In this document: piece after piece, positions 1 to 53,006 of the stretch
How the letters are laid out: each line of letters opens with the position of its first letter
Position numbering within the stretch: the stretch's first letter is position 1
Assembly (NCBI GenBank): GCA_905178155.1
Contig: CAJINV010000001.1
Span: forward strand, 14,577,119-14,630,124
DNA from: Amoebophrya sp. A120
Taxonomy: Eukaryota > Protista > Dinoflagellata
Reading direction: 5' to 3'
DNA: 53,006 bases
Program-made: the position numbers and the translations under genes
Notes under the pieces: generated by a model
The model's database searches: none
Seen by the model: the letters and a program-made list of their open reading frames with translations, nothing else
Told to the model about the DNA's origin: nothing

Positions 1-193
1 GTTCTTTCTTCTGTATCGTTCCTCAGTGTGTTTGCATTCATATCCGCGTGCTACGCTAGAAGCTATTTGCTAAGTACGATGCTACGACAGTGGTTGCACG
101 ATAGTCCGAATACAAGTGGTCTGAACGAATACCGATAGTATGGATTACTTTTGCATTCAAACTGAAATCGGGTGTACGTCAATACCGATGACA
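1..193 (-). repeat. Probable start of the 3' LTR of the Copia element (runs off the window)
   Basis: On the minus strand a purine tract GGAGACGGGGGAA (206-194) is followed immediately by TGTCA at 193, downstream of the Copia pol stop. This is the canonical PPT-then-TG LTR start. Confidence 0.6.
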
Positions 194-206
194 TTCCCCC
201 GTCTCC
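194..206 (-). promoter_or_regulatory. Polypurine tract (plus-strand priming site) of the Copia element
   Basis: GGAGACGGGGGAA abutting TG. Confidence 0.55.
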
Positions 207-816
207 ATATGAAATAGCATGTAAAATAGTATAAAAATAGTAGTAATTCTAGTAAATATTTTAGGTGCTATTTCGAAAATAAAATTAGTAGTCCTAATGG
301 GATACAGGCTCTTTAAGTGAAATTAATTTGCATTGCGCATGGGATACAGCATGAATAGTTTGGAGGTCAAATAAAATCTACTGTATACAAAAATTGATAT
401 AAATATAAAGAAGGATATTACTACAGAATCAATGGGCTTAACAGATACACCCTATTGGTTGCGTAATAACAGCGAGCTTCGCTGTAGACATACAAAAATG
501 CGTAAATGAAAACCAGAAAAAACAAGGATGTAATGCGTGGAAAAAGAAAAATCTAAAACCACAGACAAAAAGGTACAAAAGCAACGGGGACTAGGCCCAT
601 CAGGAGACAGGAAAAACAGAGGGCGTTTTAGGCGAAAAAATGAAGCAAAAATCTCACGGAGGGATGTGCACAAAAGAGAAAAAAATCTTCAGGCAAAAAG
701 AGTGCGGGTGAGCTTGCAACAAAAAGTGAAAAATCACAACAAAAATTGCCAAAAACGAAAAAAAATTGTCTCAAAAAACTTACCCGCATCCGAACCATTC
801 AGCTCAAGGCTTGGAT

Positions 817-1716
817 TTAGGTGCTGACTTGGATGCGGCCAGTAGCAAGCGCCTTAATGATCATCCTGGGATAGGACGCCATATGCGTGAGCTCGTCAGC
901 AATATTGATTTCGCGCGGAATGTGGCGAACATCAATAAGCTTTTCTTTTTGTTCTTGGCGTAGCATCGCAGCATCGGACATCAAGTTCGTTTCGCGCTTC
1001 ATCTTGTGCGTAGTGCCAGCTGTGCTAACGTTATCGGATGAATCGGTCAGACACAGGATAGGCGTACTAGCATCAAGAGTTCCGACTTCGACAAGCATAC
1101 CTTGCAGATACTTTGCATCAGCATGCGCACCGCGCAACGCTAACAACTCAGAACCTGCAGGCGATGACGACCGCCGTGCCTGCTTGATCGATTGCCAACG
1201 CATCGGAATTGCGCGCCTAGATGGACCAGGAGTCATTTCACTGAGAAAAATGACAAATCCAGTCTGAGACTCGCCATCGGGTCGGCCTTTGAACGAACTG
1301 TCGCTGAAAGAGACTAGCTGAAGGGGTCCTTGCAGCTTGAAAAAATTAGTGCTAAAATCCAACCTGTGTGCTACTGTGCGCGCGACTTTGTTCAGCTTGT
1401 GGATGTCCGACCAGGTCGGATGTTCCATGACTGAACTCAAAATCGACAATGGGCATGCGATATCAGGGCGCGAACGCGTGGCCCATCGCAAATTGCCGAT
1501 AAGTGTGCGGTAGGGGCACTTGCCGTCTTTGTTCTTCTGTGTGAATGGCTCACGCGATTCCGCATCAACACCATGCGGAATTGGAATTTCGACGATCTTA
1601 GAAGTGTAGTGCTCCTGCGAAAGTCGAAAACTGTGGTCGGTGTTCAGCGCGAGCTTTTGCCCGACGTAGTTCACAGGGTTGGAAAACGTCAAATCCTCTT
1701 TGGAACCAAACGAAAA
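817..1716 (-). mobile_element. pol: Ty1/Copia pol C-terminus (RT end + RNase H), 5' part lost in the assembly gap
   Basis: Copia motifs LSQEHY, YRTLIGNLRWATRSRPDIA, VSFSDSSF, SQTGFVIF, WQSIKQARRSSSPAGSELLAL, TDS and HIPREINIADELT. Confidence 0.9.
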
Positions 1717-1816
1717 NNNNNNNNNNNNNNNNNNNNNNNNNNNNNNNNNNNNNNNNNNNNNNNNNNNNNNNNNNNNNNNNNNNNNNNNNNNNNNNNNNNN
1801 NNNNNNNNNNNNNNNN
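1717..1816. other. Assembly gap (100 N); a further single N at 5840
   Basis: Run of N. Confidence 1.
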
Positions 1817-1911
1817 TCTCGGAGAGGCAGAAACGACAAAGACAGCCGCAAGCGATCGGCGCAGACCGAAAGTCGCTAGCGGAGAGAGATCATCGCGCAA
1901 AATTCCACCAA
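1817..1911. repeat. 95-bp direct repeat B, copy 1 (identical to 5841-5935)
   Basis: tctcggagaggcag...aattccaccaa occurs at both sites; both copies begin right after N. Confidence 0.85.
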
Positions 1912-2561
1912 GAAACTGCCGATGTCAGTCGTACTGTCAATAAGCTAGCTTTGGCGTGCCAATAGCTAACGTAAATACGAGGCAAATACGTGTCGAGTCA
2001 GTCCTGTCCGACAATCGGAGTCATCATAAGTCAATCGCTGTGGTCAGGTTTACCTGCACTACCGCGACATAGGGCGGCGCGGGTGGGTCATTTTTGAAAA
2101 ACGGTTCACCACTGTTTGTCGTGCACCATTGGCACTTCGGGAGAAGGCGTTCATAGCTAGCTAAAAACCTCGCTCGTCAGAGGGCGGTGCCGCGAGAACA
2201 AAGATCACCGCACTCCCGGACAAACCGGAAGTGGACTGCCCCGAAATCATTCGCAGATGATTTCCTCATTTCCATCGTGCTCGGTCGACGTTCAAAGATA
2301 GATCAACGGAACAAAAAGAGCAACTGCTAGCTAGTTCAATAGCTAGCACGCCTGCTTTGGCTAGTTCACTTTCATCTTGGTCATTTCTGAGATCCGTCTC
2401 CGATTTCATTTCTATTCTAGGTACTCGGGATACTTCGAATAATAAAGAAAGAAGAAAACCGAAACGATGAAGACAGTTGCTGCTAAGGACACCCCCCAGC
2501 GCTTGGGTGTCGGTATCTCTGTCCTGGCCATGAGCGGCTGGCCGCACAAAAAGAAAGAAGC

Positions 2562-5143
2562 GCAGTTAGAAACCTCGGGGCGGTGGCGGCCGCTAGTTTC
2601 CAGCTAATTTGTGCGGGATTTTTTCAAACCCCGACAATCGGGATAATAGTTGAAGGCCCAAACCCGAAAAGGCGACAACCCAAGTTGCCGCGCGCGAGGT
2701 CCCAAAACAAGCACGAGAGGGGCTTCAGGACAAGAAAAAGAAAACAACGAGAAGCAGGCCGCCTCCTACACATGGAGCATGGCAACGCCGGCAATCTCAC
2801 ACAGGACGAATTCCCACAAAACAAAACCCCAAATCCCAAAACCGCCCGAGAAGCAAAAGAACCCGTCGAACACTCCACCCAGTTGCACCCATACGAAACA
2901 CCCCCCGCGGGCGGCTATTTTCGCTGCTAATTCTGCGGCTAATTTTGTTTCTATTTTTGGGCTATATTTTCGTTACTAATTTTGCTTCTATTTTCGTACT
3001 CTAAATCATGTTCTATTTTCGTACTCTAAGTCATGTTCTATTTTTGGGCTCTAAGTCGTATTCTATTTTGGCTTCTAAATCGTGCTTCTATTTTGCTTTC
3101 TATTTTTAGCGGGATTCGCATGTTCGAGCGGCTGCTTTTCAACTTCTAAATTCGCGCTTTGGAGGATTTCCTTTGGAAATCTCCAGCGTCACGAAAAATA
3201 GAAGTTGGGAAGACAGCGGCCGAACACGCGAATCCCGCAGAAAAATAGAAAGCAAAACAGCGAGCACGTTTAGAAGTCCAAAATAGAATACGACTCAGAG
3301 CCCAAAAGTAGAACGCTTTCGAAAAGCCCAGCGAGAATGGCTTTGCGAAAGAACGAGACAGGGATAGGGTGCAGGGATTTCAATCAACTCAGATGGAGGG
3401 CGTGGGGCGACTTCGCCCGCTAAATTTTGGCTAATTTTTTCGGGATTTTTAAAAAGTCCGGGCAAACAAAGGCGACCGCGGTGGCGTTGCCGCCGAAGGA
3501 AAAGAGTAAGCCCGCGCGGCGTGGGCAAAAGAAAACAAAACCCCAGCGGAGTTTGCGACGGCTATTTTGCGGCGGCCCGGACGGAGCGCGCACAGAACGA
3601 GACGACACCCCATGGCGCATGGGGGATAGACATGGAAACGAAATGCCCGAAGGCGGAAGCCCTTGAACCCAAGAAGGACAGACCCAAACGGAAGCCGGCG
3701 CCGGCGGAAATGTGTTTGGCCCCCGGAAATCAGTGGGCCACCATCCCATGCGCGAATGGTTATTATATTTCCCCACCACATTTCCACCACCCCAAACGAT
3801 TTAGCCTTCCGCGCTTTTTGCTAAATTGGCAGTTTAGCAAAAAGCGCGGAAAATCCTTTCTAATTTGGCCCGCTAAATTGTGTGCTAAATCGGCCGGCTA
3901 AATCCTATTCTAAAACCTATTCTATTTTTTGTTATAAATCGCATGGCTAAATCATGCACTAAATTGCCCTTCTAATTCTTGTTCTAAACTTTGCGGGATT
4001 CACACTCCTTTCATCTTCGCCTCGAACGGCTAAATTCGCGAGTACAGTGATTTCGGGAAGGAAGTCACAAACTTGCAGATTTAGCCGCCGACTTCGAAGA
4101 TGAAAAAGTGTGAATCCCGCGGCTTTGGAAACATGGAAGTCCTCTGGACTTCTATATTTCCAAAGCCACATTTAGAACAAGAATCCTGCGACGAAGGTCG
4201 ACGTCATCAGAAAGACAAACACAACACAGCGCGGAGCGCGATGCAGAACAATTATAAGGAGAGGCAACCCCCAGGGCTTGGCCGAGATAGTGACAGACAC
4301 CATCTCGAGCCTGTTGCGCCTGAGATAATGCCTTCCCCTGCAACACACATGACCACGCTGCCGGATATTTTGCGTGGTGCAAAATATCCGGAAAACCAGC
4401 GTCGGAAGACATGTCGAAATTGGCCGTCTCCACATTTCTATGGAAAACCGGGCCAATTTTTAAATTTTAAAACTTGGCGCGCGGCCAAACACAAAACACA
4501 AGGTAGGAGCAGGCACCGCGGCCGCATTGTACCAGTGGCCCACAGACACGAACAAACCCCATGGGGCCGATAAGGCGGAGACGAACCAGACAGGGGGGAG
4601 CGATAAGACACGAACCTGGGCGGCGGCACACGGGCCAAGCCAGAGAGGTGCCCGGGCCTTGGGGCCTCGGGGAAATCCCGGAAAATTTAGCCAGTTTTTA
4701 GCCCACGAACTGGCCCCACCGTCCTCCACCTGAATCAACATTGGCCACACGGCCCAGGTCTTCACAACCCAAGCCGAAAATCCGAGGGCCCCCATGAAAA
4801 TCAGACCACAAGCGCTGCCCTCCACCTTCGGGGCCACCCGGGTACGAAAATACCAAAGAAGCCCCCAGGGCGTTCGAAATTCCGAATCCCCTGCAAGCGG
4901 CCCTAATTTTTAAATTTTAACTCCCGTCGTGGCTTTTCATGGAAAAACACACGCGGGGCCAACGGGGGGACTTGACAAAAACCCGGCCCCCCGGGCGCGG
5001 TGGAAAAGGGCGGAACCCTGCGGGCCCGGGAAACTTCAGCGCCCGGGGACGAAAAGCGCCGCCCGCCCTAAGGGCTCCGGGGAAATCCCGCAAAAATTAG
5101 CTGGGATGTAGTGCCTCCCGCGGCCCGCGGGCTCTCTGACTGA
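2562..5143. mobile_element. Non-autonomous TIR element, TCAGTCAGA family (~1.23 kb plus nested insert)
   Basis: Ends gcagttagaaacctcggggc / gcgggctctctgactga. Near-identical to 32795-34021. Left flank AGAAGC, but right flank TCCTGG does not match. Confidence 0.85.
3389..4733. mobile_element. Non-autonomous TIR element (1345 bp), TSD ATCAAC, nested in the previous element
   Basis: ~60-bp imperfect TIR tcagatggagggcgtggggc / gccccaccgtcctccacctga. ATCAAC at 3383-3388 and 4734-4739. Absent from the sister copy near 33615. Confidence 0.92.
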
Positions 5144-5839
5144 TCCTGGCCGTAAGCGGCTGGCCGCACAAAAAGGAAGAAGCCGAAACCATGAAGGCAG
5201 TTGCTTTGAAGGACACCCCCCAGCGCCTGGGTGCGTATCTCTGTCCTGAGGGAGCGTAAGCGGCTAGGCGCACAAAAAGAAAGAAGAAAACCGAAAAAAA
5301 CCACGTAGGCCGTTGCTGCTAAGGACACCCCCCAGCGCTTGGGTATCTCTGTCCTGGCCATAAGCGGCCGGCCACACAAAAAGAAAGAAGCCGAAACCAT
5401 GAAGACCGCTGCTGCCAAGGACACCCCCCAGCGCCTGGGTGTCTCTGTCCTAAGCATGAGCGGCTGGGCACACAAAAAGAAAGAAGAAAACCGAAACCAT
5501 GAAGACAGTTGCTGCCAAGGACACCCCCCAGCGCTTGGGTATCTCTGTCCTGGCCATAAGCGGCGGGCCACACAAAAAGAAAGAAGGAAGCCGAAACCAT
5601 GAAGGCAGTTGCTTTTAAGGACACCCCCCAGCGCCTGGGTGTCTCTGTCCTAAGCATAAGCGGCCGGGCACACAAAAAGAAAGAAGAAAACCGAAACCAT
5701 GGCGACAGTTGCTGCTAAGGACACCCCCCCGCGCTTGGGTATTTATGTCCTGGCCATAAGCGGCCGGCCGCACAAAAAGAAAGAAGCCGAAACCATGAAG
5801 GCAGTTGCTTTGAAGGACACCCCCCAGCGCCTGGGTATC
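5144..5839. repeat. ~100-bp satellite array, truncated at N
   Basis: Repeated aaccatgaagacagttgctgctaaggacaccccccagcgc(c/t)tgggt..ctctgtcct units. Confidence 0.95.
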
Positions 5840-5840
5840 N

Positions 5841-5935
5841 TCTCGGAGAGGCAGAAACGACAAAGACAGCCGCAAGCGATCGGCGCAGACCGAAAGTCGC
5901 TAGCGGAGAGAGATCATCGCGCAAAATTCCACCAA
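5841..5935. repeat. 95-bp direct repeat B, copy 2
   Basis: Identical to 1817-1911. Confidence 0.85.
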
Positions 5936-6020
5936 ATGCAGAACAGCCCACACCTCCGCTGAGCATCGTACACGAGCGCAGACAATGGCGCAAAAGTGGC
6001 AGGAAAATGCGACCCAAATT

Positions 6021-7003
6021 TCACTCCTCTTTTGCGTTTTCAAAAACCGTCACGGTCACTTTGCTCCAACAAGCAAAACATCTAGCAGCGAAAGACTCTA
6101 TCATAGGCAAATAACGACTCCAGTCGCCTCCTGCAAGGCCACAGCCAATCAGGTGCGGGAATCCGATGGCTAAGTAGGCATCCTTTTCGGGAAACTTGTC
6201 TTGCAGTTTCGTGAATAGATCGTCTAGACCCTCGCGGAACCATTGTTCCCGTAGGGCGGGCGACTCCGCGTTCCCTTTCTGTACAGTCGGCACCTTGCCG
6301 GGTTTATACTGGCCATACACGTTGGCTACAAATCTACTCGACTTGGGCGCCACTTTCCGCAAGTCTGTCTTACCTACTTCTCTTTTGTGAAATGCATTGC
6401 ACGTGTCCGCCGGCGCGAACTTTCTAAATATGGCTTTTGCGAAGCCAGCTGGCTTGTTAGTCAAGCAGTTGCACTGGTGCGCCAGCGCGTTGATGTGGTT
6501 AGCTTCTAGTAAATCTGCTTTCACTAGTAAGATTTTTTTGGCTTCCGCCTCCAATGGCGGTTTCTTCTTTCTTTTTGGTTTTTCCAAAATCGCCTTTGAA
6601 GCGTCGCCAAGCTCCTGGCTGGGGAGTTTCAAACTTTCCGCGTCTACAGTTGATAGTAGATAGTATGCGTTGTCCGTTTTGGGAAGGGTTTCCCAATAGG
6701 ACCCCCTGCAAGTTTCGAACAGCTCGCGGCTCTTCTGAAACTTTGCTACTTGGAAAAATTTCGCGTACAAAAAAGCGAGCCTGGATTTATACTTAGGCAC
6801 TAGCATGATAGCTCTCGGCCGCCGCTCCAATTTTAGCTTCATGTAAGGCGCGAGCTTTTCCAGCACCGGATAAACTTGGTCGTTGGACGGGTGCCACCAA
6901 GACACTTCCGCGCGCAACTCCTCATCCGTCATCTGGTAGGCATCTGTCACATCTGTCCGAAAATAATCAACCAACTTGCTGACTCCCCTTCTGTCCGCCA
7001 TAG
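6021..7003 (-). CDS. pol: 3' part of YR-retroelement pol: rest of the Dam-like MTase domain + Poa1p/TARG1/DarG-type macrodomain
   Basis: In-frame continuation of ...TPTVDAM into ADRRGVSKLVDYFRTDVTDAY..WWHPS..VLEKL..RAIMLVP. Macrodomain motifs ADLLEA, AHQCNC, AGFAKAI, VANVYGQY and FPHLIGCGLAGGDW. Confidence 0.85.
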
Positions 7004-8298
7004 TCAAGTGGTCCCATTTCCCAAGATCAAAATTTTCAAAAAAAGCATATTTATTTTTTCGATCCTTCAGCGCAGCGCGTCCTCGCACCCCAGAAACGCC
7101 GTCTCGTCGCGGGCCTGAACAGGAAGAGAAGTCGGCGGCGGCCACGATAGAGTGCCTCCCGCCTCCGATGAGCCGCGGACGAAGTGCGGCGACACGCTCG
7201 TGCGGAATGTCCTGGAGAAACAGCGAGATGTGCGTCCCCAGTCCGGAAGGCAACGTCGTCTGCGAAAATGCGCGCCGCCTGGTGCGTGGATGGATCGGCT
7301 CCGTCGGGTCTATCTGTGTTCCAGCCATATCCACCACGGCTCTGCTCGACATATGAGACCCTCTCCTCCCGCTCTGGCCGATTTGCTTTCTCTTTATTTG
7401 ATATACACATGTGGAGCGAACGCAAACAAACGAACAACCCCGCGGCGCATGGCAGGTCTTCCCCTGTGGTTCTACGTGTTTATTTTTTTGAAGGAATCAG
7501 AAAAGAGTAGATCGCGAAAAGTTCCCGTCTAGTTAGGGTGAGGAGTTCTCTTGCTTTTCTAAATTAGCTTTAAACTGTTTGCTTCGGTGGTTCTACGCTG
7601 TGGCCACCTGGTAGCTGCCTTGTCGCTGCATGCTGCAGCTTTCTTGGTAACACCGCTGCCAGATCCTACATTATATCTACTTGCCGGCACTTTTTCGTGG
7701 CGACTGGTCGTTCTCATCAGGGGCTTTCTAATTTCTAAACAAAGATTAGTTCAAGTGCTGGCGTGACTTCCAGCGGCAAATGGGGAAGGCGCTGGCCATC
7801 CTGTAGACCAGACGGAATCTGTGTTTCCAGCCTATACACACAGCGGGAAAAGGTGAAAGGTAGTTTCTAGCTCAAACGACTGCGCAAGAGGGTGCGTCGA
7901 CTAGTTGCATGAGTGCAACAGACCGATGCCACGCAAGGCATCACGTGGGGAAAACTTCAAGCAAATAGAGCTGGCTCGACATTTCTAAATCACGAAAGAG
8001 CAAGAGGCAGGAATCTTACTCAACTTCAATACTTATCTCATTGCTGGATTGCCGGTAAGCCTTTTTTTCACTTTCTAACTGATCAGAGTAGGGCGCTGAA
8101 AATAGCAGTTCTCGCGCTCTGTGATGAGCCGACCTCCAGAAACCGAGGTCACAAAGTTGCAAAATCAAAACAATGTCGCTAGTTCATTTCCCAAAACAAG
8201 ACGTCGTCATTATTTTTTTTTCAATTTCAGGGCTCGCCAATAGAAAGTAAATATATCTCTAGCTACTGTATCTAAACCGAATTTTACTGCGCTGGCAC

Positions 8299-9208
8299 TT
8301 ACGAACCGATCTTCTTCCCCATTTTGTGTTTGTTCTTGATCTCCGCAAGTTTGGACTGCCACAGCGACTGATCCTTACCCGACGGAGACTTGCCGACGTT
8401 GCCACCGGAAGAGGAAGAGGAAGAGGACTGGTTGTCATGCCGCTGCTGCGCCACCACGGCCATCTTCTGCACCTTATTGTCGAAGTTCTGCTTCCGCTTT
8501 TTCGCCGCCGGCATCATCGCCTTATCCTCGTCCTTTTCCTTCTTGGTGCGGGTGGTTTTGGCCTTTTTGGTCTCAACCTTCTGGTCCCGTTTTTTCTGCT
8601 CCAGCGCACTGGAGATGTTGTTCGCCAGCGCCGTCATCTCGACCTGCGTCGCGGCGGACAGATACTTCTTCGCCCTTTCGCGGTATTCGTCGATCTTCTG
8701 GATTTTGAGGTCCATCTCCGCCTCCGTCAGGTTGTTGATTTCGTCAGAGTTCAACTTCAACATCTTTTTCAGCTCCTGGTACGCGTGACCGTCGTCCGCC
8801 AAGATGCTCGTCCCCATCACCCTGTCCAGTCCGATCTTGTACACCAGGTCCGGCATATGGATGGAAAAAGCGGCGACAAGCCCAAGCCTTATCATGGTTT
8901 TCAGCCACATAGGAGGGCCAATGTGGGCACAGTCGAACATTACAAACATGGACTTGCCGCCGCTTTTGCAATCAATATGTCGGCAACAGCTGCGCATACT
9001 GCGCCGCCTCAAGCGCCTCCTTGCACTTCAAGTCTTCCTCGCTGAACCGCATGTACACGATGCAGCGCGCAGCCTTACGGTAGTCCGCAGTGTCCTTCTT
9101 GAACAGCTTCATCGCGGCTGCGAGGTTGTTGGCCGTCCTCTCCTCGCTGTTTTGTGTTTGAGTTGAATTGTTTCCAAGGGCTGTGGCCTGCCTTCTAGAC
9201 GAAGGCAT
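8299..9208 (-). CDS. Transposon cargo gene, unknown helical/basic protein, probably two exons (8972-9208 and 8299-~9012)
   Basis: Two overlapping minus-strand ORFs with coding-like composition; no recognisable domain. Confidence 0.55.
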
Positions 9209-9556
9209 GTCGCTACCAGGCGTCTGTCGGTGTTGGGAACGAAACTACACAAGAGCTAGATCACCGGCCCCCTTTTGCCAGAACACGTCCTAAAATGCCA
9301 GTCTTTGCCTCTTCCCTAAAAGGATCGCCGATAAAACTTTGCGAAGGGGCAAGCACACACTGCAAAATTGTCAAAAGTGATTTTTAGGTGCGGACAAGGC
9401 GTGCTGTATAACAACGACAGAAAGGAGGAAACTTTCGCCGTTTCCTCTCCTCTGCTGCATCAGAAAATTTGCACACCCATGGGGACCAGGCGAGACGTAT
9501 GACAAAAACGGGCCATCTTTCGAACTAAAAGCAAACCTCTATGGACCGCGGCCCCA

Positions 9557-10414
9557 TTACCCAAATCTTAGCGATAAAAAATACCTTCTGTAGATGGCGT
9601 ATTGGTTCCGGGAATTGATTCGCAGGACGCAGCTCACCGTCTCCTGAATCGCCTGGACCGCTTCCACAGCACACTTTTCCAGCAACTGCAGAACGTTCGT
9701 CTTCAATTTCGGAAACGGGCACCGGGCCTGGGGTAACTTCTGGATGTCCTCCTTCGCGGACAAGATGCTGCCCGGGTCGTCGGCGTCGAACTTGATGCTC
9801 AGATCGTTCAAGAGGTAGCTGGGCCAGCTGGTGAAGCCGGTGAGGGTGATGCCGCGGTCCTGCAAAATACCCGCGATGGCCACCTGCGAGATCTGCAGGT
9901 CGGTGAACTTGTTCCACTCCTTGGTTTGGGCGATCGCCTCGAGCACGATCTGGTAGGAGTCACGCTGCTCCAATTTGACCAACTCGAGGATTTCCCGCGC
10001 AGCCTCGATCAACCCCTCCTCGATGCAATCCAGAATTTCGAACTTGGCAGCGGACCCGTCCACCTCGGCGACGGCGCGCTGCATCGGCTTGTTCCCCTGA
10101 CTCAACCACGCCGGCGGCTCCGTTTTCGGTGGACGAAAAGACGGCGAGTTGAAATCCAGCCAGGTTAACCAGGAGAGGTACTCGAAAACACGCAAGATCT
10201 GCGTCTGTTCCGTGAACACCTCCACACTCCACTTTTTCGCGAACATGCTCTGCAACAAGAGCACCCCAGTCTCCTGGAAGATTTCGAAGCGGAAAAGCGG
10301 GACGATGTCCTCAATCCCGAGGTCTTTCACCTGCTTGAGCATTGCGTGCTCGCAGTTACTATGAATTGCAAAAATATCGCGCCTGTAGTATTGCAATACA
10401 AATTTTCTCAGCAT
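9557..10414 (-). CDS. Transposon cargo ORF, unknown (possibly the 3' exon of the 10461-11567 gene)
   Basis: 285-aa ORF of globular composition; TACAG acceptor-like site near 10383. Confidence 0.6.
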   Translation of the reverse strand: MLRKFVLQYYRRDIFAIHSNCEHAMLKQVKDLGIEDIVPLFRFEIFQETGVLLLQSMFAKKWSVEVFTEQTQILRVFEYLSWLTWLDFNSPSFRPPKTEPPAWLSQGNKPMQRAVAEVDGSAAKFEILDCIEEGLIEAAREILELVKLEQRDSYQIVLEAIAQTKEWNKFTDLQISQVAIAGILQDRGITLTGFTSWPSYLLNDLSIKFDADDPGSILSAKEDIQKLPQARCPFPKLKTNVLQLLEKCAVEAVQAIQETVSCVLRINSRNQYAIYRRYFLSLRFG

Positions 10415-10460
10415 TAAGAATGCAATTTGTCATGCTGAATTGCTTTGCAGATGAGATCTG

Positions 10461-11567
10461 TCATGCATACTTGCGAATACTACAAGCGAAATACTTTTGC
10501 ACATGATAGTTACGCATCTGCTGCAATTCTTCCTCCTCCCAAATGTACAGAGTGTCCAGCTCCGGGACGACGTACTGGTACTTTGTCGGCTGGCGCGAGA
10601 AGGTGTCGTTGGAATTGTCGGCCACAAAACTGCTTCCCATCGTGGCACTCCCAGAAGACGGGGCCACCGGATGCAGCCCTTCCGAACCAAAGTAAGCGAT
10701 AGAAGAAGACGCCACGCCGGCATTGGGAATCTCCTTGCTCTTCGAGTCCGCTTCCACCGATCGTTCGCCCTGCGAGGGCAGGTCCTCATCTGCGTACTTG
10801 TTGAAACTGGTATTGTCCAGGAGCTGACTATCCTCGGCGTCCTCCGCGTCTTCCCCCTTGCCGGAATCCATCTGCAACGCCGAGGTGAGAAAGTTGTCCG
10901 CCGGCGACGTCGCTTCACCGGAAGTTGCCCCAGCTCCTTCACCGGTGGTTTCTTCAGCGGCAGATTCCACAGCTTCTTTTCCTTCGGCCTCCTTCTTACT
11001 CCCAGTCACTTCGCGCACACCATGCAGGGCAACTGGATCGCGATTCGGATTGTAGCCGAACAAACTGCTCTTCGCGCCGGTGGCGGAGGACCCAATGGAC
11101 GATCCCGCTCCGGGGAGAGAAAACGCAGCGGAGCCACCGCGGGGGTTCTGGCGGTACTGCGCCATCGACCGGCCGGAGTTGTTTGTAGTAGTTTTGGGCG
11201 CGATTTGTTCGTACGTGGTGTTCAACTTCTTGAGAAACTGGGCAACCGGCAAAACCGGAATCTTCTTGTCTTTCTTTTCGTTAAACTTTTTCATCAGCTC
11301 CCTGTCAAACGTCATGTTGCCGTCTGCGTCCGCTTTGAACGTGCGCATGATCTCGTAGTCGACGCTTCCACACTGTTTCTTCGAGCCCCGGACCTTTTTG
11401 TACACGTCCAGGTTGTTCGTGGTCGCGGAGAAGTTGTTACGCCGCAACGCCTCCAGGATCTTGGGGTCCGTCATAGCAGCGCGCTCCTTGCGCTGCTTAT
11501 CCGCGGCGGCCTTGTCACCCATCTCTTTCGAGACGGCCTGCTCGATGATATTATCACCGATGACCAT
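10461..11567 (-). CDS. Transposon cargo ORF, unknown, low-complexity acidic/Ser-rich C-terminal half
   Basis: 368-aa ATG-initiated ORF. Confidence 0.65.
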   Translation of the reverse strand: MVIGDNIIEQAVSKEMGDKAAADKQRKERAAMTDPKILEALRRNNFSATTNNLDVYKKVRGSKKQCGSVDYEIMRTFKADADGNMTFDRELMKKFNEKKDKKIPVLPVAQFLKKLNTTYEQIAPKTTTNNSGRSMAQYRQNPRGGSAAFSLPGAGSSIGSSATGAKSSLFGYNPNRDPVALHGVREVTGSKKEAEGKEAVESAAEETTGEGAGATSGEATSPADNFLTSALQMDSGKGEDAEDAEDSQLLDNTSFNKYADEDLPSQGERSVEADSKSKEIPNAGVASSSIAYFGSEGLHPVAPSSGSATMGSSFVADNSNDTFSRQPTKYQYVVPELDTLYIWEEEELQQMRNYHVQKYFACSIRKYA

Positions 11568-12571
11568 CTTACAGCGGGCTGCTGGGGTTCAAGCTAATGC
11601 AAAACCGCTCCTGAAAATGCAAAAAATAGCTGGGGTTCTACTCTTTTCACGTTTCCTGAGATGCTGCCTTCTGAAAAATCTGTGGTCGTGAGCACTCCTG
11701 AGGAAATAACTATACGAAAGAAATGACGCTGGAAGCTGCAACCCGACATCACGAAGCGGGGCTGGGGAGCGGGCGCGCGGGCTCTCAAACTGCTGGCCGG
11801 CAAACTCGAGCACCGGATGAGCCCGACCAGGGGGCCAGGCCATTCAGAGAAAAAAGCGGGCCAACATTTCGGGGCCGGACAAAAAATTCCGCCGCGCCAG
11901 AAAAGCCTCCGCGCAGCGAGGCTTTTCGGCGCTGGGCAAAAAAATTTTTAAATTTTCCGCCGCCGGATCTGAAAATTTTGGAAAAATTTCTGCAATAAAA
12001 AATCCAAAATTTTTAAAATTTAGGGGCGGGATTTTCAAAAAAAATCGCCCGCCCGGCGGGACAGGCGATTTTCAATAGGATTTCCTTGCTGCGCCGCCGG
12101 GGCGCGCTTTTTTTTGTTTTTTTTCGCGCCGGATCCGCCGCAAAAAAAATTAAAAAAACGGGAAAAAAAAAGTGGAAATCGCTCGGGCCAGCGCTATTTT
12201 TAAAAAATTTTGAAAATTTTTCGCGTCCTGCTATACTTTTTTTTTTGCTCCCCGAGCCCCCGCAAACGGCAGCAAGCGCGCGCGTCTTGGCTTTTGTAAA
12301 AATGCTCTGCAGGCGATTTGGCGAGTTTGAATGTGATTCGCTTTCTTCCATTTTTCGATCTCTCACTGCGCTTTCAGCTCTCGCGAGGTCGAACTCAGAA
12401 CAAACGAGGACCGAAGAATGCGGCGCAAACAAGCTAGAGCGAAAAAAGACCGTGACTACACCTAGAATTTCGACGGACTGAGAGACTGCGCATTTACTTT
12501 CCTTCGATAGCCACTCGATTTGTCTTCGTGTTCAAAACATTGAAAAAGCTCTGCGAAAGCTCGAACCACTA

Positions 12572-15500
12572 CTATTGCGCACTAGCTGCTTCAGTTATCA
12601 TGCTAATGAGCGGTGCAAAAATTTCACTTTTTACTGCGATCGCAGTTCGTTGCTGAATTTGCACAGCGGTGAGCCTTTTGCCTTTTCCCGCCGCCTGTGC
12701 CAGCTCCTCCGCATCCGGATCCTCTGTTGCAACACGCAGATACTCCGTCGCGTCAAAAGTTGCGGCCTCCAGCTGCTCCTCCACCTCCCCAGCCGCCTGG
12801 AGTTCGATCGGAATCGCGCCGCGCTCCAACGTTGCCACGGCAAAGGCACAGGCTGCGGCCCAGACCCGGCCGAGGCAGGCGCAGACGGCCCGCCCACCAA
12901 ATTTGTTTATGTCGAACTGCTTCGACAAATGCAGCCCGTGCTTCCGATGCAGCTCCGCGGGGCCGAAGGTTATCACGCGGTCGAACAGAATGCCGTCCTT
13001 CGGCATCCAGGCCCGGTGGCCCGGTTGCCCCTCCCGGGTATTCGCTCGCAACCAAAGCCCGCCGCCCAGTCTGGTATGGTATCCCTCGACACTAATGGAC
13101 GAAAGGGCCGGAACCTCGTCCAACTGTTCGCGGGCAGACAACAGCTGCGCCGCTAGGTTTTCCGCGTTCTCGTTGTAGTTATCGTCCCCTCTGTGGCGCA
13201 GGCTACGGTGCTGCTGCGCAGAAGAGCTTGCGGCCGAGCCCTCCGCATAGCCCGCCGGATGCGCGCCACCGCTGTTCTGGCACCGGGACTGTGCGGCACG
13301 TCCACTCTCCCGGCGGTGCCAGATGTCTGCTGCGCGGTTGTGCAACGTCGGGTCCGTCAAAAACTGCTCCAACTCGCGCTCTCGCATTGCGCGCGCGAAC
13401 TGCAGCCCCGCAATCTCTTCATCATCATCAAACTCATCCCCGGTGTCCGTGTCTCCTCCATCGTCGCCAGATTCAGATTCTTCGGCCTGCAGAAATTCGT
13501 CGACCATTTGCAACAATGGCTTCCCCTCAAGCCAGTCGAAGACGAATGTGCAGGAGGAAACGTCAAACGAAAGCGGGGCATACCAACACTGCGCCGACTC
13601 TTCAAAATTTTCCTCCATCACCGCGGCGAGGTTCGTCAGGCTACATTCTTCCACAGGTGGTAGAGCCACGTGAAATTTGTAATCCCCACTGGAGATTGCT
13701 GGCTTCGGCGTCATCTTCAGCAGACCGACGGTGCGCTGATGACCTTCTGCGGGGGAAAGGACGAAAACCGTCTTCACCAGCGGCTTCGCGCGTCTGCGCA
13801 AGTTCGACTCAATGCCGGCCAGGCTGCTCTCGTCATCGTCCTCGGGGTCCAGGCCGAACACAACTGCACCTAGTCGACCGCTTTCGCAGGTATCTTCAGC
13901 TTCCAGAACGCACCTCTCGACCTCGTCGGCTGTCAATGCTGCGGGAAACTCGTAGGAGGAGTACGCCTGCTGAACGGTGGTCCCGAGCCACGAACCGGGG
14001 GCCGTACAAGAAGTCGTCCGGTCGCGCTCAATATCGGCCCGACTTTGCTGCCAATAATCGCGAATTTTTTCGAGGGGCACGGGAAGATCCAGCGAAGAGC
14101 TGCTACTCCGGCCTGGCGGACCGGCCGAAATTGCTGCTGCGGGAGGTCGCGCACCGGAGGTTTGTGCAATACTAGAAGACGACGACGCGGCGCTGTCGCC
14201 CCCGGTCTTGGCCTTACCCTGCCACACCCAAGCTCCAGAAGCGTCACGGACTAATGTCCCGGACTGCTCTTCTTCCACTTCCGGGTCGGAGCCCTGGGGT
14301 TTCTGCCCTTTCGCCTTCGCCGCATTTGCTGCATCGCTTTCCAGCTTCAGCCGCTTCCGGTCCGGCTCATACCGTGCTTTCTCCTCCTCGCTCACGAGGT
14401 TGTTGTCCCAGCGCCAAGCGGCGGCCGCGAATGTCTCCTTCGCCTGGATTTGTTTCGCCGCCCCATACTCGGCCCCAAGCGCGTCGGGATTCTGTATCAT
14501 GATCTCTTTGTTCTCCTTCGCGATTTGCTCCCCGATATATTTCGACCTTGCTGAGCATTTTTGCTTTTGGACTTTTTTCGCGGCCCTTGCTGCGCGGACC
14601 GCTGCGCTGGCGTGCTGCGCGAGAAGCTCGCTCGAGAACTGCGGAGTAATTACTTCCTGCGAAAGCCCCTCCACTGTTCTTCTCTTCGTGTGCAGCCCCA
14701 CTTTTCTCGATGAGATGGCGTGCTGGCTCTCTTCCAAGCGGGTTCCAAGCGTCACCGCCGCATGAACTGTTTTTGCAAGAGCCGCCAGCTGGTGGTCCAG
14801 GAGGTTCTGAACACTGCTCCAGTCGTCGGCAAGGGGCAGCTCGCGAAACACTTGCATGGCCCCTGCCTGATTTTCGTCGTCCACAATGTCGAGCAGCGGG
14901 AGCAATATTCCGTCCACATCCACTGCGAGCAGACGCTTCTCTTGGCGCATTGCCGCCCGAACCAGCGACCCCGCCACCGCAGGAATGTCTTCGATTTTCC
15001 CCGACAAGTACCCGAGTAATTTCAGCAGTTCATGCACCTCACCCCATGCCAAGCTCAACAACTGCTTGATCCGCGCCCGTAGTGTCTCCTGCGGAAGAAG
15101 GGTTTCGCGACGGAGGCTCTCGGCCATGATGACATCCGCCGGCCGGGAGAGGAGCGCCACCCACAGCATCGTCTCGTCCACTATTTTGGGCCATTGTTGT
15201 CGAACGGATTTTCGAAAACCGTCGTCGCTCCGTGCAACCAAGCATCTACCACCCAGTGCGCCGAACAGAAGAAGCAAAGCGCAACAGCGCCCCGACATCC
15301 ACTGCAAAGGCACCGCAGTAATTACAGTCATGCATGACAAATCTTGCTTCTTTGGTAAAGCCGCATGACAAGCTTCATCTTTCCGGCTGAGAAAAATTTG
15401 CAATGCGTATAGCGATACTGCGGTGCTGTTGCAATGCATACCGAGGGTAAGCCAGCGGCTTTCGGTGCCCACTTGTATCCTCACCAGCACATGCTTGAGG

Positions 15501-16165
15501 GTCTGCACTGCTTCCTCGACCGAACCTGCGACGACTTTCATCTGCTGAAAATCGAACCGGACCTCCGACGAAACGCCCGCGCCTCCTGCTGCTGTCTTCT
15601 TCTGGTTGGGCCCGCGTTCACCAACCAGGCGGAAAAGCACCGCCGTCTCATCCATTACCGCCATCGAGGCGGACAACCCGGGGCCGCCGGGTAAGCCAAT
15701 GGACCCGGACGGTGGCGCCAGCAATTCTTCCACCCATTGCTGCAAATCTTCTAGCAGATCACATCGATGATAAATCAACTTTCTCGAAAAAACGTAGAGC
15801 TGATGGGCCCACTCTTTTGTTTCTTCATGGTTCCCGAGCACCACGCGGACCTCGTCGAGGAGACCTAGTTGGCAAAAATGGTGCATGCAGTACTGCGTTA
15901 GGCTGGCGGTGCAGGATGAACGCCTTTCATTCGTCAAAGAAGACCAAACCCGGAGGATTTTTCTGATTTTCCGCCCCGCGCCCCCACTGTCCTGAACGTT
16001 GTAGACAACTAGCGGCCGGCGGCTGCCAGGCTTGCAGATGATCTTCTCCAGCTCCTCCAAAGCGTTCTGTATGCGCGGCCAGATGTCGCCAGCTGCTTTC
16101 GCGGTCAGCAACACGAGGTCCACCGGCACCCGGATCGCGTTGTACAGGCCTCCGCTTCTCACCAC
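12572..16165 (-). CDS. Putative DDE transposase, hAT-like/CxxH clade, main exon
   Basis: 1197-aa ORF inside a TIR/TSD element. Ordered motifs VYNVQDSG (second D), YCMHHFCQL (CxxH), TESRWLT (cf. hAT TRWNS) and TRLEESQHAIS (catalytic-E-like). Confidence 0.7.
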   Translation of the reverse strand: MVRSGGLYNAIRVPVDLVLLTAKAAGDIWPRIQNALEELEKIICKPGSRRPLVVYNVQDSGGAGRKIRKILRVWSSLTNERRSSCTASLTQYCMHHFCQLGLLDEVRVVLGNHEETKEWAHQLYVFSRKLIYHRCDLLEDLQQWVEELLAPPSGSIGLPGGPGLSASMAVMDETAVLFRLVGERGPNQKKTAAGGAGVSSEVRFDFQQMKVVAGSVEEAVQTLKHVLVRIQVGTESRWLTLGMHCNSTAVSLYALQIFLSRKDEACHAALPKKQDLSCMTVITAVPLQWMSGRCCALLLLFGALGGRCLVARSDDGFRKSVRQQWPKIVDETMLWVALLSRPADVIMAESLRRETLLPQETLRARIKQLLSLAWGEVHELLKLLGYLSGKIEDIPAVAGSLVRAAMRQEKRLLAVDVDGILLPLLDIVDDENQAGAMQVFRELPLADDWSSVQNLLDHQLAALAKTVHAAVTLGTRLEESQHAISSRKVGLHTKRRTVEGLSQEVITPQFSSELLAQHASAAVRAARAAKKVQKQKCSARSKYIGEQIAKENKEIMIQNPDALGAEYGAAKQIQAKETFAAAAWRWDNNLVSEEEKARYEPDRKRLKLESDAANAAKAKGQKPQGSDPEVEEEQSGTLVRDASGAWVWQGKAKTGGDSAASSSSSIAQTSGARPPAAAISAGPPGRSSSSSLDLPVPLEKIRDYWQQSRADIERDRTTSCTAPGSWLGTTVQQAYSSYEFPAALTADEVERCVLEAEDTCESGRLGAVVFGLDPEDDDESSLAGIESNLRRRAKPLVKTVFVLSPAEGHQRTVGLLKMTPKPAISSGDYKFHVALPPVEECSLTNLAAVMEENFEESAQCWYAPLSFDVSSCTFVFDWLEGKPLLQMVDEFLQAEESESGDDGGDTDTGDEFDDDEEIAGLQFARAMRERELEQFLTDPTLHNRAADIWHRRESGRAAQSRCQNSGGAHPAGYAEGSAASSSAQQHRSLRHRGDDNYNENAENLAAQLLSAREQLDEVPALSSISVEGYHTRLGGGLWLRANTREGQPGHRAWMPKDGILFDRVITFGPAELHRKHGLHLSKQFDINKFGGRAVCACLGRVWAAACAFAVATLERGAIPIELQAAGEVEEQLEAATFDATEYLRVATEDPDAEELAQAAGKGKRLTAVQIQQRTAIAVKSEIFAPLISMITEAASAQ

Positions 16166-16323
16166 CGCCTTTGCCGTACAAACGTGAAAAAGTATGCATC
16201 TGAAAATAAGCTAGTCCCAGGCAATGGCGATGCAATTGCTACTGCTGTCTTGATCGTGTTTGTCATGCATTTTGTCATGCCAAGTGCCTGCATTTTCATC
16301 ACATGGAACTAGCTTATACTCAC

Positions 16324-16674
16324 CAACATATTCTCGCCGTTCCGCTTTGGCTGCCCCTTAGATGCAGTGGTCCCGGTAGCATTGGAAACCGTGATGCCAA
16401 GTGGCGTCCCATCGTGGCCAATTCGGAGGCAGACAGGTTCGCGCGCATCTGCGTCGCACGCCGCCTGCAGCCTGTCCTTCTGGAACCGCTTCAAATACTC
16501 CACCGCCCGAGCACGAACCCGCATAACAGTCTTCTTCTCCACTGCAAATCCGACAAGGAGCCCAAGCGATTTGGAGAAGGCCTGGTACGGAAGCGAGGCG
16601 CTGAACATTATCGCCCCGATCATGCGACCCTTTACATCGTCAAAGAGCGCCTTCTTCAACGGGTCGCCGTCCAT
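16324..16674 (-). CDS. Upstream exon of the putative transposase (first catalytic Asp)
   Basis: VCLRIGHDGTP strand-Asp motif. Ends at consensus donor GTGAGT (16323); the acceptor is uncertain. Confidence 0.6.
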
Positions 16675-17156
16675 GGTGATCTACAACGGCGCTGCCGGGG
16701 GTGGGTTGGATATGGGGTGCAATGTGCCAGCGCAGTACTCGGGTTCTAGATACACAAACGCTTCTAGCTAACGGAAAAAAATAACTATACTTCTAGCGAG
16801 ATCAACATGGGTTTATCGACAGCTATCATCAATCAGGAAGTTCAGAAACTATGCAACGAGCGAGAGAAAAACAGGGGCGATCGCAACGTCCCTCGTGCTC
16901 ATCTCTAGTCAAGTAATGCGAAGACGAAAAACGAACGAAATCAGAAATCTCCACGAGCAGCTTTGTTCTCACGGGTTTTGATATCGACAGCTCGAAGTAG
17001 TTGCTGTGCCGCAGAGCGTCTGTCAATCCGGGCGTCTCCAACTTCCGACCATTCTTCGGCGACCGTCTACAGCCATCCCACGTCCATCAATGTCCGGCAT
17101 GAAAAAATAATTTTGCTTTTTTTGATTTTTTTGAACTTGGGAATGGGCCCACATAA

Positions 17157-19341
17157 CCATAGCGTCCACAGTGGGCGTCACGCCCAAGCGAGACATAACA
17201 GCAGAAAACACATCAGGCTTCAGCCTTTTGTCTGGATACAAATCCAGCAAGGTTGTGTTTAACTGCAGTCGGGAAATGGCATCGGCAATGATGTTGTGCT
17301 TCCCTCGGACATGTTGTGCTAAGGCGCAGATGCCTAACTTGCTGCACAGCAACTTAATATCCTTGCCTTTTCGTGCTAGCCACTTTTTTCGGCCCGTGCC
17401 GAAGTTCGCGTAGTGCTTAGCTGCTGTGTTATCGGTGCGTAGCAACAGAATTTTATCTGCGTACTTGCTGCCATGCAGCTTCAACCAGTCGCGAAAGGTA
17501 GTCAGTTCCCTTTTGTTACTGTGCCGTCTGTCTATGTATTCGTTAAAATCCCCTTCATACCTCACCGAGTCTCCGTCCACCGTGACTCCCCAATGGAAGC
17601 CACTGGCGTCGGACGTAACGATGCATAGACTGGCCGGGTCTATTTCTTTAAACATTTCCGGCTTGTCCAGTAGCTCTGGGGTCAAAAGAAAGGACTTTCC
17701 TTTCGTGGATGTGTGGATCGGAATGTGCGGATCGCACTCAGGCGCTTCCTGCCACCATTCTAAATCGCTGACCACATCCGCGGAAAGAGGCAGGCTGGGG
17801 CTTGCTTTCTTGTTCCCCTTTGTCCATGCCGAAATCACTCCACTTGCGCCCAGCAAGTCATATGATGATCTCAAAAACGCCCTACCTGCTGCAACCACAA
17901 ATGACACAAAGTTTAACATACCTACGATGGACGCTAGCTCTCTAGCCGGAACTTTTCCATCATCCTTAGACTTCTTCAAAAAATCTGCCAGCACCTGAAT
18001 ATAACGCAACCGCTTTTCAGGATCTATCGAAATGCGCACTGCAGCAGAATCGATAAGAAACCCAATCCGCGCTATCTGCGTGGTAGGATAAGTAAATTTA
18101 TCCAACTTATCGGGTCTAAAGGGATGTAACAGAATCCCCACCCTTTTCCAGATGGTTCGCACGACCATCATGTCGATGTATACACTTTTCAAGTCGGTTG
18201 GTCGCACCAAAGAGCAACCCCTGATATCATCTACATAATCCCGCATGCTAATACGCGGGAACTTTTTTTGGAGTGCGTGAGTTAAACTTTTTATCGCGGA
18301 GTCTGATATTCCGGGGGACGGACTAAGCCCCATCGCGGCAAATAGTATCTCAACAACTTTTTGCGCTTTCGCGTTGTAAAAATTGACTCCCATGAGTCTT
18401 CTAAATTGTGGCGCGATTAACCACAACCAAAAACAATCCTTCACATCCAAGCCCCACATGAGGCACCATCTTACCAAATCGGCCACGAAGTCGAAGATCG
18501 ACTGGCACATCGTGTCAACGCTTTTCAACATGCTGCTGAGACCCACCTTGGTCCAGTCGTTGACATAACGATCGCGATGCTCCCGGCGAATCAGATTCGC
18601 CGGGGCAATCGACAAACCCGGCGGGGCGTCCATCTTATCCCAGATGATCGCCTTTCCGGTTTCGGTGAACCGGTCCAGCTCCTTGGCTGCCGCGTCGAGG
18701 TTTTCCTGTATTGAAGGAAAATCCGGCTCGTCGAACAAAGGCAAGCCCTGCTCCCGGTTGTCGATCATGCGCTGGAGGTCCTCTTCGGATTCAAATTCCA
18801 GCTCAAAACCTCCGAAGAAGTTTGCACGCATCTCGGGCGAGATCCCGACCACCTTGCAGTAGTGCGGGTCGAGTGTCAAAGCGTCCGCCGCTGCTCCGTC
18901 CTCGATTTCCCTGTACTTGTCCGTGGGTCCTGGCTGTGCCGCCAGGTATTGGTAGACCTCCTCCTTGGTCTTGGGGAGTTTCAACCCCTTCACGTAGTCG
19001 TCGTTTTCAAACAACGGATCGGATGTGATTTCTGCGAGCCATTCGTCCACTATCGCTTCCGCCTCGCGGTTCCAGTCCTCGTTTTCGAGGTTGTGCAACG
19101 CATTGCGTCGATCGATTTCCTCTTGGGTCAGCTCGACCCCCATCTTTTTATAATCTCTTTTTGCCACTATGTGTGTGTGTAATCGCGATGGGTCAGGTGT
19201 GCATACCTGTGGCAGCGTACACTGCGCTCTCGCATCCCATGGATCCACGCTCGGCGCTCGGCCACCTCTCTGACAGCGTGCGCACGCTCTACAAGAAGTG
19301 ACTACATCTGTGAAAACAGGTGTCGCTCGTGACAAAAACAT
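17157..19341 (-). CDS. pol: YR-retroelement pol 5' part: reverse transcriptase, RNase H, start of MTase
   Basis: RT motifs LDVKDCFW, MGLSPSP, YVDD and IGFLID. DIRS-type RNase H motifs SDASGFHWG, HSNKREL, RTDN and HVRGKHNIIADAISR. MT start RLKPDVF..LGVTPTVDAM. Confidence 0.95.
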
Positions 19342-19494
19342 AGCTGAACAAGCTGCGCATCCTCGCTTGCGCCAGTCCGCGCTTCATGTGGCTCGAGCAA
19401 CGCCGCTCCCCCGCGTGCGGCCACCTTTGTTCGAAACAACGCTAGATCTGGCATATCATCAAAAAACCAACATCATGTTTGCCAACGTCATGTT

Positions 19495-20092
19495 TTACGC
19501 CTTGCGTGCTTTTTTGTCCAGAAACCTCGTAGCGTCATTAAGCCTTTTGGTGTCGTTGATCAAATCCAGACGACGACTCCACTGCTTGCTAGCTACAAAG
19601 GCCCACTCGGCCCACTTCAAACCAAGAGTCATGTCCTGATCATCATCGGACAGAGTCACCCACAATTCTGTGAGCCTTTCCAGCAAGTCACACCAGCGCA
19701 CTTCTTTGTACGCTGCCACGCAACTCGTGATCATTTTCTCGTGATTATTCTTGCTGTCATTCATGATTTTGACGCACCTCAAGCACTTTTGCACCTCATC
19801 TGCTTTGGCCAGCGTCTCCTGCTGGGCCCGAGCAAATTGCTCGATGCTCATCTGGGCGTAGTGCAGATTCATGGTCTCTGCGCTTGGTCGATCCTTGCTC
19901 TTCCAACCGCCCGCATGCAACGCCATGTGCCTGTCGTACAGTCCGTAAATCCTCGCGCCGGAAGCTCGGAAGCTGATCTTCTGCGGCTCCGGGAGTCTTT
20001 CTTTCCACTTGAAAGAAGATTTGGACAAGTGATCGCGCAAAACGTCACTGAAGTACTTGTTGGCCGCTTCAGGGGATAACATTTTCATCCCG
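19495..20092 (-). CDS. Tyrosine recombinase C-terminal part
   Basis: ISFRASGA (HxxR box, His substituted), AGGWKS and LHYAQ (Tyr nucleophile). Joins in frame as CPSLNG-MKMLSPE. Confidence 0.85.
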
Positions 20093-20856
20093 TCAACGGG
20101 ATCGGACCCCAATGGGCCCGGAAATAAAAAAATCATGAATCCCAAAAGAAAAACGAAAAAAAAAATTTTTGCACTGCCGCCCTATTGTGCCAAACCACTC
20201 CGCCGGGGCTCGCTCGATAGGAAATCTGTAGGCCCTAAAATAACGCCGGGGCTTTGTCAACAGGCTGCGGACCTGTGGGCTCCGGGGTTTTCGAAGAACT
20301 GCGCCACATGAAATCGAGCACGCAACTTTTGTTCGGGCAAACACAACTTCACCGAAAAAACAGAAAGACACCGAATAAATTTGCGCCAAAAAATTGCCTT
20401 CTTTGCGACATGAGTGCGACACGGGTGCGACACCGGTGCGACACGGGTGCGACATTTTTCGGCTTCTTCCTGAAATCCCTAAGAAAAAAAAAACCACGGC
20501 CGAAAGCCGATTTTTTTTAATTATTTCAGATTTTTTGTCGCAACAAAGGCGATTTTTTGTCGCAGAATTAATTGGCCACTCGCCCACCCAAAACTTTCCC
20601 ACCCAGAATCCCTCTCCCATCCCGAAGCACACACCGGCAACATGGGCTCCCTCTGCCGGCCCCACTCCAATCCCTTGCGCCCAGGCCTGCTTTTCCCGCC
20701 CAACCCACAAACCCAAGACACACAACCAGAAAAAGAAAACGCACCAGCGAGCGGCTGCAAGAACTGCGAAAACCCTGCGAAAACTTAAAAGCGCGAAAAT
20801 TTTCCGGCTTTTGTGATTTTTTTGCTTTTCTGACTACTGGGGGCCGATCCCGTTGA
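20093..20856. mobile_element. Non-autonomous TIR element (764 bp), TSD ATCCCG, inside the YR catalytic domain
   Basis: TIR tcaacgggatcgg(a/c)cccca. ATCCCG at 20087-20092 and 20857-20862. Internal 11-bp gtgcgacac(g/c)g tandem near 20410-20455. Confidence 0.92.
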
Positions 20857-21740
20857 ATCCCGTTCAGCGACGGGCACAAGTATTCTTGGTCAACTGCTAT
20901 CAAGTTTTCGCACCGCAACAGCTCATGTGCGCTGACCGCCACTTTCCTGGCGCCGCTACTTTCCTGGAAGTTGAGTCTCACGCTCGGGTCTGGCGACAGT
21001 GTTGCGCTGCCTCTGGGCCACCCCCAGTGCTGCGTCAACACCAGTAGCAGCTCTTCGCTTGCTTTGAACAAAACTTCCGGCGACGGCTGCAACGCCGCTA
21101 CATCTGGTACGGCGATCTGGTGCCCCGCCGCCATCGTGCCGAGCTTGAAGTCCGTTTTTCCCATCGTGATTCTCGCAATGAGCCCTCCGCGATGTATCCT
21201 TACCGACTGCCGTAGCATCCTGCACCCTTCGGACTTCCGCCTTTCGCCTAACACTCCTACTCGCACAAATAGTAGTGTTCGCAATCTGCAATACAGGGCT
21301 TTCATCCTGTTCAGCTTGGTGCCGTCCTTGGTGGTGTAACCCGCCTTCTCCCACTGGTCTTCGGCCTCCTGGTTACCCGGCGGACGAGCCTGACCGCTTG
21401 CCGACACTGCGAAGCGCTGCAGCGGTACCACTTCGCCTCTTGCGTTTGTCAGCCAAAACGCGGGATCAAGCGCCAAAACTTCATTGTTGAACTGCTTGAG
21501 CTCCTCGAAGGTGAGCGCGGGCTTCGGTGTCGGCTGCGGGTGGTGCGACATCTTCTTGATCGCGGCCCACATGTCCATGACATCTGGGTGCTGCTCTATC
21601 AGCCCGAAATCGAACATTTCGACTTTTCTCCGATGAAAATCCCGTAGCGCCGACCTCAGAAGGTTCATCATGTGCCACTTCGTTTTTACTACTCCGTTTA
21701 CTTTGGTGACTCCTCGGAGGCTTTTCTCGTTTTGCAGCGC
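20857..21740 (-). CDS. Tyrosine recombinase middle part
   Basis: LRSALRDFH, KPALTFEEL, LGERRKSE (catalytic R) and GKTD (K). Confidence 0.85.
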
Positions 21741-21765
21741 CTGCGTGTGGAAGAGAGTGACAGAC

Positions 21766-23382
21766 GATGAGGCAGTACTCTTTCGCGTCTCTTGCCGGGA
21801 GGCATTCCTCCGTCATCCCGGTCACGCTGTGCAGTGTCTTCAACGCTGACCTGTACGTGCCTTCCGTTGTACTTTTTACAGCGGCTTTCCTGTACTCGTC
21901 GATCAACGGCTGCATCCGCCCCAGCAACTGCGGACCCAGGTAGTCGGAAACATTCCGCGGCAGGTCGCGCACCGGTCTCGCGCCTGGTAGTGCTCTTTGC
22001 AGATCCGCCAGAGTCTTTTTCTCCCCTGTGATGTGCTGCATGGCTAATGCCCCTGCAAGCACTCCCGCAATGGGTATCATCGGCCTCGGGGAGCCCTTCG
22101 CGTGGCTCTTGTCGTAGACTGCTTTTACGAACGCCATCGCGTTTCCTGCCGTAACTGCGATCTTAGCGATCTCCTGCGCTGCGTTGCTGTGCGAGTACTC
22201 GTGATCCGTACACAACATCAATACTTTGATGATGTCCTGCTGCAGTTTTTCGATCTCGCTCCAAGCGGCCTCCGCGCCTTTCGACAATTCCCCGTAGGAC
22301 AATTTTTTCAACTTGTCCTCGTACTGCTCCATGTGTTTCATCACATCGCGAGCGGAAGTTAGGTGGAAAACTTTTCCAGCATTTCCGATTACTCCTTGGC
22401 AATCTACGGTGGAAATGAGAAACAACTTTCTCCACTTTTTGCTCAGCTCATCTGCGGTCTTGTGCGCATGCTGCGTTACTAGCTGCTCATCGTCATTCTC
22501 GATGTGCACTCGCGTGTCGCTTTTGATCATCAAGTATTGCGGCAAGTCCGGGCTGAGGACTGGTTTGCCGCGCGATTCCGTTTTGGCGAACGGATGTCCT
22601 GCCGGCAACTGGCTCCCGTTTGCTTTCGCGAAATCCGCCATCGACTGCCGGAAGACGAAACTGGTCGGCTTGAACTTTTCCAGAACAGATTCTTTGCCCG
22701 AGCTCTTTTTGGCGAAGGGGGGACTTTTTATCGCCGTGGAAATCAGTGACTTTCCTGCGCTAAGCACCGCACTCATGCCCTTCTTAGCGTGCCCTCCTTG
22801 ATGGACACGTGCCGCGGACCCGTCTTCTCTCTTGAGCAGCTTGACTGGACTCCTGCTCGTCTTTCCTAGACTGCTTCCCGCACTCTCGGACGAGGATAGA
22901 GACATCAGGTCGTCCCGCTTTGCCGCTGCCAAAGCGGATGCTCCTTCGCAAGCCTCATCCGCTTGCTTTGCGTCCGGTGGCTTGCTCGCCGCAGGCTTGC
23001 GCAGTGTTAACTTGGATGGAAATCGCTTTGCGCTTGCAAACCAACTGTTTGCTGCTGGGCGCTTGACACCTACACTCGCGAGCGTCCCTTGCGGTACACT
23101 GCCGGGTAAGGGATCCTTTGCCAGCGTGAACTTCGCTGGCTTTTTCTTCCAAAAACTGGCGATGGGAGACGACTTTGGCGCTTCTTCGCCCTCTGCGCTC
23201 GGCTGCGCCCTGGCCGATGTCGCGCTTGAACTCGTCACTTTCTCAGTATCATCTTCGTATAACAGCGGATCTAAACATAAAGCAATGAACTCGTCCGCAA
23301 GACCGCCGCCCACGTCCTCCTCGGACGACGGCTCGTCGCAAAGCCACTCCATTCGTTTGCTATGCGCTAGGGCCTCAATCAA
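21766..23382 (-). CDS. Tyrosine recombinase ORF N-terminal part (long extension + start of SAM-like domain)
   Basis: Long ORF ending AAVKSTTEGTYRSALK, typical of the DIRS YR N-domain. A 1-nt frame offset to the next part is explained by a putative 25-nt intron. Confidence 0.7.
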
Positions 23383-23908
23383 ACCAACGTATCAACGTCT
23401 CTCCAAACGCTCGCAACGCCAGCCAACCTCTCACAGTGCGCAGCACCACGGCTCGAACAGACATACGCGCACACTCGCATCTATGCGCGCGAGAATCAAT
23501 GCTCGCAAGTAATCTGATTTTTTGCTTTTTTTCCAAAGCTTTCTCGTGTTTTCTGTGGACCATCCTTGAAAACACCACTTCTAATTTTCAAATTAAAATG
23601 AGTTGATAATCTCGTGTATTTTCAACAAAAATACTCGACGCGCCGCCTAGGAGTTGCAGTCTGCGAGACCTCGACAGCATTCAGACGAATACCTAGCCTC
23701 AATTATCCTAAGTGCGTCAGCATGTCTTTCCGGTCGAAACATAAGATCGCGTGCTCAATGCACGCCTTCAATTCCTTTTGCGGTCGAAAGTTGTGCTTCC
23801 CATGCGTCTTGTCTTACTGGCGAAGTCAACAATCCTGCTTCAAATTTCACTGGAATTGGCATTAATATACTTTATTTTCAAAAAATAAAAATTGACGTCA
23901 TGATCGTA

Positions 23909-25207
23909 TCAGTACGGACGAGAACGACCATGGTTCTTCTTTTCGTAACCACCACCACCACCACCTTTCTTTCCTTTTTTTCCTTTGCCTTTGCCGGACT
24001 TGCGGCGGAAACCCGGCTGCCAGTCCGGGTTATATTCACCGTCATCGATGTGCCCGCCGTATTCGCCCTGCGCTTCCCCTTTGGGCTTGCCATCCTCGCA
24101 CTGCGATGGCCACCAGTCGTGTTTTTTCTTACACTTAAAACAGCGAATGGAGAATTTGCGCAGTCGCATGCAGGCCGAGTACGTGTGGTCGAACTGCCCC
24201 GGATCACCACCCTTCTCCTGCCAGCAGTGCTTGCAGGCTTCTTTTCCGATGCCCTTGAAGTTGGTCCATAACTTCATAGACATTTTCGGAAACGCCGTCG
24301 CGAAATCATCGACTGCATCGCACCGCATCTCCATGGTAGCAGAATCGTCGCTGCTCAACGACGTGATCTTCTCGCGGAACTGTTTGGTGTAGGTTTGGCT
24401 TTCCATCTCGTCGATGGTGACATCTTTTTCTTTGTTCTTATCTTTTTCAATCCTCGCTCCGCCAGCCGGAGTGCCGATGATCCTGCTCGCGTCGCCTCCC
24501 AGCTTGGTGAGCTGGTGCGCCAGACGGTCACGCTCGGACTGCATGTCCGCGACCCGCTTTTTCAACGCATTGTTGCCACCGGTCGCCGCCGCGGGGGTGG
24601 CACTCCCCCCGGTTCCCACCACCTCAGCGCTCACTGTACCGGAGATGAGACTTTTTTTCAATCCTGTCTGGAATAAGTATTCCGATTGAATTGTCGAAAA
24701 CCGCGGGAGGATGATGCTGAACCAGGCCTGGAACGCATGTCGCTCCATATTCTTTTGTCGCGTGCCATGCACGGTCCAGACTTCCTTAATAAATAATAAG
24801 GCGTCGACTCTGGATCTGTGTTGCAAGGCCGTGGCTTTCGACGGGTCGGTCGGCGCTCCTGGTTTTCCTGCAGCGTCGTTCTGGTTCGCCTGCAGGATCA
24901 GCTCCGCGATCAGCGCGTACTCGTTCAGGATGTGAGTCGCGAACTCCACCTTCGTCTTCGCCTCGCCTTTGAAGGCACTGAGGTGACTCCCGTAGGTGTT
25001 CGCTTGGGTCCTCCAGGACGCCGCGATGGTTTGGATCGTCAAGTGCTCCGACTCGACCGACGAGTCGACCTTGTGCTCCCCCGTCTTGGGATCCCGCGAC
25101 ACCATCGAGGCAGTTTTCAATTTCTGGCGCGACCACAGGGATCGCAGTCCCTCCTTCGTGGCGATGATTTTCGCATTGTCACTGGTATCAATCATCGACG
25201 TTGTTCC
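23909..25207 (-). CDS. gag: Gag-like ORF1 C-terminal part with two CCHC-like zinc knuckles and a basic/Gly tail
   Basis: CKHC..H....C and CFKCKKKHDWWPSQC; positioned upstream of YR and pol. Confidence 0.75.
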   Translation of the reverse strand, partial: GTTSMIDTSDNAKIIATKEGLRSLWSRQKLKTASMVSRDPKTGEHKVDSSVESEHLTIQTIAASWRTQANTYGSHLSAFKGEAKTKVEFATHILNEYALIAELILQANQNDAAGKPGAPTDPSKATALQHRSRVDALLFIKEVWTVHGTRQKNMERHAFQAWFSIILPRFSTIQSEYLFQTGLKKSLISGTVSAEVVGTGGSATPAAATGGNNALKKRVADMQSERDRLAHQLTKLGGDASRIIGTPAGGARIEKDKNKEKDVTIDEMESQTYTKQFREKITSLSSDDSATMEMRCDAVDDFATAFPKMSMKLWTNFKGIGKEACKHCWQEKGGDPGQFDHTYSACMRLRKFSIRCFKCKKKHDWWPSQCEDGKPKGEAQGEYGGHIDDGEYNPDWQPGFRRKSGKGKGKKGKKGGGGGGYEKKNHGRSRPY

Positions 25208-26434
25208 TCAGTCAGAAACCCCGGGGCGGTGGCGGCCGCTAATTTCCAGCTAATTTCTGCGGGATTTTTTCAAACCCCGAGACCCGGGACAATGGGTGAA
25301 GACCCAAACCCGGAAAACCGAGCGCCCAAGCTGCGCCACATAAGATCCCAAAGCAATCAGGCAAGGAACTTCAGGAAAACAAAAAGCACCCAATGGGAAG
25401 CAGGCCACCTTCTGCACATGGAGTATGGCAGGGGCGGCAATCTCACACAGGACGAATTCCCACAAGCCAAAATCCCAAATCCCAAAGCCGCCCGAAAAAC
25501 AACATCAACCATCGGAAACCCCACCCAGTTACACCCACACGAAACAGCCCCCGCGGGCGGCTATTTTCGCTGCTAATTCCCCGGCTAATTTTGGTTCTAT
25601 TTTTGTCTCTATTTTTGGGTTCTATTTTTGCTTCTAAGTCATATTCTATTTTCGTGCTCTAAATCGTATTCTATTTCCATGTTCTAAATCGGGGCTCTAA
25701 ATCGTATTCTATTTTGGTTTCTAAATCGTGCTGCTATTTTGCTTTCTATTTTTTGCGGGATTCGCATGTTCGAGCGGCTGTCTTTCAACTTCTAAATTCG
25801 CGCTTTGGAGGATTTCCTTTGGAAATCTCCAGCGTCGCGAAAAATAGAAGATGAGAAGACAGCTGCCGAGCACGCGAATCCCGCAGAAAAATAGAAAACA
25901 AAACAGCGAGCACATTTAGAAGTCCAAAATAGAACACGAGATAATTGGGAACCCTGGCGGTGCTTTCGAAAAGCCAAACGACAATGGCTATGCGAAAAAG
26001 TGAAGCAATGATAGGGCGGAGGGATTTCAACATTGGCCACACGGCTGGGGTCTTCACAGCCCAATCCGAAAGCCCGAGGGCCCCCAGGAAAGCCAGACCA
26101 CGAGCGCTACCCACCACCTTCGGGGCCACCCGGGGACGAAAATACCAAAGAAGCCCCCGCGGCGTTCGAAATTCCGAATCCCCTGCAAACGGCCCGAATT
26201 TTTAAATTTTAATTCCCGCCATGCCTTTTCATTGAAAAAAGCACGCCGGGTCAGCGGGGGCTTTGCGAAAAACCCGGGTCCCCGGGAGCTGCGGAAAAGG
26301 GAGGAACCCAGCGGGCCCGGGGGCCTTCAACGCCCGGGGAAGAAAACCACCGCCCAACCTATGGGCTTCGGGGAAATCCCGCAAAAATTAGCTGGGATTT
26401 AGTGCCTCCCGCGGCCCGGGGGCTCTCTGACTGA
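25208..26434. mobile_element. Non-autonomous TIR element, TCAGTCAGA family (1227 bp), TSD TGTTCC, inside ORF1
   Basis: ~60-bp imperfect TIR. TGTTCC at 25202-25207 and 26435-26440. Diverged homolog of the 2562 and 32795 copies. Confidence 0.93.
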
Positions 26435-27329
26435 TGTTCCGTCCGCTCCTGCGGCCACCGACTGGAACTTCTCTTGCAGTTTAATAGTATTTAATTGCGC
26501 CTGCAAACTCCCGTTTGTCTTCTTCGAAATTTCCATCCTCGGAAATTTGACGTATGTTTTCACCTCGTCGATGAAAAGCTTGTCCTTCTTGCGCAGCAAC
26601 GCGCACTGTCCCAGGAAGGGGCAGTGCTGGTGAATCTGTTTCGCCACGTCCCATTCCGAGATCTTGGGGCTCTCGTCCATGATCGCCTGAGTCGCAGTGT
26701 CGTCCAACGCGGACTGCGCGAGCTTCTGACACATGAAGCAGTCCAAGTTGAGTCCTGTGCGCAAGCACTTGGGGAAGTAGGTGCCGCACACATCCTTCTG
26801 CTCTGTCTGGCACGGCCCGCACACGGCGACGTCTTTGCAGGATGCACACAAGTGCAACATGTCCGGCAACGCCGTTTTTGCGAAACTGCGATCGCAGATT
26901 TTACACGAGACGTCCGTCTTTTCCTTTTTAGCCGTGAAAAAAGGAGTCGACGACTTCCGCCGGCGCAAGGACTCGATGTCGCTGTCGGTGTCCGGCTCGG
27001 ACCGGAGGCCCGCGGCTCTCCGCTTTTCCCGCTTCAAGCGATGCTTTTCCGCGATCTTGGTGCGCTCGGCCTTGAGCTCCTTGATCTCCTGGCCCATGAA
27101 ATTGATCTGATCCATCACGTTCCTCTCCCTCTCCTCTTTCCACCGAAGACTGGAGGAGGTAGTCAACAAACTGGATTTCACACCTTGCAACTCCATGGCC
27201 AGCTCCTGCGTCTCCTTGCTCATGGGCTCCTTGAACTCGTTGATGGATTCACCCATGCAGTTGTTTTCGTTCCAACCCAGCTCATTGCAGGCGGCGCGCA
27301 GTCCATTTTTGATCTTGTGGATGTTGTGC
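26435..27329 (-). CDS. ORF1 middle exon: coiled coil + Cys-rich zinc finger
   Basis: CKIC..CASC..CGPC..C..C..CFMC. Joins in frame as GADGT-TSMIDT after element removal. Confidence 0.75.
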
Positions 27330-27437
27330 CTGAGATTGAACATTTTTCAAAATATCACTTCGCTTGCGGTTTGCATCTCATGCCAGCATGCTCTCTGCTG
27401 CTGTAGCTTTGAACTGCCTTGCAAACCACAACTTTAC
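27330..27437 (-). other. Predicted canonical 108-nt GT-AG intron in ORF1
   Basis: CAG|GTAAAGT...AATCTCAG|G removes an in-frame stop and joins LAEAR-HNIHK. Confidence 0.7.
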
Positions 27438-27648
27438 CTGGCCTCCGCCAGCGACATCAACATGGGACGCCAAGTGATGTTATCTTTTTTCTCCTCATCC
27501 ATGGATTCGACTAGTGCGGGGGGGTTCGGCAGGAATTCGCTCCCCTCGATGGATAATCCGACGCGTTTCAGCACATCGTCTATCATCTCCGCATGGACTC
27601 TCCAAAACAACGGACTGAACCAGGAGCGCGTCACGATGTCTGCTTTCG
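27438..27648 (-). CDS. ORF1 exon segment
   Basis: In-frame continuation LPTK-ADIVTRSWFSP after element removal. Confidence 0.7.
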
Positions 27649-28719
27649 TCAGGCGGACGGGGCGGGGCGATGTAACGCGCTAAATTCATTCTATTTTCCC
27701 GCTAAAATGTTTGGCCCCAAAGACAGGAAATCGCCCCAAAGCAAAAAGCAAAAACACCCACTGCACGCCCACCAAGCCTCCGCTCTGTCAGACGCCAAAA
27801 AACGGGCGCCGGGACCTTGGCTACGCCCCGGTCGCGCGGCGCTGCCGCCGGGCTTCCGCGGCCGGCGGGCTGGATGCGTTGCGCCGGCTCCTGCTTCAAG
27901 AGCAGGGCCCAGCAACTTTCGGCTGACAGCCCCTGACCTCCCAAGGCCTGGAGCTGAAGCCTTCAATCATCCCGTGCGCGACGGCGGAATTGCCCGAGCT
28001 TCTGCCTCCGGCGATTCAGCCGAGCCTTTCGCGCACGATCGGATTGCGGGCGGAAGGCGCGGCTGAAGAGCTAAAAAAATGCGTCTAAATATGTGTCTAA
28101 ATATTTGTCTAAATGTCTGTCTAAGTTGTGTGAACCCGTTCTAAATTTGTTGGCCCGACCTTCTAAATTGGGTCGGGTCAACAAATCCTTCCCGATTTCA
28201 CACCCCCGCGACATTTAGCAAACATTTAGCGCAAGATTTAGTGAAATCCGGAAAAAATTTAGCGCAATATTTAGCGGGAAATTTAGTCGGATTTCAGGTC
28301 GGATTTTCCTTGCGATTACCCGCGAATTTAGCCAGAAATCTACTCCGCTTCCGGCTGGCGGCCGCGGGGCCGGGGCCGCCAACCGACGGCGGAATGGGTA
28401 GTGGGGCAAATGTCGGGCCGCCGCGCCATATCCGCAAAATTTAAAAATTCGAAGCGGGATCGCCTCGAATTTTTAAATTTTAAAACGAACAGGGGCGGCG
28501 CTGCGGGGAAGCCATGCTATCACGCGGGCGCCGCGGGCTTCGCGTGAACCCGCGGCACACACCCCGCACCAGGCCGCCCCCTGCACGACGGGAGCGCTGC
28601 CTTGGCGCAATCGGGCGGCCCAGCCCCACGGAGCCAAGCACGGGCGCCGCGCGGGGGAAAATTTAGCCAGAAAATAGCGCGAATTTAGTTGGAACCTCCG
28701 CCCCGGGTCGTCCGCCTGA
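27649..28719. mobile_element. Non-autonomous TIR element (1071 bp), TSD CTTTCG, inside ORF1
   Basis: TIR tcaggcggacg...cggggcg...ctaaattc. CTTTCG at 27643-27648 and 28720-28725. Confidence 0.92.
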
Positions 28720-29203
28720 CTTTCGTGGGCAGATGGTAGAACTCCACATGAAAATACTTGCGGAGGAGTCCGCTCTGCACGACGGATTGCACTAGTTTAT
28801 CGAATTGCAACAACCACAGTCGCGGACTTTCCTTCGGGTTTGCGAACGTCGTCAGCGTGGCTCCCGTGAGGTTTCCCACGACGTCAATCTCGGCCGAGGG
28901 GATGTGCATCATCGCAAACGGCTTGAAGAAACGGCACGCGTTCCACATTTCCTCGACAGTCGGCATTTTCCATTCACTTGTGGACGCAGGCCGCTGCTTT
29001 TTCGACGCGTTTTCCTCCATTTTCTTCTCCATCGGCACATCTACTTCCGGCATTCCGAAAGCATCCAGGCGCTCTCCGTCGTGGACCAGAAGCTGCTCAC
29101 GCGCTTCTCGGCTGTACGGTTCGTCCTTGTGGTCCTCCCACATTTTCGCCAATTGCGCTTGGGTCATCGGAACTTCCAAATCGCCTGCGAGTCCCAATTT
29201 CAA
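28720..29203 (-). CDS. ORF1 upstream exon segment
   Basis: Open frame ending at the TSD; its 5' boundary is probably a splice acceptor near 29185. Confidence 0.65.
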
Positions 29204-29254
29204 CCAGATGCATACTTGAACTGCCAGCGCTGCTCAAATTCATCAATCGTATGC

Positions 29255-30404
29255 GCTACTTGTTGAACATATCAACTTCATCAAGAGTACCCGCTCCGCC
29301 CGGGTTGTCATCGATGTCGTCCCGGTTGTCTGTGCTGCTCTCCGGCAGCACGTTCTTATCCAATGAACTACCGGCCACCATTTGCGTGACCTGCGGAATG
29401 TAAATTGCGCAACGCAGTTTCTATCGAGGTGAAGCTGCTTCATGAAGCTCCGAGAATGTATGCTTAAATGCATCTAGATCTAAGAAATACCTTTTCAATC
29501 CCGAAACTCACTGTGTTCTTTTTCCAAAGCAGGCGATAAAAACCTCCGCTACACCTGAGGTTTTTTTTGTTGTCCGAATTTTGCGCATTTCGAACAAAAG
29601 TCACACAGTTGCAGATTGTCACATCGCCCGCAATCATACACGCAGCAAGTGTTTACTTATAGGCCCGATCCTTCGCGCCTGATTCTTTTGATTGTGGTCA
29701 AAAGGATCTCGTCTTGCACCGACAAGGATTTGTTCCCGAAATCCAGATGCTCCCAGAGGTGCGCGGCCGAAAAATCTTGAGCGTTTTCGTCGATCAACAA
29801 GGAATTCTCCACGTCCACAGATCGGAAATCGTGCAGCTTCTTGGTGCTCAAACTTTCGGAAGTGCACAACTTCCGGATAGACTCCAACGCTTGTCGTGCA
29901 ATTTCTTCCCGGAACTCTCCCGCAATCTTTCGGCTGATGTCAATCGACGACTTCAAAGTCGTCGGAATCCATCGAAAACACGTAGTTTACCTGATGTCAG
30001 TTTTGGTTTGTTTTGAATATTATTTCAGATAATATCCACATGCATCTATAAGCAAATTTCTACTACGATTTGCGATGCTTATCCAAAACCATACACATTA
30101 CCCTTTTGTAATGCGCCGCCGTTCCCGGGCGGATTTGAGACCAAGCGAATTTCTCCACACCGAGATTCGTGCGTAAGTCTTTTACTGCTTGGTGCTTCAG
30201 CGAGTCAGAATCGCTGAGATGCCACGAGATCCTCACTGAATCCTCCTCGTGTTGTTGATGCGTGACCTCAGCGGTGTCGTCTTCTGGCGGGATGCGCGCT
30301 GACGTAGTTTTCCCCCACTTTTGTCTGCGGTTGTTCAACGGAAAACGACGCGCAGACTCCTGATGATCGATCACGATGCAGCCACCTACTGCGATGCTCA
30401 GCAA
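29255..30404 (-). CDS. Possible further upstream exons of ORF1 (~29260-29390, ~29660-29990, ~30100-30400)
   Basis: Short same-strand open frames separated by AT-rich spacers with GTAA donors and CAG acceptors; exact structure not resolved. Confidence 0.35.
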
Positions 30405-31198
30405 CTGACGCTGGCGATCGCAATGCTGCAGGTTGTCGCTTCTGTGTCTGCACGGGTAGATTTCCTTTTCTGCCGTGCTCAGCGGCGCGATTTCATCGAT
30501 GACAAGAGTTTTCTTGTAGGTCTAATGTAGCATGCTTGATAACGCGGATCTCTAAAATTAATTTCTACGCTCTTGTCGAAAAAGGCACTGCCAGAAGCCA
30601 TCTCTTTTACGCCATTGGTTCAGCCAAACACGCTAGCTTTACCCTCTTCCTATTCATTTAGCCTGAAAGATGTCGTGAGTGCATTGCGTCCCATCCTTTT
30701 CACCATCTTATATCCATACTTTTTTAATCGAGGTAATTTTTGCCACCAAAAAATACTGTCAGTCGCACGCAAGATCCCCAATTGATCAATCAAAAAGCTT
30801 GTGACACATCCGTCTTTCGTAGCGTGTCAAACTTGCGGAACAACTGCTCGCTTTCGCTCGAGTGTCATGAGCTAGACTCCGCAACTTTCCTTGCTGGTCT
30901 TCTATTCTTATTTGTGAATTTTTTGCAGTCAGTCAGATCGCATCTGACGCTTCATAAGACCATAAATTCGCCATGGCTGTTTCCACTACATGTCGTGGTC
31001 AGCGGCAATCGCTGCTGTCGTGTCACGATACGACATGAACAGCTTTAATACAGCAACTCTGGGCGTAACCACATATGCTTGACAACGAGTTGCCAGCTCG
31101 CCGGTTCCAGAACCCAGTCAAAATGAAGTCTCATCTTTCTTTTTGAAATAGCCTTCAAATTGCAGCCCTGTGCATCGATGCCTGTCCACGTGCAGGCC

Positions 31199-32278
31199 TT
31201 ACTTCGATTTCTTGCTGCTCTTCTTCTTCCGCCACTGGATCTTGTCCTCATCGAACGCGCTCGGGTTTTCTCGCGGAGAGCCAGCCCCGGCGGGCGACTG
31301 CCTAAATTCCCGCTATTTTTTGAACCGCCCAAGCCCTAGCCTGGGCGAGCAAGCCCGCCCTGGGCAATAGGCCGAGGCGGGCAACCCATGCCGGGGACAC
31401 AGGCGGGGCGCGGGCGACTTGCAGAACGCAGACGCCTGAGCCCATCGCCGAAGACCCGCCAGAAAGGCGCAGTGGCGAAGCAATTGCGCCGCCAACCCTT
31501 TCAACCGTTCTTGACCACGTCCCGAAATTTTCTAAGTTTGCGCCTAAATTTCAGAGCAACGGCCGACATAGGCAAAATCGCACGCAAATTGCCCAACGGG
31601 GCAAATTAGACAAAAAATAAAGAGCAGCCGAAGCGGCCAAGGCCGCTGCTTAAACAGAAATTAGAGGCGGCAAAGACCGCGAATATAGACAGGAAAATAG
31701 GAAAAAAAATAGACAGGAAAATAGACAATAAATTAGACAAAAACTTAAATAAAAACTTAGGCAGGAAATTAGACAAGAAATTAGACAAAAACTTAGACAA
31801 GAAATTAGCGCCCCCGCAAGAGCGCCGACTGTAGGAAAATTAGCGCGAAAATAAAGAGCCTGGCGCCGGGGGCGGCTCTGTGCGAGTTTTCCGACACCGC
31901 GCTCGTCGGCTTCATCTCGCCATCATCCGCCATCTGGAAGGTAGCCATGATGTTATCTCCATCCGGCATTCCCGGCATGGAATGCACGATGGTGGGCGCG
32001 CACTTGCGCCACATATGCGCGTACTCGGGACAATAGCGATCGGAGATGTCAAACCACTTCCCCTGCTCCTTGATAAACCCGAAAATCGGCGGCGCGCAGA
32101 GGCCCAGCTTTTCGGCCTTTGCCGCTAAGTCCGCGTCCCAGAACGCCGCGTCATAGAGCCCGCTGGGCTCGCCACGCTGGACAACCGGAGTCGGCTTTCC
32201 GTACTTGTGCGACATCTCGTCTGGACGCAAAGTCAGATAGACGCTACTTAACTTATCACTAGTTATTTCCTTTAACAC
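31199..32278 (-). CDS. Small unknown ORF (~152 aa) split by a TIR element
   Basis: Removing 31271-31891 joins SAVSEN-PSAFDEDKIQWRKKKSSKKSK-stop. Confidence 0.6.
31271..31885. mobile_element. Non-autonomous TIR element (615 bp), TSD GTTTTC
   Basis: TIR tcgc..agagcc..ccccggcg. GTTTTC at 31265-31270 and 31886-31891. Eleven 12-bp units at 31686-31808. Confidence 0.9.
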
Positions 32279-32794
32279 TCAGCTCTTTCGTCGCTGCTAA
32301 TCAAACACAGGAAGCAACGGTTTGTCATGAAGGTTTTTTACAAAAAAAGCATGAGTGTGGGAGTGCGCCATGCACTACTGGCTGCGTCTCAGCGCAGCTA
32401 AAAACCTCGCTCGTCAGAGGGCGGCGCCGCGAGAACAAAGATCACCGCACTCCCGGACAAACCGGAAGTGGACTGCCCCGAAATCATTCGCAGATGATTT
32501 CCTCACTTCCATCGTGCTCGACGTTCTAAGATAGATCAACGGAACAAAAAGAACAACTGCTAGCTAGTTCAATAGCTAGCACGCCTGCTTTGGCTAGTTC
32601 ACTTTCATCTTGGTCATTTCTGAGATCCGTCTCCGATTTCATTTCTATTCTAGGTACTCGGGATACTTCGAATAATAAAGAAAGAAGAAAACCGAAACGA
32701 TGAAGACAGTTGCTGCTAAGGACACCCCCCAGCGCTTGGGTGTCGGTATCTCTGTCCTGGCCATGAGCGGCTGGCCGCACAAAAAGAAAGAAGC

Positions 32795-34021
32795 GCAGTT
32801 AGAAACCTCGGGGCGGTGGCGGCCGCTAGTTTCCAGCTAATTTGTGCGGGATTTTTTCAAACCCCGACAATCGGGATAATAGTTGAAGGCCCAAACCCGA
32901 AAAGGCGACAACCCAAGTTGCCGCGCGCGAGGTCCCAAAACAAGCACGAGAGGGGCTTCAGGACAAGAAAAAGAAAACAACGAGAAGCAGGCCGCCTCCT
33001 ACACATGGAGCATGGCAACGCCGGCAATCTCACACAGGACGAATTCCCACAAAACAAAACCCCAAATCCCAAAACCGCCCGAGAAGCAAAAGCACCCGTC
33101 GAACACTCCACCCAGTTGCACCCATACGAAACACCCCCCGCGGGCGGCTATTTTCGCTGCTAATTCTGCGGCTAATTTTGTTTCTATTTTTGGGCTTTAT
33201 TTTCGTTTCTAATTTTGCTTCTATTTTCGTACTCTAAATCATGTTCTATTTTCGTACTATGAGTCATGTTCTATTTTTGGGCTCTATGTCGTATTCTATT
33301 TTGGCTTCTAAATCGTGCTTCTATTTTGCTTTCTATTTTTTGCGGGATTCGCATGCTCGAGCGGCTGCTTTTCAACTTCTAAATTCGCGCTTTGGAGGAT
33401 TTCCTTTGGAAATCTCCAGCGTCACGAAAAATAGAAGTTGGGAAGACAGCGGCCGAGCACGCGAATCCCGCAGAAAAATAGAAAGCAAAACAGCGAGCAC
33501 GTTTAGAAGTCCAAAATAGAATACGACTCAGAGCCCAAAAGTAGAACGCTTTCGAAAAGCCCAGCGGCAATGGCTTTGCGAAAGAACGAAACAGGGATAG
33601 GGTGCAGGGATTTCAACATTGGCCACACGGCCCAGGTCTTCACAACCCAAGCCGAAAATCCGAGGGCCCCCATGAAAATCAGACCACAAGCGCTGCCCTC
33701 CACCTTCGGGGCCACCCGGGTACGAAAATACCAAAGAAGCCCCCAGGGCGTTCGAAATTCCGAATCCCCTGCAAGCGGCCCTAATTTTTAAATTTTAACT
33801 CCCGTCGTGGCTTTTCATGGAAAAACACACGCGGGGCCAACGGGGGGATTTGACAAAAACCCGGCCCCCCGGGCGCGGTGGAAAAGGGCGGAACCCTGCG
33901 GGCCCGGGAAACTTCAGCGCCCGGGGACGAAAAGCACCGCCCACCCTAAGGGCTCCGGGGAAATCCCGCACAAATTAGCTGGGATCTAGTGCCTCCCGCG
34001 GCCCGCGGGCTCTCTGACTGA
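32795..34021. mobile_element. Non-autonomous TIR element, TCAGTCAGA family (1227 bp), TSD AGAAGC, inserted in a satellite unit
   Basis: AGAAGC at 32789-32794 and 34022-34027. Confidence 0.93.
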
Positions 34022-36830
34022 AGAAGCCGAAGCCATGAAGGCGCTTGCTTTTAAGGACACCCCCCAGCGCCTGGGCATCTCTGTCCTAGGCATCAGCGGC
34101 TGGGAGCACAAAAAGAAAAAAGAAAACCGAAAGAAACCAAGAAGACAGCTGCTGCGAAGGACACCCCCCAGCGCTTGGGTATCTCTGTCCTGGCCATAAG
34201 CGGCTGGCCACACAAAAAGACAGAAGCCGAAACCATGAAGACAGCTGCTGCTAAGGACACCCCCCAGCGCCTGGGTGTCTCTGTCCTAAGCATAAGCGGC
34301 TGGGCACACAAAAAGAAAGAAGAAAACCGAAACCATGAAGACAGTTGCTGCTAAGGACACCCCCCAGCGCTTGGGTATCTCTGTCCTGGCCATAAGCGGC
34401 TGGCCGCACAAAAAGAAAGAAGCCGAAACCATGAAGGCGCTTGCTTTTAAGGACACCCCCCAGCGCCTGGGCATCTCTGTCGTAAGCATCAGCGGCTGGG
34501 CGCACAAAAAGAAAGAAGAAAACCGAAAGAAACCATGAAGACAGTTGCTGCTAAGGACACCTCGTCCCAGCGCTTGGGTATCTCTGTCCTGGCCATAAGC
34601 GGCCGGCAGCACAAAAAGAAAGAAGCCGAAACCATGAAGACAGTTGCTGCGAAGGACACCCCCCAACGCCTGGGCGTCTCTGCCCTATCTAAGCATAAGC
34701 GGCCGGGCGCACAAAAAGAAAGAAACAAACCGACAGAAACCATGAAGAAGGTTGCTGCTAAGGACACCCCCCAGCGCTTGGGTATCTCTGTCCTGGCCAT
34801 AAGCGGCAGGCCGCACAAAAAGAAAGAAACCGAAACCATGAAGACAGTTGCTGCTAAGGACACCCCCCAGCGCCTGGGTGTCTCTGTCCTAAGCATAAGC
34901 GGCTGGGCGCACAAAAAGAAAGAAGAAAACCGAAAGAAACCACGAAGGCAGCTGCTGCTAAGGACACCCCCCAGCGCTTGGGTATCTCTGTCCTGGCCAT
35001 AAGCGGCTGGCCGCACAAAAAGAAAGAAGCCGAAACCATGAAGACAGTTGCTGCTAAGGACACCCCCAAGCGCCTGGGTGTCTCTGTCCTAAGCATAAGC
35101 GGCTGGGCACACAAAAAGAAAGAAGAAAACCGAAACCATGTAGACAGTTGCTGCTAAGGACACCCCCCAGCGCTTGGGTATCTCTGTCCTGGCCATAAGC
35201 GGCTGGCCGCACAAAAAGAAAGAAGCCGAAACCATGAAGGCGCTTGCTTTTAAGGACACCCCCCAGCGCCTGGGCATCTCTGTCGTAAGCATCAGCGGCT
35301 GGGCGCACAAAAAGAAAGAAGAAAACCGAAAGAAACCATGAAGACAGTTGCTGCTAAGGACACCTCGTCCCAGCGCTTGGGTATCTCTGTCCTGGCCATA
35401 AGCGGCCGGCAGCACAAAAAGAAAGAAGCCGAAACCATGAAGACAGTTGCTGCGAAGGACACCCCCCAACGCCTGGGCGTCTCTGCCCTATCTAAGCATA
35501 AGCGGCCGGGCGCACAAAAAGAAAGAAACAAACCGACAGAAACCATGAAGAAGGTTGCTGCTAAGGACACCCCCCAGCGCTTGGGTATCTCTGTCCTGGC
35601 CATAAGCGGCCGGCCGCACAAAAAGAAAGAAACCGAAACCATGAAGACAGTTGCTGCTAAGGACACCCCCCAGCGCCTGGGTGTCCCTGTCCTAAGCGTA
35701 AGCGGCTGGGCACACAAAAAGAAAGAAGAAAACCGAAACCATAAAGACAGTTGCTGCCAAGGACACCCCCCAGCGCTTGGGTATCTTTGTCCTGGCCAGA
35801 AGCGGCCGGCCGCACAAAAAGAAAGAAGCCGAAACCATGAAGACAGCTGCGGCGAAGGACACCCCCCAGCGCCTGGGCATCTCTGTCCTGGCCATAAGCG
35901 GCTGAGCACACAAAAAGAAAGAACGAAACCGAAGCCATGGAGACCGTTGCTGCTAAGGAAACCCCCCAGCGCCTGGGTATCTCTGTCCTGGCCGTAACCG
36001 GCTAGCCGCAAAAAAAGAAAGAAACCGAAACCATGCAAACGGTTGCCGCGCGCTAATGACACCCCCCGGCGCGCGGGTATCGGTGCCCTGGCAATGGTCC
36101 GCCAGTAAGAGGAAGAAAGCAAGGAGCAGAACCTGCTGAGACTCTGAATAAAACAGACGCCGCCAGTGGGGCCCTCCGCGGCTTGGGTATCTCTGTCCTG
36201 TCCATAAGCGGCTGGCCGCACGAAAAGAAAGAAGCCGAAACCATGAAGACTGCTGCTTCTAAGGGCAACCCCCAGCGCCTGGGTATCTCTGTCCTGGCCA
36301 TAAGCCGCTGAGCACACCAAGAGAAAGAACGAAACCGAAACCATGGGGGCAGTTGCTGCTAGGGGCACCCCCCTGCGCCTGGGTATCCTATCTCTGTCCT
36401 GGCCGTAACCGGCTAGCCGCGCAAAAAGAAGGAAACCGAAACCATGAAAACAGTTGCCGCTAAGGGCGCCCCCCTGCGCGCGACTATCTCTGTCCTGGCG
36501 ATGGCCCGCCAATAAGGGGAAGAAAGCAAGGGCCCGAACCTGCGCAGACTCTGAACAAGACGGGCGCCGCTAGTGAGGCCCTCCAGCGCCTGGGTGGGAG
36601 GGTATCTCTGTCCTGGCCATAAGCGGCTGGCCGCACAAAAAGAAAGAAACAAACCGAAACCATAAAGACAGTTGCTGCGAAGGACACCCCCCAGCGCCTG
36701 GGTATCTCTGTCCTCGCCGTAACCGGCTAGCCACACACAAAAAAAGACCTACAAGGAACCAAAACCAGGAAAACCGTTGCCGCTAAGGACACCCCCCAAC
36801 GCGCGGGGCGGGCCTCTCTGTTCTGGCCAT
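34022..36830. repeat. ~100-bp satellite with alternating variants and an 803-bp higher-order duplication; resumes 39099-39420
   Basis: Tandem units. ORF-track duplicates are offset by exactly 803 (34251/35054, 34286/35089, 34535/35338). Confidence 0.95.
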
Positions 36831-36836
36831 GATGGC

Positions 36837-39092
36837 TCAGGCTGCCGGCCCCGGGCAAGCTGCCCGGTTTTAAATTGGTTTGGAAAAGCATTAATGTAAA
36901 AGCGGGAGGGGGGCCAAACAAATGCGCCAGAATGTCGGGGCGAATGGCCAGGGGGAAGACGCGGCACACTGCCCAAACAGACAGGGGGCGAACGCAGCCG
37001 GTGGCTGCGGCCGCGCGAGGACAACCGGGGCCGACTGCCTGCGGGCCCATCGCGCCCAAGTCTTCTGCGCCCGACCATGCAACGGAAACAGGACCCATCA
37101 ACAAAATGGGGCAAACCAAGACCCCCCAGGGGTCTTTGCAACATACGCAACACAACGGGGCGACGCTGGCATAGCACCAAACGGAAACCCAAGGCAAAGC
37201 CCACAAAGAATCACGACAAGACACGGCAGGGGCCACAAGGGATGCGCCGCAAAAACCTATCCAACAAAAACGGCGCCCAAAAACAAAAGCCCCGGGCCAC
37301 CCTGGTTTTTGTGCAGCCCACGCCGAAAACACTGCGAACGTTCTGGCTTCTCCAGTTTGGGTCTCCACGGTGATTATTGTGTTAGTTTGTGGCTTAAATT
37401 TTGTTTAATTTGTGGTTTAATTTTGCATTAAAATTTGCATTAATTTGTTGGGGGTGCGAAATCCCTAAGGATTCGCCTTGTTTCTAAATTAGTGCAGCTT
37501 TTATATGGGGGCGACTGGGCAAGTCACCGTAAAAAAATCAAAATTTTTTTGCATTCAAGAAGTGGCCACCTAAATGATCACGAAAACGGCCTCGAGTCGC
37601 CACCTACTTCGCTGCTCCGGAACCGACGTCGTCAGGTGAGCTACGCTGAAGAGCATCCAAATGAGAACTAGCTAGGAGCTCCAACTTGAGCTAGCTAGTT
37701 TAAGCATGTGGAAACGCATTCAAAAGGTGCTGGCTTAACGCAATGCAAGCAGCTGCTGTGGTGATTGGTAGGCATTTGGCGGCCCGGCTGTCGCGTCGGG
37801 CGGTGTAGAGGTCCCTGCACCACCTGGCACCAACCGAGGAAGCAAGCGGAATGCCTGAAAGTGGCACACTTTTTGGATTGTCCTGTCACATGTGGAAGCT
37901 CTCAAAACAGAGGTTTTTTTTGCGGGTCGTTCAAATCGCCAAAAAATGAGGTGCGGCGGGACCTCATTTTGAACCTCAAACGAAATCCATCACACCATCG
38001 CGATTAGCTTGCAAAAGTGAGGTCCTAAACGAGGTCACGAAATGACCTCCGAGAGGAAGCCTGCCATGCGGGTTAGTAAAAACCCGCCGCACCGTCGCGA
38101 GTCGCCACTTTTTAAAAAAAGCAGATGCGTTCCTTTAGCATCTCCTTGATTTCGCTGGTTCCGCCGGTCTCCAGATACTCCGGAACGGCGTCACCCCCCG
38201 ACAGCCGGGCCGCGCGTTGCCCTTCAGTGGCCTCCTGTTTGGCATTCGATTTGAGGCTGTTTGCAGTCATCTCACCTATACCTAGAGTCGACCTGAGCTA
38301 CCTATTTCAAGTTGGAGCCTCTAGCTAGTTTTGAATTCCATATCACCATCGACAGCTGGCTCCGGAGACGCCCGCGACACCTGTTCTGGAAACGCGAAAC
38401 CGCGCGGCACGGTGGTGGTTCTAGTTGCGATTATTTCATAAATGCAAAAAAATTTTGATTTTTTTACGGTGACTTGCCCAGTCGCCCCCATATTTTATTG
38501 CAAATTTTATTGCAAAGATTATTGCAAAAATTATTGCAGAGGTCAGGCCGCGGGATCTTGCAAAAAGCATCGCAAGTCCTGCCGCCTCCTCTGCAAAAAC
38601 CCTCGGCCCCTTCTGAACCATAAGAGCCCCACTACCAAGCAAGGGCCACAGGTTGGGCCGGGATCGGCTTCCCGGTACCGGCGGGCGACACCCTGCCCCC
38701 ACGGGCCCCTTGGGAAAAAACAAGGCAAAACCAAGGCCCCGGGCCGAGAAACACGACCACGAAAGCGCCACCCGAGAAGCAACCCGGCGAAACCCGTCCC
38801 CGGCGGCAAGCCGGACGATTTCGGCAAGACAAATGGAAGGCCTGCGCCCTCGCGGCGGACACAGAAGCCAAAGGCGGCACCCATTGGCCTAGGGAACAAA
38901 AGGACAGGGCCTCCGGGCTCCATTAGTTTCCCCCCTGGGGGCACCGCGCGGCGCCCTTCGGGATTTCCGGAAAGCAAGTCCCTGCCCAATCAATACACAA
39001 AGCCAACGGGGCGAAACCCGGCGCAGCTTTTTGGTTAGTGCTTATTTACGCTGATTTTATTGGCCCGAATTTGCCCGGGGCTGGCTGGCTGA
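36837..39092. mobile_element. Non-autonomous TIR element, TSD GATGGC, carrying a nested element
   Basis: TIR tcag.c.gcc.gccccgggcaa. GATGGC at 36831-36836 and 39093-39098. Confidence 0.88.
37504..38492. mobile_element. MITE with perfect ~52-bp TIR, probable 5-bp TSD TTTTA
   Basis: tatgggggcgactgggcaagtcaccgtaaaaaaatcaaaatttttttgcatt and its reverse complement. TTTTA at 37499-37503 and 38493-38497. Confidence 0.9.
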
Positions 39093-40024
39093 GATGGCCC
39101 GCTAGTTAGAGGCAGAAAACAAAGGGCAGGACCTGCAGAGACTCCGAATGAAACGGGCGCCGCTAATGAGACCCCCCAGCGCCTCCCTGGGTGGGCATCT
39201 CTGTCCTGGCCATAAGCGGCTGGCCGCACGAAAACAAAGAACGCAACCGAAACCATGAAGACTGTTGCTGCTAAGGACGCCCCCCAGCGCCTGGGTATCT
39301 CTGTCCTGGCCGTAACCGGCTAGCCACACAAAACGAAATAAGCCGAAACAATGAAAACAGGACACCCCCCAGCGCGCGGGTATCTCTGTCCTGGCCGTGG
39401 CCCTCTAGTTAGGAGAAGAGGCGGCGGCGTCAGATGGCCAAAGGCCTCCAAGCGGGCGCGCCATACTGTGCGCCCCAAGCGCGGGCGCCTGCTCATGCGT
39501 GCGCAAAGTTCTCCCGGGCACCGCAACGGCTGCCAAGGCGCGGACGCGGTAGCGAATCGACAAAGCCCGCTGGTGCCGAAGATAGGGAGACAGTCACTCG
39601 CTCACTCATTCTCTCATGTGTGTGCGGGGCTATTCAGTCGCTGTCTTTCTCGGATGTGCATACAAGTGCGAACTTTCCTAGTAAGCTGTCGCGCGCGCGC
39701 GTTGACCTCAGCGCGCGGCCCATGTTCCATCGCTCTGCTTCTGGGACCATTGACCACACACGCGCGCCTCCTCTCTGCCACTATTCTCGCAGAGGGATTC
39801 GCTTTCAGCTTCGAACTGCGCGGGATTTGCTTCGTCTGTTTGCCAGGCTTTGCGCCGTGCGCCGGGAATTCTCTCCAAGCGCTTGCCGCTTATTTGCTGG
39901 CCAAATTCCGCACGTTGCTGCGCCTGCTCCTCTCTCTGCTTTTGTATATTCTCCCTGTGTTTCTGCGTCTTCCTCTGGCATGCCCTGCCCTTGCCGTTTC
40001 CTGCCTCTTGCCGTTTCCTGCCAG

Positions 40025-40044
40025 ACCCTAAACCCTAAACCCTA
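40025..40044. repeat. Short interstitial telomere-type repeat, (CCCTAAA) x ~2.8
   Basis: accctaaaccctaaacccta. Confidence 0.6.
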
Positions 40045-40279
40045 CCGGGAAACAGAATAAACCAAAAGGCAGGCCACGGCCCATCGGGGGCGAGTGCAGC
40101 GGGGGGGGCCACCTTCTGCGCCCCCCATAATGCTCTGCCTCGCGCGAGATTTGTCTGAACGCGGCCAGACTTTGAATCACGCACAAAAAAAAGGCGAACC
40201 GCGACGGTATGGTCGATTTTTCTTTGGGGTTGGCAGCAGCCGGGAAGATCACCCGTTTGCCCTCTATAGGCTCGGGCGC

Positions 40280-40795
40280 GGGGGCGCTTTCCCGGTCGAA
40301 TACCCAAAACCGCAGGCCAACAGATTTCGCAAAAGGCCGCGACTATAAGTCGCGCCATCCACTGCAAACATTGCTCTTGCCCCCTGGCAATTTTCTCAGG
40401 AAACGAGAGCCGGCCCATCCCCTGCGATGGCTCGGACACGAGGGCGGATTCCGGGTCGAATACCGAAAACCGCAGCCCGGCAGATTTCGCAAAAAGCCGC
40501 GAATACTATTCGCGTCCGCCACTGGGTAAGTTGCTTTTGCCGCCCCTGACAATTTTCTCAGGAAGTGAGAGCCCATCCCCTGCGGTGGCTCGCACACGGG
40601 GGGGATTCCGGGTCGAATGCCCAAAACCGGCGCAGTCCAGCAGATTTCGCAATCGCAAAACGCCGCGAATATAATTCGCGTCAACCAGAAGTGAGAATAT
40701 TGCTTTTGCCCCCCTGGCAATTTTCTCAGGAAATGAGAGCCCGTCCCTTGCGATGGCTCGGACCCGGGGGCGGATTCCGGGTCGAATGCTCAAAG
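40280..40795. repeat. Diverged ~160-bp tandem repeat, ~3 units
   Basis: ggtcgaat..aaaacc..cagatttcgcaa..caattttctcaggaa..gagagccc recurs near 40292, 40451, 40608 and 40777. Confidence 0.85.
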
Positions 40796-41630
40796 CCACA
40801 TATCCACTTTAACCGGCTAGGTTCAATGACAACTGCAACGAACACCAACAACGACCACTATCGGCGAAAACTGCTGTAACTGCAGTGTCCTTCTCCTTGG
40901 AGAACTGCTATCAAGAAACAAGATGGAGAATGAGACCATGCACCAAAGACATTATCGTTGTATCCGCTCTTCTCATTTGAAGTGCTCCGACATTCGAAGC
41001 ATTGTCATCGAAGATGTCGTACCGTATCACTTGTAGGCAGGTGCAGGCACTCCTGATCATCATCCCTTGCTTTCTTTCTTCGAAATTTTTTTGATCATAC
41101 ATCAGCTGCTATCGAACTCGAAGTCTGCAGCTTCGACCTTCGACTACTGCAAAAGCCCAAGGAACTACCCAACCAAGCTGTTGTCACTGGAGCGGGATTC
41201 TCGTCTAGCTCTGCGCCCGATCGTACTGGTAGTCGTATTCGTAGTTAATTATGTATCTATAGAAAGTCGAGTCTGGTGTTGACTGACTGAGAGAGACTGT
41301 AGCTCCTGTAGTTGATGCAATCGCTCACAAATAACAACCAAAATGCTCTTTCGGTATAGCTCAACAAGAACAAGGCTGGCGCTTATGTTCCTTAATCGTA
41401 CATCGGATTTTCATTGACAAGACTAAGTAAAGCTTGTTCATTTCAGCTCAGTTAGCGGAGTTTGTAGTAAAAGTTGTAAAGTTTGACACTCACAACAGTC
41501 GGTCGACTGGAAGAGCACGCAACCAAAATTTGTACTCTACTTACCTAATCATTTTTGGAGACAAGGATTGGCATTCAAAATCAAAATGAGACACACAATA
41601 TTTTTTAAGCTCAGAAACCAAAAGTAAAGC

Positions 41631-44600
41631 TCAAATCAACAAGAGCGGAGCTGCCTCTTCTCGTGACGGAGCTCCACCAACGCCAGTCGTAGATGTAGTA
41701 GATGTCGTGGTCACTTTAAAAACTCCGATCGCTGTCCCGATGGTGAGAAGCACCAAGATTGTTACGTCTTCCACAAGCAGAGCGCTCGAACAGCTAGAAA
41801 AGAGGTCCACTCCAACGGCGACGATCCACGCCGAGACACAAAACACTACACTACCGCCGACTGCGGCAGCGCTGCTGGGCGTGCCTGCGATAATTGTAGT
41901 CCACAAGTGAGGCAGATCTAAAAGATATTTGTGCAGCTCTATTATGATAAAAATTTGATTCAGATTTACTAAAAGTAAAAACGCACTACGGTCACATTCA
42001 ATCATACAATCAGAATCAGAATAATTACGAGAATCAAATCCTTGCAGTAGGCGATTCGGTTACTCATACTCGTCAAACAACCAAAACCGAGCAGAAACCA
42101 TGACAACCATGATCATCTATCACATAAAACACAAGAAATACTAGTTACCTCGACAGAAGGCTCGGCTAGCCCAATCGTCGAATTGCTCGGTGAAAAAAAC
42201 CTGTATATATGCAAGAATGATCTTTTGATAAGTACTAACTAGTACCGCCGTAACGGGTCATGTGGACAACATAAGAGGGAACAATACAACCAAGAACATG
42301 AAGCATGCAGTAGAAGTTCCTTTAGCAACAAACAAGAAAATGCAATAAATGGAAATGGTGTAGATTTGTAAGACCATCACAATATAGAAAGAGAATAAAA
42401 GTCATCAAGGAACAAGAGTAAGTACCACTGACGTGTCACAGAGCATTGCGGCAACGAAGAGACCAGCCATGGTCTTAGCAGCAGACACATTTTCACACTT
42501 CCTGTTAGCTCCCTCGCCCGCCAAAGCAGTGATCACGAGTGCACCACTCAAGAGCACAGGTCCGGCGGATCTCATCAGCAGGTAATCGAAGTACTGAAAC
42601 CATGCGTGTTCTGGATCCACAAAATCATCACGAGACATGAAGCGAAGCGTGTATCTGCTGGCAAACGTGCACAGATCAAACAGGACGCTCAGACAATATG
42701 TCGCAGAGAGTAGAAGGCTGGCGATGACGACGGGGCTCTGTGTTGGAGAGGCAAACAAGATGTAGTAGCTCACTTTTCTCGATCTTCGTGTCATATACCA
42801 TCATGAACTACGATCGAGTTTCATTTCCAATCCAACAACCTACACAATCACATCAATTAGTAAAAACAATTTGTTTCGGGCTAAAGCTATGCTTCCTCCA
42901 TAGCTGCTCCTTATGATCTCACCTGTGCGCATGTTGTATTTGGACCGCCCGCGTAGAAGCAGAACGTAACTGCGCCAGTAAGTGCAAACTCGGCTTGAAA
43001 CAACCCCAACCAGAATTCGACTGTTCGGGCAAAGAAGATTTGCCGTTGCGGAAGCTGATTTTGTTTTTGATATTGATTGCGATTGGAAATAGAATCATGA
43101 AGAATAAATTTAACATACCTTTATGATAGGCCGAGACGTAGAGCGAACATTCCATGACTCATTGAAGAAATTCTAAAGTTGTTGATACTGAGTCAGTCAC
43201 GATTATTCACACGCAGACGCACTACGTCTCCAGATGAGTCACACCTATCACTTTGCTCACTTTTAATTTTATGCTTTTCTTTTTCCAACATCTACGTCGG
43301 TCTACGCAACGGACAACAAAATACCCTATCGGCCGAGCAGCAATCGTGCTTGGCTTGCAAGTAAGATCGAATCCAGAAGACATTGCACAAGTCGAACAGA
43401 ATCCCTGGCAACACAAAGCACGCCGCAATGTTCATTTTGAGCGGACACTCAGTGGCATCAAGTGCCATGGTGCACAGGCAACCCACTGCAAACAGGTCCA
43501 CCAGCAACGTGAGGAGGGTCAGCACCTGCCGCGAGGACACACCGTCGTCGTCATGGAGAGAATCAACAGCTGGTCCGCTCTCTGGCAGTCCACCGCTAGC
43601 TCCATCATCACCTGTATTTGCCTTCTCAGCTAGTGTGGGCTCCTGTGAATCTGAATGCGGCTGATAACACGTTCTCCCTGTGGTTGACGATGTCGTTTTG
43701 TACCTGTGTGCAAAATCCACTTTATCGTGCATCTTTTCCCAACTCTCGTCCTTTGTGTCAAATTTATACTTGTTTTCCTGTAGAAGTTGCGTAAATCATA
43801 TTTTCCTGCAGTTGGTTGCGTAAAAAATAAAAAATCATATTTGCGAAGAGTGATTGTGCATGTGCATGTCTAGGCTGTGCAACTTACTGGGACGAAATCG
43901 TGACGTACGTGAAAAAAAATAAATAAAGTTGCTATTGCATAAAGATCATGATCAACAGGAACAGCTTTTATATGACACTGCCGTAGCTGGCACTTTCGAT
44001 AGGGGGTTACTCGCTTCATCTTACCTTTCTTCATTTTCAGGGTTTGGCGAAACGTGGGAAAGTCCTTGTTGCGATGCTGCAGCTCCCGCAGCTCTTGACG
44101 GCTGCGCATCAGCGCCATTAGTCGCGGCCATTTCCTCAAACGGAGAAAAACAGTAGCCATCGAGGTTAACTTTTCCCGTCCCCTCGCCCCCGGGCTCGTC
44201 GAGGTATTTTATTCCAACGAGTTTGAACTGCTCGAGGTCCATGATGTCCGCTTCGATTTCTCCTCGACCGCTTTCAGCGTGAACGGAGCTTCGCAGAATT
44301 CTGAATCTAGCAAAATATAGTAGGTGGAAAGAGGTGGACCTCCACCTCCTACAATTCGAGTATGAGCGTTCTATATCTATATCTTCATCTTGTGATGTTC
44401 ATTCCTGTTTATAGGATAAACACCGAAATCTGCAGCAGGGTTGCAGCGTTGACCTTTTTGCTCGACGAATGAGCGACGTTCCAAAATCAGTATCAAAGTC
44501 GAAGGAAACGATTTTGCATTTATGCTTATTGATGAAGGCTCTCACTCTCTCTGTATCGCTCAACATCCTATACGAAAGAAAATCGATGATCGGGTGCTCG

Positions 44601-44700
44601 CTTCTGTAGACATACACACCACTTCAACATCATTGATACGCGTCAACATCTCAACACTCGACCATCGATCAACCTTCAACTTCTCAAGCCCTCAGAGAAA
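41631..44700 (-). CDS. Probable multi-exon host gene(s), hydrophobic/membrane-like, unknown function
   Basis: Series of minus-strand frames (44399-44617, 44021-44242, 43292-43732, 42405-42794, 41631-42005) with GTAAG donors, YAG acceptors and hydrophobic stretches; exon model unresolved. Confidence 0.4.
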
Positions 44701-45633
44701 TGCTTCCTATGCTTTCTCTTGAGCTTGAAATTGAACCAACTCGAATACACACATGAAGAGGAATAGCAAAAAAACAAACCCTACAGATATATCTTGTGAT
44801 TAAAAATAAATGAGAAAAAAAAACAGATAAGGTAGTATAGTAGATAAAGACGCGATGAAATATAAAACAGACTTGTCAAGCAATGAAATCTTGTACAAGA
44901 AGATGAACATCTCCAGTGTCCCATTAAAACAGGTAAGTTTCAGGGAATATCACAGAAAAAAAAGCGAAAACAGAGACCGCTGCTCCAAGAGCTCGAGAAA
45001 CATAATACTCAATTACAACTGAAACATTCATTGCAGCTGCATCCTCTTTTGCGAAAACAACTTTGCAGAGGAAACCGAGTGTAGGCTGTTCCGGATTCAT
45101 TCGAGCACTCTTGATTAGATTGAATTTATGTTATTTTTGAGTTATCCAGCTGAAACTTTTGAAAATATGTAAAATTAAAATCCAAATTACTAGATAGACA
45201 GGTTGTAAAATATTTATAAATAATATTATTTTTTCTTTAGTATTTCTGACCGCACTGCGCTGCGAGATAAATAATAGCTAAAGGTAAACGTCGTGAACAG
45301 GACAGCAAAGGCGTACACAATAGTGTTAGATTTCACTTCAGAGTGACATTGTACAGATCAGGTCGCCCACGTGTGAAGCTGGTGGCAACGTCAGAAGGGT
45401 CACACTCACAAGCAATGATTTTCTACAAAAGAAACTACCCAGACCGCAGCTAAAGGTAAAAGCCAAACTCAAATCGATAAAAAATAGTTGCGCCTACCCC
45501 TCTACCACGTCTTCAGAATCAGAGATAGAGCAGTCTGCAAGAGCATGAAAAAGAAAATGTAGAGGTCAAATTCCAAAAACTTGATCTCCGCCGTGAAGTA
45601 GAAGATGTCATTCGTGAAAAACAGGTTAAGAGC

Positions 45634-47142
45634 CTAGCCCGCTAGTCTCGAACTTCCTCCTGTTGCTTCCGCCGGCGAGCAGGCCCCATTTTTTGTCCTG
45701 CTGGTAGAAGAACAAGTGCTAGCGGCACGACTAGCTGCTGGTGTCTGCAGCTCTTCTTGAACGCCGGCGCTTGAAGAAGATGAAGAGCGATCTTGGACAA
45801 GCAATTCTCCTCCGCCGCGCCCCGGAGAAAAGATATCTCGTGTACTTCCGGCGCTGTTTTGCTTTCTCTTCAGCAGTTCTGCAGTAGCGGCCCACCCGAG
45901 GACTGGAGTGAAACTCACTGCTTGCACAAGATTTCCTTTGATGTGCTCCTCTCCGATCACGCCTATGTCTCTGTAAAGCGCAGCCGATACTTGTCCCGAT
46001 CGGGTCCCCTGGTAGAAAGCGACAGCTTGTCCTCCCTTGCTGGCCAATCGGTGTGTCGCCGGAACACGCGCAATCAAGCCTCTGGCTTGTTCCCCGCCGA
46101 TACCTTTCACCCACGACAGTCTGTACCACTTCCCGTCCTTGTACAGCTGCGTCAAGGTTCCGGGGCCCTGGTCAGTAAAAGGACCAGTCTGCGTGTCCCA
46201 CTGATCCCGGTAACGTTCTGGTAATGTCACCACCAGCTGAGCGTTGATGTCACCCGTGCTCTGTAGATGTTGTTTTTGGCTCGCTTTGCTGGTCGCGAAA
46301 AACATGCGGGCCAAATCAAGCCACAGATCATCCGCAAGGGAGCAAGGTCCTCGCTGCGCTCGCGCTACCTCTGTCTCGCTTACGCTTCGACCGTTTTCCG
46401 CTACTTGTGTGGTGTTGAGCACGTTGTTGTTCTTCTGTTCATTCTTTGTTTTTGCACGACGTTTCATGACTCTTTCCCCGGAGCAGCGTGGAATTGCTGC
46501 ATCTGCACTTTCCGTACTGATGCTCATTTTATGTTTCTGCTGGTCGTCTTCGTCACGGTGCTGATGATGAGTCATCTCCTCGCCTGCCGCCTCGACTAGT
46601 GATTGTGCGCGCTTTTCTGACAAGCTTCCAACTGGCAAGGGCCTCGTGAAGAACGCCGCGCCAAGGTCCACGGGAGGAACAGCAGCAAGTTGCTCTTCCT
46701 CTGACGACTCGCTCTCGGATCCAAGATTATGTGTAGTTGTTTTTGGGTTTCTTGGCATCGCTGGAGACTGAATGTACCGCAGCCGTCGATGCTCCTCGAT
46801 CGGATTTACCTCCCGGTTGACCTTCACTTTGCCTGGCCGTCCTCCAATGCAGCCGCCACTCGCGCAGCTATTCGCACAAATCGCAGACGTGTGCGCTTTT
46901 CTCGCTCCAGCTTCGTCGTCCTTGTTCTTGGGGTGCTCGTGCCCTGCTTTTTCTTCTGGGCGTTCATCTTGCCACTGTAGTGGATGCGCGGGATGGTTTC
47001 CTAGCAATAGCATGATCCCGCCGTTGCTTGTTCGCTCCTCCTGTCGGCCGTCGACAGACTCCGCCGGGTCTTGTCGATGTTCTTGTTGAGAACGAGGGGC
47101 CTCGGCCCCATTGCCATTTGACGCAGAACTCGAATCAAGCAA
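45634..47142 (-). CDS. Hypothetical host protein (large exon), mostly low complexity
   Basis: 502-aa ORF; no recognisable motif. Confidence 0.55.
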   Translation of the reverse strand: MLDSSSASNGNGAEAPRSQQEHRQDPAESVDGRQEERTSNGGIMLLLGNHPAHPLQWQDERPEEKAGHEHPKNKDDEAGARKAHTSAICANSCASGGCIGGRPGKVKVNREVNPIEEHRRLRYIQSPAMPRNPKTTTHNLGSESESSEEEQLAAVPPVDLGAAFFTRPLPVGSLSEKRAQSLVEAAGEEMTHHQHRDEDDQQKHKMSISTESADAAIPRCSGERVMKRRAKTKNEQKNNNVLNTTQVAENGRSVSETEVARAQRGPCSLADDLWLDLARMFFATSKASQKQHLQSTGDINAQLVVTLPERYRDQWDTQTGPFTDQGPGTLTQLYKDGKWYRLSWVKGIGGEQARGLIARVPATHRLASKGGQAVAFYQGTRSGQVSAALYRDIGVIGEEHIKGNLVQAVSFTPVLGWAATAELLKRKQNSAGSTRDIFSPGRGGGELLVQDRSSSSSSAGVQEELQTPAASRAASTCSSTSRTKNGACSPAEATGGSSRLAG

Positions 47143-48289
47143 GGGACTTGCAGATGTCGGATCCTCATTCTGATCTTCGCTCGCAACTCCATGAGGTTCG
47201 CACTTCAGCTTCAGGTTTATTTGCTTCTGGGATTTATTCCATCCAAGGAAGACAAGGATACTGATGACTAAACATCCTGCCAGGAAGCCGAAAAACCGCG
47301 CGAATACAGAAGGCCGAGAGAAGGAAAACCTGAGAGAAACAGATGTAAAATGAAAAAAAAAAAATATTTATATGATTTTCATTTTTGCCATTGCCTTCGT
47401 GATACTGACATCCTCCATAAATCATACTACTAGTAGCGATACCGGATCCCGTACTAATTTTCGAGAAATAAGCACCTCCCCCTGTCATGTTTAGACTTCT
47501 ACCTGCTCATGCGCGCGCACAAGTACGAAGTACCCCCCTCCCTGCAATTTCTAAACTTCTCCGACAACGAATACTCTGCGTAATCTTCACCTCCAAATGA
47601 CCGACTGACATGTGCACGGTTCTACTTGTGCTGCGTCTAGCGGCGGCGTGAAAGACTCGGAATGGATATGGAAGCAATTATACATAGTGGGCGGATCACA
47701 AACCTCATGGTCATGGCTAACAAACTGCCCACCGGCACCGGGGTTGCTTATCATCTACGGATAAACCGGCCGGTTGGAGGTCCGTATCTCCGGCGCGCCA
47801 AACCCAGATCTTTTCCTACGAGTCCGTCGTCGGCACTGTCGCCCGCCCTGGTCCAGCAAATATGGGGCTCCCCCGCCCGCAACGCGCAACGGCAAAGCCC
47901 TTTTTCGGATATCCTTTTGTCACCGGCACCGGCGCGGCGTATCCCTTTGTCGGGAATCGCGGGCAGGCGCGCTGCGCTGTCGCGCGCCGCACTCACTGGT
48001 CAGCGCACCCACTCCAGCTTGCGAGTGAGGGCGCTGCAACGGAGCGTGACTTTTCGGTCAGGATGTCAGAACCAACGAACCGGACAGCTTCTATCTTCGA
48101 CGCTTACTTAAGGATGAGGGTTGATGTGAGCTTGCTCTAAAACATTGATTTTCCTTGGGATTCACCGAAATAAATCAGCTGTCGTATTTCGTACATGCAT
48201 TCATTGTCATTGAGTGAACAGGCAATATATTTCGTCTTATTTCATTCATATCTCAATCTCAGCAAATGCTGCGCCTGAGGGTGACAACA

Positions 48290-50260
48290 TTAACACTTAT
48301 TTATCTTGTACCAGCCGGTCTGGAACTCCTGTATATTGTCGTTGTCGTCTCTGAGGAAGTCACGATTCGCTGTGTGCTTGCTGTCCCGCGGTGGTGCTCG
48401 AGCAGCTGCGGGCTGCGCTTCGTAAAGACCACTCCTGTGATCTAGCTTAACTGCCTCTCCATCTCGGCCGAGCACGTCTGACATGTTTTCATGCTTTAAT
48501 CCACTAGCAACAGCATCTGCCTCTGCGTCGCTGGAGTGCCGCTGTCCAACTCCAAGTTGTTGCATTTGTTGTTCACGAAAGAAGATAACGGAATCATCAG
48601 ACCCCTGCTGGTGCTGCAGCATCTTCCGGCTCGGCTTGGTTCTTTTGGCTTGTCCATCTTCCTCTTCGACCATCCCTGCGTAGCCTGGGGTTCTGTGCTG
48701 CTTTGTGATTTCCGGTACGCGTACGACCGGTTTCCGCATCTCTGCTGTGGTGCGTGAGTCGTCAAGAACGACAGCGCCCATACTCGGATCATGATCTACT
48801 TCATGACGACTGGCTCCGTCTTTGAAGACGTGTTTCGCAGCCTTGTCCTTGCGGCGTGCGTCGTGAAGATCATCATCACGATCATCAGCACCATTTTTGC
48901 TTTCGTTATTTTTCGACAAGGGGGAGGACGACTTCTCGCTCGCGCGTTCTTCTGCCGCTATAGCCAATGGCACTGCGATTTCTTCCTTCTCGTGAGCAGG
49001 TCCTCGTCTTCCTGTTGCTGCCGATTCAAGTAGCCCTGGCCGTTGCATGTCAGCATCGTGTAGTAGAGCAACCCGTGCTTGCTGTCCTCCAAGACTCTCG
49101 CGTTGCAGCGGCTCTTGCTTCGTGAACGCGCTGTCGATTGTGACAGGAGGTGAGGGCAGTATTTCGTTGATGTTGCTCGAGCTCGACGTGGTCTCAGCGC
49201 TGGCCTGATCGGAACCGGCGTTGTTGCGACTGCTTTTGTCCCCCGTGGTCCATGTGCTGTCATGCCTGTGCTTCGAAGCCCGAGGAAATCGAAATATCCG
49301 GCGCGTACTCCGCGGCAAGCGAAAGTGTTGGACAGCAGACCGAACGTTGAATCCATGGACGACCTCCATGCGAAAACAAATTGGTGCACTTCTTGAAGAC
49401 ACGCACTGGGCCCGACGAAAAAGGCGTGAAAAAAAAGACACAGGAGCAGCATTCGCAAGAATGACAGTGCCAGTAGTTTTTTCCACCGATGGAGTACGAG
49501 TAGGAGTAGTTGAACTTGAATTATTCCCAGTTGCAGCTACTGGAACCGCTGGGGAATCCTGTTGCAGTTGCTGCCAAGAAATGCCGGCCGCGCCTGCCAC
49601 TCCCAGCACTGGTTCTTGAACTTGTACCAGCATCCCAGCCTGTCGCTCACGATCATCTTCATGGGGTTCCCTGCCGCTCTTAGTACAAGATTTTGTCGTG
49701 GCTCCATCCGTAACCGTAACATTTCTTCTGTCATCTACGAAATGCGATTTCGAGGTCGTTTGGTGCTCATTCAGTAAACCAGTGCTGTGCGTGATCAGAT
49801 AAATATTTGTTGGTCCACAACAAGCTGCGCTGGCAGACGCAGATGCTGGCGTAAGCCGTCTGGTTGTTCTGACCATGTGGATCATGGTTAGCGAGAAAGT
49901 GTCCCACGACAGAACCAGTTCGCTAGTGACCACGCGCTCCTCCAGCTCTAGTCCTAAATCTGCATCACCTTCGTCTCGTCCTACCTCTTCATTTTTCCGC
50001 ATGGCATACCGGCGACGAACTTGTTCTTGTTGAACAGATTGAAGACGTAACAAGCGGTCCCACGTGTTCAAGAACAAGGTGACTGTGCCATCCGAGGAGC
50101 GCAGAAGCTCGGTGACGGCAACTGGAACTTCCGCAAGAACACCAATATTCGTGCTGTTCCGGGACCAGGAGGGCAGCGTTGTGTCATTTGGAGGCACCAC
50201 TGCGGAAATTCGAGCGCGGTTGAGGATGAGCAGGACTCCGGTGTCATGTTGACCTGGCAT
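48290..50260 (-). CDS. Hypothetical host protein, large exon
   Basis: 656-aa ORF; TTTTCAG acceptor upstream near 50318. Confidence 0.6.
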   Translation of the reverse strand: MPGQHDTGVLLILNRARISAVVPPNDTTLPSWSRNSTNIGVLAEVPVAVTELLRSSDGTVTLFLNTWDRLLRLQSVQQEQVRRRYAMRKNEEVGRDEGDADLGLELEERVVTSELVLSWDTFSLTMIHMVRTTRRLTPASASASAACCGPTNIYLITHSTGLLNEHQTTSKSHFVDDRRNVTVTDGATTKSCTKSGREPHEDDRERQAGMLVQVQEPVLGVAGAAGISWQQLQQDSPAVPVAATGNNSSSTTPTRTPSVEKTTGTVILANAAPVSFFSRLFRRAQCVSSRSAPICFRMEVVHGFNVRSAVQHFRLPRSTRRIFRFPRASKHRHDSTWTTGDKSSRNNAGSDQASAETTSSSSNINEILPSPPVTIDSAFTKQEPLQRESLGGQQARVALLHDADMQRPGLLESAATGRRGPAHEKEEIAVPLAIAAEERASEKSSSPLSKNNESKNGADDRDDDLHDARRKDKAAKHVFKDGASRHEVDHDPSMGAVVLDDSRTTAEMRKPVVRVPEITKQHRTPGYAGMVEEEDGQAKRTKPSRKMLQHQQGSDDSVIFFREQQMQQLGVGQRHSSDAEADAVASGLKHENMSDVLGRDGEAVKLDHRSGLYEAQPAAARAPPRDSKHTANRDFLRDDNDNIQEFQTGWYKINKC

Positions 50261-50344
50261 GATTGGACGAGTTGAGCAAATTCATTCTGTTTGTTTCTCC
50301 TTGGTTCGGAGAGTCCTCTGAAAAATCAAAAATACAAATTAAAA

Positions 50345-51010
50345 TTAGTAGGCTCTTCCGAAAAATAAAAACCAAATATGTAAATGCAAACGAAAGAAAG
50401 TCGAATCTGTACCAAAGTAGCAAAACGTAAATACAGTACTGATACTTTCTGGTAAATCTGCTGGCAGTGCCAGAACTTTTCGGTCGTACATCTGGAGTTG
50501 CGCGCGCGGATTCAGAAGCCCGGCATCAAAAACAGCAGCAGATTGCCAGGCGGTGTCTTCTGCTGAAGTGGTCAGTGCCGTCGATGAACTTATCACCATC
50601 ATCACAGCCGAAGGCAAAGAACTCTGGTGGTACGCATAGTGCACGCCAGCGTGGTGGATCCACATACGGCTCGTGTCGGATTTCCTGTTCGTGACAGCGA
50701 AGGTTTCCGCAGTACCCGAAGATGGTAGGCCGGGTCCTTGTTCAGCCTCCTCTTCGTGTGGGTCTCGCTCCACTCGTGATTGATCACTACGGAGGGAAAC
50801 TGAAAGCAGAAACTCAAGGTCTCCAGCCCGATGAGTTTTGAACTCACTGCTCCATTCAAACCGCATCGAGTCGTTAATATCCCGAATGACTTCGCGCCCC
50901 TTTTGGGCTACACGTAACAACGACTCCGGAATCGACATTCCAAAATGCTTGATGCAATCGTCGTTGGCCTGCCACGTAAGGGCAACGCCAATAAGGGCCC
51001 ACACGGGCAT
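50345..51010 (-). CDS. Probable upstream exon of the 48290-50260 gene
   Basis: 221-aa open frame on the same strand, separated by a T-rich intron-like spacer. Confidence 0.45.
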   Translation of the reverse strand: MPVWALIGVALTWQANDDCIKHFGMSIPESLLRVAQKGREVIRDINDSMRFEWSSEFKTHRAGDLEFLLSVSLRSDQSRVERDPHEEEAEQGPGLPSSGTAETFAVTNRKSDTSRMWIHHAGVHYAYHQSSLPSAVMMVISSSTALTTSAEDTAWQSAAVFDAGLLNPRAQLQMYDRKVLALPADLPESISTVFTFCYFGTDSTFFRLHLHIWFLFFGRAY

Positions 51011-52557
51011 TGCCGACGAACTCGAATTTACAAGGAGTAGCTCTCACGAGAAGATCCAGAAGATCAGCAACAAAAATATTTATATCGATAATCTCCAAAG
51101 TAGTGCCGCTCTTAGTTCAACACCTTCTAAACGGAAGAATCTGTGAGAAAGCTAGAAAAGGACCACAAGCTCCTCATACATCTCACAAATGCAAGATGAC
51201 GGATTCTCGACTACTACTGGAACTGAGCTCTCTGAAGGTGAAGTTATGCTACGTATAAAAAAAAAGTTATTTCGTACGATGAGCTCATCGACTGCCTCAA
51301 TTCAGCTGCTGGGTATCCACAAAGAAAGACCCACTCTGCGAGGATTTATGATAAAAATATAGACGATGAGCCGCCTTCATATCTGTCTTTTTGTAGAGAG
51401 CGCGAGCAGGATGTTTGTCGACACAACATCACCACAGACGAATATACTCCATCTTCGACTTTCATACGAATACTGAGGGCATCACGACCCACGATCACGA
51501 ATGATTGTTTATCTTAATACTTCACGACGAACCCGGAGTCTATATATCTGCACCTGCAGAAGATCAAGATATACTTCCTCCCACGATTCGAACGACTCGG
51601 ACGGAAGAAGCAAACGAGGACTGCGCTAGCTCTTAAAAGGCGGCATCGATATCGGCGCGGCTGGTGGCTAGAAATTGATTTTTTTTGTTCATTGTCATTT
51701 TTTAACAACTGCGCACGCATGTTCCCGAGCTGCTATATCAAGCATTGAAGCTTCGCGGTCAGCGGAAACGTATTACGCGGACGCTGGCATCGCTTCAGGC
51801 CGGGAAGAAGACGAAACAAACGAAAAGACCAGGGCCAGGGGGCTTGCTATCCTTGCTTTTTCATAACAACATCAAAAAGTAGAGAAATTTGCTCGGATCG
51901 GTTACAGGGTTTTTTGCAATAGCGGCCTGTTGCAATTTGGTCTTTCTAACAAGAACACGACCAGCGGGAACAGGCACTTGAAAGAATCTTTATGACGTGG
52001 ATCTGTCATGCTCTCACCTGCGACACTTCCCCAGTGGCAGCGCACAACCTCAGCCGTAACAAGACAGATCTACGTGCGTGATTTTTATTTTCATTTTCTT
52101 CTCTCGCGCTACAACTTCTTCCAGGTCCTGCTTGTCTTTGAAACTAGAACTACGCTGGTGCAGGTGCGGGATAATCAAATAGAAATTTACTCTTCATCTT
52201 CCACTGGTAGGCTCAGGTTGCAGCTGCTATTTCTCTTTGCAATTGCAGTTGCTCAACTAACTTCTACAGGTAGGCAACCTACCAGAAAGCGAAAGGGCAT
52301 CCCTACATGAGGGCGGCTGCAGGGAAAATTAAAGGAAACAGAAAGGGCATGGCTATATGAGTCCCCCCCCTAAGCGCGATGATCTATGTCGTGGCGGGCC
52401 AGAGGGCAAAAAAAGTTGAAAACCTGAAAGCCAACCAACTCAATACGGACAACCCCCAGTTTGAGTGCTACCTGTGTCCCCGAAGAGGTGCAGGCTATTT
52501 ATTGCCACAGCCTATATTGATAGTCATATCTACAATTTCATCGCAAGACTCACGAGT

Positions 52558-52663
52558 AATTCAATTTTCTGAATAATTCAAATTGAATAATTCAACTTCG
52601 TGAATAATTCAAATTGAATAATTCAATTTCATGAATAATTCAAATTGAGTAATTCAATTTCAT
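52558..52663. repeat. AT-rich 31-bp minisatellite (tgaataattcaaat tgaataattcaatttca)
   Basis: About 3.4 units visible. Confidence 0.9.
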
Positions 52664-52685
52664 AAATTTTCGTATTTTCATATCA

Positions 52686-52815
52686 AGTCTCAATCTTAAT
52701 CTCAATCTCAAATCGCAATCTCAATCTTAAATCGCAATCTCAATCTTAAGTCGCAGTCTCAATCTTGAGTCGCAGTCTCAATCTTAAATCGCAGTCTCAG
52801 TCTCAATCTTAAATC
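52686..52815. repeat. 19-bp minisatellite (tcgca(a/g)tctcaatcttaaa)
   Basis: About 6-7 units visible. Confidence 0.9.
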
Positions 52816-52849
52816 TGAATGCGCAATAGGATCATAGTCAAAATCATTC

Positions 52850-53006
52850 ATACAGATTGGGGCGCAATAGGATCATATCGAAAGGGCGGGGGGGGCGCGG
52901 GGGGGGGCGAGGGCCCCCCGCATGTAAGTCTTCATCTTAAAAATGAAAGCTATTCGCACAGATTGGGGCGCAATGTCATCAGATCGCAAGGGCGGGGGGG
53001 GCGCGG
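52850..53006. repeat. ~107-bp repeat with G-runs, truncated by the window end
   Basis: cagattggggcgcaat...aagggcggggggggcgcgg occurs twice. Confidence 0.75.

Follow-up and report, generated by a model that had tools for sequence, protein, structure and literature searches.

A two-gene TIR element with a predicted, divergent C/DxxH-group transposase in Amoebophrya sp. A120

The DNA analysed here (the window) is a stretch of 53,006 nucleotides from Amoebophrya sp. A120. It contains a 10,153-bp two-gene TIR element, which is inserted in the pol gene of a retroelement and which probably moves by cut-and-paste using its own predicted DDE transposase of the C/DxxH group; the probability of this reading as a whole is about 0.7. 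The group is defined by a C/DxxH motif situated after the second D and ahead of the last E of the catalytic triad (PMC9587614). The element is probably a new, divergent variant of the C/DxxH DDE transposons.

The insertion and its target

The element body extends from position 7004 to 17156 and is flanked by a 6-bp TSD, CCATAG, the left copy of which occupies 6998..7003 and the right copy 17157..17162 (neither has a strand). The left TIR (7004..7060, forward strand) is 57 bp long, starts with TCAA and has a G+C-richer outer part and an inner part consisting of an A-tract. The right TIR (17101..17156, reverse strand) is 56 bp long and starts with TTAT. Upon alignment, the two TIRs are identical at 47 of 56 positions, with one gap (blastn E 4e-10). 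The imperfect TIRs of about 57 bp and the exact CCATAG duplication that had been claimed in a first-pass annotation are thus both present. The ends are unlike at positions 2 and 4, and the 10,153-bp copy may therefore be ageing. A scan for a 6-bp repeat combined with a 15/20 inverted match found nine cases in the window, compared with zero to three in each of 12 shuffles; on its own this is weak evidence for the element, which scores 15/20.

The target is an RT/RNase-H-like retroelement ORF on the reverse strand. Its 5' part (17158..19383) gives a Pfam RVT_1 match with an E of 0.022, which is below the cut-off, and its 3' part (6021..7001), which is in frame with the 5' part, ends in a macrodomain (PDB 5e3b, E 1e-6). 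Excision of the element together with one TSD copy joins 740 and 327 stop-free codons into a pol-like frame of 1,067 codons. The restored frame is the decisive check on the insertion, and 7004-17156 is a genuine TIR/TSD insertion. Restoration of the frame sets the phase alone, whereas the length of the TSD is set by the exact repeat, because cuts of 0, 3, 6 or 9 bp all preserve the target frame. Judged by eye, the target ORF looks DIRS-type. The first-pass annotation did not mention a retroelement gene as the insertion target.

The left 1.09 kb of the element (7003..8092, forward strand), which lacks a convincing ORF, occurs a second time in the genome, almost unchanged and apparently at another site; this may be a one-ended insertion or else a tandem duplicate. 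Its read depth is 44.7 against 19-22 in DNA run X1 and 81.6 against 42-43 in DNA run X2. The second copy has a different flank, which joins it at the start of the TIR, as seen from loose ends and a loop joint. The right end and the transposase gene have single-copy depth in DNA run X1. No full second copy of the element was found in this run at 85% likeness, in contigs that drop rare variants. Read mapping covered 5950-20000 and 6600-8500, where none of the six short 6-bp-TSD elements lies; the RNA runs X8, X9 and X10 contributed 2, 0 and 0 reads there, too few to weigh.

The two genes and their predicted products

Gene 1 (12572..16674, reverse strand; a stop-free model based on homology) encodes the predicted C/DxxH-group DDE transposase of 1,270 aa. 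Its exons on the reverse strand (16674-16324, 16183-15442 and 15291-12572) were delimited by homology to four full-length homologues. Intron 1 (16184..16323, reverse strand, about 140 nt) is indicated by a frame change between homologous exons, and its exact ends are putative. An introner-type insert of 150 nt (15292..15441, reverse strand), which lies in frame and has 25-nt inverted repeats and TCGG direct repeats, coincides with a 50-residue gap in all four aligned homologues. This insert had been missed in the earlier annotation.

Four full-length homologues align colinearly with the gene 1 protein, at 35-40% identity and E values from 5e-121 to 9e-68. The key residues of the window protein are D88, D182, C216-x-x-H219, W361 and E551/E552. 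The motifs HDGT, QDSG, CMHH, SRW and EESQHA occur in the order that had been reported, and GHDGT, DSGG, CxxH, SRW and EESQH are invariant across the homologue alignment. The earlier proposal of a divergent protein of a distinct lineage with a conserved D..D-CxxH..RW..E pattern is thus upheld by the invariant motifs of full-length homologues. [quoted passage not shown] In all four homologues D1 and D2 are separated by 94-96 residues, D2 and C by 33-39, and C and E by 319-338. The first D forms part of D-G-T in the seven sequences covering this site, all of which agree; the invariant SRW is situated 129-147 residues past CxxH, and basic residues are found 15-17 positions after E. The N-terminus ahead of D1 has only 87 residues and lacks a CxxC pair in the window protein, P0002 and P0011. 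The C-terminal extension is about 700 residues long and has an HMG-like domain, in which the HMG-box-like helices after E, as seen in the homologue model, give a match with a Z of 6.2 and an rmsd of 4.1 over 59 aligned residues. An AP2-like domain guessed by eye near the C-terminus was rejected, as neither Pfam nor PHROGs nor a phage tblastn search supported it.

Pfam and PDB sequence searches with the gene 1 proteins gave no match, and a plasmid tblastn search gave only noise with an E of 6. The single-sequence fold of the protein has a pLDDT of 36. In the homologue model, which is of low confidence (core pLDDT mostly <50), the order of elements is strand-strand-helix-strand(D2)-helix-strand(CxxH) followed by a helical insertion; at this low confidence, the predicted order would fit RNase-H cores. 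A Foldseek search with the homologue model found nothing at E<=0.001, and VIA ranked mainly helical bundles, matched by the C-terminal part, at the top. Neither search named a transposase, and neither result excludes an RNase-H fold. A first ESM Atlas search returned only unnamed clusters (0.82-0.85). The top named clusters found with the N-terminal 270 aa of a homologue were P-element RNase-H N-terminal (0.82) and ZBED1/hAT (0.77), both below 0.9. The NCBIfam ISKra4 profile matched exon 1 at E 0.024 over D1 and the helices before it, in one of 12 proteins and far below the cut-off. Weak as these leads are, they all name transposases of the C/DxxH group (P-element, hAT, ISKra4).

It is improbable that gene 1 encodes something other than a DDE transposase, either as cargo of a non-autonomous element or as some other enzyme aboard it. 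Such an explanation would agree with the lack of a significant match of gene 1 to any transposase profile or structure, and with the numerous further acidic residues that are invariant (26 of the 177 invariant columns, in a small alignment). However, the order and spacing of the motifs and the secondary structure of the model fit a C/DxxH transposase, as do the leads given above, which are weak but independent, and gene 1 travels jointly with gene 2 at unrelated sites. Gene 1 likely encodes a cut-and-paste enzyme that is too divergent for standard searches.

Gene 2 (8299..11567, reverse strand; a stop-free model) encodes a predicted accessory protein of 845 aa belonging to no known family. Its four exons on the same strand (11567-10509, 10354-9585, 9137-8981 and 8850-8299) have boundaries placed by homology. 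They are separated by an introner-type intron of 154 nt with a 5-nt direct repeat and a TAT start (10355..10508, reverse strand), a putative GT-AG intron of 447 nt (9138..9584, reverse strand) and an introner-type intron of 130 nt with inverted-repeat ends and a short direct repeat (8851..8980, reverse strand). The 154-nt intron belongs to a high-copy repeat family, with a bin depth of 1130 against 19 in DNA run X1. The gene 2 protein and P0009 share 26% identity across 430 aa (E 5e-41), and Pfam gave no match for P0009. In two other elements, represented by gene models P0003 and P0008, a gene 2 homologue comes after the transposase; in P0008 the gene pair appears, by eye, to follow a channel-like host sequence. 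The element had earlier been described as having a large internal gene. It has two stop-free genes, of which the conserved gene 2 had been overlooked.

Named homologues of gene 1 were found only in Amoebophrya AT5.2, A25 and A120, as named fragments in the A25 and A120 gene sets and as three divergent members in AT5.2. Several divergent members, with cores 45-49% identical, occur within one genome. Word-index searches covering about 8,000 candidates each returned nothing with the window exon, two known proteins with the alignment and one known fragment with the shorter proteins. No relatives at other loci were found among 126 and 594 pattern matches in metagenome contigs or among 142 in viral contigs.

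The gene 1 protein would have an RNase-H-like core containing D88, D182 and E551/552, interrupted by some 330 residues of helical insertion that bear CxxH and RW. It would bind the TIRs, probably aided by the HMG-like domain, and would work most like a hAT enzyme, excising the element and then inserting it at a 6-bp staggered cut. The gene 2 product may be a co-inherited accessory factor.

Comparison with described C/DxxH superfamilies

The element resembles hAT transposons in having TIRs, a CxxH after the second D, and a conserved W within its large helical insertion. The SRW of gene 1 is likened to W319 of Hermes and W576 of Kat1, the equivalence with W319 being putative. The hAT TSD is usually 8 bp (PMC3942097), and PMC12730594 gives 5, 6 and 7 bp for hAT5, hAT6 and hAT7. 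The 6-bp TSD of the element, read from one insertion, thus has the hAT6 length rather than the usual one. There are also clear differences. The TIRs of hAT elements are 10-25 bp long and the elements 2.5-5 kb (PMC3942097), compared with 57 bp and 10,153 bp here. At the first D, hAT enzymes have D-x-W (W182 in Hermes; D310/W312 in Kat1, PMC4763223), whereas the element family has D-G-T. The BED zinc finger is absent from gene 1 (no CxxC pair, no Pfam match). The hATC C-terminal dimerisation domain has no Pfam match in gene 1, and the basic patch 15-17 residues past E matches the spacing from E895 to K907-R911 in Kat1 (PMC4763223). Unlike hAT, the element has the 700-residue C-terminal extension with its HMG-like domain, a second conserved gene and no Pfam or PDB sequence match. 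No homology search returned an alignable hAT sequence.

There is somewhat less than an even chance that the element is a very divergent hAT, similar to hAT6, or belongs to another described C/DxxH superfamily (P, MuDR/IS256). The 6-bp-TSD hAT families of PMC12730594, the hAT-like CxxH, RW, helical insertion and post-E basic patch, and the ESM Atlas leads naming P and hAT would all be in agreement with this, as would the fast evolution of Amoebophrya proteins described in PMC7789003. On the other hand, hAT6 is placed among animal Blackjack-type families (PMC12730594); DxW and BED are missing, the second gene is conserved, and sequence matches in Pfam and PDB are lacking. The MuDR/IS256 version is contradicted by the spacings of gene 1: CxxH is 33-39 residues after D2 and the insertion exceeds 300 residues, whereas the p-MULT figures, which are for prokaryotic members, are 11-19 and 99-138 residues (PMC3942029). 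MuDR, IS256 and ISKra4 do have the C/DxxH motif, the weak ISKra4 profile match points to them, and some carry extra genes.

The remaining superfamilies each share some features with the element, but none of those compared fits it throughout. The P element and THAP9 belong to the C/DxxH group and provide the top named ESM Atlas cluster, which is a lead only; however, the P-element TSD is about 8 bp (PMC3706591), gene 1 has no match to a THAP finger or a GTP-binding domain, and the element has two genes. Kolobok also belongs to the group, and Kol0 has a second gene, KolX, but the Kolobok TSD is TTAA and its ends are RR..YY (PMC9587614), compared with CCATAG and ends in TC and TT. Dada, another member, has a 6-7-bp TSD that fits the 6 bp found here (PMC9587614 and PMC3706591), but according to the latter it lacks TIRs and targets small-RNA genes, whereas the element has TIRs and is in a pol ORF. 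The 6-bp TSD and the TIRs of more than 30 bp given for IS3EU in PMC12730594 fit the element, but its TAYGG..CCRTA ends do not.

It is possible, but doubtful, that with this element a so far undescribed C/DxxH superfamily in Amoebophrya comes to light, and that it serves as the autonomous partner of a class of MITEs with 6-bp TSDs, a subset of which would be removed by splicing as introns. The traits of the proposed superfamily are a 6-bp TSD, a TIR starting with TC, an HMG-bearing transposase of 1,250 aa and an obligatory 845-aa partner.

Relation to introners and short elements

Six short elements in the window have a 6-bp TSD and a TC start, and excision of three of them restores frames of 734, 515 and 240 codons. 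None of the six matches the definition of introners, which have a 3-5-nt repeat and a TAT or TTA start (Farhat et al., PMC7789003) and are mostly 100-300 nt long and non-coding (Farhat 2021, PMC7789003; Gozashti 2025). A plausible suggestion from the sequences is that sister members of the transposase family move these six elements, because they have the same TSD length and TC start; the TIR is not common to them. None of the short elements in the window shares the TIR of the 10,153-bp element (best 11/22 in register), as the first-pass annotation had cautioned. When shifted by one base, the right TIR matches the element at 37499-38497, which has a TAT start and a 5-bp TSD, at 14/22, the best local window score being 33. 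This likeness was reached in none of 200 letter shuffles, yet is marginal against real window sequence, in which the A/T-tract background scores 31.

The same annotation had proposed the element as a candidate driver of introner-like elements. The element does resemble Amoebophrya introners in being found in the same kind of genome and in its anatomy of TIRs and direct repeats, but it has a 6-bp TSD, TC and TT starts and its own genes. The introner-type inserts in the window have 4-5-nt repeats and TAT or CAT starts, and three of them are inside the element's own genes. A TSD value has been published for 35 introner families of A120, and only fam293 (four introns) has 6 bp. TSD length is normally fixed for each enzyme (PMC3706591). 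It is therefore improbable that the element's family acts as autonomous driver for this genome's introners in general, and the TSD mismatch indicates that it is probably not their main driver. What would speak for such a role is the presence of an intact transposase candidate in a lineage where introners look like MITEs for which no cognate transposase was found (PMC7789003), together with the one-base-shifted TIR match, the TSD value of fam293 and the 'hAT6 termini' tag of A120 family fam135. The introners with TAT starts and 4-5-nt repeats, which have invaded the element's own genes, were probably moved by a different enzyme.

Farhat et al. counted two putative transposases in A25, whereas A120 yielded none, and took this to rule out a general transposase-driven spread of introners (PMC7789003). 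A negative search of this kind is weak evidence, because the A25/A120/AT5.2 family goes unseen in Pfam, NCBIfam and PDB. Amoebophrya genomes do contain TIR elements that are very divergent and probably autonomous, which weakens the published 'no transposase' argument. The search for the introner driver now points to an enzyme producing a 4-5-bp TSD and acting on TAT ends. The element itself, compact and to all appearances intact, would lend itself to testing whether two proteins work together in a new transposition system, and the C/DxxH group would gain a branch with it.

Insertion into a probable retroelement

The element is bounded by exact copies of CCATAG at 6998-7003 and 17157-17162, which enclose 10,153 bp. 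Its terminal inverted repeats (TIRs) align with 47 identities over 56 positions and one gap (blastn E 4e-10). Both the target-site duplication (TSD) and the imperfect TIRs are thus as described in the first-pass annotation. When the element and one TSD copy are cut out, 740 and 327 stop-free codons of the target open reading frame (ORF) are joined. This minus-strand frame, which has weak similarity to reverse transcriptase (RT; Pfam RVT_1 E 0.022, below the cut-off), stops at the right TSD, restarts at the left TSD and terminates in a macrodomain (PDB 5e3b, E 1e-6). The interrupted frame is stronger proof of insertion than a TSD-plus-TIR scan of the window, which gave nine matches against 0-3 per shuffle (12 shuffles) and in which the element scored only 15/20 because of the gap in its TIR.

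By eye, the target resembles the pol gene of what we take to be a DIRS-type retroelement (6021-27346, minus). Its RT/RNase H ORF (19383-17158, minus; the macrodomain is at the retroelement's end) is preceded by presumed gag-like (27346-23909, minus) and recombinase-like (21812-19495, minus) ORFs, assigned in the same way. To our knowledge, no macrodomain fused to the pol of a DIRS-type-like retroelement has been described. The ORFs are each split by one insert: the 10-kb element or one of two 6-bp-TSD elements at 20087-20862 and 25202-26440. Removal of each insert restores the frame of the ORF it splits. The retroelement is a nesting hot spot.

Near the left flank, at 1717-1911 and 5840-5935, assembly gaps (100 N and 1 N) are each followed by the same 95 bases, probably a scaffolding artefact. 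The ORF at 817-1875 (minus), which spans an N gap and by eye is presumably of Copia RT/RNase-H type, has no Pfam match. A tandem satellite of about 100 bp occupies 5140-5840, 33960-36830 and 39090-39420, and 2159-3383 is 98% identical to 32396-33616, flanks included.

The contigs of DNA run X1 are possibly the source of the window's own sequence and hence no independent evidence. In them a single unbroken contig carries gene 1 and the right end at the depth of the flank (22), and 7003-8092 has a depth of 44.7, twice the flank level. Run X2 has the same pattern (81.6 vs 42-43). The extra copy of 7003-8092 has 3-4 differing positions, and a different flank adjoins it precisely at the TIR start; in the contig graph of run X6 a loop leads from 8092 to 7003 via 52 other letters. 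Runs X3, X4 and X6, RNA by guess only, contain the extra copy without the rest of the element. From the doubled depth, the new flank and the loop it follows that the left end has a recent one-ended duplicate, in tandem here or elsewhere; it may represent a circle, a tandem duplicate or a one-ended insertion flanked by direct repeats. No second full copy of the element was seen in the run contigs, which drop rare variants.

The two genes and their affiliation

Gene 1, the predicted transposase gene (16674-12572, minus), gives a stop-free model of 1,270 aa with two introns; gene 2, the predicted accessory gene (11567-8299, minus), gives a stop-free model of 845 aa. Intron ends were placed by homology and frame rather than RNA. 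The large internal gene annotated earlier is therefore present and stop-free as gene 1, while the second conserved gene had been overlooked.

Searched against 1.84 billion representative sequences, the gene 1 core retrieved seven proteins. Of the four with names, Amoebophrya sp. AT5.2 accounts for two, and A120 and A25 for a single fragment each; the other three are records of JGI or ENA, and one of these falls into a cluster with a third protein of AT5.2. The gene 1 model is 35-40% identical to four homologues over nearly its whole length, and the cores of these are 45-49% identical among themselves. GHDGT, DSGG, CxxH, SRW and EESQH are invariant and constantly spaced across the aligned homologues, which bears out the core of the motif set first read from the DNA (HDGT, QDSG, CMHH, SRW, EESQHA). 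None of the four homologues has a 50-residue stretch located after SRW in gene 1; it corresponds to a 150-nt in-frame insert whose inverted repeats are 25 nt long and whose direct repeats are TCGG.

Gene 2 has no Pfam match; across 430 residues it shares 26% identity with protein P0009 (843 aa). In models P0003 and P0008 a gene 2 homologue likewise comes after a gene 1 homologue, so the two-gene pair is the family layout. In P0008, from AT5.2, some 340 residues resembling an ion-channel host gene precede the fused pair; by eye, a member of the family seems to have landed in a gene of its host. The element's coding capacity is intact, it inserted with duplication of 6 bp, and its two-gene layout is conserved. 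No published description of such a family was found in the literature searched; Repbase or the supplement of PMC7789003 may list it or the two A25 transposases.

The probability that gene 1 encodes a transposase of the C/DxxH DDE group is put at roughly 85-90%, because the TIR and TSD anatomy, the motif order and two weak leads are taken together; the direct evidence is thin. The leads agree: an ISKra4 HMM weakly matches gene 1 exon 1 (E 0.024; one of 12 proteins), and the named ESM Atlas clusters are P-element RNase-H (0.82) and ZBED1/hAT (0.77), both below 0.9 and leads only. Pfam matched none of the ten aligned family members and no segments, and PDB sequence searches with the family returned nothing relevant. 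The AlphaFold2 model of homologue P0001 (10 sequences) has a mean pLDDT of 51. Its core, mostly below 50, runs strand, strand, helix, strand to D102, helix, strand to CxxH and a long helical region, the RNase-H order given in PMC3942029. With this model, Foldseek found no match at E<=0.001, and VIA structure comparison gave helical bundles and one HMG domain of middling score (residues 532-605, Z 6.2, rmsd 4.1, 59 aligned).

By analogy, gene 1 is predicted to work most like hAT, with which it shares CxxH and a W within a 320-340-residue insertion; basic residues 15-17 after E recall the hAT transposase Kat1 (PMC4763223). However, gene 1 lacks DxW and BED, and the TIR and element length lie outside hAT as delimited in PMC3942097; these differences speak against hAT membership. 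Spacing, TSD or termini speak against p-MULT, P, Kolobok, Dada and IS3EU, as these are described in PMC3706591, PMC3942029, PMC12730594 and PMC9587614. The distinct lineage proposed earlier is supported. Transposition would begin with binding of the TIRs, followed by DDE-catalysed excision, leaving hairpins on the flanks if hAT-like, and reinsertion at a 6-bp staggered cut; gene 2 may have an accessory role.

Short elements and introners

The window holds six short elements (615-2,256 bp) with a 6-bp TSD and a TC start. Removal of three restores long ORFs, so these are true insertions. None shares the TIR of the 10-kb element, the best agreement being 11/22 in register (764-bp element), as the first-pass annotation had cautioned. 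GCTAWWT is found in the terminal 80 bp of four (3389-4733, 25208-26434, 27649-28719 and 31271-31885) and is lacking from the 10-kb element's ends; this repeated subterminal motif, in otherwise different sequences, is likely the binding site of one transposase subfamily. Two further copies of the 1,227-bp element type are at 32796-34021 and at 2563-5143, the latter interrupted by the 3389 element. It is a fair guess, slightly better than even, that sister transposases move the six, because TSD length and TC start are the same and there are several divergent transposases per genome; such enzymes would mobilise 6-bp-TSD MITEs in trans. The six are not typical introners, since introner direct repeats in PMC7789003 are 3-5 nt.

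The element or its relatives had also been proposed to drive introner-like elements. In favour, fam135 is tagged 'hAT6 termini' (PMC12130899), and at an offset of one base 14/22 positions of the right TIR agree with a 5-bp-TSD element that starts TAT, barely above A/T-tract background. However, in the covered part of Dataset S2 of PMC12130899 (57/58 A120 and 4/60 A25 rows), only one of the 35 A120 rows with a TSD value has 6 (fam293, four introns), 33 having 2-5 and one 11; lengths are from the column after the TSD coordinates, and two rows have differing manual notes. The window's intron-like inserts have inverted repeats starting TAT and direct repeats of 4-5 nt, as in PMC7789003; together with the named homologues, they point to an Amoebophrya-type syndinian as the probable host. 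With no TIR shared and these repeat lengths, the proposal is mostly unsupported. Three introner-type inserts, one from a very high-copy family, lie within the element's own genes, which makes the element itself a carrier of introners.

A 989-bp element at 37499-38497 has near-perfect 59-bp TIRs, a 5-bp TSD and TATGG..CCATA ends. These ends equal the IS3EU terminus in PMC12730594, and the element is like the 'Ginger' A120 family 38 (5-bp TSD, TA-ended; PMC12130899). The likeness suggests that an integrase-type enzyme may drive TAT-start introners. Nested in the 989-bp element there may be a stretch of 647 bp that has a 6-bp repeat (37669-38327).

PMC7789003 reported two transposases for A25 but none for A120, and on this ground ruled out a general transposase-driven spread of introners. 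Without thereby making the gene 1 family the driver, the occurrence of named fragments of it in both strains weakens that argument.

Follow-up and report, generated by a model that had tools for sequence, protein, structure and literature searches.

A macrodomain fused to the C-terminus of the Pol of a tyrosine-recombinase retrotransposon in Amoebophrya sp. A120

Introduction

RNA viruses and phages are known to use macrodomains as counter-defence enzymes. In Vibrio phage Gary the stand-alone protein Adpp of NARP1-AP (KNV71_gp137), encoded between Adps and Namat, converts ADPR-1''-phosphate to ADPR and defeats aRES, according to the available part of its description, and has a counter-defence role in a mobile element (bioRxiv 10.64898/2026.01.28.702374). 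A second well described group is the SCO6735/BT1257 subclass of bacterial stand-alone proteins (PDB 5E3B, 2FG1), for which the accessible sections of PMC9411070 report a set of His, Asn, Gln and Gly residues together with a long, basic and mobile loop. Mutating these residues in SCO6735 abolished or cut the activity on ADP-ribosylated thymidine, with G128E lowering it; Gln85 is stated to be the equivalent of the catalytic Lys of TARG1 and DarG, and Val/Ile25 to be specific to the subclass (PMC9411070). SCO6735 is further described, in the text available, as selective among nucleic-acid substrates (PMC11833690).

Retroelements are known to capture enzymes of this and other kinds. As far as the sources are accessible, the dinoflagellate element SymbioDIRS-Dnmt3, of the PAT-like, split-direct-repeat type, combines Gag, recombinase and an RT-RH Pol with A...B-A-B-like repeats and carries a DNMT, a captured modifying enzyme, inside its Pol (PMC5890265); macro ORFs occur in fish epsilon-like ERVs (PMC4977317, citing Basta 2009), and NADAR domains in an Ectocarpus Gypsy Pol and in oyster Tx1 ORF1 (PMC12477816). 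The likewise partly accessible reports on tyrosine-recombinase (YR) elements describe A...B-A-B split repeats for PAT, Ngaro and VIPER (PMC6681497; PMC3266345) and call the Dam-like methyltransferase domains of DIRS elements catalytically inactive in one class (PMC3537659). Tyrosine-recombinase retrotransposons have no protease (PMC3783388).

Here we describe a stretch of 53,006 nucleotides (the window, to which all coordinates refer) from Amoebophrya sp. A120, in which the Pol of a tyrosine-recombinase retrotransposon ends in a macrodomain. As in the fish ERVs and the Gypsy and Tx1 elements, a retroelement has captured an ADP-ribose-handling domain, but those belong to other element orders and hold the domain at other positions, and NADAR is another fold. 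A first, sequence-only reading of the window had called such a fusion unfamiliar in DIRS-order elements. Our literature search agrees with it, as we found no published macrodomain in a tyrosine-recombinase element, with Repbase and most subscription literature lying outside the search; no such fusion is reported in the available parts of PMC4695847, PMC3417536 and bioRxiv 10.1101/2021.11.30.470311.

Results

The C-terminal domain is a macrodomain

A minus-strand frame, open from 7496 to its stop codon at 6021-6023, ends in 174 codons that encode a macrodomain of the ALC1/TARG1/Poa1p class (6021-6545, of which 6021-6539 form the annotated domain; residue numbers run from 6545). The motifs AHQCNC (6465-6482), NVYGQ (6309-6323) and IGCGLAGGDW (6120-6149) are all present on this strand. 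Several independent comparisons agree with the earlier proposal of a macrodomain at the C-terminus of Pol. PHROG_335 matches in the PHROGs profile search (E=2.6e-22), the best PDB sequence match is SCO6735 (5E3B, E=1.2e-6), followed by BT1257 (E=0.001), a profile built from 97 homologs retrieves macrodomains only (19 sequences, best E=1.9e-16), and 30 of 30 Atlas neighbours are Macro clusters. The AlphaFold model (pLDDT 93.9) superposes on BT1257, TARG1, DarG, Poa1p and SCO6735 (Z 15.7-17.8), which fill its top 18 rows; over these rows Z is 14.8-17.8, the rmsd 2.2-2.9 and the number of aligned residues 136-151, the best Z of 17.8 being that to BT1257, while viral and MacroD-type macrodomains score lower (Z<=14.4). 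Only Pfam was silent, with 0 families at E<=0.5 and thus no Macro (PF01661) match. Because PF01661 matches just 17 of the 97 homologs, we regard this as a blind spot of the profile; the test for a Macro profile hit therefore failed with Pfam and succeeded with PHROG_335, the PDB and the homolog profile. The phylogenetic clade to which the domain belongs (see below) is largely invisible to Pfam.

The macrodomain is part of Pol, which is split by a 10-kb insert

Further upstream on the minus strand lies an RT/RNase H frame (17023-19383), one base out of phase with the macrodomain frame. The two are separated by an inserted terminal-inverted-repeat (TIR) element at 7004-17156, which holds several minus-strand ORFs and splits an adenine-methyltransferase-like (MT) domain. 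It is bounded by the 6-bp target duplication CCATAG (6998-7003 and 17157-17162), and its inverted ends are imperfect, with 12 of 16 positions matching. Excising 10,159 bases (mod 3 = 1) corresponds exactly to the frame offset between the two ORFs. The resulting Pol frame begins with the Met at 19143, is 987 aa long, has its one stop at the end and keeps the RT and RNase H motifs. The upstream part (17157-19143, minus) comprises RT, with DVKD at 18436-18447 and YVDD at 18226-18237, RNase H (17269-17616) with its catalytic acidic residues present, and the start of the MT domain; its C-terminal part (6642-7003, minus) with a WHPS motif is followed by a linker (6540-6641), in which the basic run KPKRKKK (6555-6581) is partly kept in the homolog P0002. 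The linker is the least conserved part (36%).

P0002 (CAD7939283, Amoebophrya sp. A120) is an uninterrupted RNase H-MT-macro protein, 48% identical to the window Pol, and reads TPTVDAM-R straight across the insert junction. Identity is 70% upstream of the junction and 46-54% downstream, the two fused macrodomains being 46% identical. The domain order RT-RNase H-MTase-macro in one frame, seen before only by removing the insert, is thus confirmed by the 987 codons and by P0002, which is also the second copy that the earlier reading called for. In principle two unrelated ORFs or an assembly error could mimic a fusion, and no read or contig across the empty site was seen. The exact 6-bp duplication, the frame match, a contig that holds MT and macrodomain without any difference to the window (5906-7032) and the uninterrupted homolog make such an artefact so improbable as to be negligible, and P0002 alone refutes it. 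The RT-RNase H-MT-macro fusion is real and limited to one subfamily. In a DNA-like run the contigs fork precisely at 7003, and the left 1.1 kb of the insert (7003-8092) has a second copy with other flanks and twice the depth in run X1. The same 1.1 kb is also found in contigs of the presumed-RNA runs X7 and X8; the X8 contig has loose ends with 7 letters in common, as a self-closing contig or a direct repeat would have.

The host element is a tyrosine-recombinase retrotransposon

The element is arranged on the minus strand in the order Gag-like ORF1, tyrosine recombinase, Pol. The family profile of Pol matches the RT/RNase H 'enzymatic polyprotein' 8R0S (E=3.3e-6) and many RTs, and Pfam RVT_1 on Pol is weak (E=0.04-0.05). 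Active adenine methyltransferases carry a D/N-P-P-Y/F motif; as WHPS replaces it, the MT domain of the window is likely inactive or altered. A model of the MT domain of the homolog P0114 (pLDDT 71.7) gave adenine-MTase-fold chains in its top 18 rows at a modest Z of 5.0-6.2, with a best Foldseek E of 0.027.

The recombinase ORF (19495-23391, minus) shows R (21228-21248), K (21150-21161), xSFR (19954-19977), W (GGW, 19897-19911) and Y (HY, 19852-19866) motifs in order, and the His of HxxR is not kept. Pfam gave no match on its pieces; Atlas features reach 0.93-0.97, with Phage_integrase and NDC10_II clusters as leads. The ordered motifs and the Atlas features bear out the tyrosine-recombinase context proposed earlier. 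This ORF has a frameshift near 21760-21812 and a 770-bp TIR insert at 20093-20856 with the duplication ATCCCG. ORF1 (23909-27346, minus) has a Cys-rich N-terminal region and a Cys/His knuckle-like C-terminus, matches no profile, and is interrupted by a 1233-bp TIR insert at 25208-26434 (duplication TGTTCC) that leaves the two parts in frame. Its N-terminus (26399-27346) also includes a PHD-like stretch, again with no profile match, and a further ORF upstream (27450-29233) reads through an insert at 27649-28719. With three insertions in its ORFs and the frameshift in the recombinase, the window copy is dead.

Candidate repeats are ordered A1 ... B1-A2-B2, all on the minus strand. B1 (5841-5935) lies 85 bp past the macrodomain stop and is 100% identical over 95 bp to B2 (1817-1911); assembly gaps cut both. 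The A repeats are very large: A2 (2147-5839) contains a 100-bp tandem array and a MITE-like insert shared with A1 (32384-36830), which lies upstream of the ORFs and has an uncertain 5' limit. Unique parts of A2 are 98-99% identical to 32384-34021, and 235 bp between A2 and B2 fit neither repeat. Tandem arrays of ~100 bp occur at 5136-5839, 33980-36830 and 39093-39420; the MITE-like insert common to both A copies is palindromic and 1.2 kb long, and A2 alone holds another insert of 1351 bp. None of 17 inverted repeats bounds the element in the manner of DIRS1-like terminal repeats, the element ends being gapped. The MT-like domain and the partly resolved split repeats point to a probably PAT-like element. 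It differs from SymbioDIRS-Dnmt3 in what was captured: here a macrodomain comes behind the Dam-like MT domain, which has been retained. Beyond a 100-N gap, 817-1716 appears by eye to be the C-terminal fragment of a Copia-like RT/RNase H; the 95-bp repeat was considered as its LTR, which was dropped as no copy follows that ORF.

The 10-kb insert belongs to a family of TIR elements

Three further inserts, one each in the recombinase ORF and ORF1 and one upstream (27649-28719), have TCA...TGA-like ends and a 6-bp duplication, and removing those in the recombinase ORF and in ORF1 likewise restores the frame. Among the nine repeat pairs scanned, four have a 6-bp duplication together with matching ends and five do not. 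The 10-kb insert seems to belong to the same family as a long version. It carries a 1212-aa ORF (12572-16210, minus), probably joined to 16322-16680 by a GT-AG intron, in which we see a D...CxxH-like pattern that we presume to be that of hAT/Mutator-type transposases. No match to this candidate transposase was found in Pfam, the PDB, PHROGs or NCBIfam. Because Amoebophrya is reported, in the accessible part of PMC7789003, to be nearly without transposases, the product is a candidate mobiliser of IR/DR elements. The introners described there have inverted repeats of 8-20 nt and direct repeats of 3-5 nt; with its 6-bp duplication and length of 10 kb the insert is a loose fit to them at best, and the recombinase frameshift kills the copy anyway. 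Within the insert, 10385-10447 and 15319-15384 are short, introner-sized pieces of opposite orientation with depths in the thousands. A ~1-kb element at 37503-38493, with 59-bp near-perfect inverted ends starting TAT/ATAT, represents a family distinct from the TCA...TGA inserts. From three raw RNA runs, probably of another strain, 3, 1 and 198 reads map to the window, none on the macrodomain or RT, and three presumed-RNA contig sets show nothing on 5850-7002 or RT. Neither the reads nor the contigs reveal a transcript or a joint across the insert, and both are uninformative on expression and on splicing of the insert as an introner.

Most relatives lack the macrodomain

A search with MT-macro against 1.84 billion representatives yielded 1786 matches. 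Among the best 150, one covers MT and macrodomain (P0002), 3 cover the MT domain only and 146 the macrodomain only, so that the known copies with the fusion are two. Two full-length Pols retrieved with RT as the query and three partial ones stop 16-43 residues after the MT domain, one of the macro-less relatives, P0114, coming from a 736-bp contig and possibly being cut. The macrodomain is therefore present in one of six relatives that reach the end of the MT domain, four of the six being labelled Amoebophrya. As five other relatives are without it, the domain was gained by one subfamily, and the family at large can do without it. Word-indexed searches for longer fused proteins, which are weak, gave 1 and 5 matches, none of them a Pol. 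Scans of metagenome and viral contigs based on the MT-macro alignment produced 157 and 59 candidates, of which none was confirmed.

The macrodomains of the window and P0002 have the same residue at 33 of 47 family-conserved columns and at 46 of 126 others (Fisher p=1.3e-4), and the macrodomain frame is open in both copies. From this preferential retention and the open frames we infer that the fused macrodomain has been kept by selection. It would have joined Pol after the subfamily split from its macro-less relatives. These data also bear on the possibility that a host or viral macro gene was caught at the 3' end by read-through and has no function, as the existence of just two copies among the best 150 of 1786 matches, the lack of the domain in most relatives and possible decay in P0002 might suggest. 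In P0002 the Gly136-Leu137 loop reads Cys-Arg, the only Cys at this place among 327 domains, and its RNase H has Asp in place of Glu. Such a passenger is nevertheless quite improbable given an open frame, conserved sites preferentially kept over ~50% protein divergence and a fold predicted at pLDDT 94.

Phylogeny and possible donors

For the trees the 327 domains were filtered for redundancy and picked down to 210 and 54; the bootstrap of the 54-row tree had not settled. The element macrodomains form one clade (support 98/90) and sit within a 43-row clade (100/99), separate from the SCO6735-like and Adpp rows. Its sequences are environmental, giant-virus-like, or from phages and protists, and none of them is an assayed protein. 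A stand-alone gene of the same clade in Amoebophrya A25 (P0174), which would suit a functionless capture from the host, can be grouped with the element domains (p-AU 0.31), and a tree joining the element domain to Adpp is not rejected either (p-AU 0.062). The AU tests thus reject neither a phage nor a host source.

The macrodomain is matched by 581 phage records, the best including Vibrio phages Ceto and Gary, in both of which Adps and Namat stand on either side of the macro gene. Of 80 viral loci, 18 have NARP1 genes next to them, against none of 80 bacterial loci. The top viral loci encode poly(A) polymerase, kinases, helicases, or PARP plus NADAR; among 7 loci scanned, viral neighbours include PARP plus NADAR (L002) and an ADP-ribosylglycohydrolase (L006). 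The top predicted viral structure match is a Marseillevirus UDG fusion. NADAR fusions of homologs are P0001 and P0146; fusions of the clade (P0001, P0146, P0035, P0048, P0172, P0173) involve NADAR (in Hartaetosiga), RNase H, uracil-DNA glycosylase or RTC-family domains. P0091 (ENA, 752 aa) has a same-clade macrodomain C-terminal to tyrosine-recombinase-like motifs, seen by eye without profile support; a YR element may here have captured the domain independently, and a search for the context of P0091 found nothing (0 of 158). P0076, P0063 and P0163 (ENA/Logan) combine a Gag-like part, a CCHC knuckle, a protease-like stretch, a same-clade macrodomain and a SET domain. They likely represent another retroelement with macro and SET, the element part being recognised by visible motifs with no profile match.

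Active site and likely chemistry

H23, N26, Q79 and G136 of the window domain, which we annotate together with G134, align to H24, N27, Q85 and G128 of SCO6735. Gln79, conserved in 308 of 327 homologous domains, thus stands where TARG1 and DarG have the catalytic Lys84 and Lys80. P0002 keeps the H, N and Q of this set and has Cys at the Gly136 position. With TARG1/OARD1, DarG and Poa1p the window domain shares the fold class (Z 16.5-17.2) at 18-24% identity, and the DarG model NF048014 of NCBIfam gives it 14.7 bits against a cut-off of 250. The earlier assignment to a TARG1/DarG/Poa1p-like group therefore stands for the fold and, as to TARG1 and DarG, falls for the active site. The SCO6735/BT1257 subclass supplies the best PDB sequence and structural matches, and, in contrast to it, the window lacks Val25 and Lys34 (Gln24 and Ala33 instead), falls in another clade and is fused to Pol. 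By identity the nearest assayed homolog is Adpp of phage Gary (34%, E=8e-17), with identical core motifs AHQCNC, NVYGQY and LIGCGLAGGDW. Since Adpp is a small-molecule phosphatase, de-ADP-ribosylation, as put forward before, is only one of two documented chemistries, that of SCO6735.

A phosphatase of the Adpp/Poa1p type would act on free ADP-ribose-1''-phosphate as a metabolic helper, clearing a by-product of tRNA splicing or what an NAD-phosphorolysis defence produces, and would erase no marks. The identity and motifs shared with Adpp, the common PHROG_335 family (80.6 bits for the window domain, 170.6 for Adpp), Poa1p as top Foldseek match and the unrejected Adpp grouping all fit it. We consider this rather unlikely, as the best tree places a 100/99 branch between the element domain and Adpp, NARP1 genes are absent from the top loci of the nearer clade (L001-L012), the element is without NAD-rebuilding genes, with no Adps or Namat among the window ORFs scanned, and a diffusible substrate would presumably need no tether to Pol.

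Unlikely, too, is a reader that would bind ADP-ribosylated chromatin or DNA breaks and steer Pol, cDNA or integration like C-terminal chromodomains. Its C-terminal position behind a basic linker would suit such a domain, as would the absence of the TARG1/DarG lysine and the loop changes tolerated in P0002, and reader fusions are common in transposons (bioRxiv 10.1101/2021.11.30.470311, in the part available). Both copies, however, retain the H, N and Q that belong to the catalytic set of SCO6735, and the domain is fused to Pol and not to the integrating recombinase, although P0091 exists as a possible recombinase-macro fusion.

The reading that we prefer, and to which we give just short of an even chance, is that of a Pol-tethered ADP-ribose hydrolase clearing marks from the cDNA or RNA of the element or from its proteins. 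As DIRS-order elements have no protease (PMC3783388), the macrodomain would stay on Pol, at the replication complex. There it would bind ADP-ribose and cleave at 1'' by the Gln-dependent, water-mediated route proposed for SCO6735; the long loop with Lys that follows Gln79 would be suited to nucleic acid as substrate. The least certain step would be a host defence as the source of these marks. Other retroelements carrying ADP-ribose-processing domains speak for such an eraser, as far as PMC4977317 and PMC12477816 are accessible, and so do the restored Pol frame with its uninterrupted homolog, the preferential retention of conserved sites, the residues shared with the SCO6735 set and the PARP, NADAR and ADP-ribosylglycohydrolase partners or neighbours of homologs. 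Against it are the placement in a clade with no assayed member, apart from SCO6735-like and Adpp rows, the activity shown for Adpp, which dephosphorylates the free compound and was not shown to de-modify macromolecules, the missing Val25 and Lys34, the Cys-Arg in the phosphate-binding loop of P0002 and the rarity of the domain, absent from five of six relatives and known from two copies among the best 150 of 1786 matches.

Discussion

A counter-defence role of the Pol macrodomain, as first proposed, is plausible at most, given that five of six relatives do without the domain and that the phosphate-binding loop of P0002 is changed. A wider proposal, which we hold to be doubtful, is that the host ADP-ribosylates or NAD-poisons retroelement intermediates, in a eukaryotic immunity resembling DarT or aRES, and that a virus-type clade of erasers shared with giant viruses would have been captured repeatedly by unrelated retroelements. 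Since the capture of ADP-ribose-handling domains by retroelements has been published, the surprise is limited; what is new, as far as the literature searched goes, is that a tyrosine-recombinase element carries a macrodomain. With its 174 residues the domain is intact, and it represents a large clade from giant viruses, phages and protists that lies between SCO6735 and Adpp. A selected macrodomain on a DIRS-order Pol would extend the ADP-ribose arms race to a further order of retroelements and to a protist without interferon, and the fusion suggests that a nucleic-acid or NAD-based pathway against retroelements may be worth seeking there.

Follow-up and report, generated by a model that had tools for sequence, protein, structure and literature searches.

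The window analysed here, a 53,006-nucleotide stretch of the Amoebophrya sp. A120 contig CAJINV010000001.1, contains the features collected in Table 1. Three minus-strand frames that do not overlap each other follow the order gag-like, tyrosine recombinase (YR) and reverse transcriptase (RT)-RNase H (RH)-Dam-like methyltransferase (MT), as the preliminary description had stated, with 556 nt between the stop of ORF1 (23909) and the first ATG of ORF2 (23352), and 153 or 351 nt between the stop of ORF2 (19495) and the first ATGs of ORF3 (19341 and 19143, respectively). A short ORF also lies upstream of ORF1, for which the 5' part revealed no Pfam family under E 0.05 and no homolog was found among 152 proteins.

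Table 1. Features of the element and of its insertions (positions in the window)
Feature	Position	Strand	Basis or remark
Repeat A1, 283 bp, likely 5' end of element	32396..32678	-	Boundary from contig joining B here
Short ORF, ~130 aa after insert removal	31199..32215	-	Read-through
615-bp TIR insertion, TCG..CGA ends, 6-bp TSD	31271..31885	.	Multicopy by depth
ORF1, gag-like, ~980 aa without inserts	23909..29167	-	Cys-rich region and two C-terminal CCHC-like knuckles
1,071-bp TCA..TGA insertion in ORF1, TSD CGAAAG	27649..28719	.	Removal restores frame
1,227-bp TCA..TGA insertion in ORF1, TSD GGAACA	25208..26434	.	Depth ~190 vs. 22
ORF2, ~1,030 aa, long N-terminal region and tyrosine recombinase	19495..23352	-	Motifs; frameshift near 21760
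764-bp TCA..TGA insertion in YR, TSD CGGGAT	20093..20856	.	Depth ~300
ORF3 5' part: RT (YVDD), RNase H (D-E-D-D), MT start	17157..19341	-	Pfam, profile, alignment
10,153-bp TIR element, TTA/TCA..TGA ends, TSD CTATGG, splits MT	7004..17156	.	P0001 unbroken here
ORF3 middle: Dam-like N6-adenine methyltransferase homolog	6561..7003	-	Profile score
ORF3 C-terminus: macrodomain	6021..6560	-	PDB, PHROG matches
Repeat B1, 95 of ~180 bp visible, ends at N	5841..5935	-	100% identical to 1817-1911
Satellite units and nested MITE between B1 and A2	2446..5839	.	Assembly placement doubtful
Repeat A2	2159..2445	-	Match to A1
Single-copy spacer A2-B2, 247 bp	1912..2158	-	Depth 24 and 42
Repeat B2, 95 of ~180 bp visible, ends at 100-N gap, likely 3' end	1817..1911	-	Identical to B1

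This copy of the element is dead, being broken by five TIR insertions and by frameshifts. The insertions are flanked by 6-bp target duplications (TSDs) and have mostly TCA..TGA ends, a TSD plus TIR pattern detected in 7 instances but in none of 10 block shuffles, with a filter for TC/TT ends that was picked post hoc. The reading frames were restored once each insert and one TSD were deleted, yielding a Pol of 1067 codons. With regard to an intron-like removal, the 764-bp and 10,153-bp inserts plus their TSD have lengths that are not multiples of three. The insertion at 25208..26434 is ~87% identical to a copy at 32796-34021, and the largest one carries ORFs of 1212, 375, 290 and 242 aa, for the first of which an ESM Atlas search gave leads all under 0.9. 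These lesions affect two of the previous claims. The YR, described as complete and upstream of pol, is indeed upstream but is not complete, as it is interrupted by the 764-bp insertion and by the frameshift near 21760. Similarly, RT and RH are located within 17157-29203 as described, whereas the MT is there only with its first residues, the remainder being found at 7003-6560, past the 10,153-bp insertion.

Short-read contigs showed 0 differences to the window over 16500-20120, 20829-25237 and 26405-31299, an agreement that checks base calls only, because the window itself may derive from this short-read run. A single contig spans the C-terminal part of the YR and the RT, and a single contig likewise spans the C-terminal part of gag and the N-terminal part of the YR. 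The coding parts of the element were at single-copy depth, contig depth being the sole basis for copy number. Comparison of RNA runs with the window gave 0 reads for X4 and X5 and 3 small pieces for X7, figures that are not a measure of expression.

ORF1 is named gag-like solely from its position and its knuckles, and no Pfam family reached its cut-off with this sequence. In addition to its two insertions, it is interrupted at 27434-27349 by one or more stops or by frameshifts. A metagenome contig, L001, encodes a double-knuckle end that resembles that of ORF1.

In ORF2, motifs of a YR were identified (R in ERRKSE, K in GKTD, ISFR, GGW and Y in HYAQ), with the His of HxxR missing in ISFR. These motifs are collinear with those of the predicted proteins P0004 and P0158 and of the integrase of L001, and the alignment of the window YR with the latter scored 76, compared to 38±5 for shuffles (maximum 58, n=300). 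NDC10_II, phage integrase and DUF3504 clusters were among the ESM Atlas neighbours of this YR (0.93-0.95). Direct searches of Pfam, PHROG and NCBIfam with the ORF2 YR gave no match, a search for YR homologs among longer proteins found none, a PDB profile search returned no recombinase and HHalign gave no significant match to the L001 YR. Foldseek with the predicted N-terminal part of the YR, an unusable model (pLDDT 39), produced no hit at E<=0.001, Cre entries appearing only at E 3-6. Motifs, shuffle score and Atlas neighbours together point to a tyrosine recombinase, not a DDE integrase, as in elements of the DIRS order.

The RT and RH also agree with the DIRS order, as judged from their sequence. 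The Pfam RVT_1 match to ORF3 was weak (E 0.012), a profile search with the RT/RH region detected the caulimovirus RT/RH 8r0s (E 5e-5) and the catalytic acids of both domains are invariant across 19 aligned proteins. The MT that follows the RH matched a profile built from 9 Dam-positive hits at 38.4 bits, the top shuffle reaching 5.0 (425 scored of 500), and the protein P0001 is continuous across the site at which the window MT is broken. With this score, the MT of the preliminary description stands and is Dam-like. The catalytic motif NPPF is replaced by WHPS, so the domain is likely inactive and probably plays a binding or structural role. No DNA_methylase (C5) match was detected in the Pol pieces of the window.

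Pol ends in a macrodomain, which was absent from the preliminary description, with matches to PDB 5e3b (E 1e-6) and PHROG 335 (E 2e-22). Likeness to 5e3b and to BT1257 (2fg1) is at the level of sequence and includes the motifs AH.CN and IGCGLAGG.W; both differ from the window macrodomain in that the latter is fused to a retrotransposon Pol and its activity is predicted. Weaker matches were of the TARG1/OARD1 and DarG types, that to DarG (E 0.014) being far under the DarG cut-off. A macrodomain is also present in P0023 of Amoebophrya sp. A120 (E 3e-47), the only one with it of the 152 proteins searched, and P0001 and P0158 stop after the MT. The predicted structure of MT plus macrodomain (pLDDT 35) was unusable, and the term 'macro domain' was absent among the matches listed by a literature search.

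Regarding the ends of the element, A1 starts right beside a ~100-bp satellite unit and differs from 2159-2445 by 4 substitutions and one 4-bp indel. In the contigs, B is 180 nt long, has about twice the single-copy depth and is fused directly to A, the joined A carrying A1-type alleles. The sequence at 2446..5839 is a near-copy of the left flank of A1 (98.6% in the MITE), and these 3.4 kb between B1 and A2 are doubtful because in the contigs B continues directly into A. One long A repeat (2159-5835 plus 32396-34674) was also considered and dropped, as the contigs narrow A to 283 bp. The repeats follow the PAT-like arrangement A1..B1-A2-B2, with B partly assembled and the assembly around A2 doubtful. 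They bound about 13.8 kb. The internal region of ~12.6 kb without inserts claimed previously corresponds to the distance between A1 and B1 (32395-5936; 12,600 nt) and not to the interval 17157-29203 (8,961 nt), nor to the coding span of the element (9,908 nt), both also without inserts.

When relatives were sought among 161 proteins, the YR was N-terminal to the RT in all three with a YR match (P0003, P0004 and P0158) and C-terminal in none. The three are predicted gene models from the single genome of Amoebophrya AT5.2, P0004 and P0158 being close kin. L001 has an integrase-encoding ORF (PHROG E 3e-11, Pfam E 6e-5) ahead of RT/RH/Dam, without overlap, and its overall order YR-pol-gag is a circular permutation of gag-YR-pol. 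The gag of L001 might be part of a neighbouring copy. A first metagenome locus scan and two viral scans revealed no relatives. Thus, four relatives show the YR-first order, three of them gene models of one genome read as proteins and the other a contig, supporting the claim of one element rather than separate adjacent ones. Two adjacent or nested elements, or an assembly error, could have produced this order by chance, as the heavy nesting of the region and the doubtful assembly near A2 might suggest, but this is extremely improbable and already largely refuted, given that a single short-read contig spans the YR-RT junction with 0 differences, that no repeats lie between YR and RT, and that these four relatives have the same YR-RT order.

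In unrooted trees (LG+G4), whose rows were top matches of a query-built profile, a choice favouring a clade around the query, the window RT-RH fell in a distinct clade where the organism-labelled proteins are all from Amoebophrya. The L001 pol (P0061) belongs to a sister subclade within this 23-row clade (support 100/99), so that both sides of this single RT clade include relatives with the YR before the RT. The rows included no sequences named as DIRS1, PAT, kangaroo, Ngaro, VIPER, TATE or SymbioDIRS. Of the 23 proteins looked up, 5 were from Amoebophrya, 18 had no organism label and none was from Symbiodinium; an alveolate-only clade is not established, because most members carry no label.

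In PAT-like elements (Pat1, TOC3, kangaroo) the YR is usually downstream of RT/RH/MT. The window element differs from them by a YR that precedes pol on the same strand, neither downstream nor inverted, by its C-terminal macrodomain, by the lack of ORF overlap and by its size of ~13.8 kb. Likenesses include the A1..B1-A2-B2 split direct repeats, a Dam-like MT after the RH, in this case by homology and with an altered catalytic motif, and a zinc-finger gag as in Pat1; the kangaroo YR is inverted (PMC4157794 and PMC3266345, in the accessible text). Ngaro-like elements are defined by the absence of an MT and by a YR as ORF3 after RT/RH (PMC8547959 and, in its accessible parts, PMC3266345), whereas the window has an MT and a YR before RT/RH. 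Compared to DIRS1-like elements, the repeats are direct instead of inverted terminal repeats with an internal complementary region, and a gap of 153-351 nt takes the place of the overlap between YR and RT/RH.

The order gag-like, YR, RT/RH is that of VIPER. The available text of PMC6681497 describes VIPER/TATE as three ORFs in this order with split direct repeats, of 136-414 bp (A) and 219-308 bp (B) in T. cruzi and C. fasciculata, sizes comparable to those in the window. This likeness could suggest a VIPER/TATE-like element in a host other than a kinetoplastid, with an acquired Dam-like domain. Such an origin is very unlikely, as VIPER is described without an MT in the text seen of PMC3266345, whereas a Dam-like domain occupies the DIRS/PAT position in the clade, and a hepadnavirus-polymerase Pfam match was absent at E<=1 from 19 clade proteins, a weak test. 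Kinetoplastids, moreover, belong to another host supergroup, and that part of PMC6681497 mentions no macrodomain for VIPER/TATE.

A closer candidate is SymbioDIRS of Symbiodinium, reported in 2018 with A-coding-B-A-B repeats, a separate YR ORF, a shuffled YR/Pol order, a divergent RT with poor Pfam match and some DIRS elements lacking a DNMT (PMC5890265, from the parts available). In particular, SymbioDIRS-Dnmt3 shares with the window, in all likelihood, a host of the dinoflagellate group, and also the repeats, the separate YR ORF and, in one architecture, the swapped YR and Pol. As the host of the window element is likely a dinoflagellate relative too, probably a parasitic protist of the sea, the element could be a Syndiniales relative of that type, the accessory domains alone differing. 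We consider this unlikely, given the lack of Symbiodinium labels among the 23 proteins looked up and the C5-methylase matches, found in 0 of 20 clade proteins and in 4 proteins outside the clade, many of the proteins being partial. SymbioDIRS-Dnmt3 differs from the window by its Dnmt3, in place of which the window has a degenerate MT of the Dam-like adenine type, and by the macrodomain that closes the window Pol. The order previously presented as unusual does stand but is less new than presented, as it is already found in VIPER/TATE and, with YR and Pol swapped, in Symbiodinium DIRS (PMC5890265, same parts).

With the domains, order, lesions, repeats and common order of the relatives observed, we find it probable that the locus holds one decayed YR retrotransposon, gag-like - YR - RT-RNase H-Dam-like-macrodomain between split direct repeats, which likely represents a deep, little-described branch with the YR directly upstream of pol. 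As four relatives also have the YR ahead of the RT, it would branch within an already known class of mobile elements and would not define a class of its own. Its assignment to an undescribed lineage is likely but putative, the trees having no named PAT, VIPER or SymbioDIRS rows. No paper on YR retroelements in Amoebophrya was found in the open literature, Repbase and subscription journals being outside the search, and 'DIRS' has 0 occurrences in the main text of the Amoebophrya genome papers PMC7789003 and PMC12005148.

By analogy with PAT, Ngaro and VIPER, the starting transcript would be an RNA running from A1 to B2, whose reverse transcription would involve strand transfers across the A and B repeats, and the product would be closed as a DNA circle and then inserted by the YR. 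Such a circular intermediate would explain the YR-pol-gag permutation of L001. For the macrodomain, the predicted activity is removal or binding of ADP-ribose, plausibly against a host response. The five cut-and-paste insertions and point lesions subsequently broke this copy.

A broader proposal, possible but still doubtful, is that these elements form a fifth, widespread protist YR group beside DIRS1, PAT, Ngaro and VIPER, with a fixed YR-to-pol module, a His-less recombinase, a degenerate Dam, a gag moving by circular permutation (gag-YR-pol vs. YR-pol-gag) and a Pol tail that captures enzymes acting on chromatin or ADP-ribose (a macrodomain and possibly JmjC) as a counter-defence. Annotation pipelines would miss the element, because it has diverged too far for Pfam to recognise it (neither YR nor MT gave a match). 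As domain order, repeats and MT content are the criteria by which YR retrotransposons are classified, the clade provides a concrete test set for order swaps: it mixes a VIPER-like order with PAT-like repeats and MT, and therefore either bridges both groups or the order was swapped more than once. Integration through a DNA circle is still without direct demonstration even for DIRS-1, according to the available text of PMC7192593, and two circularly permuted layouts within one clade would indirectly support it. Finally, the Pol macrodomain, common to a second element, suggests a conflict with the host over ADP-ribosylation.

All of the long frames between 6 and 29 kb of the window are carried by the minus strand. 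When each insert and one duplication were deleted by script, three frames were restored, for a gag-like protein (ORF1), a tyrosine recombinase (YR, ORF2) and a protein with RT, RNase H (RH), Dam-like methyltransferase (MT) and macrodomain (ORF3). They are separated by gaps of 556 nt (ORF1-ORF2) and 153-351 nt (ORF2-ORF3) with no overlap, bearing out the order of gag-like, YR and RT/RH/MT in non-overlapping ORFs proposed in the preliminary description. The YR, described there as complete, does have a long frame upstream of ORF3, but this frame is broken by the insert at 20093-20856 and by a frameshift near 21760, which remained after insert removal, as did stops or frameshifts at 27434-27349.

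Coordinates of the frames and TIR insertions of the window, and of the related element on metagenome contig L001
Feature	Position	Strand	Remarks
ORF1	29167-23909	minus	~980 aa after insert removal
ORF2	23352-19495	minus	~1,030 aa after insert removal
ORF3	19341 or 19143 to 6021	minus	~990-1,050 aa after insert removal
TIR element	3389-4733		6-bp TSD scan
TIR element	7004-17156		10,153 bp; 6-bp TSD scan; interrupts ORF3 segment after RNase H
TIR element	20093-20856		6-bp TSD scan
TIR element	25208-26434		6-bp TSD scan
TIR element	27649-28719		6-bp TSD scan
TIR element	31271-31885		6-bp TSD scan
TIR element	36837-39092		6-bp TSD scan
L001 YR	1283-2908		
L001 RT/RH/Dam	3199-5406		
L001 gag-like ORF	5951-7237		

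Short-read contigs from sequencing run X1 showed no differences from the window over 16500-20120, 20829-25237 and 26405-31299, at a depth of ~22, and reached depths of 44-344 in bins covering the small inserts. As these contigs match and their depths differ, the lesions are genuine, the element occurs as a single copy at 85% likeness and the inserts in multiple copies, although X1 is possibly the window's own source, so that the agreement checks base calls only. The element is a genuine YR retrotransposon copy, now dead.

ORF3 contains YVDD and the RNase H D-E-D-D set, invariant across 19 aligned proteins; it gave a weak RVT_1 match in Pfam and a caulimovirus RT/RH match in a profile search (E 5e-5). 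The related Pol-type protein P0001 is continuous across the point of the 10,153-bp insertion, its match to the far half having an E-value of 4e-20. On a profile made from nine Dam-positive matches, the post-RNase H segment reached 38.4 bits (best shuffle, 5.0), with WHPS at the site of the NPPF-type motifs of those nine proteins, a motif that is catalytic in Dam-type methyltransferases. A macrodomain makes up the final 180 residues (PDB 5e3b, E 1e-6; PHROG 335, E 2e-22).

The C-terminal half of ORF2 had no library matches in Pfam, PHROG or NCBIfam. Its motifs are collinear with those of the L001 integrase, with an alignment score above 300/300 shuffles, its Atlas neighbours include YR-family clusters, and it has the recombinase residues R, K, R, W and Y. 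The His of HxxR is missing: its position is taken by Q in L001 and by I, V or L in the three Amoebophrya proteins and the window. ORF1, with two CCHC-like knuckles similar to those of L001, is called gag from its position and these knuckles.

A search for inverted ends enclosed between 6-bp duplications detected seven elements with TCA/TCG/TTA..TGA/CGA ends in the window and none in ten block shuffles, the end filter having been chosen post hoc. The six smaller ones and 32796-34021 form a non-autonomous TIR family with TCA..TGA ends, 6-bp TSDs and mostly unrelated interiors; for three of them, insert plus TSD conserves the frame modulo 3. Any relation to introners of the Amoebophrya type, which have direct repeats of 3-5 nt (PMC7789003), would be hypothetical. 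These MITEs may have the 10,153-bp element as their autonomous partner. No Pfam match was obtained for it; a 115-aa ORF (16674-16330, 'GHDGT') has a weak ISKra4 transposase match (E 0.024) and could be spliced to a 1212-aa ORF (16210-12572), in which 'QDSG' followed by 'CMHH' is presumably a DDE/CxxH layout. Depth over 16500-17156, inside this element, is single-copy. A 59-bp-TIR element (37503-38493) is nested within 36837-39092.

The element is likely bounded by direct repeats A1/A2 (32396-32678 matches 2159-2445) and B1/B2 (1817-1911 equals 5841-5935, N directly ending both copies). In the contigs, B is 180 nt at ~2x single-copy depth and joined straight to the A core, and the 247-bp spacer is at single-copy depth. 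This gives the layout A1 - 12.6 kb - B1 - A2 - spacer - B2, about 13.8 kb, in which the ~12.6 kb claimed earlier for the internal region without inserts is recovered as the A1-to-B1 distance. Three observations count against a clean repeat reading: in the assembly, B1 and A2 are separated by 3.4 kb of satellite and MITE sequence; this intervening block (2446-5839) is a near-duplicate of the A1 flank, with one extra nested MITE; and the A joined to B in the contigs bears A1-type alleles. The block is probably either a scaffolding error or a second locus. A ~96-100-bp satellite (contig depth >2000) occupies 34020-36802, 39093-39419, 5144-5839, 2446-2561 and 32679-32794; A1 directly adjoins one unit, from which a preference of the element for this satellite as target is possible.

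Beyond the N gap, 817-1716 is a fragment, belonging to a separate element, at ~2.5-3 times single-copy depth, which by eye we take to resemble Copia RT/RNase H; it had no matches in Pfam or NCBIfam. The window also contains a 160-bp tandem repeat (40269-40794), two TTTAGGG units (40026-40039) and long low-complexity ORFs at 45634-47367, 48290-50281 and 50345-51043, which yielded no Pfam families at cut-off and are probably host genes.

A word search returned 3 homologs (42-52% identity), and a profile search 6,132 proteins at E<=0.001, the best 150 of which were listed. Organism labels for 23 relatives gave four from Amoebophrya sp. AT5.2, one from Amoebophrya sp. A120 and 18 unlabelled, from which an Amoebophrya-like host is likely. 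Among 161 proteins, only the AT5.2 gene models P0003, P0004 and P0158 matched a YR profile, and YR precedes RT in 3/3; P0004 and P0158 are unbroken across the site of the window's YR frameshift. P0023, from A120, has RH-MT-macrodomain and is the only macrodomain match among 152 proteins. P0004 ends in a JmjC/cupin domain in place of the macrodomain, and the Pol-like gene model P0098 in a SET domain, possibly real captures or gene-model fusions. L001 was the one related DNA locus found, and its order YR - RT/RH/Dam - gag-like is a circular permutation of the window's. No second YR was found within 1.8 kb after its gag-like ORF, and a search of L001 for terminal repeats revealed none. The L001 element (1283-7326) is interrupted by in-frame stops.

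A quick tree of 94 of the 98 sequences covering RT+RH (omitting a near-duplicate and three rows that were short or gapped) placed the window inside a 25-row clade (SH-aLRT 100). A careful tree built from 58 selected rows gave a 23-row clade (100/99) with two subclades, one with the window and the other with the L001 pol (P0061); rows were query-biased top matches, and the trees were unrooted and without named reference elements. As the window and L001 pol fall in separate subclades, YR-before-pol is present on both sides of the 23-row clade. This order is common to 5/5 cases of known order, window included, upholding one element rather than separate adjacent ones. Outside the clade, the DIRS-like Pol proteins P0037, P0044, P0102 and P0110 carry a C5 cytosine methylase, with a Pfam Dam match in 3/4, and recall the dual-methylase 'EpiLTRs' of a preprint on Dam-bearing retrotransposons (10.64898/2026.05.21.726589), in the main text of which Amoebophrya is not mentioned.

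By analogy with the split-repeat model cited in PMC6681497, RNA would be transcribed from A1 to B2 and strand transfers would take place over the A and B repeats; a DNA circle with a junction equal to B1-A2 would be formed, as in the circle model discussed in PMC7192593, and the YR would insert it into the target. Rotating one circle converts gag-YR-pol into YR-pol-gag but cannot give gag-pol-YR. Therefore, a shifted recombination site could explain L001, whereas a genuine exchange of domains is required to account for the difference from DIRS1/PAT/Ngaro.

The A1..B1-A2-B2 pattern is that of PAT/Ngaro/VIPER. As described, PAT-like elements have repeats and MT in common with the window element but differ in YR position (PMC4157794, PMC3266345), and VIPER/TATE have its order and repeats (PMC6681497), although VIPER is described as having no MT (PMC3266345), in contrast to the Dam-like MT found here. 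For DIRS elements of Symbiodinium, PMC5890265 reports A-coding-B-A-B repeats and an architecture in which YR and Pol have changed places. Gene order alone is not new. The element belongs to the order DIRS, yet departs from each named subgroup in a defining feature and, compared with them by description, likely represents a distinct lineage.
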